Shown piece by piece: positions 1 through 64,000 of a DNA stretch of 64,000 bases (the stretch's first letter is position 1; each line of letters opens with the position of its first letter). Made by a program: the position numbers and the translations under genes. Origin of the DNA: Macrostomum hystrix (taxonomy: Eukaryota > Animalia > Platyhelminthes). Location: the NCBI GenBank assembly GCA_950097015.1, contig CATNEN010000013.1, positions 62,001 through 126,000 on the forward strand. The letters run 5' to 3'. Below the pieces are notes generated by a model. That model did not search any database. It worked only from the letters and a program-made list of their open reading frames with translations, and had not been told where the DNA came from.

Positions 1-52
1 CTGAGTTCTCCCTAAAGTTCATGAAGCGACTCAAAGTCGGGGTCAGGCTCAC

Positions 53-3000
53 CCCGATGAGTGTCCAGGTGAATACCGGCGGGGTCCACCCAGGGCTGTT
101 TGTAGCGAACAATCGACGATGCCCTCAGCTTGCTGGGTATTTTAACGTCGCGCAGATTGTCCATGAGGTCCTGAGCCTCCTGGTCCACCTCCGTGCCGTT
201 CATGTCGATGAAGTTGCGTGCCACCCGCCAGTTGGACAGAGTGATGCCCTCCAGGTGCCGCAGGAAGGCCAGCGTGTGCCGGCTGTTGTTCGGCGCCGTC
301 AGAATGCCGTGAATGTTCTCGCGCTCGGTCACTGTTAATAGTCACGTGATTAGGAAGAACTCATTGGGGATTGCACGGCTGCTCATTTGGTAGTAGTGGA
401 TAATAAAATAATAATAATAATAATTGATAACACCTGCCCTAATTGAGTCTGATGTGCAGTAGACAGCACCTTCACGACCTTCAAGTCGTGAGTCGGACGC
501 TCCACTAGGCTACAGAAATAGTAGAGCTACTCATGACAACTGTACAGCTCATTGTTAAGCTTCGATTCAAATCTCAGACAATGCCCTCTCAGTTGAGCAG
601 TGCCCAGGCCATTGTTCCGTTTTCTACATCAAATTATTAGAAGCAGAATAGTTCGCTGTCTGCTTTGTTATAAACTGTAAAAAGTATTTTTCTTGCTGGA
701 AGTCACGCAGCACATCATCGACGTCACAGCTGCAGTGAGTTGAAAGTTTTCAACGAATCTTCAACGAAGTAAAAAATGCAAAATTTTTCTTACAAACTCT
801 TCAAAGCTGTTTGCAATAGAAATACAGATTTTTTGTACTTTTGAGCCGGCAATTGTGAGCAATCCTTCACATGTCGCTAACTGGCTGCAGTCAGCTAAGA
901 GGCCCCAAGTACAGTTTTTAGCAGCACATTTAAATATAGGTATACTGCGTGACTTCGGTGGAGTCATTGATGCGGAAGAACCCAATTTCGTCTCGGTACC
1001 TATTTTAAGTTAGCAAACTGGCAGAAGCGTTAACTGAGCAGAACTTTGACTGCGATCAACTCAGTCTGTTTGCGCTTCAGCAGTACAAACCTTGTCTTGC
1101 TTTGTTTGCCAAACTATAAAAAAGCACTAAAACGACTTCCTGAGCCTGTGCTGGAGTCAGTGATGAATGCTTTAAACAATGGACAGCTTTTGTTACATTG
1201 TTGCAAGATATGAAAATATAGCTAAAAGCTTTAAAATGATACATATAATTAGTCAAGAATTATTTGCGTTTCGCTTAACCATTAAAACTATTTGTAAAAA
1301 ATTCAGCGCTAATTTCTAGATCCTTTTAGCATTTTCATGATTAAGCGCGCGCCCGACCACTAGTGCAAGATCTATTTTTAGACATTTTCATGATTAAGCG
1401 CGCGCCCGACCACTAGTGCAAGATCTATTTTTAGAAATTTTCATGATTAAGCGCGCGCTCATCCACTGTGCAAGTTCTATTTTTAGACATTTTCATGATT
1501 AAGCGCGCGGTCATCCACTGCGCAAGTTCTATTTTTACACATTTTCATGATTAAGCGCGCGCCCGACCACTAGTGCAAGATCTATTTTTATACATTTTCA
1601 TGATTAATCGCGTGCTCATCCACTGTGCAAGATTTTTTTTCTAGACATTTTCATGATTAAACACACGCTCGTCCACTTGTGTTAGATCTATCTTAAGGAA
1701 TTTTCATGATTAAACACGCGCTCATCTACTAGTACAATGTCTAAAAGTACAAGCGCACCTACTCACCCGACATGAAATAGTTGTGCCGCTGGTCGGCGTC
1801 GATTTTCTGCTCCTGAAATAGCCGGTCAGTTGCCTGGCGGAAGATCAGCTGCATCTTGCCCATTGTTGTCCACCATTCGTTCTGGTGAGCTTCCATCATT
1901 TTTTGCATACCCTGCAAAACAATGGCATAGCAGAATCATTGCAGGTTGGATTTCCTACCAAAAGCGCTCACTAGCATCGAGATGAAATGTCATAATACGC
2001 TATTTTTATAGCTGCAAATCAAACTCCCACTAACTTCCGCGGACCCATTTAGCACAGAGTGCATTTTCAGTCGGTAGTTGGTATAGGAAAGAAAAATTGC
2101 CACAGCTGCTATAAAATTTGCCACTAGATTAAACTTTGTAAACAGGCGGGGGCGTTCTCAATCTTTGTGTTAAATAATAGGGCAGAATAAAGCAGGGAAA
2201 ATATGGGGGATTCTCAACCAAATTCCATGCTTTTCCTTAAAAAATCGCAGTTTAAATTTTTTAAAGAGAGGAAAAGTACTTTTTGTGCGAGCAAAGTGAA
2301 ATAGTTTTTCTAGCTTTTACTAGTGCTTTAGCAAAAATGTGCATCTTTATTGCTGAACAGAAATCTAATAATGAAAACAAACTTGCTTGTATTTTTCTTA
2401 TTTAGGCGTTTAGAAAAAATTAGAGTAACAATTCACTACATTCTCACTTTGTCCTGAAATGAAGACAAGAAAGGTGTATTAAACAAAAATTATGTGTTAG
2501 TGAAGCCCTAAAATTTGACCGGATTATTTTTCAGGCGCAGCTAATATATACCACGAAGCTTTTGAAAACTTTCAATCAGATTGAGGTTTCCTCAGATCTA
2601 TAAATAGCTCCGGAGTTTCCTCAGATCTATAAATAGCTCCGGAGTTTCCTCAGATCTATAAATAGCTCCGTAGTTTCCTCAGATCTATAAATAGCTCCGG
2701 ATTTTCCTCAGATCTATAAATACGAGCTCGTAGCTCAGGGGTTTCCTTAGATATATAAAATAGCTATGTGGTTTCCTCATATCGAAATATAGATCGTGGT
2801 TTCCTCAGAATTGAGGTTTCCGCATATATATATATAAGTAGCTAGAGGGTTCTCCGAGTTTAAACTAGCAAATACTTTTATCGCAGAGTTGAAAAGCACT
2901 AGGTATTCATTTATCTATGCATAGCAACTAGGCTAGGACTGATTATAAAATATAGATTCGGTTGAAAAACTGCAGGTTTAAATAAAGTGATTGTAGGTCA

Positions 3001-6000
3001 AGAGGTTAAGTTAGAAAATAAATTTTCTGGTTATACAAGCAAAGCAATTCAGAAATATCAATAGCTAAACAAGAAGGAAGTGTCTTGTTCTTGTATGTTC
3101 GACCATTTGTTAACGCAAGAAATGCAACTGTGCTAACTGGCGCAGTAGGGTTATGAGGGCGTATCTGCGGCTATTCCTCAATTTTGTGTGCTTTTAGCTC
3201 TAAGATACAACTACTATAATATATTACGTATTCTAGGAGCTTAGTTCTAAAAGTCGATCTGGGTTAACAGTAGAACTACCAAGCGGGGGATTTCCCCCTG
3301 ACCATTTTTGCTGCACCCGAACTGAGCAACGCAATCACACGAAACTCAAGAGCACGGCCAACTTTTTGTTACGCAACTTGTGAAACAATAATCAAGTCAC
3401 CAGCTCTTCAGACCATCGAGAAATTGAATGTTTTTAGGTGAAGGCCCGATTTTTCCCGTAAGCGCTAGTGTCTTTCATACACCCCTATACAAAAATTAGC
3501 ACTGAGCCTCAGTGCGGCCTTGCAAGGCCTTCAAAATTTATCAGCATGCCACCCGAATGTGCCTGCATTATCTCCGGTCACCTACCTTTATCTAGACGCA
3601 CTGATGGACCTTTAAGGGCTACAACAGGTGGAACTTGGCCACTATGGACACCCTGACGCGAATTTCTCCGATTTCGCTGATCAAGCCTAAATATTAGACG
3701 CAGCTCAACCACAGAACACCCTTGCCTAGTCTGTCAACCAATCTGTCAACCAATCAGACACCACCCAAAGCTGTTAGCATTCGAGCGCTGCCAAAAAGAT
3801 TTTCAGGAGGAGAAATTCTCCCCCCTCGGTACAACAACGGGCGGCAAAATGGCTTGGTAGTCCTACTGTTAGTGTCGTCCATTTGATCCCAGGCGTGGTA
3901 GTTCTGTACTGTTAAGAGTCGTAATGCCCACTGCAGGACGATGAGAAGTCGTCGGGGCAAAGTGTAAACTTTTGTACATGTCCTGTGTGCGTGTTTTGGA
4001 TGCCAAATGTGTGGCGACGTCGGAAATGTCTTACCTTGTTGTTGAAATGGATCAGTATCGACGAAATCGGCTGTAACACCTGCACTGGCGGGACCAGGTT
4101 CTCGTCCTTTTTGTACCAGCGCTCCAGGTAGCCGGCATCTTCGGCTGTGCCGTGCTGGCGCACCGCGTCCAGGATCATGTCGAACTCGGCCGCGTCAATC
4201 AGTGTCGGAAATGGCCTATAGCCGTACTTCTGGCCCAGCAGTACCACGAAGTTGGGGCCGACGCTCACCCGTTGGCAGGTGCTGATCTCTTTTAGGCACA
4301 GGTGGGTCGTCATGTGGTCGTCTGTGGCTTCGTCTCGGACACCCCAGCGCATGTCCACCACCTGACGGCGTTTGAGTTGCTACTGATTTTATAGTTCTGC
4401 ATTCAATATTGCCATACTAAAGAGACTCTGCCCTGTCTTCACTTCACAATCGCTGACACCGATTTCCTCAGTAGTTATTTGGTCTGACACCTTACAGCTT
4501 ACAATCATTGCTGTTGGTATCACATTCGTCCCCTCACTAAATACCTGAAATTCCAGTCCGTGTTGCTCCCTGCAGTACTCCTTGATCTTGGGATAAATTC
4601 GCTCCATGAGGGAGTTGCGCTCGACACCCGTATCTGTAAGTAGCACGAAAGAAAATGTACTATTTATTTTATTGATAACAAGTTCTAAAACAGCAGAATT
4701 CAGCAGAGGAACCAATAAGCTAGTGAACTGCGCGCTTCATTCATACCAGTAAATGTTGAGCTGGTGAAAATGCGCACAATCTTGCTAGGCATTGTTGGAA
4801 GATTCTCTAGGAGGCCGCGAAAGATTTTGTCCACCACCGTATGACAACCGCGACTCAGTGGGCCTTCCAGAATCTCCGGCTCCGGATCCTCCTCCTCCGG
4901 GTCCTCCTCAACATCTGCTTCATCGTCTTCCGTTGGAGAGTAATCAGCCTCTTCACCTCTAGCAGCCAGAGTCGCCTCGGCCCCTTCCATCTCTGTGGCT
5001 GCAGCATCTGCCCCGGTTGCGTTGGCAGCATCTGGCGTTCCGCCACCACTGCCGCCACCGCCGGCCCCTCCAGCAGGCACCCGCACCACAACCTGCTGCC
5101 GGACCACCGGGGCTCGGCGAATCGGTGCGGTCGCCGGTTGGGTCTCCTCGCCGCCAGCTGCAACAGTGGTCGCTACTCCTGCAGCTGAAGCTGTACCGTC
5201 TAGTTGCGACCGATTCGATGATGCCACCGAGTGTCGAGAGGCCGCTGAAGCGGCTGATGCCACCTGCTGTTGCCGCTTTCGTTGCTGCTGCTGCTGCTGA
5301 CGTTGCTGACGTTGTTGCTGGTGGTGTTGCTGTCGCGATTGACGGATCAGCTGTCTGGTCGCCACTGTCTCAGCCGTAGACGCCATCGACGCTGGTGTCG
5401 CGGACATGGTTGGAGGCATGTCCTCAGAGCGAGTCGGACTCTGTGATAAGAGCTGCCGCTGCTGCTGAGGCAACTCAGCATCCGAAAATGAGGCTTCTTC
5501 GTCTTCATCATCGTCGCGGCGTCTTTGTCCAGCGAGGTTGGTAGCGGCTCCAGCCGCTGGCGAAAGTCGGCGACGATGCTGCGTTTGCTGCTTCTGCTGA
5601 TGCTTTTCTTTTGACTTGCGCCCCCTATTTAATTTTGTGAATTGAATGTCAATAGATTTGTCACGTTTTTTAAGTGCAAAACAAAATAAACGCGATTTAA
5701 CATTTAACAGAATCTTGATATGGAACGTACCTCTCTCTCGACAACATGGAGTTCGATTCCGGACCGGCGTCCTCATTTTGAGACAAATCGTTATTGTCGG
5801 AAGCTAAATCAGCAGCTTCGCTGTCCGGTGTCGCAACTGCCGTATGTGGCGCTGGACTAACCTTGCGACGCTCCTCAACTTCCTCAAGGCCCTCTGGCGT
5901 CTGATTGGAGTGCTGCGTCTTTCTTGACTGAGTTTTTCGACTGACTCGATCTACAGATTCAACGTTTTCTATTCGCTTCTCTGATCGCTCTGACTTTTCT

Positions 6001-8702
6001 GTTCGACGACGCTCTGATCGGTCGTGTCGCTCTGGTCGATTTTCGCGAGTTCTCTCCGATCGATTTGCTTGATCAGTTCGATCTAGTCGATCTCGCTCTG
6101 GTCGATCTAGTCGATCTCGCTCTGGTCGATCTAGTCGATCTCGCTCTGGTCGATCCTCACGAGTTCTCTCTGGTCGATCCTCACGAGTTCTCTCTGGTCG
6201 ATCCTCACGAGTTCTCTCTGGTCGATCCTCACGAGTTCTCTCTGGTCGATCTTCGCGAGTTCTCTCTGGTCGATCCTCACGAGTTCTCTCTGGTCGATCC
6301 TCACGAGTTCTCTCTGGTCGATCCTCACGAGTTCTCTCTGGTCGATCTTCGCGAGTTCTCTCTGGTCGATCTTCGCGAGTTCTCTCTGGTCGATCCTCAC
6401 GAGTTCTCTCTGGTCGATCTTCACGAGTTCTCTCTGGTCGATCCTCACGAGTTCTCTCTGGTCGATCCTCACGAGTTCTCTCTGGTCGATCTTCGCGAGT
6501 TCTCTCTGGTCGATCTTCGCGAGTTCTCTCTGGTCGATCTTCGCGAGTTCTCTCTGGTCGATCTTCGCGAGTTCTCTCTGGTCGATCTTCGCGAGTTCTC
6601 TCTGGTCGATCTTCGCGAGTTCTCTCTGGTCGATCTTCGCGAGTTCTCTCTGGTCGATCTTCGCGAGTTCTCTCTGGTCGATCTTCGCGAGTTCTCTCTG
6701 GTCGATCTTCGCGAGTTCTCTCTGGTCGATCTTCGCGAGTTCTCTCTGGTCGATCTTCGCGAGTTCTCTCTGGTCGATCTTCGCGAGTTCTCTCTGGTCG
6801 ATCTTCGCGAGTTCTCTCTGGTCGATCTTCGCGAGTTCTCTCTGGTCGATCTTCGCGAGTTCTCTCTGGTCGATCTTCGCGAGTTCTCTCTGCTCGTTCC
6901 GGTCGATATTCGCGAGCTTTCTCTGATCGATTTTCGCGTGTTCTCTCTGGCCGATCCAATCGATTTGGTTGATCTAGTCGATCTTGCACTGGACGGTCTT
7001 CGCGAATTCGCTCTGATTTATTTTGTCGATCTGGTCGATCTGGTCGATCTATTCGATCTGATCGAACTAGTCTATCTGGTCGATCTCGATCTCGATCAAA
7101 ACTGTCTAGTTGATCTTGTATTTCGAGCCGATCGTTGCGATCTCCCTTTGATCGATCTGGTCGCTCTCCTGGTCTCCTTGTTCTTTCTGATCGATCTGTT
7201 CGATCTTGATCAGTTCGTTTAATTCCGTCTGATTGATCTCGACTTTGTGATCTGTCGTGTCGCTCTGGCCGACTCTGCTGCTCCAATCGATCGTGCCGCT
7301 CTGGTCTACCTTGCAATTCCGATTGATCAGTTGTTTCTGCTCTCCTCGATAGCTCTTTATCAACCTTAAATATCTTTGCTCGGCCTATCGACTCCAGTTC
7401 CGCATGGTCGTGTCGTCTTCGCTTTCCGGAACTTTGTCGCGACTGCCTCTCTCTGTGCAAAGCCACGTCTCTCTCCTCAGCCTCAGCCTCCGCTGAATCT
7501 GCTCGCGACTCTCCCGACTCGTCGATATCGGACTGCTTGCGTTGATTTGTCCGGGAAGTCGGCGGCAGCACTGGGAACGCACCGCGGCGCAGGTTAAGAC
7601 TCTCCACGGAGCCAGCCTGGCGCACCGGGCGACCCTCTGTGGCGTTTAAGTTCGGCACGCTGCGGTAGCTTCGGCCTCCTAGCCGGCTCGAGTCAGCCGC
7701 ATCACTTCCAAGATTCGGCCTGGCCGCGGATTCGTCGCTGAGAACCCCTCGATCCTCTTCGTCCTCACTGAACGCCTCGTCATCATCTGAAGCAGTTCTA
7801 CCAGACGAGAACGAGGGAGACGACGAACGTCGCCGACGGATCTGCTCCTCGTCCTCCTGGCATTCCTGCAGCTCCTCCACCCGATGCTGGCGGTGCTTCT
7901 GCAGTTGGTGCAGCTGGCGCTGCCGCTGATACTTCTTGTAGGCCTCTTGCTCAGCCAACTGACTGCCGATGCTGCGCAGGACGCGCTTGGTTCGCTCGTC
8001 AGATGCCTCGGCATTGTCCAACGCTGGTAGACGGTACTTGACGGCCGCCTTGCTATACGGGTTCTGCGCCACTGTTGGCTTCTGCTTCTGCTTCCTGATT
8101 GTCAGCTGCTGCTGCTGCCGCGGTGTAGTGCCCGGGAAGTGCTGAACAAGCGAGAAGTCCGACGCCTGCATTGGATTCAGTGCATTCAGTGCCTTTGAAA
8201 AGCTTGGCTGCAGCGAGCGCACCCCAAGCCCGATGGCCCCAGTTGCTGATTCCATCGGAAGGGCTCCGAAGGTGGCGGTACCGATCGGTCCACCGATCGC
8301 CGGTCTATGCTTCAGTGCAGCCGCCTGACCGACTGGCACGAAAGCTACGTCTCCTGGCTTCAGCATCGACTTGGCGGCGGCCTCTTGACCACCTGCCGCG
8401 ATGCGAACGTCGAACTGCTTGCCGGAGAACACAACGAGGACGTCCGTATCCCTCCCTGTGACTCCCGGGTGAAGGTCGCCAATGCCGACTGCGCCAACTG
8501 GCGCGTTGCCCTCGCTGTAATGCAGAGCTGAAGGTGCCGATGCGCTGCCTCCGCCGCCGCCGTCGAAACATCCACCTTCGAGTCGCTTCTTGGCCCGTTC
8601 GATGATCTCGCGCTCGAATTGCGGTCCAGCCACGGGGATGAGGTTGGTCTTCTTCACCGTCACTGCAACCAAGCGGTGGCCGTGGCCCCGTGGACAGGTC
8701 AT
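53..8702 (-). CDS. NACHT and WD repeat domain-containing protein (NWD1/NWD2-like), 5' part; gene continues off the left edge
   Basis: Predicted exons (minus): 8702-5731, 5624-4747, 4633-4545, 4361-4035, 1911-1767, 331-53, all GT-AG and phase-consistent. The spliced product contains VDKIFRGLLENLPTMPSKIVRIFTSSTFTD-TGVERNSLMERIYPKIKEYC-VVDMRWGVRDEATDDH-GPNFVVLLGQKYGYRP-HNYFMSVTERE, which I recognise as the NWD-family N-terminal (DUF4062-like) region. The true start is uncertain; an acceptor-like AG precedes 8711. Confidence 0.85.
1330..1740. repeat. ~53-bp minisatellite, ~8 copies, in an NWD intron
   Basis: Unit cattttcatgattaagcgcgcgcccgaccactagtgcaagatctatttttaga starts at about 1330, 1383, 1436, 1488, 1540, 1593, 1646 and 1699. 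Confidence 0.95.
2586..2830. repeat. 29-bp minisatellite, ~4 good plus several degenerate copies
   Basis: Unit gtttcctcagatctataaatagctccgga. Confidence 0.9.
3268..3868. mobile_element. Non-autonomous TIR DNA transposon (MITE), copy 1
   Basis: 17-bp TIRs CAGTAGAACTACCAAGC / GCTTGGTAGTCCTACTG (16/17 match), flanked by TTAA and TTAG. The interior is homologous to 19162-19711 and, inverted, to 24236-24552. No transposase ORF. Confidence 0.85.
6079..6895 (-). repeat. Coding 24-bp tandem repeat (REDRPERT x ~31 plus PERDRLDR x3) inside the first NWD exon
   Basis: Unit gagttctctctggtcgatc(ctcac/ttcgc), in frame in the 1004-aa ORF. Confidence 0.95.
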
Positions 8703-11700
8703 GCCTTCCAACTTTCAGCTATAGGCTGTTCTCTCTCTCACTGGCTCCATTTTCTTTTTTACCGTTCAAAAATTCTACGTGTAAGCTAAAGACTGCCGGG
8801 CCAATCACCAGTGAAACCCTCTCCCTACTCCTGCGTCTCCATCACAGACGCCGACTTTCTCCATAGCTCTCTGTTTGTACTTTGCTTGCCCGCCTCACTC
8901 TCTACTGCCTCACTTCACTTGACTTCACTTGACTCAAGTTAAACTGCTAGCAACACTGCTAGCCAATGAGGCTTGGATCTTGGACTGAGGCACTCTGAAT
9001 TGGCCTTTTGTTTCTAAACAGAAATCACCATTGATTGGCAGTCGCCAAAACGCCCTCTCTCTCTTTCCCAGTGTCCTCTACCCTTGGTTTCCTCTTCGGC
9101 AAAAATGACATGCTTGAAAGCAGCACCGTGTGCTTGTCATCCATTCTTCTCCTTTCTCTCTAGCTATCTTTGCCCTTCCTTTTTCTGTTCAGTTTCCATG
9201 CCTTGGAGACTGGCTCTAAGTGCTGGCTCTACATAGCAACAGTCCCAGCCTGCTGACACATTGTTAGTTTTTCTTGCCAAATTGTCTCCAGAGCCGCTTC
9301 GGTTAAGCCACTACAATTTTTGTTCTATTGCTTGTAACGCACTGAAGAGGCCTTTGTGCTCCTGGATTTCTCTGTTACAACAGTCTTCTGTGTTACGGCA
9401 AGCTAAACTGCTTTACTGTAGCAAGCTTTCTAGGCCTTTTATTATATACACGGGAGCAGTATTATTTCGAATAGCATCACGAGTTGTGAATGACAAATAA
9501 AAAACTATGATTCATTCTAGATCTCATATCTACCCAATTCAAAATCCATCAATAAGAATGTTCTAGGTCTCATACCGTACTAAAAGCAGATGTCATCAAT
9601 TTTTGGTCCGAATTCTAACAACAAGCTTTTTGTAAAGACAAAACAACATACAAAAGTACATTGAAAATACAGGTTTGTCTCTCACCCGGAGGCGGCATGC
9701 CACTGATGGAGACCTTCCACAGGCTCTTTGTCTGCGGCCTGGCTTTTGGTCCCATTTCCATCAGGCGCCTGAAGAAAAAAATATTCGCGTTAATAGTTCG
9801 CAATCACTCGTATCCTTTTAGAAGAATTCCAGCAGTAGTGCTACTAAAAGTAATAAGCATATCCAACGGAAATATTGAGTAAAATATAGGTATCATGTCA
9901 ATTGACTTCTCTGGTGTTATAATTTGATAATATGATACTACTAATACTTAACAATTTAAATAAAAATAATCAAACTACCTCAAAAAATTGTTTAAGTAGC
10001 ATTTGTTTAAATGCTCCGACTGTGGTTATAACAAATTATAGCAGAAGCAGCGATAGCAGCTCTCCAAATTTCCCACACCAAACATCAATTCTTTTCACTG
10101 AAATAAAAGAAATCTAAACAAATATTTACAAAATTCACCGCAAAATATCATAGATAGAGAAGTGAGTGCATGCTGCACTGCCTACTAACAGCAGTATCTT
10201 AGTGTGGCAAAGATACGACAGCTATTAAAATGAAACCAAAACTAAACGGCTATCGTATAAAATATCTACCTGCTGAGAAATTGGCTAAAACGGCGAGCAA
10301 TGAGACGATAACTTTAGTCAGAAACGTTTTGCGACTAAACTGATATGTTATTGATCATCCATTCTAGCCCTGTTTGCCAAGTTGAATTCGCAAATGTTAC
10401 AATTTGTTTGCACTAATTGCACACTAGACTTTGCTCTGTAAACCAACTGTTTGCTAATTGATTCCGAAAGGTTTGGCAATCTTATTAGTGATTGTGACTT
10501 TTTCAATCCAAAAAGGCAACAGAAAGACCCCGTCGCGACAAAATTTGTTTCGGAAAATGGGCTATCGCGGTAAAACAATTTTCTCTAGTCCTCATTTCAG
10601 TTCTCATGCAAGGAATTTCCTAAACCATTAAAGGACGTTTTCAGCGTTTCGCTCATTTAAAGGAATTAAAAGAGACTGCATGCATAGGCAAAGTTAGTTC
10701 AGTGCCTCCACAAATCTAATCGATAATCTGAAGACGTCGCAACCGTTTTCAAAAGCTTTTGTTTTGTTTTTAGTTTGTTATAATGTACAACATAAATGTT
10801 TTGTTAAATAATAGTTTATTTTAAGTTATCTGGTTTGTAATAAATATTGCGTTATACGTACATATATTTTTAGGAGATGTTTATAAAACAATTATTGCTA
10901 TTGCTATTATATAAATGTACGTGTGAGTAAAATTACGTAATTGTTATCAAATCAAACTTTTTATACCGAAAGTAAAAGAAATAGAAAAAGAATGGCTGCG
11001 TTATATTGAATTTATTAACTTTTATTAAAGAATATTAATATATTATAGAAATATTATTAGTATATATATTACATGTTATTAGTAAATAAAATAGTTGTTT
11101 TTTATTTTGACTTTTTGTTTAATTTTAAAGACAATACTAAACATTTTGAATTCGGTTGAGATTTTAGCAAGTCAGGTTTGTGTCTTAAATGGTATTGGTC
11201 CTATCCCGCTGTTATTTTTATCCGGTATCATCTAGGTCTCTAGCATTCCTTGGTCTAGGAGTCCATGCATGCGAAACGTCGGCACCCGAACCCCGTCCAA
11301 TCTAATCGCTATTGACAATGTCGCCACAGATGAAGTCAGCCAATTTAATTGGCAAACTTCCGGCCATATGCGCATGGCCTGTCTGCGTTCGCCTTGTCGG
11401 TTCCCGCCAGATGCAAAAACAATACAAAAAACGATAAAAAAAGGCCACTGATAACAATAGAGAAGACTCTGCTGTGCTCAAATCCAAGCAGTTGTGACAG
11501 ACTGCTCTTTGACTAAGACCTAAGAATGACTATCGCGCGTGACATTAAGGCTTTTGAAGCGGGCTACACACACAGAGAAAGATAGTAAAAATTCTATTCG
11601 CTATCGGCCGAGTGTAAATTCTCTGACTTAAGGATCAACAAGCCTAACTGCCGCTATAGAAGAACTAAATTTTGGCACCAATTAGAGTTTTTACAGAAGA

Positions 11701-11780
11701 AAGAATAATCATTTCGGTGAAAATTTATAACACAGATCAAAAACGCAGCTGAACACCCCAAATTCAGTTGAATACCAGAG

Positions 11781-12195
11781 ACACAGTTTAGCGCCCTAAA
11801 CACAATTAAACACCCGAGTACAGTTAACCATTCTAGACACAGTTAAACAACCCTAGACACAGTTAAACACCCTAGACACAGTTAAACACCCTAGACACAG
11901 TTAAACACCCTAGACACAGTTAAACACCCTAAACACCCTAGACACAGTTAAACACCCTAGACACAGTTAAACACCCTAGACACAGTTAAACACCCTAGAC
12001 ACAGTTAGACACCCCAGACACAGCTTAACACCCTAGACAAAGTTAAACACCCTAGACACAGTTAAACACCCCAGATACAGCTTAACACCCTAGACACAGT
12101 TAAACAACCTAGACACAGTTAAACACCCTAGACACAGTTAAACACCCTAGACACAGTTAAACACCCCAAAATACAGCTTAATACTCTAAACACAC
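11781..12195. repeat. 19-bp minisatellite, ~20 copies
   Basis: Unit cacagttaaacaccctaga. Confidence 0.95.
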
Positions 12196-13196
12196 GGCAG
12201 TAAATTGTACCGTTGACCATATTTTCGTCAAGGTGTGGTTTGCAGGCCAGTCTAGCTATTCTTACCTGGAGACGCTGCGGCCTTTGTAAACTGCAAAGTT
12301 AACGGAATAAAAATGGAAGCGAAGCCTGTCAGTTTGCACGTCTACTTTGCTATGATTCTGGAATTAAGTCAATGACGAGTTTTGCTCAAAGATTATATTT
12401 TTTCCTGTACTACTTTTTTATCGACTGACCGTCGAGAGTTGACAACTACCGGATGCAAGAGGCGAGAGGTACGGGGATTATGTGGAAAGCAACAGGTCCT
12501 TAAACTGGGCACCTCATGTTTCTCATCACTCCTCCGCTGAGTTCTAAAAGGAAATGAGTGAGTAGCTAATAAAGTCTGCAGAGGAAAGGGAGAAATTGTG
12601 AAGAGAAAAATGCTAATGCTGGGATGCTGGCACAACAGAACTTAGACTAGGAGGGAAGAGGAAGGAGACAGGGGATCTGAGTAGGCTCAACTCCCAAGCT
12701 AGCTATGGGTGTTTGAAATATTTACTAACCAGTTGTTGTCTTCTCTAAAGCCCCGGGCCTTAGCGACAAGACCAACGCCTGGCAGTTGGATTGCATGTCG
12801 CCCCTGCCCTTATTGACCAGACATTTTGCCATAGACTGTGTTCTTTTTTCAATTATTCCATCTCCAAATGCACTTCTAGCAATAGGGCGACAATTCTTGA
12901 TCTCTAGGAGAAGACATCAGTCCTTAGCAACCAGTTTTATAAATGAATGTGGCTTCACTCGTTTCTCATTATTTCCTGTTCAAATGAATTCATTGACGTT
13001 TGTATTACAGATCAGTCCAAACGATGTGTGTGTACGATTCGTGATTTTGCATAGGCAATTCCGTCTTTGAAAACTTTACAAATACGGAAAAGATGGATCT
13101 TCTCATGGAGATGGATCTTACAGCAGTCAATCTCAATACTCAAGACAACGCTTATTTGAGGTAGAGCTACACATACAAACTTGCTAACAGTAATTG

Positions 13197-13583
13197 TTTA
13201 CAGCCAGCTTACAAGCCAGCTTACAGCCAGCTTACAAGCCAGCTTACAGCCAGCTTACAGCCAGCTTACAGCCAGCTTACAGCCAGCTTACAGCCAGCTT
13301 ACAGCCAGCTTACAGCCAGCTTACAGCCAGCTTACAAGCCAGCTTACAGCCAGCTTACAGCCAGCTTACAGCCAGCTTACAGCCAGCTTACAGCCAGCTT
13401 ACAGCCAGCTTACAGCCAGCTTACAGCCAGCTTACAGCCAGCTTACAGCCAGCTTACAGCCAGCTTACAGCCAGCTTACAGCCAGCTTACAGCCAGCTTA
13501 CAGCCAGCTTACAGCCAGCTTACAGCCAGCTTACAGCCAGCTTACAGCCAGCTTACAAGCCAGCTTACAGCCAGCTTACAGCC
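13197..13583. repeat. 11-bp minisatellite, ~35 copies
   Basis: Unit acagccagctt, nearly homogeneous with occasional acaagccagctt. Confidence 0.97.
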
Positions 13584-14629
13584 AAGCTCGGCAAGAGCGC
13601 TTGTTCCAGAAACACTAAAAATACTTTCGGGCAAAGAAAAATTTTGGTGAATATTACCGTGACCGTTGGGATACTGAAGGGTCATATTGCCGAAGAAGGT
13701 CGCAATTTGAGGTGCCGCTGCGGTCGCAGAGCTGAATAGCCAAGACAATGTCAGTAGGGTCGCAGTCTAGCTGCAGTCTGGAGTCGTTCTGGACATCATC
13801 GTCGGCTCCGCTTCACAGCAAAGATGGCAAGCCAAGGCACTGCGAATTGCCAGTCGCTGCAAGGGAGTTTCTCTTGTCTTACGAAAGAAGGTAAGCGGCC
13901 TGCAGCCACTCCTATTTGGGTGCTTGGCTGAGGGAGCAAAAAGTGGCTTTGAAAAAAATTTCGCCTCCATCTTACTGGGTCTTCCCACGGGGCGCCAGCC
14001 GTCACCACCGCTGCGGTTGGCTGGGGGCCGGTTGGAGGGTCCACAAGATTGTGGAGCGGGACCCTGCCCCCCTCGGACCGCTTGGCCAGTTGGCATGGCA
14101 ACTAAGGGAATGAAGGGCTAAGTCAAACAGTGTTATCCCCCCCCCCAACCAGTCTCGGCTTAGCCCAGTGAAACAGCCTCCAATGCCAGTGGAGAGTCCA
14201 GCCACACTCATTCCAGTCTCTAAATATTAGGCCAAATTTTAATAGTATTGTTTTTAAAATATTGAATAAACGGGATTACTTTGGAATTCATTGATTTAAT
14301 AACGAAAAACAACTGACAATGCGGCTTAAAAGCATAGTCACCTAGGGATCGAGCCTGCCCCACTGCACTGCTGCTTATCAGTGCTTATCGAATGCAACTT
14401 CGAGTTCTGCTCACCGATAGCCGACGCATTTAGGTCGTATTGCCGCGTAGGACATTTTTCTCCTCCCACGCGATTTTAGTGCCCAGCAGAAACTATTCAG
14501 CAAACACTATAAACCCATGAGTCTGCTTACCCTGCCTATTAGAGCAACTGTTCATGCGCTGCATTTTTTAAAGGACAGAAGAACTTCTAAACTATACCGA
14601 AATAGGTGAGATATCTAACAAGCCTCATC

Positions 14630-15485
14630 TATCAATCCACATCCATCAATAAATCCACATCCGTCTGGCAATCCTCCATTCATCTATCAATCCTCCATCG
14701 ATCAATCAAACATCCATCCATCTATCAAACATCCATCCATCTGTCAACCCTCCATCCATCTATCAATCCTCCATCCATCTGTCAATGATCCATCCATCTA
14801 TCAATCCTCCATCCATCTATCAATCCATCATCCATCAACCAATCCTCAATCCATCAATCAATCCTCCATCCATCAATCAATCCTCCATCCATCAATCAAT
14901 CCTCCATCCATCTATCAATCCACCATCTATCAATCAATCCTCCACCCATCTATCAATCCTCCATCCATCAATCAACCCTCCATCCATCAATCAACCCTCC
15001 ATCCATCAATCGACCCTCCATCTGTTAAGCATTCATCCATCTATCAATCCCCACCCATCTATCAATCCTCCATCCATCTGTCAATCGTCCATCCATCTAT
15101 CAATCCTCCATCCATCTATCAATCCTCCATCCATCTGTCAATCATCCATCTACCAATCATCCATCCATCTATCAAACATCCATCAATCCAAACAATCCAA
15201 ACAATCCATTCATCTATCAAACATCCACCCATCTATCAAACATCCACCCATCTGTCAAACATCCACCCATCTATCAAACATCCACCCATCTGTCAGACAT
15301 CCACCCATCTATCAAACATCCACCCATCTGTCAGACATCCACCCATCTATCAAACATCCACCCATCTATCAAACATCCACCCATCTATCAAACATCCACC
15401 CATCTATCAAACATCCACCCATCTGTCAAACATCCACCCATCTATCAAACATCCACCCATCTGTCAGACATCCATCCATCTATCA
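14630..15485. repeat. Degenerate CCAT/TCAA-based simple repeat grading into a ~20-bp unit
   Basis: atcaatcctccatccatct and atcaaacatccacccatct units; the plus strand is almost devoid of G. Confidence 0.9.
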
Positions 15486-15980
15486 ATGCCTATAGACTGG
15501 AATGCTCGCAGCTTAAATAATCATGCGTCATACTTTTTATGACAAGTACACCTGAAATGCATGTATAAAGTAGGTGAAAAGTTTTTTCTAATAATGCATC
15601 GAAAACTTTCCAGATCTGAACGGGCTGCAAAATCTATAGATCTTCACAGCCTGCTGAATTGTTCCAAAAACTAACTGCTTCCGGGAGCAAGGAGAAGCAG
15701 GAAGCACGCAGATCCCAGCACTGTATGAAAGCAGAAACAATTTGAATTGTGTTTGCAGCCTATACAGTTTGCTGTGGTCTGACCGGGCAACTCTCGCCAG
15801 CTTTCTCCCTCCTGCACGCTAAAATAGCCCAACCTACTCAGGAAAGCAACCCGGCCCAGCTCAGCGCTGGAATAGAAAATAAAATCGAAGTCTTCATCTT
15901 CAGTACTGCGTACTCAGCGCTGGCTGGACGCACACTACTGGCTATAAAAACTTGTTTGCCGGACCAAAAAAGTGATGACC

Positions 15981-15996
15981 CACACACACACACACG

Positions 15997-16039
<43 letters not shown>
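15981..16039. repeat. (CA)n followed by (CAG)n microsatellite
   Basis: Seen directly at 15981-16039. Confidence 0.95.
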
Positions 16040-16040
<1 letters not shown>

Positions 16041-17116
16041 TGCAGTAGTAACGGCAACGGTTTTTCTTCGCTAGAAGAGAAGCTAAATGAGACTAGCAGA
16101 TAATACTTAATACTCATACCACTACTACTTGATAGTAGTAAAACGCGACTCGAAAGTCTTTAATACTTACTTTAAGAAAGGCTAAAACGGCGCCAATATG
16201 ATGTTTTACCAATGACAGAAAAACATTATTTTACATGGAATGTGTGCAAAGCTCAGAGCCCCACTTAACGGGCTATAATGTAGGTCAAAAAGCGAAATTA
16301 CTTTTGTCTATGGTAGGAACCGAATTCTTTTTAATTCCAACCTGTAGAACAAATCTTTCAAGCCACTAAAAGTGCATGAAATGAATTGGATTGTTATAAT
16401 AAAACAACTCGGCAGCTTATTTTTGAAGCCCATTAAATAAAAAAGACAGTTTATTTCTAAAGGGACAAAGTTGCGAGGGAAGTGAGCCTTCTTGTTGAAA
16501 GTATTTATTTCGAATTGAAATCCGCCGGGCAAGCAAACAAGAGCAGTAATGTAGACAAACAAGGGAGTCTGTGGGGAAGCGAATCTTTTTTAAAGCACAC
16601 ACGCAACTAAAGACAAAAAGAGCTTGGCTTCGAGGGACAGCACTTGGCCAACAAGAGAAATAGCGGGCGGCACTCTAGGAGAATTGAAACTTGCTCTTCT
16701 TTTTTGTAAGAGTTTTTCGAAAATGACATCTGAGAGCGAAAATGTAAAAGGAACAGCTATTGGTCGCGAAGGGTATATGCAGCGGGCAAAGGTTTTTGGA
16801 CGACCCAAATACGTTTTACCAACACTAGGCTTTTGCTAATGAAATCATTTAGACCAGACGGGACTCAAAGAATAACAAGGGACGGGGGCAAGGAAGTGGC
16901 CAAAATAATTGTCTTGCTAAACTTTTTCATGAAAACTCAAACACTGAAACAAAGAACTATTCGTACGGAAATACCGAAAAGCAAAAGCTACGGCAAGTTT
17001 TCTCTCTTCTCGCTTTTCCCTCAAGCACTGCAGCGCTGTATCGTCTTTTGTGTAAATGAAACAGAGATAGAGAAAAAGCTTGTTTAAATCACTCATTGTG
17101 ATTTAGCTTCTCTTGT

Positions 17117-18452
17117 TTAGTTAAGCACGGTTGTAGCAGCCGGCCCTGGGCTCGCCAGCATTGCTAGGCCAGCCTTGCCACCGTTCATCACCCCGTTGCC
17201 CCCGACGGCGGCAGCTGCAGCGCTGGCGGCCGCAGCTGCTGCAGCAGCGGCGGCGGATGAAGCTGGTTTTGGACTGCCAGACGATTTAAATGACACCTGA
17301 AGGGTTCGGTTGCCAACTGTGTAGCCATTAAGCGACTGAATAGATAATAGGGCCTCTTCGTAGTTGCTCATCGTGACAAAGCCGAAGCCGCGGCACTTGC
17401 TCGTGCTGGGATCCCTGATAACCTTGACGGTCTGAACAGCGCCAAACGGACCAAATAGTTCCCAGAGGATGCGGTCCTCCGTCTCAGGAGCCAGGTTATA
17501 GACGAAGATGCACCAGCCGCCACTGGGTGTCATGCCACCGTTCTGAGCGACCACCGTTTGAGCCAGTAGGGCATGGTTCTGAATGCCGCCAGTGCTTGAC
17601 ATGAGGTCACCTATGCCGCCTATGCCGTTGCTGACGTGGTGGCCCTGGTAAGATTTGATATAGTTTCGGGACAGAGCAGCCAGCTGCTGAATCGGGCTGG
17701 AGATTTTGGAGGCGGCGGCGGCGGCAGCCGGTGATGGCATGTTGCACTGCTTGAGAAAACTGTTCACCAGATTGCCACCCTCCTGCCTGGTCGCACTGGG
17801 ACTGTTGGCGAACTTCACCGTGATGGCTTCGGCGCCCTCCTCCGGCTCGAATCCATTCAAACGTTTAATGGCGTCCTCGGCCTCGCTGCGTTGATCGAAG
17901 CGGATAAAAGCGACGCCACGCGACAAGCCAGTCTTGTTGTCGTACAGAATGCGCAGAGTGATGATCTTGCCGCACTGGTTGAACATTCGCTCCAGCTCGT
18001 CCTGCGTCATCTTCTTGGGCAGGCCGCAGATGTACAGATTGGCGCCTTTGATGGCCTCGGAGCTGGGGCGGGCCAGCGACACTTTGATTGTCTTGTTCTG
18101 CAGCCGCAGCCCGTTTAGCGTCTTGATGGCCTTGTCGGCTTCCTTCGGTTGCATATACTTGACGAAAGCGTAGCCGAGGCTCTCTCCAGTGGCGCGGTCG
18201 CGCACAAGTTTACAGCTCTCGACCTCGCCGATGCTAGTGAAGAGGGCACGCACATCCTCCTGAGACATAGCCGGTGGCAGGTAGTTCACTATGAGGTTGG
18301 TGCGGTTCTCTGTGGTTTGAAAGGGTGTGTTTCCGTGCGTACATTTGAAATTTTGAATGCTATACAATTGAAAATTATTACAACTCTAGTGAAGTAAACT
18401 CACCATTGTCGGTGATGCCACAGGAGGAGTTGTTGGTGTCCTTTCCCAGCAT
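17117..18452 (-). CDS. elav: ELAV/Hu-family RNA-binding protein (3 RRMs)
   Basis: Exon 1 18452-18404 (MLGKDTNNSSCGITDN, GTGAGT donor), 94-bp intron, exon 2 18309-17117. Motifs RTNLIVNYLP, SLGYAFVKY, NGLRLQNKTIKVSLARPS, ANLYICGLP, GWCIFVYNL and CRGFGFVTM are typical of ELAV/Hu. Confidence 0.95.
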
Positions 18453-19161
18453 GTCGCTAGATGTCATACCTGCAAGCGGGGCCCGGTTTTCCGAAAAAAT
18501 GACGCCGGGTAAGAAAGCGAAAAGTGCAGCCGAGCAGAGCTTTCTAACTCCTTCAGTGTGTGTATCTGACTCGCACTCGCGCGCAAGATTATCTTGCTTG
18601 CCTTGCCCCCTCAGAGTCTACTGTACTAGCGGCGAAGCTTATTCCATAAACTGAGGGTAAGGGCTGCGATGTCTATGGCCAAAACTGTGGAATCACAGAT
18701 ACGCTGCAGGCTGCACTTGCAAGAGTTTAGCCTATGCTTGTTGTCGGTAACAGTTGAAGCAGCTGATTTAACTGAAATGATAGAGCCCTGTGTGTATTTG
18801 ACTCGCGCTAAGACAAACAACGTTTTTTATAAAGATGTGAACAATAATGTAACTTTAAATTTAGTCTGACTCCTAGCTCTGAAACTTCTGTAAAGTAATT
18901 AGATGATTATAAATTTTTGATTAAATGATAATTTAAATTGCGATATCACACCTTACGCTGTACTTTTCTTGTTTTCTTGTACTTTTATTACCCTTCATCT
19001 TTGCATGATATGCAAATCTAGATTAGTCTTAGAATTTCTTTATTCATGATTCTCTCTTTAGGTTTAAATAGAGGGGTACCATTGAGTTTAGATGAATTTT
19101 CTCATTGAATCTATTGTGCCTCTCTTACTTAGGCAGTTAAATAATTTGAATTACAGGTTAA

Positions 19162-19711
19162 CAGTAGAACTACCCTCCTTGACAATTTTATGTGCTGCAC
19201 CCGAACGGAACAACGGAAGCACGCGAAACTTCAGAAAACTCGGGCCAAGTTATCGTTGCGCATATTCTGAAACAATAATCAAGCCGTCGGCTCTTCAGAC
19301 CGTCGAGACATTCAATGTTTCTGGCCGAAGGTCCGATTTTTCCCATAAGCGCTAGTGTATTTCATACAAGGCAAGGCCTTCAAAATTTATCAGCATGTCA
19401 CCCGAATGTGCCTACATATCTCCGTTCTTTAGTGGTCACCTACCTTTGTCTAGACGGATTTGCTGGACCTTCAAGGGCTACAACAGGGCGGAATAGGCCA
19501 CTATGGACACCCTGACGCGAATTTCTCCAATTTCACTGATCAAGCCTAAATACTGGGCGCAGCACGACCACAGTACATCAAGGCCTAGTCTGTCAACCAA
19601 TCAGTCACCACCAAACGCTGTTAGCATTCAGCATTTGCCAAAAATGCTTAGGGGGGGATTCCCTTCCCTTGGAATAACAACGGGCGGCAAAATGGCTTGG
19701 TAGTCCTACTG
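19162..19711. mobile_element. MITE, copy 2
   Basis: CAGTAGAACTACC ... GGTAGTCCTACTG termini, flanked by TTAA and TTGA; colinear with 3268-3868. Confidence 0.85.
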
Positions 19712-20574
19712 TTGATTCTTGTCTATGCCCAAGTTCATTGTTTCTTCACTGTTTCTTGCATTTTAAATATCAAAGATACGTGCGTGTAAAGCTGGAGCCT
19801 TTGAGATTTGAAAATTTTCGCAGTTTTGAGAGAATAGGAAATTTAAAGCATGAATTGTACTTTAACTGTACATGTATCAGTTATCTCTGAAGCCTGAATC
19901 TGAGAGGCTGGTTCCACAATACTTTTTCTTATTTTTTGCACATTGAAATCCTGATAACCCTACTGATGTCTTAAAAATGTCATTTGCGATCTGTCACCAC
20001 ATTCACCATGTCAATTTGAAATATGAGTTAATGGTCTCAACTCTAATTGATGACATGTGCGTTAGCTCTGTCATCGATACACTTTTGGTGAGTGTAACGC
20101 TTTGTAACACAGGCGAGCAGCAATATTTAAGATATCGGCTGCTGGGTTTAAGTGTGAATAAATTTTTGTCATTAAAAATAGAAATATCATTCAATTCTTT
20201 TTTAGCATTTTATCAATTTTGACATCATATCATTTTTATCATGAGTGTAAACATTCTATTTATTTGGCCTTTTTAGTGAGTTCAAACCAGAAGTAAATAT
20301 ATATTTGAAAAATGATTTAGATTTTTTTATTTTTACAATGGCCTTTCGACTCCTGCGCCGCTCCAGACTCATTCTGGCGTGGCCTACATCTGCCAGATTT
20401 TCTCTTTCTGAGAAGCCGTCGTCCTCACACTGACTAGCAGTCATGAGTTCTGGCTGTCACCGACCAATCATATGCGCTGACTGAGTATTTAACAAAAATT
20501 GCGTTTCGATATCTGCCACTTTTTTAGAGAAATCGTCAACGAATCGCAGGCAGAATAAAAAGTTCTGGTAGCTC

Positions 20575-22605
20575 ATGCTCGCTCTGGACAGTAACGACAG
20601 CGCTTTGGACTTTCCTGCCATAGCAGGGCTGCTCGAAGATGCCAACGATGGCAACAGCGAGCAGCTTCTGTGGGCAATGCTTGGCTGCAGCATGCTGGCC
20701 TCCCTGCTGCTTATCTACAGTCTGCTCGGCCTCAGCCAGAGCCGCTTTGCTCGCTACCGCCTCGGCTGCGTTCTGCTCATGCGCTGGAACTGCGCCGCCG
20801 ATCTCGCCTGCCTGTTGAACAGGTGTCTGTTTGGTCTGGCTAACCGTTACCTGAGCCCAGGAGCTGGTCGCGTTGTGGCCACCTGGCTGTGCAAGCTCTA
20901 TCACCTGAGCGATGGTGTCACAATGTGTTTCCAGGCCTGGCTGCTGGCGTTGTTCGCATTCGAGCGGGCCACAATGTGCTCGAACCCATTGGTTGGCTTG
21001 CGCCGCTTCAACTCGTTCCGCCTGCGACTCGGCTGCGGCTTGGCGTCCCTGCTCACCCTAGCCGCCTATCTGAACCACGTCTGGGTGTTCGGCGTCAGCG
21101 AGGCCGTCCTCTACACCGCCGCTGTCGCTGCTGCCGCTGCAGCCGCCGCTGCCTCCACTGGTAATAACAGCGATTTGGTAGCAAATTTAACATCAACGCA
21201 GATGCCACCTATGCAGGTTATTTACCTGTGCGGAGTCACGACCGACTTTCATCTGGTCTACCAGGTTGGTTTTTTGTGTGAAAATACTGCTGCAATTTAG
21301 GTCCAAAGGCAAATGTTGTCTATCCTTTTCATATTTGGACACTTCGAGCGTAGCCTATAGAATGCTGTTTTATTGCCTAGATGCTTCGTGTTCAGTGCCT
21401 TATTCAACTTCAATAAAAATGCGGGTAATCGAAGAGAAGTCTTTAGACTAAAGATGATTCAAAAGCAATGCTGTGTTTTGATGGTTTTCCAACAGTTTGA
21501 AAATAAAGGAAAAGTGACTGACTATAGCTTTCCTGCTGTCAAGATGTCTATTGTGTATAGCAAAGCGACTGTTGTTATCTCATTTAATGTAACAGAGTAT
21601 ATATATATTATATTCATGATAGCGGTAAAATGTTGTCCTTTCCAATACTTGTGTGCATTTTACTTAAATTGGGCATCGCGTCAAGAAAGGACATTTAGAG
21701 AGACCCGTCAAGGACAACAAGCTAGAAGCGTGCCAATTGGATTTGGCCAACGTCTTACCTAACCAGAAGTTGAGTCGAGCATTGCCAATCTTTATAAACC
21801 GACGCAGGTGGTGGTCAAGCTAGAGCTCCTTACCAATGTCCTCCTGCCGGGACTCGTGTGCGCCGGCTGCACGTCGCTGGTCGCCTATCGCCTGATTCTC
21901 GGCCGTGGCGGCTGCGCCAGAGGTGTCAACCAGGCAGAAGGAGGTGGCGTCGGCGGTGGCATTGGCAACAGTTTCAACATCGTCAGCGCAGGTGCCCGAG
22001 CCAATGGCGGCAGCGAGCGGCTGAGCCTGGTGGTCAACGCGTCCAGGCGAGCCCGGCCGGCCATGCTGGACGAGTTCAACCTGAGCGTGAAGCTGCTGCA
22101 GCTCTGCCTGGCTGTGTTCTGCTATCCGCCGTTGGCCGTGACGGGCCTGGTTCGAACCGGCTCGGTGATCGCGCAGGCCGAGGTATCGCCGGCGCTTCAC
22201 GCCTACCTGGAGATGCTGGTTCAGCCAATGAAGAACCTGCTGAGCGCCGTGGCCTTCGCTGCATTTGTCGCCAGCCACCAGTTTCGCCGATCGGCCGTCA
22301 GGAAGTCCACGCAGCGGAGATATGCTCGCAGCGGCCGCAGTAGCCAACGAAGACTTCGACACAGGCAGGGCCTGAGCCTCAATTCAGGACCCGGTCACTC
22401 GATGAGTTCCAGTGCCGGAGCCACAGTCGACCACTTCGGCACCATCAGCCTTGAAACCTATGCTGAATTTCCCGACATGGATGCCGAGTCGTCCGCAATC
22501 GAGATTGACGCCGAGATTGACGGCGACGCCGAAGGTGGCGACTGCGGCAACGGAGACAAAGATAAGCCAGTTGGCCGAGCGATGTCCATGGTCACCTGGG
22601 TTTGA
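20575..22605 (+). CDS. Divergent rhodopsin-like (class A) orphan GPCR
   Basis: Exons 20575-21264 and 21808-22605 join in phase 0. About seven hydrophobic segments, with TM3 W-L-C-K...FAFER (DRY-like), an ECL2 Cys (YLCG), TM5 LLPGLVCAGC, TM6 VFCYPP and a long Ser/Arg/acidic C-tail. Confidence 0.75.
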
Positions 22606-22948
22606 AATGCAAATGAACTTATTCTCTTATTTTAACTCTTTGTTACTCAATTGTATAGTCTGTGTGTAGGGTTTGAGATGCAAATGAACCTTTTCTCTTA
22701 TTTTAACTCTTTGTTACTCAATTGTATAGTCTGTCTGTAGGGTTTGAAATGCAAATGAACTTATTCTCTTATTTTAACTCTTTGTTACTCAATTGTATAG
22801 TCTGTCTGTAGGGTTTGAGATGCAAATGAACCTTTTCTGTTATTTTAACTCTTTGTTACTCAATTGTATAGTCTGTCTGTAGGGTTTGAGATGCAAATGA
22901 ACCTTTTCTCTTATTTTAACTCTTTGTTACTAAATTGTATAGTCTGTA
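22598..22948. repeat. 71-bp tandem repeat x5 overlapping the GPCR stop codon
   Basis: Units start at 22598, 22669, 22740, 22811 and 22882 (gggtttgaRatgcaaatgaac...). Confidence 0.95.
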
Positions 22949-24235
22949 ATTCAGAATTCGAATTTGACTTGTTTCATGCATTGGCGTCTTTTTATATTTT
23001 TTAGGTTAGAGCCGTCATGTTAATCCCAACATCGTTAATGTTATGACTGTCCGTTCTTTCTGCTGTACATTTTTGCTTTTATGACGAGTTTATGCGCTAA
23101 AAGCTTTATGATTTTTAGATATTGTGATTAGACAACTGGATTCATTTATTAATAAGTGCAGGTGTATAACGCTACCAGGTGTGTAGGAACCGGGCGCATG
23201 GGTAGGGAGTAGGGGGTTCGGTTTTTTTTATCTTTCTACGAGTTGAAACGAAATTAAGCGTAAACTGAGTATTTCCGGGGTTTTTTTCGCGTTCCGGATT
23301 TTTTAAATCGTTATAAATATCATTATAGTATGCTACCTTACCTAATAATGTGCAACAAGTTACACAAAAAATAATTTTGTTAATTAATTCATTTCGTGAA
23401 ATTTCTATAACTTGTATGATATGATATGATCTAGTTATAATTATGCTTTGTGTTGATGCTCCTCTATCTGAGTCCACACTTATTTTTTTATATTTAAAGC
23501 TAACTTTTCATTTATTTCATTGCACATTGGAGGAAATTACTGAATGATAGAATAATGAGTGAGTGAGAGAATCAAAGAGAGACAGTGCTAAATAAAATGT
23601 CAAGCCGATATGATACCATCTTTGGAGAAAAAAATATTTCGCTGAATAGAATAGATTCAAAAAAATAGAAAACTTGCTTTCTCTCGCCTTTATTCCTTTG
23701 AATCAGTTTCAGGTTATGACTTATGGTGAGATGAATCCTTGAACGGGGTTCGGGGTTAGAGGTTCGGGTTCGGGTTCTACCCGAAGCAGGATTAAAGCAG
23801 GACCCGGCCTGAATGTATCCATTTGGCTTTTGAATGACAGCACTTCTGGCGTCCTGTCTCTCCCCCTTGCCGCCCTAAAATACATTATACAGCAGCGGTT
23901 ACTGTGATCTTCCCTTCTTCGCTGCTTCTTTGAATGATGACTGCTTCAATTTCTTGCTCTCTGCCCTTCCATCGCTTGCTTGCATTCAAAATCCGTGAGA
24001 AATCCCGCCAGAGATTCGGCCGACTCAATCAGGCCGATGAATTGCCCCAAGACGAATTACCCGCAGCGCATATTTGTTACAAGTAACTGCGTAAAATATG
24101 AAGCTCCCCAATTGTAATTATTGAAATGATCGTTGGACACCCGTACATTTTCATTGCATTGTATAGTCAATGAATTGCCCTGATGAGAAATGAATGCCTC
24201 AGGTAATGAAGTCAATTGAATTCAAAAAATAAATT

Positions 24236-24552
24236 CTGATTGGTGACTGATTGGTTGACAGACTCGGCCTTGATGTACTGTGGTCGTGCTTTCTCCTAAT
24301 AATATATAGGCTTGATCAGTGAAATTGGAGAAATTCGAGTCAGGGTGTTCATAGTAGACTATTCCGACCTGTTGTAGCCCTTGAAGGTCCAGCAAATCTG
24401 TCTAGATAAAGGTAGGTGACCACCGAAAACTGGAGATGATGAAGGCACATTCGGGTGACATGCTGATGCAGGGGTGTACAGGGTGTATATGAAATTCACT
24501 AGCGCTAATGGGGAAAATCCGACTTTCGGCCAGAAACATTGAATATCTCGAT
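24236..24552 (-). mobile_element. MITE, internal fragment (copy 3, inverted)
   Basis: Reverse complement of the 3'-central part of copies 1 and 2 (e.g. ggcttgatcagtgaaattggagaaattcg, cctgttgtagcccttgaaggtccag). TIRs are absent. Confidence 0.8.
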
Positions 24553-25797
24553 GCGATGATCTTGACGATTTAATACTTCTATTTTGTCAATTTTTATAGG
24601 CATTGCATGCGCTGTAACTTCTATTCTACTATACTCATAAAAACGATACTATAGGCATAGTAAGCAACTCCGGCCCGCGTCCGGCCGTGTGGTGTGTGCC
24701 ACTGATCCTGATCCGACAGATGGGGAAGTACTCGCAACAGTTGCTGCTGCTTAAATGAATGATGTAAACATAAGTAAATTTGAGACCATCGCGAATCTGC
24801 CTTGTTGACTCGTTAGGCCGAGTGGGGACAGACAAATGTAACATGGTCCCCACAAAACAGCACGGCGGCCTAACCATATTTGGCTGGCAGCTCAAGGGTA
24901 ATTTTAGCACTCCTTTTCTCTGTCAGCGGAAGTGATAGTAATAATAATGGATCAACGAAGAAATTAAAATCATGTTTCACTTAGCCCGCATCATACAAAT
25001 ATATATAGCAACGTAAATATGGCCGGGCGTGTGGACTTACCAAACGCTCGTAAATGCTTCTATCAAAGGGTTAAAACATTTTCAAAGGAAAAGGCTATAG
25101 AAAACAAGTCATTCATTTACAATTATGTAAATATATATCAACCGTTTCTTAAAATCCAGTGCATGCCTTCGCAAACAGCTAAGATTTATGCTGCACCTTA
25201 CCTTGACGAATATACTGCTCCAATGCACATAAAATTGGGATATTCCCGGGAAATTCGAGTCTTGCCCATACACGTGGAAAATTGATCAAGTTAAATTAAT
25301 GTTGCACTATAGCTTACACGCACTAAAATTTACTGACTTACCCAGAATGCTCAACAAGTTGGTGCTGTAAGTTTAGTGCTAAAAGATGAATCGTAACATG
25401 TACAAAATTACGCATTAAAAATTTTCTAAACAGGAAATTGCGTACGGTACAAAAACAAAATGTTTTGGTTGCAATTAAATTGACATAATTTCTTAGACTT
25501 TCGTAAAAAATTCAATTTAAAATTTATTCTTCGAAAAAAACGATTGCGTTCTACGAGTACTACGAACGTATTAATTTCACGATTGACATTCACATTCACA
25601 TTCACATTCAAACAAGAGTATTGTAACTTAAAAAATAACCATTCAATTACAGCGAAACTTACAAGATCTTCTGATGCAACTAAGATAACGTTCCAAAATA
25701 AATATAATTTATTTTTGTCAATGCATAAAAGAATTACACAGCTTTAAAGTTTGTTCCTATCTCCGCAGTGTATATTCTTGTACTTTCAAAAAGTAAC

Positions 25798-26972
25798 TTC
25801 TACTGCATCAATCGCAATGAAAATTTACAAAACCTCTGATGCAATCGAGTTGATTGGATGTGTAAAATTTCAGGCTGATTCATGAAAGCGTCTGCGGGTT
25901 ATTCAATGTTAAAGTGTGTTCGTATCTCCGTAGTGTATTTTTGGGAGCCAGCTTGACATTCGCAGGCAGACACTTATACTGCATCAATCGCAATGAAAAT
26001 TTACAAAACCTCTGATGCAATCGAGTTGATTGGATGTGTAAAATTTCAGGCTGATTCATGAAAGCGTCTGCGGGTTATTCAATGTTAAAGTGTGTTCGTA
26101 TCTCGTTCCGTAGTGTATTTTTGGGAGCCAGCTTGACATTCGCAGGCAGACACTTCTACTGCATCAATCGCAATGAAAATTTACAAAACCTCTGATGCAA
26201 TCGAGTTGTTTGGATGTGTAAAATTTCAGGCTGATTCATGAAAGCGTCTGCGGGTTATTCAATGTTAAAGTGTGTTCGTATCTCGATCCGTAGTGTATTT
26301 TTGGGAGCCAGCTTGACATTCGCAGGCAGACACTTCTACTGCATCAATCGCAATGAAAATTTACAAAACCTCTGATGCAATCGAGTTGATTGGATGTGTA
26401 AAATTTCAGGCTGATTCATGAAAGCGTCTGCGGGTTATTCAATGTTAAAGTGTGTTCGTATCTCCGTAGTGTATTTTTGGGAGCCAGCTTGACATTCGCA
26501 GGCAGACACTTATACTGCATCAATCGCAACGAAAATTTACAAAACCTCTGATGCAATCGAGTTGATTGGATGTGTAAAATTTCAGACTGATTCATGAAAG
26601 CGTCTGCGGGTTATTCAAAGTTAAAGTGTGTTCGTATCTCCGTAGTGTATTTTTGGGAGCCAGCTTGACATTCGCAGGCAGACACTTATACTGCATCAAT
26701 CGCAATGAAAATTTACAAAACCTCTGATGCAATCGAGTTGATTGGATGTGTAAAATTTCAGGCTGATTCATGAAAGCGTCTGCGGGTTATTCAATGTTAA
26801 AGTGTGTTCGTATCTCCGTAGTGTATTTTTGGGAGCCAGCTTGACATTCGCAGGCAGACACTTCTACTGCATCAATCGCAATGAAAATTTACAAAACCTC
26901 TGATGCAATCGAGTTGATTGGATGTGTAAAATTTCAGACTGATTCATGAAAGCGTCTGCGGGTTATTCAATG
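25798..26972 (+). repeat. 176/180-bp tandem repeat, 6 full + 1 partial unit (left arm)
   Basis: Units start at 25798, 25974, 26154, 26334, 26510, 26686 and 26862; the last is interrupted by the LTR start TGTTGTG at 26973. Confidence 0.97.
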
Positions 26973-27004
26973 TGTTGTGATTTAATAGTTTCTATGTACT
27001 GTAT

Positions 27005-27796
27005 TTAATAGTTTCTATGTACTGTTTTTTTCGGTGCACTTTCACTGTCGCGTTGCACTTTGAGTCGCCCCCCTGCCCCTTTCTTGCTCTGCTGAAGCGC
27101 TCCAAAACCTTCTGAACTGGCGGCTCTGGTGTCCACGGCAGCCACACCTGATGTCGTCTTCCTGGAGGTCTGGTCCGAGCCTGACGGCTTGGCGGCTAGA
27201 GTAGCTGCCTCCTTTCGTCGAACGCAGCGCACAGCCTCAGCGAGAGTAGCAGGCTGTTGAAGGATCACGTACTCCTTGACGCTCTCAGTAGCCTTAATGC
27301 CCTTCTTGAATCTGTCCCTTGCAAAACTGTTGACAATCTCAGCGGGCAGCTCGTCTTCAGGGTAGGCATTCCTCGCCAGCTCCAGCAGTGCATCGGCGTA
27401 TGCCTCGTAGGTCTCGCCCTCCTTCTGCACTCGTGACTCCAGCTCCATCCGGTAATCTTCAGTCGTGCGGTGCTGCTGAAACCTTTCCAACAGAGCGTCC
27501 GTAAACTCCTGATATTCCAGATCCTCATCCAGCTGTAGATTCTCCACCGCTGCAAATGCTGTATTCAAATCCAAGAAGCTAAGCAGGTGCGGCCTTCGAG
27601 CGGCCTCCGCAATCTGCGCAGCATCACAATAAGCGTTGAACTTCTGCAACCACAGGCGAAAGTTGTCTCCACTAGAATACTTCGGCGGCTTCGCTGGCCT
27701 CTGGACATTCTGCGCTGCATTTATCTCCTGCTGCAAGGTCCGACGCACCGACGCAGTCATCAGCTCCACGAGGCGATTCACTCCTTCGTCTCCCAT
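27005..27796 (-). CDS. Ty3/gypsy-type Gag (capsid domains only, no zinc knuckle)
   Basis: Uninterrupted 263-aa ORF with PKYSSGDNFRLWLQKFNAYC, a major-homology-region-like RVQKEGETYEAYADALLELA and P-TLAEAV. It lies downstream of an LTR and PBS. The last ~29 codons come from the inverted arm. Confidence 0.85.
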   Translation of the reverse strand: MGDEGVNRLVELMTASVRRTLQQEINAAQNVQRPAKPPKYSSGDNFRLWLQKFNAYCDAAQIAEAARRPHLLSFLDLNTAFAAVENLQLDEDLEYQEFTDALLERFQQHRTTEDYRMELESRVQKEGETYEAYADALLELARNAYPEDELPAEIVNSFARDRFKKGIKATESVKEYVILQQPATLAEAVRCVRRKEAATLAAKPSGSDQTSRKTTSGVAAVDTRAASSEGFGALQQSKKGAGGRLKVQRDSESAPKKTVHRNY

Positions 27797-27940
27797 GACG
27801 ACAACAAAATCCTCGAATCACAAGATAAAAATATCACGGCAACAACAAAGCACTGGCAAAAGTCCTAGAAAACACCCCTCCTGAACAGAATCCCTAAGCT
27901 AATTAACACATGGGGTCGAGGATCCTAACAGGCACGAACT

Positions 27941-27958
27941 ATCCTGGTCACGGCACCA
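27941..27958 (-). other. Primer-binding site complementary to tRNA-His 3' end
   Basis: Minus strand TGGTGCCGTGACCAGGAT, 1 nt after the LTR end CACAACA. It matches the complement of the eukaryotic tRNA-His 3' end (TGGTGCCGTGACTCGGAT, recalled from the vertebrate sequence) at 16/18 positions. Confidence 0.8.
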
Positions 27959-27959
27959 A

Positions 27960-28675
27960 TGTTGTGTCCCGAGACGGGCCAGCCGGCTTCGCCTCTCGCT
28001 CAGGACGAGCAGGGAGGTTCAGCACTTCCGTCCTACTATGTGTCGGCCTACTGGCACAAGACGCACAGGCAGTAAGCCGGCAACCAAGGTCGCAACGAAT
28101 GCACAGGCCCTGTCGACAAAGTCCTAGTGACTGAACCCGAAAAGACAGAGGCAGACGACACTTACGTAGGCTAGCAGTGCGGGTTTGCGCTCGGGAGAGC
28201 TGGCTGAGTTGATGTATTTTTTCTGGTAGGCGGTGGTTGGGGTGCTCAACAAAACAAAACAGTCACGTCAGAGGGGGGCGAGCGCGCGCACGCCAATAAA
28301 TAAGACCTGCTCACCCAGGGTGAGCAGGGTAATACCCGATCACGGCTAAGCTGCAGCGTAGAGAGAGAAAGTAAGAGACAGTAAGAGAGAGAACCAGTCG
28401 CAGCCTCGCCAATCACGCAGGGTCAATAAGACAACTGGGCGAGCCGCGAACCAATGAGAGGGCAGGAACGGAAGATGACAATAACCGGGGGTACGCAACG
28501 TCTTAGCTCAACCAATCAGACGCCAGGGGTGAGAGAAATTGATAGGCAGGCAGGCGCAGAGCAAGAAAGGGGCAGGGGGGCGACTCAAAGTGCAACGCGA
28601 CAGTGAAAGTGCACCGAAAAAAACAGTACATAGAAACTATTAAATACAGTACATAGAAACTATTAAATCACAACA
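27960..28675 (-). mobile_element. 716-bp 5' LTR of a gypsy-like retrotransposon
   Basis: The minus strand begins TGTTGTG (28675) and ends CACAACA (27960), a 7-bp terminal inverted repeat. The PBS follows immediately, and there are several CCAAT boxes inside. Confidence 0.8.
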
Positions 28676-29324
28676 CATTGAATAACCCGCAGACGCTTTC
28701 ATGAATCAGTCTGAAATTTTACACATCCAATCAACTCGATTGCATCAGAGGTTTTGTAAATTTTCATTGCGATTGATGCAGTAGAAGTGTCTGCCTGCGA
28801 ATGTCAAGCTGGCTCCCAAAAATACACTACGGATCGAGATACGAACACACTTTAACATTGAATAACCCGCAGACGCTTTCATGAATCAGCCTGAAATTTT
28901 ACACATCCAAACAACTCGATTGCATCAGAGGTTTTGTAAATTTTCATTGCGATTGATGCAGTAGAAGTGTCTGCCTGCGAATGTCAAGCTGGCTCCCAAA
29001 AATACACTACGGAACGAGATACGAACACACTTTAACATTGAATAACCCGCAGACGCTTTCATGAATCAGCCTGAAATTTTACACATCCAATCAACTCGAT
29101 TGCATCAGAGGTTTTGTAAATTTTCATTGCGATTGATGCAGTATAAGTGTCTGCCTGCGAATGTCAAGCTGGCTCCCAAAAATACACTACGGAGATACGA
29201 ACACACTTTAACATTGAATAACCCGCAGACGCTTTCATGAATCAGCCTGAAATTTTACACATCCAATCAACTCGATTGCATCAGAGGTTTTGTAAATTTT
29301 CATTGCGATTGATGCAGTAGAAGT
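28676..29324 (-). repeat. 176/180-bp tandem repeat, 3 full + 1 partial unit (right arm, inverted)
   Basis: Reverse complement of the left-arm units, including the same diagnostic variants (tctcgttccg, tctcgatccg, tcagactga). Confidence 0.95.
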
Positions 29325-31582
29325 TACTTTTTGAAAGTACAAGAATATACACTGCGGAGATAGGAACAAACTTTAAAGCTGTGTAATTCTTTTATGCATT
29401 GACAAAAATAAATTATATTTATTTTGGAACGTTATCTTAGTTGCATCAGAAGATCTTGTAAGTTTCGCTGTAATTGAATGGTTATTTTTTAAGTTACAAT
29501 ACTCTTGTGTGAATGTGAATGTGAATGTCAATCGGGAAATTAATAGAAATAAAGGTTAAATAGTCATTTTCACATCAATTGATAGTCTTAACAATTAAAC
29601 TGTCATTTGTGTCACTGTATTTGTGCTGCTTGTGAACTGATAGCTGTTGCTATTCCATCCAATTCAGCAATTATTCTATTTTCTTTATCACCTAATACGC
29701 CTGTATATATTATTTGTCGGATCGTCGCCTAGTTTTAGTACAAAAGAATGCTTCCGTTTTGTTCTTGTTTCTGTCAGGATTCTAAAGCGTAATGTTTAAA
29801 TCATTTATTAATTAAAAAAATACTGATTATTTCACTAAATTAGTACAATAAATGTGCAATTAGTTAAAACATATATAATCACTCTTATAAGTCTTATTTC
29901 TTACTTCACCTAAATATAAATGCCTGTAAAAATATATTAATTTATATAGTATGTATATGTAATTTATTTTTTGGTGGCTTCTTCTGGCATCCCTTTTGTT
30001 CAGTGCTGGGCAAGTTAATTTAAAAAAGTAATGGAAGTTACTGGTAACATCTGTTACCAAATTCTCCAAAAATGATTTTTCATTCGTTACTTGTAACTGG
30101 TACTTTTTGATTTTTGGTAACTTCCATTACTTAGTCTATTACTTTGTTAGTAATGTCATTATTTTATTTTTTCAGATTTAAAAATAAAATAATAATAATT
30201 AATTTAAATCATTTTTAAGTCTAGGACCAGAAGGTGAATATTTTCTAAAAGCTAGCTGTGAAAGTTGCCTAGCCATTGGCATTAGACAGGACAGGTTCGT
30301 TGAAATATTATAAAAGAAAAAATATTTGCAAATATTATTATTTATTTTAACTTTTTTTGTAAATTTCAATACAATATGTGAATATGAATGAATAGAATAT
30401 TAGAATATACATTACAATATGATAGATTGATAGCCAATGTGACCGCATAAACAGTAAACATGCAAACACAAAACAAACAGGTTTATAACCTTTAGGAACT
30501 TTTCCATTTTTTTATTTTTGGCATGAGAGGAATGAATGAGATGAATGATAATGAATAAATTCCCTTGCAGCAGCAGAAGCCTTGTGAGCATGCTAGGCCC
30601 TATTGCCCAGGGATGCACGTTTAGCATGTAGGACATCCTTGGCTGCAGAGAATGCATGCTCAACTGCAGCACTAGCTGGGAGAGCAGTGTTGTAGCAGTT
30701 TCTAATGGCTATTGGCTAGTAACCAAAGACTGGAGGACTGGACTACAGAAAAAAACCTCTGTTACCGTTACTCTGTTACCCAGTTGATAAATTAACTCAA
30801 AAAAGTACAGTTTTAAGGAAAAGTAAATTTAGTTACTTTCTAAAATAACGGAGTACCGGAAGTGCCCAGCACTGCTTTTGTTTAAATGCTATCACTTGAA
30901 AACATTTTTAGTTAGCCTACCTACCTCTTTGCCCTTGCTTGCTATTACTATTATTAAATCAGCTTAGGTCTTATGTCTATATGCTTTGCCTCCATATAAT
31001 AAATATTCTAGAATACCATAGAAGCAGACTAAGATAAGCATCTATATTTAGAGAGAAGGAAGGTAAGCCACTGACAAAAGGTCACATTGATATGCAATAT
31101 TTACTCAATGAAGTCTGTACCATATCTCAAATCCATTTGTTTCACAAGTTTAATGGAGAGTTCCTACTATTTTATTTAGCTAGCTTAACTAGCCATTGTC
31201 ATTTGGTTCTTAAGAGCTCTGTTATATTCATAGCTCCAACATTTTTCATATTGTTTGAACTCTGCTTGAGTTTGATTGAGTCCCTAGTGGTAGTTAGTTA
31301 TGCTTATGCCATCCTATTGTTTCCGCCCAGCCTAATGAGAAATATCCTGAATTCTTAGTTGTCTCATTTAGTCCTTACTATAAAAATATTCTGTGTTTAC
31401 TCCATTTTATAAAGAACATAAAGAACATTTATAAATACTAATTTATCATGTATTTTTGCAGCTTTTCCAGAGCCATATAATATAATCCTTACATAAACTT
31501 GCAGATTATTTGCTACTTATTTTACACCTCCCAAGTATTTGACCATATTTGACCAAGTTAACTTTTTTAACTTTCAGCAAAA

Positions 31583-32451
31583 ATGGGCGGCTGTTGTTGT
31601 AAAGAAGGAGAAGCAGATTCTGATAGAGGTGAACGAGATCGCCTGCTGACTAACCCCGTGTCTGATGGGGATGAAGATCATAAGTGAGCTTTTTTCTGTC
31701 CTAGCAATATGCACACCGAGTTAATCGATTTAACTTGAATGTCAATACTCTAATAGACTATTGATAATGCTTAATAGATAAATGGATAGCTTGATAGCAT
31801 GAACCTGTACCCATTTACCCATCTGGTACAGCTGAGTGAACTGAAACAATGCGGGAATGGGTGGGGAAAATTGTCATTTAACAAGGCAGAAGTCTGAAGC
31901 TTTACTTGACAATTACTTGACCATGGTAGGCCCTAATGGACCGGAAGTCGCACTGATAATAAAAGCGATTAGAAGCTAGCAAAGCTATACTCAACTTCTC
32001 ATTCAGTCATCAGAACGGTGGTAGCGGCAGAGGCAGCGCTGGCTCATCGGGCAAGTCCGACCGGCCCGACATGCAGGCGGCGCTGTCGCAGATTCTAGAA
32101 CACGTTGCCGTCCAGGTGATCGACATTGGCCAGTCCGGTCCGCAGGTTGTCGAACGCCAGGAGTACACACAGCGAGCCAGGCAGCTGCTGCGTGTGGGCA
32201 GCGAGCGACTGCGCGGACATCAGCAGCCGAAACGGCTACTGCCGATCCTGGGTGTCAGCGTCCTCGGCGCCGGTGGCGGCACCGGTAGCACCTCGTCGGT
32301 GATAGACACTCTCTCTAGGGAGTCTCCGCCCTCTACTACCGACGTGGCTCTGGCAGCCGAGCTGGCGAGGGGCGTAGCGGAGGCGACACTGTCAGTCTCC
32401 GTACGGGTGCCGGACGATCTGCTGGTGCGCTTTGGCGCATCGTCTGCCTGA
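31583..32451 (+). CDS. LAMTOR1: Ragulator complex protein LAMTOR1 (p18)
   Basis: Exons 31583-31683 and 32007-32451. N-terminal MGGCCC acylation motif, ERDRLL dileucine motif, QAALSQILEHVAVQVIDI, EYTQRARQ and a C-terminal DDLLVRFG. Confidence 0.85.
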
Positions 32452-33875
32452 CCCAGGACAGAGTGAGCTAATGATGCCCATTGCCCACCCTCCTGCCCCA
32501 GATCCATTTAGAGCACGACTCGATCCAATCCAGTCATTTGATTCAGATCCCAATCCACTGGGAAGTAAATACTGCCTTTCACGCTCCCAAACTGCAGTTT
32601 GCAAATCTCCAAGATTATGGCCTTCTGAATGTGCGAGGATTTTTCTCATAAAGCGATTTCTTTTAAATATCCAGTAAGCGTTTCTATGTGATTTGTAGAG
32701 GCAAACATTATGCAATAATTAAGTGCAATTTATTGCTTACTCGGTTAGCCCAAGTCTGCTTCTGTCATTATCAATACTTGCTGTCAATGCTTTTTAGTCA
32801 ATAACTCTCGCTTTGAGTTTTATATAAAATGCCTGTGCTCGTGTATGGCACGATAATCGAATGCTCCTACAATGTTTTTATATATAAATCTCGCATGTGA
32901 TTGCCATTCCGCTCCCAGTTTTAACTTTTTGATACGTTTGTTTTAAACCTATTTAAACCTAATATTGAAGTATAAACTGTCGCGAACCCGGTTTTCATGG
33001 AGCTGCATTTTTCTGTTTCATGTGTCTAACTATCCAGTAAGATTTGAGCAGTCTTCATAAACGAGTCGCATGATGTGCCAAGCACTTTGCCAGCCTACCG
33101 AGTACCGCGTGTGTACCCTCAGTAGGTTCAAACTTATTAGTTTCTTAGCCATCAGGCCATAATCAGCCACCAATAATATGACAAGTGTTAATAATGGATT
33201 CCCTGAACTGTCCAGTTTGATTGTCTGAACCATCGTCAGCGACCATTGTCTATGGTCAAGTATTTTTATAATTACAAGCTTGTAGTATTTGGTACATATT
33301 CGCTAACCAAAGTACTCGTACATTATATTCTGCAACTGTCTATTGAATATACATAATACAGCCGATTGTTGATTTGCAAATTAAATACATTATTTTCTGA
33401 CAGATCATATAAGGTATAGGCGATATGAACTCATGCACAATAAGTGCACCGATTGTGGCTTGAATAGCCAAAGCTGTGTATTGTGTTCGTAAACAAATTG
33501 TCATTTACTGCTTTTTTATTTCTTTAACTACGAGTATTTGAACAATAACGAAGCAAATTTCACCGCGACATAAATTATCAGTTGATTAAGTTAAACATTT
33601 TTAGTTAGAAACCCTACCTAGCATATGTAAATATTTACACTTATTTCTGTATTGCGGATGAACAGGCGATAACTGCTTAGTCTATTGGCCAGAAAATAAA
33701 GTTGACCCGAAATGGCGGTATTAATTTACTGCTCAACTTTAGTAACATTAGAATTAGAAAGACTTAAACGCTAAATATATTATAATTTAATCAGTTGCAT
33801 AAATGCCTACTACGAGCTTTTCAATCTGTAGCAGCAGTTTTCGAAACTTCAAACCCCCCAAATCCCTGACGCGGT

Positions 33876-35285
33876 CTATTTGTTATTGTAGGAAGCGTGG
33901 CGCTGGTTCAGAGGATTCTCCGGCGACTTCTCCCAGCTCTTGTGCACCAGCTGCTTCAATTGGCTGAGCCGCATACCGGGCAGCTCCCGCTTTAGTCTGG
34001 CCAATTCGCGCTCTTCAAACGCCGAGTAGGCGGCGCGCATCCGCTTCTCCGGGTGCCGGTCGGATTCGGCGTCCCCGCCGAGCACCTGCAGAGCTTCGTC
34101 AACTGTGCGCGCCTGTTCGCCGTCGATTTCTAATCGATTAATGTTCTCTTCGAGTTCGGGCTGTTCAACCACCGGCTTGGCCCAGGATCCGCCGGTTGCG
34201 GCCGCCGCCTCACGCCTGGCCTCGATCTCGGCTCTGGTGACCTTCTCCGGCACCTCCTGCCTAGGCACAGCCGATTCCATCTCCTGATCGTGCAGGGCGC
34301 GCAGTTCCGCTTTGCGCTCAGAGCGCTCGTGAAACTTCAAACGGACGGAGATATAGAACAGTTTATGGATTTGAGTTTGGGTGATTAGTATGGGTAATGT
34401 ACAGATATTTTCCGTACCGTACGGAAAGTACAGGTGAATTGGGGGTAATGTAAGGCTAGTGAGTACAGGAGGGCGAGTGGCAGAGCGGTTAACGCGTTTG
34501 CCTCTCGCGCCAAGGTTCCTGAGCTCGATCCTGAGCCGTTGAGGGCCAACCTACTAGGCACATGATAGTCAGGGCAGATGTACACCGTTTTGGGAGTGTA
34601 TGCCTGCGTACAGTGTCTGTGTGCGCGTGTTTTCAGGAGTCAGCGAAATGGGCAGAATTGCCCCTTGTTTGGTCTACAACAGAGTTTAGTCCAGTGGTAA
34701 GAGATTAGACTTCCGATCGAGTGGTCAAGTGTTCGAATCTCGATCAGGACAAGAGACACAATAATGTATATTATAGTTGACTACTTGAGCACTATACACT
34801 CAGTTCACTAGTGCTTCATCCAGCTGCGAAATGGATGCCAGCTTCAGATGGGGTATACATTGTTGGCGGCGTCTCAAACTGCCTTTGGAAGGCCACCTGG
34901 AGTAGGTGTTATTTAACATTTTCCTATAATCTTTGTACACTAGGAATGCACTGAACAAACAAGTCTCTTTCGTTTGAGATGTTCGAAATATTATTGTCTT
35001 CTTAAACATAAGACTTAAGGCGGGACTATAAAAAGAACAGAAATGATTGAACTTAATGAAGGCCATAGATAGAATCGATAAACAAAGGTTAAAACACAAA
35101 TTGCTCACCTTGGCCTCCTTCTCGGCCTTGCGCATCTGCTTTCTGATGGCGTGCTTATCCTCATCGCGCCATTTTTCGTCCTCCTCAGCTTCAGCTTTCT
35201 TCTGGCGCTCCTCAGCCTTCTGCGACTCCTTGCGGGCGCGGGCGACGGCCGCTTTGGAATTTTCGCCTTGAAATTTCTTTGGCAT
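33876..35285 (-). CDS. CCDC124: Coiled-coil domain-containing protein 124 (Lso2/Oxs1 family)
   Basis: Exons 35285-35109 and 34334-33876. MPKKFQGENSKAAVARARK...W-D-DK and DRHPEKRMRAAY-AFEE-EL-RLK-E-PGMRLSQLKQ---K-WEKSPENPLNQ. Confidence 0.93.
34468..34662 (+). mobile_element. tRNA-derived SINE-like element, copy A (CCDC124 intron)
   Basis: A-box-like TGGCAGAGCGG, B-box-like GAGCTCGATCC and a body (gtcagggcagatgtacac...caggagtcagcgaaat) shared with 35496-35700 and 35741-36030. Confidence 0.65.
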
Positions 35286-35495
35286 CAAATTAGTGCTACT
35301 GAGCCGCCCGGGTAGGCTTGGAGTATGAGAACACTCAACAGAGATTTAAATCAACTCTGCAATAATCTCGGAGCAGAGACTCAACTGAAATTCAGTCCAA
35401 GCAGTGGTAATAAATAAAGCATCATAAATTTTATTTATATACTCTTCGGGTGCTTACTGCGAAGCTCTACTCAATCTTTTCTATTGAAACCAGGC

Positions 35496-35700
35496 CAGGG
35501 GGTTCAGTGGTGGAGCACGTTACGCGTGTGCCACTCGCATCAAGGTTCTTGAGCTCGAATCCGCGGCGAGGTCACACTCATTCGACGAGCAGTTAACGCC
35601 AACTAGGCCAACCCCAATTGTACAGTGATTATGGCTAAGTTACAGTCAGTGCAGACGTACACCCATGTGTTCAGGAGTCAGCGGAATGGTGAGAATCGAC
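35496..35700 (+). mobile_element. tRNA-derived SINE-like element, copy B
   Basis: Homologous head (ggggttcagtggtggagc...gagctcgaatcc) and body (caggagtcagcggaatgg). Confidence 0.6.
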
Positions 35701-35740
35701 TCTCGCTGGCTGCGTGTCTACTGCAACCAAACGATACATC

Positions 35741-36030
35741 AGGGGGTTCGGTGGCGGAGCGGTTAACGCGTTTGCCTCTCGCACCATGGTCCTTGAGTTC
35801 GATTCGACGGCGAGGCCACATTTATTTGGGGCGCAGCCGCGGAGAGAAGGCTTTGGGGGCTTGACGTGCAATTTACGCCCTTGAGGGGCCAACCTCCAAG
35901 TCACAGTGAAGTGTACACTGCCTGACGATGAGAAAGTCAGGGCAGATGTACACACCTGTATGAGTGTGTGCCTGCGTACAGTATCTGTGCGTGTGTGTGC
36001 TCAGGAGTCAGCGAAATTGGCAGAATTGCC
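35741..36030 (+). mobile_element. tRNA-derived SINE-like element, copy C
   Basis: gggggttcggtggcggagcggttaacgcgtttgcctctcgc...gagttcgattc, with the same body as copy A. Confidence 0.65.
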
Positions 36031-37097
36031 TAGTGTCACCAGATGATGTGCCATTGCCCACAGCCCTCCTGCAAATATGCATAATCACTACAATACTTAA
36101 TACACAGTATCTAAAGGCAAACTAACAGACTTAAAAGATTTCTAGCAAATGAAATGGCTAGTCAAGTCGAACTGACTGAAGTCATTTTGGTTAAATTATT
36201 AGAGCTACAATATATAGAGAAGGTGGCCAAAAAAGAGCAATAAAAATTATTGATTACTTGTGATTGACAAGACAGGACAGACAGGCTTTTAGGTCACCGA
36301 GACCGGCATGACGGCAACAGTCTATATGCGTGAGACACCAAGACAATGGTAAGTGTAACCGTGGGGAAATGCTTTAAAACATGCGACTCATTTTTTATAA
36401 TTTACACAAGCCAGGCGTCAGCAGACACCGATAATTGCAAGGTATGCAAACTGTAGAAGCTGCCGAAATAGGAAACAATGCACTAGTTAGGTAATGAGCT
36501 AATGAGATAGTTAAAAAACTAGTTATACTCGTATTGACAGGGATAGCATACGAAAATATGTTAGGCTTTGAGACGCACATAATCAGATTCTACTCGTGTA
36601 ATATATGTTAGAACAAAAGCGTGAGAATACTAATAGGGCCAAAAAATTACAAAAGGGCCAAGAATGGTAAAATTGCGAAACACTGGGTTTCAAATAGACA
36701 AAAAAGTTAAGTTGTTTTAACATTTTAACATAGAAAAATAGAAGAAAAAATATGTATAATATCTGTCCCTAACCAATCAGAACCATCATAGAACCACCAT
36801 ATGATTAAATCTCAGAGCCCAGTCAATCAGAACCACCCTACAATCAAATCTTAGAGCCCAGTCAATCAAAACCACCCTACAATCAAATCTCAGAGCCCAG
36901 CCAACCAGAACCGCGCTACGAACAAATCTCAATGCTTAACCAATTTGTATAGTGAAACAGATTATAGATAAGTACAAAATAAACGACAAATATGGAACGA
37001 TCATCATTTACAGCGATCCTTAAAAGCAACCATAAGAACCAGGGTGAGACAGAAGGGTAGAAGACAAAGGAAGGCCTGATAAGAAGAGGAGTGAGTG

Positions 37098-39152
37098 TCA
37101 CTCATTGGCGGCGGCAGCCAGGCTGGGATCCAGTGCAGCTCCGGACCAATGCATTTGAGCCTGCATCAGGGCTTCCTGAATCTCCTTGACACAGCGGACC
37201 CGATTTAGCCAGCGCTGCAGCTCCTCAACAGGCAGTCCGGCTGGGCTTTCAGCGCTTTCAGCGGCGCCCCGATACCAGATGGTGTCATCCGGGTTGGCGT
37301 TCCTGTTATTGCATAACGAGAAAAAAATAAATTTATTTCTAATCCGAATCGAGCTACGCCACACCGCTAGTGTTTCAGCTACGCCGCCTCACGAATAAGA
37401 AGAGGTGGCGACTGGAGTTTGATTGAAATATCGCGCAACAAAAGTTGAGCCTGTGTCAGAATGTTTCCTGAATCCATAACTGCGTTACGGCGCAGCAAAA
37501 ATTACTAATTGTGAAAAGACTACGATAGAAGCCGACATTTGAATTACTTGCCTATCAGTAGGCAGGTAGAACGGTTCATCCCGGCCAGTTAGCAGTGGCC
37601 GCTTAGCCAAGTAGACTTGAAACAGGCGCACCGGACACTTGGTAGGATCCGCTAGCTCGCCTAATTCGTACGTCATGCCGACAGCGTAGCCGGACCGAGG
37701 TGTGAAGCGCAGGACGGCGCCGGCCACTCCGGCGGCAGAAGGAGCCAAAGCGAACTGGCCTAGGGTGAGTTCGGCGTGCTCCTGGGCCGTGTGCAGGCCG
37801 ACATAGCGGGTGAGAATGTAGAACAGGGCGAACAGCAGCGCGTCTGGGCTGTGACAGCCGAGCTGGCGGCACTCCCACAGGTGCTGCTCCTCGATGCGGC
37901 AGACCAGGGTTCCATCGTCGGCCACACGGGCCGCGTAGCGATCCAAGATGACGTCGAGAGCGGCGGAGAAATCAGCGAATGCCGGATCGCAGAAGATGTT
38001 TTCGTCGCGGGCCTGATCAATAGCCAGATGGCCCTGTAGGCCTAGGCACAGATAGTACACAGAGTCGGCTGCGTACTCTTCTCCGCTGGGCTTGCGAACT
38101 TCGCGCACAAAACGGGCCAGAGCATCGGCGAGATTTGTCGCGTCAGTCAGTTCGGCAGGATCAGCTGGAGGGCCGGATCCGCTTTCATCGCTTGCCGCTG
38201 CGGCAGACACAGAGCGGCTCCAGTTTTTCCAGGCAGTCAGGCCGTAGGAGAACTTCAAGCTGAGCTGTTGCTGTTGCTGCTGCGGCTGTAGCAGTTGATG
38301 CGACTGGCTCCTGGCAAGGGCCACTAGAGCCGCCGCGTCCGCCGCTAGTCGGCGCTGAATTGAAGCCAGCGAAGCCAAATCAGCGGCGGCTATAGAAGCG
38401 GCTTCGATTCCTCTTCCAGCGGCCGAGGCAAGCGAGGCAGCAGCGCCGCTGGCACTAATCGGCTGCGGTCCGGAAGAGCCAATCGGCTGCAGGGCCAGGT
38501 GCGGCGGCTGCTCGGGATCCGGGAACTCTAGCAAGAGAAACACCGGCACAGGTACCGGGATAGGAACAAAGATCGGAATGGGAATAGGATCTGGCGGCAG
38601 CGGCGCCGGTGCGGGAAAGTACAGAGGCAATGGGCAGGGCAGCAGGCCGGCGGCGCCGTCACCGTATAGAGCCGCCTCGGCGTTGACAGCCGCCTGAACA
38701 GCGACGTCGGACTGAGCAGGCTTGGCCTGGAGTTGCCTGCTGACTGGCGCCGGTCTGCATTGCGTAATCTTGTTGCACAATGGCAGCGGCGCCAGCGGTT
38801 GAATCATGGCGTGCTGCTCGATTCCTAGCTGCCTCAGCATCTCAATAGGCACGTTCGGGAAGGTCGTACCCCGATTACTGGCTGTCAAGCGCTGATTCGA
38901 TCGCTGCCGCTGTTGCTGCTGCTGTTGTTGGCTTTGCGCCTGAGTACCTTCTGCGTCTGCGCCGTTAACGCTGGCAAGCATTGATTCCTCAGTGACTTCT
39001 GTAATGTCACCGACGACGTGAGTTGCCGCCGAGGCGGCCTCGGCTGCCGCCGCTGCGACTGCGGCTGCTCCAGCAGCAGCCTCGTCCTGCTGCAGCTGAC
39101 GCTGTTGCTGCCGAGACGCGAACACGACGCGTATACTGTCCGTTGTTGACAT
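37098..39152 (-). CDS. ZMYM/QRICH1/woc-like protein with a C-terminal DUF3504 (Crypton recombinase-derived) domain
   Basis: Exons 39152-37552 and 37302-37098 (GC-AG intron). Contains the Pro-rich PIPIPIFVPIPVPVPVF motif, FSYGLTAWKNW, LARFVREVRKPSGEEYAADSVYYLCLGLQ, ENIFCDP, HLWECRQLGCHSPDALL, KCPVRLFQVYLAKRP and FYL....D-IWY, as in ZMYM2/3/4 and QRICH1. Confidence 0.85.
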
Positions 39153-39930
39153 TAGCTGATCAGCTGCAGAGGAATGGGCGGTTCCAATTATAATCGAAGC
39201 ATTACTATCCTATGCACTATCCCTGGATACAAAGAAAAACTTGTTTATCGCGGAAATAATTATAAAAAGGCTTTTCTTTTAGTTTCGACTGAAATTAACA
39301 ACTACGCAAGTTTTTTTATTTTTCGCGTTGGAATTCCGAGTTTATTATTTTCCTTTAAAATAAATTTATTAAATTGTACGAAAAGTTGCCTTTCTCAGAT
39401 TAAAGTTGCATAAAACAGCTTACAACAATTGTGGTACCAGTAGTAGTATATAGCGAGTCATGCGAAAAACCGGTCTGAATGCACAATTAATTAGTTAAAA
39501 ACTGTACTTGACTGCTGGCCGAAGTATTTGGCCAATTCATCCAATGAGACTAATTGGGTCAACAATGGAGACTAATTGTGCTACTTTAAAAAACGCTTGG
39601 CATAAAAGTTTCAACAGACAACGATGGGAGATAATTGAAATGTATAAAAATAGATGGGCTTTTCAATGCAACGCAACGATACGCAATGAGCAGACGCTAC
39701 TAAAGTATTTGGTATGCTGAAAAGGGAGCTTGGCCATGCAACACTGGCTGCACTGTTGCATCAAATCGTTTGTACTATAATTGCTAGTTAATTCAGTGCA
39801 GTTACACACAATATTATATAAACAGACTGGGCAGGGCATGCTGTGTGTGTTAGCTGAATGCACTTTGTTTAATTATAAAATAAATTTAATGGAGTTTATA
39901 AATAGGATAATGCGAACAAGCGATGCTGCT

Positions 39931-41738
<1,808 letters not shown>

Positions 41739-42162
41739 CTAGTGCATTAGACATCTTGCTTGATACCAAAACCTAAATATAAACTCTGTGTCATTAAAAA
41801 ACTACAAAAATATAAAGAAAACAACTTACTAAATAGGCACTCAGAAGAGCAACAATTCTAAATGTATTTTTTCACATAGTCTATTCTACGATTCGCTTCG
41901 ATTCAATAACTGCAGCGAGCAAAAAATAAATGGGAAATAAGAGCGTTACTGGGCGCAATTGATAGCTGCTACTATCGAATCTGTTGGCCATCCGGTGCAA
42001 ATCTCTTCTAGGACACTCGGGCTGAATAAGGAGCAGATTATCATAGTAATTACATAGGTGGACACATTTAAGGCATGCATAGTAAAGTACAGGTTGTACA
42101 AAGGACATAAAAACTGTTTAGACTTTCATAAAAAATCTCAGGAATCATTCTATCTTCAGTGC

Positions 42163-43877
<1,715 letters not shown>

Positions 43878-46800
43878 CTGTGTGTGTCATGGGTATTAAG
43901 ATGTATCTTTGTTTTCTTCCCTTGTAAGCTTCTTACAGTTTATTGCTCAAAAAGAAGTGGTCTTTAAAGTTATTTTGTTCCTCTACATTTAAGATCCTCA
44001 TTCTTGATTTATTATCTATCGTTAAATCATTTTTGTTTTTTTATGGGATGCATGGCTAGAGAAGTCCACAATAATAATTAAGTTTGCATGCATGCCTTAG
44101 TAAAAAATCTGTTCGGCTTTAACTAATTAATATGTTTGAAGGCAAAGCATAAACATAAAGCATAAAGGTGAATTATACATATCCTAATCCGGTCAGTAAA
44201 AATATGAAATATGTGACAAAGATTATTAAACATGACACAAAAGGCATTACATCATAAATATAACATTTATACTTTGTAGGGTTCTGCTATTGCTAGCGTA
44301 AAGCCAAAAAAAGAGCTAAACTAATAACTTGATTATATACTCGTACATTACCGTTTTTAGCTCTTTAGTTTTGAATATGTTGATGCAAATTTGATGCTAC
44401 CTCACCAGCATATTATCCATGTTATAAACACTTCTTTTGTAAAAGTGCAATATCCAAAACATGATAGGCAAACAAGAATGGGCATGACAACATTGAACAA
44501 CATTTTATAGACCAACTAGTGTTATAGCCACATTTACATTAGCATATTTATAATTATTCCTAGATACTTGTATTTTTAATGGCTAGTTAAAGCCAATACT
44601 TATTGACTTAAATTTCCTATCTGCGTCTGTAGCAATACCCTAATATGAGTACTAGGCTAGCTCCCAGTGTAGTATCAGTATCTTTTGGAATTACAAAGTG
44701 CATAGTCAATTGTTATTGTTAAGGTAGCATAGTGAGAGTTCTAGCTCTGCTAGTTTATTTAGTCTTTTTTAGTCTATTGAGCTAGATTTTTAGTCTAGCT
44801 CAATAATTAAAGGTCAGAAATTTAAGGCCAGCCAAGTGTAGAGTGGCAAACCACACCACCACCTCTACCCTAGGCTGTAGACCATGGTAAAAAACAGCAG
44901 CAGTAAAAAGAAGAGTTGTGAAGATGGCAAGAATGATATTATAACTGAATTTGAAGTCTAGTTTGACTTAATCTTAAAGGATTTGCAACCATCAGAAGCA
45001 GAGTATGCATAAAGTACTAAATCAAACAAGTAATTATAGAAGTGTTTAAGGTTGTTTGAATCATGGCCAAAGCTGCACAGAGACAACAAAAGCACTACTA
45101 TGACCACAAAGTCAATAAGATATGTTTGCAAATGACATCCTAGCCTGGTTCTATATGCCTCTGGAGGGCCTGAGACAGCATGAGCCAAGGTAGCCACACA
45201 AGCATCATACACCTTGGGACCAAATGAGCTATCTGATGGCTCTATCCCCTGTGACATACAAGGTCATGTGGTGCAAGCATGAGTAGAACATGGGCTAGAA
45301 AAAATTGTACATGTCAAGAAGCTCAAACTGGGTCTCTAGACTTGAAGTTGTGTTCAACAGTGCTTCAAAGTTCTTTCAACAATGGTAGATCTGCTCAAGG
45401 CAAATTTTTGATACAAGGGGTGCTAGCTAGGATAGTGATCACTTAGACACTAATTTCTACTGAGACTTTGTTCTGAGAGCAGAAAATAAATCCATGCAAT
45501 GGAAAGTTTTGAATTGGTTGATGCAAAGGAGTTTAACTGCATGCTAGAGGCTATGAAGATTGATCTGCCAGGTCTGTGAGGGCCAGTTTGAAGAAGCAAT
45601 GGCAGGTTCACTAATTGTTGGTGAATAACAAGAAGTGCAGCAGCTAGAGACTCTATTGTGCCAGTGCACCTAGCCATATCAGGCCAATTTGCAAAGCCTG
45701 CTGCATTGTCATGAAAAGCAACATCTTCTACACCTAGACCTGTGCCACAAAAGAAGAATATGATGACACTGTCAAAGTAAATGGTTCTGGAATAGGAAAT
45801 GGATCATAAAAACCTGTTGTGGATGCAAGTGGGTATAGCTGTAACTATTCTTACTGCAACCCTAGTCTAGCCAGCCATCTAACAAAAGCAAATATAAGCT
45901 TTTGAGCAAACTTTGAGCAAAGTTAGCTTGAGCAAATAAACCAAAATTTATTAAAACAATAAAAAATAATAGTTTGTTCAACTGCACCAATTGTTATATT
46001 GCACCTAAAAAGCCAATCTCCATTTTGCCATATAAATAGGAGCACTGAATGGAAGAGTAACAAACATTTGCAACTATGGAATGTTCCAGTAAAATATTAA
46101 GCAAGTTGGACTCAGTAAATTTGATAAAGATCTAATAGCTAGAAATTGTGAGAACACACAAAATTTCATATCGAAATAATAACTAAAAGGTTGAATCTAA
46201 TTGAAGTAGGCCTATAGAATATATAAGAAGTGTTGTACTGGTTGATAAATTAGTAGAATTCATATTATTTGAAAAGAGCCTTACAACTGTTATTAGTCTA
46301 AAATCTGATAGCCTAAAATTGCAATAGATCTAGCTGCCAATTTCAATAAACTAGCTAGGCTATTGCAATAGCAGCCTAGGCTGGTAGGCCTAATCTAGCT
46401 TTTTTATTTTGTGGTCCAAATAGATCACAGCTTTATAATATTAATAGTGATGTGTCATAAGCTCAAGGTAATTATTTCAAATTCTTATTTTTATAAGTCA
46501 ATAAAATGCACTTTGGAAGGCTCACCTCTGCACTTTGCTCATTCCAAATGGCAGAGCTTATTCTTGCTGAAGACATTTTTTATTTTGATTGATACTTTTA
46601 ATATAAATTTTAAAAGATGTGAAAGTCAAGGACAAGGAAGATATCAAAGAAGTGTAAGATACAGTTTAAAATGTCAACGAAGTAATATTTACGAATACAC
46701 AATTTGAACGTAATAAGCGTAACGCAAGATCTTCAACACTTTAGCTTAAAAAGTGAGTCAAGTTTAAAAAGCTAATCTTTATTTGAAAAAAATATTTTGA

Positions 46801-47312
46801 GGCTTTTTGAAAACTAACCGATTTTTGTCATTTTAAACTAAATATGTTTATAGCCACTAAGACGTTTGAATTTCGCAAAAGATGCTTGCTGATCAAAAGA
46901 CCTTTACATTTTTTATTAATAAAAATGTTAACGAACTTAGTCTCGGTTTGGAAAATAATCTTGGCTTTAAAGTTGTCGTTGTGACATGATGAGATTAACG
47001 TGATGTGAATATACTATTCAAGATTTTAGGTTAGAAATTCACCGTTCCTCTTAACTTATGAATGTCTGCTTAGAATTTTAAAGTTCTCCGTGAATCTGAA
47101 TAATCTGTTGTATTTTTCAAGCTATAATGTTTTTTGAAATAGTAATATATATTATTTTGTAGATTATTTCCTTTTCTTACAATTTTACATTCGGTATATT
47201 AGATTCAATAGATTTGGTATATCGATTGCTCCCTGCTTAGTCTCACGCTGGCGTAACATTCAGGAGCAAAAATTATTAGTTTAAACAAAAAGGTCTAGCC
47301 ATAAAATTTAAA

Positions 47313-50300
47313 ATGATTCACAGCATTTTTGTAATTAACAACTCTGGGTAAGTTATTTTTATAGTTATTATTCTTTTTTAGCTAAGTTGTCATTACCTAC
47401 ATGGCTACAAGAGCCTCTAAAGGTATTTCTCATCTTAGAAGTACAAAGAAAGTGTAAGGTCTGGTTCAGTTTTTACTAATTTGCTACTTTCAATTTTTAA
47501 CACTTTCTTATACAATTTTCTGATGTAAACTGTTACTGCAAGTTGAATTTGTGTGGGTATTCTGCTTAAGTATTGTATTGTTCTTTATAGCTACACTAGC
47601 TTCAATCACAAGGTAGACAAATAAATATTTTTATCTATATGAGGCCTTCTTATTCTGTGAATTGATTTTTGCTTAGAATCAATGTCATAACTATTTTAAA
47701 GTCAAAACTTTAGCAACAATCAGCAAATCATTTCCACAGAGTGTAATTTAATGCCTCTATTTTTGGAAAATACCTAAAATACACCTCAAAAGTTTACTTT
47801 CTTCTCTAAAATGGTATAAGCTATCTCCTAGTTAGCAAATCAGGCTTATTTTACCTTTTTGGCAGACTTCCACATAAGATGTAAATTTTTTATAGCTAGA
47901 AAAATTTCCCACAATTGGAGGCTATGCAGAATTTTGATCAGTGCATAAATTTCCATTTTGTTGTTCTCCTTTGGTATGTTAAGTTGTTCAAATAATTTTA
48001 AACCCTATGACCTGATTATAGATTTTTTTGCTGAAGATCAGATCCTAAATTAATATTTTGATATAAAATTTTAAGTTAATACTTTATATAGATGTATTTG
48101 TTTCTTTCTTTAGTGACATTTTCTTGGAGAAGCACTACAAGCGTGTCATTCCAAAATCTGTATGCGATTATTTCTTTGAAGAAGTTACAAAGGTGAGTCC
48201 TTAATTTACATTGAAATACGTTTTTGTGAATTCGTAAAAGACATGTGACATATATGTTATATCTATAACATTTGGATATTTTTTGATTGCTTAGCCTTTT
48301 GTTAAGCAACTCTATAAGACTTAAAGATTTTGCTGTCTATCTATTTTCAGACATCCACGCCGGAGAATGTTCCGCCGGTGATTCAGACGCCAAATCACAT
48401 ACTGATTAGCATCTTTCGGGCCCAGGTGCACTTTGTTGCCGTCTGCAAAAGCGAAGTGCCGCCACTTTTTGTAATTGAATTTCTGCACCGCCTGGCCGAT
48501 ATAATTAAAGACTACTTCGATGAGGTTTCTGAGTCGACTATAAAGGACAATGTCGTTATTGTCTATGAGGTGAGAGAATTGAAGAGGTCTATAAATTAGG
48601 AGCTTGGCTACATGTGAGCTCCAAGCCACGCAGCTTGTGGGAAGCATGTCCGTGAACTTGGCCATGACCGTGAACTTGACGCCACCCCTCCTTGACTATT
48701 TGAGGTCTGCAAGTAGCGTGTTATTACCATTATTGCGGTTCGATTTCGTTAGAGCCTGACTGTTATATTCGCATCCATAGCTAGAAGTTCAAAAGAGAAA
48801 GTGAAGCCTAACCTACCGTAGTTACCTGGGAGTCAGTGATAGCCTAACCTGCCGTAGTTACCTGGGAGTCAGTGATAGCCTAACCTACCGTAGTTACCTG
48901 GGAGTCAGTGATAGCCTAACCTAACGTAGTTACCTGGGAGTCAGTGACTGCCTAACCTAACCTAGTAACCAGGGAGTCAGTGACTGCCTATCCTACCGCA
49001 GTTACCTGGGAGTCAGTAATAGCCTAAACTACCGCAGTTACCTAAGAGTCAGTGACTGCCTAACCTGCCGTAGTTACCTGGGAGTCAGTGACTGCCTAAC
49101 CTAGCGTAGTTACTTGGACGACCCTGACACTAAGAGTGCCGATAGTATTTTATTTTGTGATAACGTGCTAACCGCCCAGTCACTCTGATTTACATCTAAA
49201 CCATTGAAAAGCTCCTAGACGAAGTGCTAGACAATGGATTCCCGCTAGCCACCGAGCCCAACATCCTCAAGGAGCTGATTCGGCCGCCCAACCTGCTTCG
49301 CAGCCTGGCTGACACAATGTCCGGCCGCAACTCCACAGTGTCAGTTACCCTACCAACCGGCCAGCTATCCAACATACCCTGGCGTCGCAGTGGCGTCAAG
49401 TACGCCAACAATGAAGCCTACTTTGACATTGTTGAAGAGCTGGACGCTATAATTGACAGGTCTGGCGGCACAGTTTCCGCCGAGGTGCACGGCAGCATTG
49501 ACTGTCTAATTAAGCTGTCCGGAGTGCCAGATCTAACTCTCAGCTTTGTGAATTCTCGCCTCATCGAGGATGCCAGCCTGCATCCGTGCGTGCGGCACAG
49601 TCGCTTCGAAGCTGAACGCTTATTGAGTTTTGTGCCGCCAGACGGTAGCTTCCGGCTGATGGGCTATAGGGCTAGTTGCCATGGCAACCTGCCAGTGCCA
49701 ATCGATTTGCGCCATTCGATCAGCTTTAAACAGACCGGTGAGTAAATATTTTGCATAAGTTATAGATTAGGTATGTTGTTGCCAGTGGTGGAATCACGAC
49801 TTGAAGGTCGGCGGTTCGATTCCCGACTCCTATGGTACAATTTGTTTCCTTCATCAAAATTGAGGGTGTGTGTGGCGTCCGATCAGTCCATGGACTGAAA
49901 AGCCGTACGCAGGCTTGGCTGCGCCGCGCAAGGGCTGCAGTGCTGCCGGCTGCCCGGTTGAGGCAGATGTAATCAATTATTTTTTTAGTAATTTAGTGCT
50001 CGCAATTTAGCTGTGAGGTCTGGAGCTCGAATCTCAGACAGTCGAAAGAAATCATTTTCTTGAGCAAGAGTTCAGTTCGTCGAATTGTAAAATGGTATAT
50101 TGGTTTGCCTGCCTTTAGTGCGGGTTGTATTGCGCGGGCCGGTCATTCAATCGAAGGGGGCCGCGACCGAAGCCACAGCTACGATAGAACTCAGTTTTTT
50201 TATTTCTTCAAACTCATTCGGTCGTCTCTCAGGAGGTAGTGGCGGCCGCCTGGACCTGACAGTCACGCCCAGACCGCCTTCGGGTCGTCAGCTAGAGGAA

Positions 50301-52262
50301 CTGGTGCTGACTATCCCGATGCCGCGCGCAGTGTCCGGCGTCAGCCTGGCGGCCAGCGTCGGCAAGTACAGCTTCGACGGCGCCAGCCGAACCCTGGTGT
50401 GGAATGTGGGCCGGACCGACGCCCAGAAGGGCGTTGCTCCGCTCAGTCTGCGTGGAACGGTGAGAAAAAAGTCTTTATGTTGCGAATACTTTTTTGTTTG
50501 CCCCGATGCTTTCAAACTGGCTTAACCTTAGCTTCAGGTCTGAGTTTCACTTTAACCCTTCTGCTGCTTCTGCTTCTTTCATCCTTTAGGACTGTTACTT
50601 TGATCCTTTAGGACAGATTATTTGATAGTTCAGGACAGTTTATTTGATAGTTCAGGGCTGTTCCTCCGATACTTCAGGACTGTTCTGCTGATACTTCAGG
50701 ACTGTTCTTCTGATACTTCAGGACAGATTATTTGATAGTTCAGGACTGTTCCTCCGATACTTCAGGACTGTTCCTCTGATACTTAGGACTATTCTTCTGA
50801 TACTTCAGGACTGTTCCTCTGATACTTCAGGACAGATTATTTGATAGTTCAGGACTGTTCCTCCGATACTTCAGGACTGTTCCTCTGATACTTCAGGACT
50901 ATTCTTCTGATACTTCAGGACTGTTCCTCTGATACTTCAGGACTGTTCCTCTGATACTTCAGGACTGTTCCTCTGATACTTCAGGACTGTTCCTCTGATA
51001 CTTCAGGACTGTTCCTCTGATACTTCAGGACTGTTCCTCTGATACTTCAGGACTGTTCCTCTGATACTTCAGGAATGTTCCTCTGATACTTCAGGACTGT
51101 TCTTCTGATACTTCAGGACTGTTCCTCTGATACTTCAGGACTGTTCCTCTGATACTTCAGGACTGTTCCTCTGATACTTCAGGACTGTTCTTCTGATACT
51201 TCAGGACTGTTCCTCTGATACTTCAGGACTGTTCCTCTGATACTTCAGGACTGTTCCTCTGATACTTCAGGACTATTCCTCTGATACTTCAGGACTGTTC
51301 CTCTGATACTTCAGGAATGTTCCTCTGATACTTCAGGAATGTTCCTCTGATCCTCCCTGAATCTTTAATAACCTATGTCCGTTGGATCATTGATTTCTTT
51401 CAGCTCTTAATCCAAACCGGAGCTCAGGTGCCTGATTGTCGGCCAAGCATTCTAGTCAGTTTCAGCATCACCGGCTGGACCATCTCCGGCTTGAAGGTCA
51501 ACCGGCTAGATTTGCACGGCGAGGTGAGCTCTCTTGGTATCATTATTTTATTTTTATTTGCCTTTCGTTATGCGCTTCATCGATGAGCTACTTACAGTAG
51601 TATGAAATTAATAATTTTCGTGGTTACCTACAGAGCAAGCCGGTACTGCATCAGAACACTTCGGTAGGCGCGCTATATTTTTGTGGCCTTTGTAGTCTCA
51701 TTTTCCTCCGCTTCTAACTGCTTACTTGCGTCCTTATAAGTTATCGATTGATTATTGTTGCTCCATTACATTCATTTAGAGCTTTACAAGCAGATAAGGA
51801 TTTCTTAACTATTCGATTTCTTTAAAACTTGTATCCGGTGCTGTTTTCGGTTGATGACTTTCATTGTTTCATTTACTAATTTTTACGAAGTGAAACGATT
51901 AGCGGCGTGTCCTAATGTTACTTTAACTATTGGAAACAATGGCTTTTATCTAATCCAGATTGCACGATCAAAGTTTAATGTGTACTTTGGGGAGAGCTTT
52001 GAACTTCTGACAGAGGGGTCGGGCGTTCGAAACTCATTCCAGATAGTGAAATTTAAATGGGCGTGTCTTCCCGCAGTCCACGGACTGACCAGTGTTGTAC
52101 ACAGCTCACAATAACTGCCGCTGTGCCACTGGCCTATGTGTGTCTTTCCTTATTCTATTCTATTGGTTCCACCCAAACATATCCGTCGAATTTCAGAAGT
52201 ACAAACCGTTCAAAGGTGTGAAATATGTGACCAAAGCTGGCAAGCTGGAGTTCAGGACATGA
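47313..52262 (+). CDS. AP3M1: AP-3 complex subunit mu
   Basis: Exons 47313-47347, 48114-48192, 48351-48569, 49212-49737, 50233-50459, 51404-51523 and 52197-52262, all phase-consistent. MIHSIFVINNSGDIFLEKH, VPPLFVIEFLHR, LDNGFPLATE, IPWRRSGVKYANNEAYFD, ISGLKVNRLD and KYKPFKGVKYVTKAG. Confidence 0.96.
48806..49115. repeat. 36-bp minisatellite, ~8.5 copies, in AP3M1 intron 3
   Basis: Unit gcctaacctaccgtagttacctgggagtcagtgata. Confidence 0.95.
49778..49978 (+). mobile_element. Second tRNA-related SINE-like element (AP3M1 intron 4)
   Basis: ccagtggtggaatcacgacttgaaggtcggcggttcgattccc with B-box GGTTCGATTCC. The core tcacgacttgaaggtcg recurs inverted at about 473-510. Confidence 0.45.
50588..51350. 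repeat. 22-bp minisatellite, ~34 copies, in AP3M1 intron 5
   Basis: Unit ggactgttcctctgatacttca, with interspersed ggacagattatttgatagttca variants. Confidence 0.97.
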
Positions 52263-52789
52263 GATTAGCAGCAGCAGCAGCAGCAGCAGCAGCGGTACCA
52301 TTGTGCAGCATTGGTACAATGTTCTGTATTTTATGTTGTAACTCTTTAACATGCGCCTAAATATTATCTTGTCATTAAACCATTTTTAAAGTGCCTTTCA
52401 AACGCCTCTTTTAATTATTTTCGTGGATACAGAGTTGATTAGATCTGATTAATAAATTCTGTTGTCAAAATGCAGTTATGGTGCTGATTAACACATGTTG
52501 TGCATCTATTTATATTTGTATCTGATTATTTTCCTTATACTCCTATACAAGTATGTGCCTCTTAATTGTTTCATTTCCAAAACTCCAAGCAAAATATTTT
52601 ATTTCCTTCTTTATATATATTCCTCTTACATTGTCTAAATTTTCCTGTGGTGAATATGGCTTTCTTTTTTTGTTTGATTTTCTCTTTTTCTCTTAATGCG
52701 TCTTATTTACTGCATATATTTTTATTTCCAAACACTAATTGCACATTTCCACATATTGTGATATTTCTTCTGTCGGATATTTCCTCCCT

Positions 52790-53665
52790 CCAGTGTGTGG
52801 GATATGATCTCTCCCTTCAGTGTGTGGGATATGATCTCTCTATCCAGTGTGTGGGATATGATCTCTCCCTTCAGTGTGTGGGATATTATCTCTCCCTCCA
52901 GTGTGTGGGATATGATCTCTCCCTTCAGTGTGTGGGATATGATCTCCTTTATCCAGTGTGTGGGATATTATCTCCTTTATCCAGTGTGTGGGATATTATC
53001 TCCTTTATCCAGTGTGTGGGATATGATCTCTCCCTCCAGTGTGTGGGATATGATCTCTCCCTTCAGTGTGTGGGATATGATCTCCTTTATCCAGTGTGTG
53101 GGATATGATCTCCTTTATCCAGTGTGTGGGATATTATCTCCTTTATCCAGTGTGTGGGATATTATCTCCTTTATCCAGTGTGTGGGGTATGATCTCTCCC
53201 TCCAGTGTGTGGGATATTATCTCCTCCATCCAGTGTGTGGGATATTATCTCTCCCTTCAGTGTGTTGGATATGATCTCTCCCTTCAGTGTGTGGGATATT
53301 ATCTCCTTTATCCAGTGTGTGGGATATGATCTCTCCCTTCAGTGTGTGGGATATTATCTCCTTTATCCAGTGTGTGGGATATGATCTCTCCCTTCAGTGT
53401 GTGGGATATTATCTCCTTTATCCAGTGTGTGGGATATGATCTCTCCCTTCAGTGTGTGGGATATGATCTCTCCCTTCAGTGTGTAGGATATTATCTCTCC
53501 CTTCAGTGTGTGGGATATGATCTCTCCCTTCAGTGTGTGGGATATGATCTCTCCCTTCAGTGTGTGGGATATGATCTCTCCCTTCAGTGTGTGGGATATG
53601 ATCTCTCCCTTCAGTGTGTGGGATATTATCTCTCCCTTCAGTGTGTGGGATATAATTCTCTTCAG
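52790..53665. repeat. 27/28-bp minisatellite, ~32 copies, between the AP3M1 and Enkurin 3' ends
   Basis: Units cagtgtgtgggatatgatctctccctt and ccagtgtgtgggatattatctcctttat. Confidence 0.97.
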
Positions 53666-54641
53666 CTTGTGGGATCTCCGCTTAAAAAATCCTGAAATGT
53701 ACTATAGTTATCATTCATTAAGCATTCATATTTTTAAAGAAACTGTTTTGTCTTTTTTGTCCAAGTGATATATATTTCTCTTTCCTATTATATATGCTGC
53801 GTTTTATTTCGTTTTTCGCCTATCTCAGCTGTCTTCATTTTATATTTTGCACTTTATAGCTAAATTCTGCGCTCTATGCTTTTATGTTGTCAGTCAGTAG
53901 CCAGTTTTTTGAGAAAACAAAAATAAACAGGTTGACCTGGGAAGAACTATTATTTGATCATTGCTTTGATCGCCGTAATGGAAATACATGATAAAGAAAA
54001 TAGAAATAATATTCGTTTTGTTTAATAAAACCTTTCTTCATGTACTTTTATTTTCGATTTCATAATAATTTATATTTAACATACAAGAAAATGTAGCATG
54101 TGAAATCATGTTCTGTATATAGTGCCGTTTTAGAGGATAACTGTTGTATTTTGCAGCAGGCCACACCCACTATATAGCAAGACAACGAGCTACAGCTGCC
54201 CCCTTCGCATTGTTTATGCAGAATTTTAGCACTGGAACAATTCTTAGAAAACCCAGTAAAAGATTCACAAGGGAAATTCACTCTTTGAAAATCGTAACGA
54301 AGAAAGGCTCTCGCCATAAGAGCGAAAGTATCGATAGATTATATGTACTTTCAGGGATTTCTAGAGGCGAACGCGTGCAGACGCTCAAACCCAGCTCAAG
54401 TGAGTAGTGAGCTTACAATACTCGTACTCAGATGACGAAAATAACCAGACGAAAAAATCGGAGCCTATGCCTTTGAACAGATTATTAAAGTACAGAAAGT
54501 TAAGTCGGACATATTCTAAGAAACGTGCCAATTGATATCGGCCAGTCCGATTCAATTCTGGCGTCTGTTTGTTGCCCATTAGCGTAACTAGAGAAAATTA
54601 ATTTCGAACAAAATAAATCAAGAGTTGTGTCCGGGGCGGTG

Positions 54642-56370
54642 TCAGTTGGCCAAGTAGATCACCTGGTGACGCTCCATCAGTTCAATGTCGCGCTCCAGCT
54701 GCTTCATCTCGCTCTCGATGCGCTCCTTGCGGTTCTTCTTGGGCACTGTGTCTGTCATGACGCTGAGCGACTGGTACTGATGGTGCAGCTCCTCCCAGTT
54801 CTTCTTCAGGCCGAACACGATCGCCTGCCGCTCCTCCTCCGTCAGCTGCTGCATCGTGCCGCGCCGCTTCATCTCCTTAACGTAGTTGTCGTACTCCTCT
54901 TGGGCGCGCCGGATCTCGTCGGCGCGCTTCTTCAGGTACTCCGGCACCTCGCCGTAGTCCTTGCGGTTCCGGTAGACCGGCTCCAGGCCGCTGGGATCGA
55001 GGGGAAACTTGTCGCCGTGGCGCGTGTCAACCAGATTCTTCTCGGGCTTCTTGGCAACAGACAGGATGTTCTCGACTGCGTTCTGCGCAATGAAATTCTT
55101 CTTGGTCTTGATGCCCATTACTGGGGGCGCGTCCGTTGACTTTGGCACAGGCGGCCGGCGGGGCCCACTTGACCTGTCGTGCTCATTAGGGTCAACGACC
55201 GCTGCAGAAGAGGTTGGAGATTGTAATTAATATTACCATTATTGGTTTCAAAGGTAATCGCCACTCACCAACTGGCGGCTTGGTCTCTCTGGTGTGCTTC
55301 TTCAGAAATTCATTGGGCTGCGGCACGGGAACCTGGGCCTCGCCCATGGTCCTGTGCGCGTACCGGTTGGCTGCGTACTCATCCTTCACGTTGGACTTGA
55401 ACCTGGACTGGTGCCTAAAATTAAATTAATTTTTCGGTGGAATCTTAACTAATCGAGGCTAGATCAAATGATCTACATACTTTTAATTTTCTTAGATGAA
55501 ATATCCTTTTTTGCAGCTAATAAATTCTCAAGAGTAGTTTTAGTAATATAAAATATATTCACACCTAGACTTTGAGATTTAGACACAAGTTTCATTTATA
55601 CTATCTAATACAAATGCGTTTAGATTAAAAAAACAAATGCTTTAATTCCCTGAATTTGTGATTCGCACATTAAACAAAAATTATGTTACTCATTGTTTCA
55701 AAAAAAACTATACTATATTATTGACCTGAAAATTATAGTTTCTTCTGTTTTTCATAAATAACTTAAAGTTTAGATAATTTAAAACAAATATATGAATATA
55801 AGTAAATTTTCTTTTAGTGTAAAGAAAGCTGTTTTATTACTTCAATGAAATACAACTTCATAATACTCATACGCTCATAGTAAAAAATTCTCAATCAGTG
55901 GAATTATACACTTTAGCTCTAGATACACTATAAACATATATTTATTGCTGTTTATATGTTGTTTATATTTTATATTTAAAAGTTAACGCTTCAAATTTAA
56001 GCAATTTTTTTCGAAAGTCCTTCACAACCGTAAAATACATTTCTCTAAGTTTTGGTAATTTAAACCTATGCTATTGTGTTTATGGGAACAAACTGTTGTG
56101 AGAAAATTGATACTGAAAAATCGTTGTATTTCTAATTGCTTTTATGATCACTATACATATCTGAAAAAATGCAATCAGATTGACAAACTGATATACAGGC
56201 CCTTCAATCTAAAGTAAAATCTACATTTTATAAACGTAATTAAGCTAGTTAGGCTTTCGAATAATAGTATTCACTTCAAGCAGATCTTAAGATACTTACT
56301 TCGGTGGCTTAGCTGCTGCGACTTCCTGGCGAGGAATCAAATTGTAGATATTTTCTGTATGGCTGCTCAT
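54642..56370 (-). CDS. ENKUR: Enkurin (ciliary microtubule inner protein)
   Basis: Exons 56370-56300, 55414-55269 and 55201-54642. ENIYNLIP, TMGEAQVPVP-P-EFLKKH, PVMG--TKKNFIAQNA, KDYGEVPEYLKKR, GLKKNWEELHHQYQSLS and LERDIELMERHQVIYLAN. Confidence 0.95.
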
Positions 56371-58575
56371 CTTTGCTTTCGAAGAGTAAATCAATGCGAA
56401 AGATGAAAAGTGTTTTTGAATCCAGAACGCGGTAAAGTTAGTAATTTTAAACTTTTTAAAATAGGTTTTAAACTATTTGCAATTTGCTTAGATACTGAAC
56501 TCATTTTGTGCATAAACAAGATTATTTTATTAAAACGATTAATTATTAAATTGTAGCAAAATATATTAGATTTACAACTTTATTTAAACATCCTAGAAAA
56601 AAATATTTTTTTTCATTTTGTTTTACTTAATAGTAGCAAACACTCCGCGTAAAGGGGAAACCCGGAGTATGATTAGATATTCGTAATATTCTATATATTC
56701 GTTAGTTTATTTTTCTGAAAAAAGGATTAGTATCATTTCTGCTTCAATATTATATTACATTACATCTCAAGATTCTAAATTACAACAAGAGTTCCACAAA
56801 CCTAAGTATTTTATTAGAAGAAGTTGCAATTAGTTCTCTACAAAGTAAAAGCAGCATGAGTTCTAGAAAAAGATTATTTCGACGCATATTCGTATAAATA
56901 TTTGCATTTAAACAATATTCGGCATAGGCTTTATTTGTTTATTTCATTTAAATAAAGAAACTTTATTTCTTTGTGCGCGTGTTGCTGTACGTGATGTGCA
57001 CATTACAGCATGTTTTGGTTTCTGTGGCTTTTATCGACATAGGTGTTAAAGCTTGTCCAACTACTCAAAAATCCAAATGAGCAGCTGCATCTTATATGCG
57101 GATAGTCGTATTTGTCAGTTTTCCAACGCCTTAAATGCTCAGTACATGTAAGGATGCACTTTCTGATGAGTGATACAATCAAAACTTTTTAAGACAATGA
57201 TTGGAAAACCCCGAATATATTTTTCAATCCCTCCGGACCCATCCATCCCTTCTCGATCCCCTGTCTCATCCATCCCACTGTCGTCTCATCTCTCCTCTAT
57301 TTTTATCTTAGCCGTCTCAAATCCCACCCTGTCCCATTTGCCTATGGGACTCAATCTATTCTTATCTTATACCTATTTACTAATGACAGATGCAAAGGAT
57401 TCATATCCTGCTGGCTAGCTTGTTTGGAGGCGAGGAAAAAGTTGAAACACAAAAATTTCCCGCTTCCAGGCAGCCTCTACAACGATATTCACTTAATAGT
57501 CTACTGCCTTATTAATTTAGACAGTTTAAATCAGTAAAGAAAGTGATCGGAAACTGCTAAACACTGCAAGACTTGTCGAGTTTGAGTACATATAATGCAG
57601 TGAAATCAGATGAGAATAAACTTAGGATCACCAGGTAACCGGAGCCAATTAATGATGAGATGACAATTGTGCGCCATCAAGGCTAATTAAGAGACTAATT
57701 ACAAGAAGCGGCAAGCCAAAGAAATCGTTGTAGGAAAAAAGCTGACAAAAACTCCGCCAGTAATTTGGGTTTCTGAGGTCGGGTTCACCTCCTCAGGCTG
57801 CTTTCACTTAATTTGCAGAAAAAAATTCCACCTTTACGGCCCACGAAGCACGATGGCCTGTGTTCCCTTCCGATGCTATTTTTTGCCTAATCAGAATTAT
57901 TTCCCCATTTTTAGTCTTCTCCTTATGGCGGAGCTGTCATGCAAACTGCAGCTTCCCTACTGCAGCCTCGTCATCATCTTTATCCGTTTTCTTGGCGGGA
58001 TTTTTCTCCTCCTCTACAAAGAAACTGTATCTGGTCCCGTCTCTTTTTTCCTTGCTCCCGGGCCAGATCCCTGCTTTTTTCTGCAACCCACATCGTCCCT
58101 ATATAGCTTCCATTGAGGACTGGGATTTCAGGCCAGCTTAATTATGCGCTTTGGCGGCAAGGCCAACTCCCAAGCCGCCAAGGGTCTCTCTCTGAAGTTT
58201 TTCCGCCGCAAAACTGGCGCTCGCTTTCCTTTCTCTCTCTCTCTACCTCAAGCAGCCGCAATGTCTGCTCCGCAATAGTCGGCTCGACTGGAGGGGACGG
58301 AGGGAGGGGGGTTGGCGGGCCTTTTGGGGACGTGTCGAGACAAGAAGAAGCGTCTCAACCATGATCCACCCGCCGGAAGCCGTCCCGCCAGCCCATTGGT
58401 CGCCGCATCCAGCCAATCGGAGCTCGCTTCGAACGGAGATTCTGGCGGCACAGCTAGACAGCCATAGACGAAGATAAATGCTTTTTAAAATCGAGACCAG
58501 CTCCTCACTGTCTGCTTTGTAGCCAAACCTCTGTGTCCCTGTGTCATCTTTCCTCGCTATCTCAAGAGCGTCATC

Positions 58576-59355
58576 ATGGCCTTTAACGCAGCCGCTGAGA
58601 GCAGAGCCATTGCCGGCGGCTACTTGCCGCCACCGCCGCCACCGCCACCGCCGCCTCCGTCGGGGCAACTGCCGCAGAGGCAGTCGCATTTGCACGGCGC
58701 CGGCGGTCCGTTGTCGCACCCGCACCATCCGACATCATCGCATCTTCATCAGCCAACACCGCAAGTGCATCCGCCGCCGCCGCCGCCGCCACCGCCTCCG
58801 GCCGCATTTTTCTGGCCGCTGAGCTACCCAGCCGCTTATCACCACGCTGCAGCGCCAGACCTGGAGAATTTCTATCGGTTTGGCTACCACGGCGCTCTGC
58901 AGATGGGAGGCGGCTGCGGCAGCGGCGGCAGCGGTGGTGGTGACGTGGCTAGTAGCAGGAAAATGTCAGAGATGCATCTTGACGCTTCGGCAGGCTTTGG
59001 CGGCTTTGGCTGCCATCCTGGCGGTCAGCACCAGCTGCAGAACCAGCACCAGCACCAGCAGCACCAGCTGCAGCATCCGCAACCTCAGCAACAGCAGCAG
59101 CAGCAGCAACAGCAAAACATGGACACACTAAAAGTCATGGGCGGCATGGGCAGCGGTGGCAGCCGGGACGATCGCTGCAACGATGACAACGCCGACATGA
59201 GCGGAGACCAGGTCGACGACGACTGCGGAGCCGACGGCGACATTAGTGGCGTCGACGGCGGTGACGGAGGTGACGGCGGCGTTGGCGGCAGCGGCGTTGC
59301 TGGCGGCATGGAGGGACCTCCATTCCGAGGCTTCAAGTGCAAAATCTGTCACCAG
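58576..59355 (+). CDS. First coding exon of a probable C2H2 zinc-finger transcription factor (partial)
   Basis: 260 codons with poly-Pro/His/Gln/Gly tracts, ending in FKCKICHQ followed by a GTAAG donor (first half of a C-x2-C finger). I did not identify the downstream exons in this window. Confidence 0.65.
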
Positions 59356-60671
59356 GTAAGATAAAATGGTCTGTTTAGCACCGTTGCACTGAATCTTGCT
59401 TACTTTTTTGTCGCAATTTGATTGAAATTTTCAATCGGCATTCACAAATCCGTCGCAGCTCAGTCATTTCCGTTTCCTCAGCAGAGCCAGACACTGAAAA
59501 AACTCGGTTTCGGAGCCAGTTGTAAATTTTTTCAGTTTTCTCAGACGAATTAGTGAGTTCTTCTGTTCTAAACGCAGGTTTTTCAACAAATTCTTCCAAC
59601 AAGAAATTTAAATCTGTGCAAGAAAAAGTATCATCAGAAACACTGGCGCCAGAGGCTGAGTAGGGAACCATTTGTTAAGCTTTTTATCTCCGCGCGGCTT
59701 GCGGAAAACTGTACGGATGACAACGGCGCTGATTGACAGGATGGGGCAGGCTGTTTGAGTGCTTTGACGGGTGACGGCAGCAGTTGTGTAGAATGGTGAA
59801 GCATAAAAAATATAATGCAGAACTATTCACAGCAGCAGCAGCCGTATCTCTGCACTGCTTTTCGAAGTCAATGGACCGAACGTGGTCAGGTTCTGCAGCA
59901 ACTATAGTCAGCATCACAGCAGCATCTGTATGTGGGGTAGAATAGGATTGAAATTTACGCACAAAAACACACTTCAGCACCACGACAATGCTATGAGGAC
60001 ACAGGTGCGTTTAGCATAGATAGCAACAATAATTTGGCGTGACCATTTGTTTAGTTCTCAGGGAATGATGATTGTCTTTGTCCCTAAACTCTCAGCTGAT
60101 GCTCAATAACTACGAGTTATTAAAAACAGTTATTTAGGCTTCTGCAGGGTTTGAACTCAGGACCTCGACTAAGAATAATTCAGTTACAGGATCTTCTATA
60201 GCATGGTCTTTGTTCTCTTTGTTCGGCTTTAATATGCACGACTGAAGACTTTTGTTAAGATGTTGAATGCTTTAGAATTAAACTTTTTGAAAAGCAAGCT
60301 GAATTAGTCGGCCAAACTCGGCCTTCGAGCTCAACCGTTGGGATGTGGGAGTCAGGGAGGAGGTGTATGTGGGGGTCGATTTGATTGACAGGAGCGCGTG
60401 CATGCGAGACAAGCTCATGGCATGTGGGACCAGGCTAGCCCAGCAGGTCCAACTACTGTCTGCGCAACGCGAGCTGTGAGATTTCGTGAATCATTCAATA
60501 AAAAGCTCAGCTATATGAAAACTGCTTTTCTTTGCGACAGAAAACTCATGCAGGAACATGAGGGACCCGGGTATTCGGACATGACTAAAATCTGTGATTA
60601 ACACACAAGGACACCACCTGCACTTACTTCCCTGCATCTAGGCCTGCCCAGCAAGACCAACAGCGGATTCC

Positions 60672-62421
60672 CTTGTCGAATTCCCATCCAAGTGGGAGTC
60701 CTTGGGCGGATTCCCAACCAAGTCGGATTCCCAATCAAGGCGGATTCCCAATCAATTCGGATTCCCAATCAATTCGGATTCCCAATCAATTCGGATTCCC
60801 AATCAATTCGGATTCCCAATCAATTCGGATTCCCAATCAATTCGGATTCCCAATCAACTCGGATTCCCAATCAATTCGGATTCCCAATCAATTCGGATTC
60901 CCAATCAATTCGGATTCCCAATCAACTCGGATTCCCAATCAATTCGGATTCCCAATCAATTCGGATTCCCAATCAATTCGGATTCCCAATCAATTCGGAT
61001 TCCCAATCAACTCGGATTCCCAATCAATTCGGATTCCCAATCAACTCGGATTCCCAATCAATTCGGATTCCCAATCAATTCGGATTCCCAATCAATTCGG
61101 ATTCCCAATCAATTCGGATTCCCAATCAACTCGGATTCCCAATCAATTCGGATTCCCAATCAAATCGGGTTCCCAATCAATTCGGATTCCCAATCAATTC
61201 GGATTCCCAATCAACTCGGATTCCCAATCAATTCGGATTCCCAATCAAATCGGGTTCCCTGGGCGGATTCCCAATCAAGTTGGGTTCCCTGGGCGGATTC
61301 CCAATCAAGTCGGGTTCCCTGGACGGATTCCCAATCAAGTCGGGTTCCCTCGGCGGATTCCGAAATTAAGTCGGGTTCCCTGGGCGGATTCCCAATCAAG
61401 TCGGGTTCCCTGGGCGGATTCCCAATCAAGTCGGGTTCCCTGGGCGGATTCCCAGTCAAGTCGGGTTCCCTGGGCGGATTCCCAATCAATTCGGATTCCC
61501 AATCAAGGCAGATTCCCAATCAATTCGGATTCCCAACCAAGTCGGATTCCCAATCAAGGCAGATTCCCAATCAATTCGGATTCCCAATCAAGTCGGGTTC
61601 CCTGGGCGGATTCCCAATAAAGTCGGGTTCCCTCGGCGGATTCCCAAATTAAGTCGGGTTCCCTGGGCGGATTCCCAGTCAAGTCGGGTTCCCTGGGCGG
61701 ATTCCCAACCAAGTCGGATTCCCAATCAAGGCAGATTCCCAATCAATTCGGATTCCCAACCAAGTCGGATTCCCAATCAAGGCAGATTCCCAATCAATTC
61801 GGATTCCCAATCAATTCGGATTCCCAACCAAGTCGGATTCCCAACCAAGTCGGATTCCCAATCAAGGCAGATTCCCAATCAATTCGGATTCCCAACCAAG
61901 TCGGATTCCCAACCAAGGCAGATTCCCAATCAATTCGGATTCCCAATCAATTCGGATTCCCAACCAAGTCGGATTCCCAATCAAGGCGGATTCCCAATCA
62001 ATTCGGATTCCCAACCAAGTCGGATTCCCAATCAATTCAGATTCCCAATCAATTCGGATTCCCAATCAATTCGGATACCCAATCAATTCGGATTCCCAAT
62101 CAATTCGGATTCCCAATCAATTCGGATTCCCAATCAATTCGGATTCTCAATCAATTCGGATTCCCAATCAATTCGGATTCCCAATCAAATCGGGTTCCCT
62201 GGGCGGATTCCCAATCAAGTCGGGTTCCCTGGGCGGATTCCCAATCAAGTCGGGTTCCCTCGGCGGATTCCCAAATTAAGTCGGGTTCCCTGGGCGGATT
62301 CCCAATCAAGTCGGGTTCCCTGGGCGGATTCCCAATCAAGTCGGGTTCCCTGGGCGGATTCCCAGTCAAGTCGGGTTCCCTGGGCGGATTCCCAGTCAAG
62401 TCGGGTTCCCTGGGCGGATTC
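60672..62421. repeat. 17-bp satellite with interspersed 30-bp derivative units (~1.75 kb)
   Basis: Units ggattcccaatcaattc (17 bp) and ggattcccaatcaagtcgggttccctgggc (30 bp). Confidence 0.97.
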
Positions 62422-62898
62422 ACTAGTCGCATTTTACATAGGTCTCTTTATGGCTCATTTAATCAGTAAAATTCTAAGCGCAAGGACCAGTAAACCCACT
62501 GGTTAACACTGACGATGCCGAGCTAGCAGATTTTTTAAATTATTTTATAAAGTGAAAATAAATCGCTGGAAATCACGTTTTGTTTAAGACCTGAGCGGCA
62601 TGAGTCAGTTTACTGATGCTGAATGGACTCAGGTAAGAAGCAGACAGACAGTCTGGAAGAAATGCAGCAGCTATAGAGACTCTAAGCTCTTTGTTACTAT
62701 CGGGGGGTCGTTTAAGTGGAGAGAGACAGCAAATTTGAGCTAAATTTGTTGCTTATTGCTCATCTGAGTCTTCAACTGTCCGACCGTACCTTGAATTCCC
62801 TTTTCTTCTCAAGCACATTGCTTGTGCACTTAAATTTAAGAGGCCTCTAGAATTAACTTGTCTGCATCTCAGTCAAAAGTGGCCAGGCAGTCATCTGT

Positions 62899-62930
<32 letters not shown>

Positions 62931-64000
62931 TCTGGTCCGGTGGTGAAAGGCAAACAAACCGCTTCTGACATTTATAATGTTATGGCCTGTCTCTCTAGTG
63001 TCACCGAGATTTCAACATCTCAAATAGTTTCAATGGATTTATTGAAGAATTGAGGCTTTTGATAATAAGGCGTCACTTGAAATCGGGAGAAATTGTTGCA
63101 TGCGGCTGGTTTTGCTTTGAGATATTTGTGCTTCGACAAATATTCTAGTGAGCAAAGCCACGAATAGCTAAGTGGAGTTTGAGCACACAGTTTGCATAAT
63201 GATAATGATCAAACTCATTCTCCACAGCTAGCATTGTGTTCCATTATTAAATCTTAAAGGGAAAACTGCTGTATAGGCTAAGGTCCTTTCAAGCCCATTG
63301 ATCTGTCAAACTTGTAAATCACCGGTAAGGAACTCACTCATCTCGTACAATACTGCATGGATGATTTGTGACACAATCACTAGGCTCAGCTGCCAACTGT
63401 GTAGGGAACTCAGTCGTTAATAATAATAATACTAATTCTGATGGTCTAGCGAGGGAGCCGGGGATAAGTGGGTCGGGGGGGCGACTGTGTTGAGCCCCGG
63501 GGGGATTTCCTATACTAGAGAGAGACTTCGCCTGTCTGACAGCTGTCCTTGGACCCTCGGATCCAGTCTCCGTACATGGCGGCTCCGAGATACAACTGTT
63601 GAGAACTCGCAGACTCCATCCCGGACAGCCATAGCAATCAGACAGGTTGAGATGGTTGATGAGGGCATCTAAAGCTAGAGCTAAATCACATTTGATAAAT
63701 TATGTGGGATACGGGATTTGCTCGGTGAAAAAATAGCGGGAAATTTCTACTCATTTTAAATGTTGCCGTTGCTAAGGATCAGGGAGTGATTAGGGTTTGG
63801 ATTACTAAACTAAAATAAACTCCCGGTGGTCAGGAGTTCGAATCTCAATACAAGGAAACAATGAATTTTTATTGCCTCCTAGGGCAGACATTTGACGCAG
63901 CATTTTATCACTTACAGCATGACATATTTACACACGCTTGTGCCCAAATATACTTCATCCAAAAGGAACACACAAATAGTCTCATACACTCCAATCTTAT

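Follow-up and report, generated by a model that had tools for sequence, protein, structure and literature searches.

Our analysis has shown that two inverted arms, 25569-27092 (1524 nt) and 28556-29545 (990 nt), together form a near-perfect palindrome of about 4 kb, and that the insertion of an LTR retrotransposon came first here and the inverted duplication second. We give roughly even chances to the explanation that the duplication was a single local event with two junctions, in which foldback priming or a template switch acted on a minisatellite that had recently received an LTR insertion. The palindrome is best explained as an inert product that carries an LTR and a truncated gag ORF. The distance to the ends of the window (the whole 64-kb stretch of DNA that was analysed) is 25 kb on one side and 34 kb on the other, and the flanks are unique and unrelated.

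Anatomy of the palindrome

The left arm was compared with the reverse complement of the right arm by gapped alignment. This confirmed the arms of the original prediction, each made up of a terminal segment, 176-bp units and LTR bases 1-120, and divided them into the following blocks.

25569-25605 vs 29545-29509: aligned, 37 nt, one mismatch (25579 A vs 29535 C)
25606-25611: left arm only, 6 nt, within the (TTCACA)n run
25612-26286 vs 29508-28834: aligned, 675 nt, no mismatches
26287-26814: left arm only, 528 nt, three 176-nt units; placement of the gap is ambiguous within the array
26815-27092 vs 28833-28556: aligned, 278 nt, no mismatches

In total, the arms differ at one substituted base and by two indels, one of 6 nt in the microsatellite and one of 528 nt (three units), and are otherwise identical. 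The gapped alignment loses complementarity at 25568/29546 (outer side) and 27093/28555 (inner side). A 990-nt inverted repeat with a single substitution cannot have originated by chance. The sole substitution is found 11 nt from the outer end, no point difference is more than 43 nt from the outer boundary, and 953 nt of the arms contain no substitution at all. The parts of the two arms are as follows.

25569-25795, plus strand: left unique outer segment, 227 nt, pairing with 29545-29325; a degenerate, partial repeat unit makes up its inner 45 nt
25576-25611, plus strand: (TTCACA)n microsatellite, 8 nt in from the outer end, with one hexamer more than in the right arm
25796-26972, plus strand: left tandem array, units L0-L6 of 176, 180, 180, 176, 176, 176 and 113 nt
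28676-29324, minus strand: right tandem array, units R3-R0 of 113, 180, 180 and 176 nt
29325-29545, minus strand: right unique outer segment, 221 nt

The single arm-to-arm substitution, at 25579, adjoins the microsatellite. Copies of the 176/180-nt unit number 6.6 in the left array and 3.6 in the right; L0-L2 correspond exactly to R0-R2 and L6 exactly to R3, while L4 carries two variants that have no counterpart in the right arm. The array/LTR junction falls at one and the same unit position in both arms, and the arms agree in all 159 nt of unit beside the junction, down to a variant that is absent from most units. Elsewhere, the window contains at least a dozen further tandem arrays and three copies of a MITE-like element (a small non-autonomous TIR transposon).

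The retrotransposon fragment

The spacer between the arms (27093-28555, 1463 nt) contains LTR bases 121-716, a primer-binding site and gag, all on the minus strand. The arms do, as had been claimed, enclose the rest of the LTR and these two features.

27960-28675, minus strand: LTR, 716 nt, the only complete one, with ends TGTTGTG...CACAACA and 7-nt terminal inverted repeats
26973-27092, plus strand: inverted copy of LTR bases 1-120, containing a 23-nt repeat in 2.2 copies
27942-27958, minus strand: primer-binding site TGGTGCCGTGACCAGGA, one base past the LTR end
27093-27796, minus strand: gag, 234 open codons between the ATG and the break, which lies ahead of the zinc knuckles
27005-27796, minus strand: chimeric ORF, 263 aa, gag residues 1-234 plus 29 residues from the inverted LTR copy
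27092/27093: inner junction J1, where LTR base 120 (plus strand) abuts gag codon 235 (minus strand) and complementarity ends

LTR bases 1-120 (28675-28556) are part of the right arm and are identical to their inverted copy in the left arm. Bases 120 and 121 are continuous at 28556/28555. The LTR is therefore continuous only with the right arm, and the left arm stops at base 120 against gag in the opposite orientation, which is the signature of an inverted duplication. The first 12 nt of the primer-binding site presumably match the 3′ end of tRNA-His, and the primer-binding site of a relative on a Logan contig (L001) is similarly placed. In Pfam, the gag ORF matched PNMA (E = 5e-6, 26.4 bits against a cutoff of 25) and, under the curated cutoff, Retrotrans_gag (E = 2e-3). 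It shares 54% identity over 199 aa with the gag relative P0001, in which zinc knuckles are present, and has 708 homologues in a representative library.

Judged by its sequence, the element is a fragment of an LTR retrotransposon with an LTR, a primer-binding site and gag. It lacks the zinc knuckles, protease, RT, integrase, 3′ LTR and a 4-6-bp target-site duplication, and is cut at 27092/27093. Neither pol, which was probed with the polyproteins of gag relatives, nor a second LTR was found within the 64-kb window. The original prediction had named a gypsy element; the LTR, primer-binding site and gag bear out an LTR retrotransposon, but the superfamily is not confirmed, since pol is absent. 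A Ty3/gypsy assignment drawn solely from the gag matches is plausible. Pfam scans of long gag relatives, aimed at the superfamily, gave matches only in fused or odd gene models.

Outer ends and the search for other copies

25568/25569: left outer boundary and candidate junction J2, mirrored at 29545/29546, with unrelated flanks

The outer ends had been described as TA-bounded with unrelated flanks, and this is literally true. The direct repeats present there are TA, TTAA and ATTAAT only, which are palindromic, belong to the inverted repeat itself and are uninformative. With the exception of ATTAAT, no direct repeat of 6-12 nt occurs at any offset around the ends. The boundary shared by the two arms was considered as evidence for a transposon end and rejected: ends at mirror positions are inherent in any inverted duplication, so a shared boundary says nothing about a transposon terminus.

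The other TIR copies and partner transposase anticipated in the original prediction did not appear. Neither the 64-kb window nor the collections that could be searched yielded a further copy of arm, unit or LTR, and neither the element nor its surroundings contained a transposase ORF. Four ORFs (the chimeric gag, the unit ORF of 59 aa, the terminal ORF of 52 aa and a host ORF of 555 aa) had no match in exact-sequence look-ups, a homology search with the unit ORF gave no candidate, and exact-pattern scans for the unit and the terminus had 0 matches in a metagenome collection that is poorly suited to flatworm DNA. These copy-number negatives cover 64 kb and collections ill-suited to flatworms. 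An Rfam scan of 24-31 kb gave no match, and the J1 region folded as single-stranded DNA no better than shuffled sequence. The termini of the palindrome are unlike any TIR motif known to us.

Origin of the inverted repeat

The identical array/LTR junction in both arms means that the duplication postdates the retrotransposon insertion, and the same order follows from the inner arm ends, which reach into the LTR. Since the flanking units are identical as well (L6 = R3, 278 nt without a mismatch), this junction was copied and not made twice. The absence of substitutions over 953 nt of the arms, together with 234 open gag codons, indicates that the duplication was recent.

Based on these observations, we propose that, in the genome of a Macrostomum-like flatworm, a Ty3/gypsy-like LTR retrotransposon landed within a single 176-bp unit of a minisatellite. 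When the element was later broken, or a fork stalled within it, repair would have proceeded by copying of nearby opposite-strand DNA, either through foldback priming with a 1.46-kb loop or through two template switches of the type described by FoSTeS/MMBIR, which are replication-based template-switching models. The sequence copied in reverse (about 1-1.5 kb) would have consisted of LTR bases 1-120, the array and about 225 nt of unique flank. This copy would have been joined to unrelated DNA, with loss of the remaining gag, pol, the 3′ LTR and everything beyond, and slippage in the array, during copying or afterwards, could have generated the three-unit difference. The left arm is three units longer and one of these units has private variants, which suggests that the right arm is the copy or lost units later. 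We infer the repair pathway, the choice of template arm and the nature of the outer boundary as a second junction rather than a transposon end. Any stem used in the repair would now lie inside the arms, and the replaced sequence is lost. The point differences near the outer boundary would, on general grounds, fit error-prone synthesis beside a template switch.

Several elements of the original prediction are retained in this scheme. Insertion of the retrotransposon into a repeat unit is supported by the array/LTR junction in both arms, and arm-templated repair or a template switch was the right class of mechanism. The proposal that an inverted copy replaced part of the element holds insofar as the copied array/LTR junction occupies the place of the remaining gag, pol and 3′ LTR. 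In contrast, the idea that the arms are mobilisable TIRs like those of Foldback and Galileo received no positive support, as neither a 7-10-bp target-site duplication at the ends nor a transposase in or near the element was found.

A local duplication is favoured by the lack of a target-site duplication and by the lack of other copies, a transposase or pol in the window, and the array needs no transposon, since other tandem arrays are common there. It does, however, require two non-homologous junctions. A single one (J1) would suffice, and the outer boundary would be accounted for, if a pre-existing Foldback-like non-autonomous TIR element, whose arms, like those of Tetris or Galileo, combined an outer domain with 176-bp repeats, had received the LTR insertion in its right arm and this arm had later been repaired from the left. 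The left array would have invaded the right array, copied 120 nt into the LTR and been end-joined to gag, with deletion of the element's middle. We consider this sequence of events rather unlikely, although the arm layout, an outer domain and tandem repeats of unequal copy number, is that of Tetris and Galileo, and the arms of Foldback-type elements vary in repeat number. The left-only units L3-L5 with their private variants would be expected of an old left arm, and the sole substitution, 11 nt from the end, would be beyond the reach of inter-arm conversion. The ends are also compatible with a target-site duplication of TA, TTAA or ATTAAT, and Galileo copies without matching target-site duplications exist (PMC3573991). 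Nevertheless, the 7-10-bp duplication of the FB, Galileo and Tetris kind is absent, and the parts of the arms are single in the window, whereas the MITE-like element recurs three times in those 64 kb. In the searched collections, the unit ORF has no homologue and the exact ORFs and DNA patterns have no match; no transposase lies in or near the element, and the termini are not known to resemble any TIR motif. No report of a Foldback element in flatworms was found in the searchable literature. Further, 675 nt of perfect identity in a supposedly old part of the arms demands additional homogenisation. It is improbable, in our judgement, that the arms are the ends of an undescribed Foldback-like family of non-autonomous DNA transposons of macrostomids, with 176-bp repeats that seed minisatellites, and that in this copy an LTR promoter and a truncated capsid gene became caught in a TIR unit that a transposase could move. 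If true, flatworms would have their first described Foldback-type family, and a DNA transposon would be carrying parts of a retrotransposon.

Chimeric reads are known to yield palindromes, and genomes in the host group are repeat-rich and hard to assemble, so that the inverted copy might stem from a mis-join or from a long read that was chimeric or palindromic. We regard such an artefact as very unlikely. Read-through artefacts give head-to-head arms, whereas the arms here are separated by a 1463-nt unique, non-palindromic spacer, and their differences of 528 nt, 6 nt and one base show that they are not one stretch written twice. Two false junctions would be required within 4 kb, between unique unrelated flanks, and J1 is located in unique sequence, which offers an assembler no repeat at which to change paths. 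The equal unit position of both array/LTR junctions could also point to two independent insertions of one site-specific LTR element into oppositely oriented arrays, followed by deletion of the intervening DNA. This explanation requires a pre-existing inverted pair of arrays and the most steps of all the models. With the 159 nt of junction-flanking unit (including the variant that most units lack) and the 120 nt of LTR identical in both arms, its probability is minimal, and two independent insertions were rejected because of these identical flanking units.

As a one-off rearrangement, the locus would be a clean natural interstitial inverted duplication with a kilobase loop. The duplication is datable relative to the retrotransposon insertion, whose junction is itself duplicated, and it would show that a retrotransposon can be truncated by a route other than LTR-LTR recombination. 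Palindromes of this kind mimic long-TIR transposons and call for caution in annotation.

Comparison with known systems

Similar to the flatworm Ty3/gypsy-like LTR elements represented by L001 and P0001, the fragment has a TG...CA LTR, an adjoining primer-binding site and a PNMA/Retrotrans_gag-like gag; in contrast to them, only the 5′ LTR, the primer-binding site and 234 gag codons are left. Pack-type capture elements (Pack-MULEs and FB-flanked composites) likewise hold foreign sequence between long inverted repeats. They are identified by occurring in multiple copies, with target-site duplications and a known transposase family; the palindrome shows none of these features.

FB, Galileo and Tetris are Foldback-type elements of Drosophila, Galileo being a member of the P superfamily, and the target-site duplication is 7 bp in Galileo and 8-10 bp in Tetris (PMC3573991, PMC4079207). 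The palindrome shares with them long inverted arms in which a unique outer domain is followed by tandem repeats of about 140-220 bp in unequal copy number, and a middle segment of variable, foreign content. It differs in that its inner arm ends run into an LTR, in that no 7-10-bp target-site duplication, other copies or transposase were found, and in that its host is a flatworm. Because that host is macrostomid-like, the Drosophila FB and Galileo elements serve as analogies and not as relatives. Host genes were compared as single ORFs, and a Drosophila origin was rejected on two grounds: an ELAV ORF in the window is closest to Macrostomum lignano (82%; the best ELAV hit reached 89%), and the score of an RBBP4 exon was better with human RBBP4 than with fly Caf1-55. 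No part of the window had a human appearance.

Human inverted duplications and FoSTeS/MMBIR events are of a class comparable to the local duplication that we favour. Foldback inversions in yeast have loops of up to thousands of nucleotides and stems as short as 4 bp, and involve a second, resolving rearrangement (PMC7467729). Unlike these, the palindrome described here is small and interstitial, and lies inside a transposable element and a minisatellite, and any microhomology at its junctions can no longer be read. As in yeast (PMC7467729), however, its inverted arms flank a unique kilobase loop that is continuous with one arm, and a putative second junction would resolve the structure, the sequence on one side being lost.

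Structure of the inverted arms

Repeat finders and a gapped alignment of the left arm (25569-27092) against the reverse complement of the right arm (28556-29545) bore out the arm coordinates of the original prediction. In this alignment, an outermost block of 37 nt contains one mismatch (25579 A vs 29535 C), the left arm then carries 6 additional nt within a (TTCACA)n run, and the 675-nt block that follows is free of mismatches. Further inward, the left arm has another 528 nt, equal to three 176-nt units, before an innermost block of 278 nt with 0 mismatches. In total, the left arm is longer by 534 nt, and complementarity between the arms stops sharply at 25568/29546 on the outer side and at 27093/28555 on the inner side. 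A match of this kind cannot be due to chance. Each arm is made up of three parts:

Outer: unique segment, 227 nt (left) or 221 nt (right)
Middle: array of 176/180-nt units
Inner: bases 1-120 of an LTR

When the units were compared one by one, numbered from the outer end inward, L0-L2 of the left arm were the same as R0-R2 of the right arm and L6 was the same as R3. Units L3-L5 are found in the left arm only, and L4 has two variants with no counterpart in the right arm.

The retrotransposon fragment and the age of the duplication

The sequence enclosed by the arms, together with the inner end of the right arm, belongs to a retroelement with the following features:

28675 to 27960, minus: LTR, 716 nt, ends TGTTGTG...CACAACA
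27958-27942, minus: primer-binding site TGGTGCCGTGACCAGGA
Between primer-binding site and gag ORF, minus: leader sequence
Start at 27796, minus: gag ORF

The first 12 nt of TGGTGCCGTGACCAGGA are probably complementary to the 3′ end of eukaryotic tRNA-His. The gag ORF matches Pfam PNMA above the cutoff (E = 5e-6), its Retrotrans_gag match falls below the cutoff, and 708 relatives were found in a representative library. A gag protein, P0001 (316 aa, from the Logan contig L001), shares 54% identity with it over 199 residues. On the contig of P0001, the LTR end is followed by a primer-binding site, a gag that has two zinc knuckles and the start of protease, so that the order from LTR end through primer-binding site to gag is common to both elements. 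The primer-binding site of this related retroelement (TGGCGCCCGAACAGGGAC, L001 121-138) is unlike TGGTGCCGTGACCAGGA and presumably of the tRNA-Lys3 type, so that close gag relatives would differ in primer tRNA. The LTR begins (U3) with a 23-nt tandem repeat of 2.2 copies (26980-27029 and 28619-28668), which falls within the duplicated 120 nt, and three ATTGG (inverted CCAAT) motifs lie deeper in.

Homology of the gag ORF to P0001 stops at residue 203, and gag is broken in codon 235 (27092/27093), upstream of the zinc knuckles. The ORF has 263 aa in all, and its final 29 residues are translated from the inverted LTR copy. Elsewhere in the 64-kb window, neither pol nor a second LTR nor any other piece of the retroelement was found.

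The array/LTR junction (...ATTCAATG|TGTTGTGATT...) is present in both arms at one unit position, with identical neighbouring units. This indicates a single retrotransposon insertion whose junction was duplicated later; two independent LTR insertions were rejected in view of the identical flanking units. The LTR is unbroken with the right arm only. Since 953 nt of arm are without substitution and 234 gag codons remain open, the evidence points to a recent duplication.

The surrounding locus

The window covers an animal locus that is dense in genes; host genes in it were compared as single ORFs, without spliced models:

17117-18367, minus: ELAV-like ORF
37485-39152, minus: QRICH1/DUF3504 ORF, intact, 555 aa, E about 1e-25
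40668-41735, minus: RBBP4/Caf1-p55 exon

The ELAV-like protein has three RRMs within a single 416-codon ORF; its nearest named protein is from Macrostomum lignano (82%), and a Logan protein reaches 89%. The RBBP4 exon encodes 335 residues, and its score is higher with human RBBP4 than with Drosophila p55. These matches identify the host as a macrostomid-like flatworm and rule against both Drosophila and human. Together, the ELAV-like single ORF and this long exon suggest an intron-poor gene structure. The QRICH1/DUF3504 ORF adjoins the RBBP4 exon. DUF3504 is derived from Crypton-type tyrosine recombinases, so the ORF could represent a gene that is domesticated or belongs to a mobile element. 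In the regions 5697-8711 (minus) and 4700-5776 (minus), a 1004-aa ORF contains 33 copies of a 24-nt repeat (6096-6896) and has a weak, sub-threshold Cornifin/SPRR-like match; it is either a gene for a repetitive low-complexity protein or an ORF that the repeat itself creates.

At least a dozen tandem arrays besides those of the palindrome lie in the 64-kb window. Mini- and microsatellite arrays, which have 9-71-nt periods and reach 1.7 kb in length, are unusually abundant:

1324-1730, 2586-2809, 6096-7086, 11779-12166, 13198-13584
14626-15487, 22598-22947, 36790-36931, 40336-40520
48800-49117, 50584-51351, 52784-53661, 60707-62421

These arrays account for strong spikes of AT/GC skew at 6-8 kb and at 14-16 kb, and several give rise to long mechanical ORFs. 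A dispersed MITE-like element of ~600 bp with clear terminal inverted repeats is present in three copies, which are 74-85% identical:

3262-3870
19156-19713
24235-24551, reverse, truncated

The two full copies have the inverted-repeat ends ACAGTAGAACTACC ... GGTAGTCCTACTGT. The element resembles Tc1/mariner-type MITEs and may be flanked by TA. Its truncated copy is found 1 kb to the left of the palindrome.

Origin of the palindrome

The original prediction described a potentially mobilisable, Foldback-like unit; its anatomy and general class of mechanism stand, and transposon status and mobility are without support. The arms do resemble Tetris and Galileo in that 140-220-bp repeats, unequal in number between arms, follow an outer domain. 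However, FB, Galileo and Tetris-type families make 7-10-bp target-site duplications, and the only direct repeats flanking the palindrome ends at any offset were TA, TTAA and ATTAAT, which are uninformative because they are palindromic and part of the inverted repeat itself. No transposase is present within or close to the palindrome, and no second copy of terminus, unit or LTR was found in the window. In collections that lack the host species, exact ORF look-ups and pattern scans of metagenome contigs revealed no further copies (0 in the scans), and a homology search with the unit ORF found no relatives. The common end point of both arms was discarded as transposon evidence, as it is true of every inverted repeat by construction. 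A Foldback-like element that was already in place and was repaired with its other arm as template would need only a single non-homologous junction and would account for the outer boundary, but it presupposes a family that no evidence supports, and we regard it as possible though doubtful. An assembly artefact is much less probable and indeed unlikely, given that the arms enclose a unique, non-palindromic spacer and are unequal by 534 nt, the flanks are long and unrelated to each other, and the inner junction at 27092/27093 is situated in unique sequence.

Most likely, the structure arose by accident during repair or replication. After a break or the stalling of a fork within the retroelement, neighbouring DNA would have served as template on its opposite strand, so that synthesis left two inverted arms with a unique loop between them, and a further junction would then have resolved the structure; two template switches could yield an equal product. 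Under foldback priming, the original is more readily taken to be the right arm, since the LTR runs on unbroken from it. The private variants of L4 mean either a later loss of three units from the right arm or that the right arm together with the spacer is a copy whose synthesis skipped units. All point differences between the arms lie no more than 43 nt from the outer boundary, which fits error-prone synthesis near a switch and equally an old transposon end escaping inter-arm conversion. On this view, the palindrome is a further example of an already known type of rearrangement. In yeast, foldback inversions can have loops of thousands of nt, stems down to 4 bp and obligatory secondary rearrangements (PMC7467729), and these documented kilobase-scale loops are like the unique loop of the palindrome.
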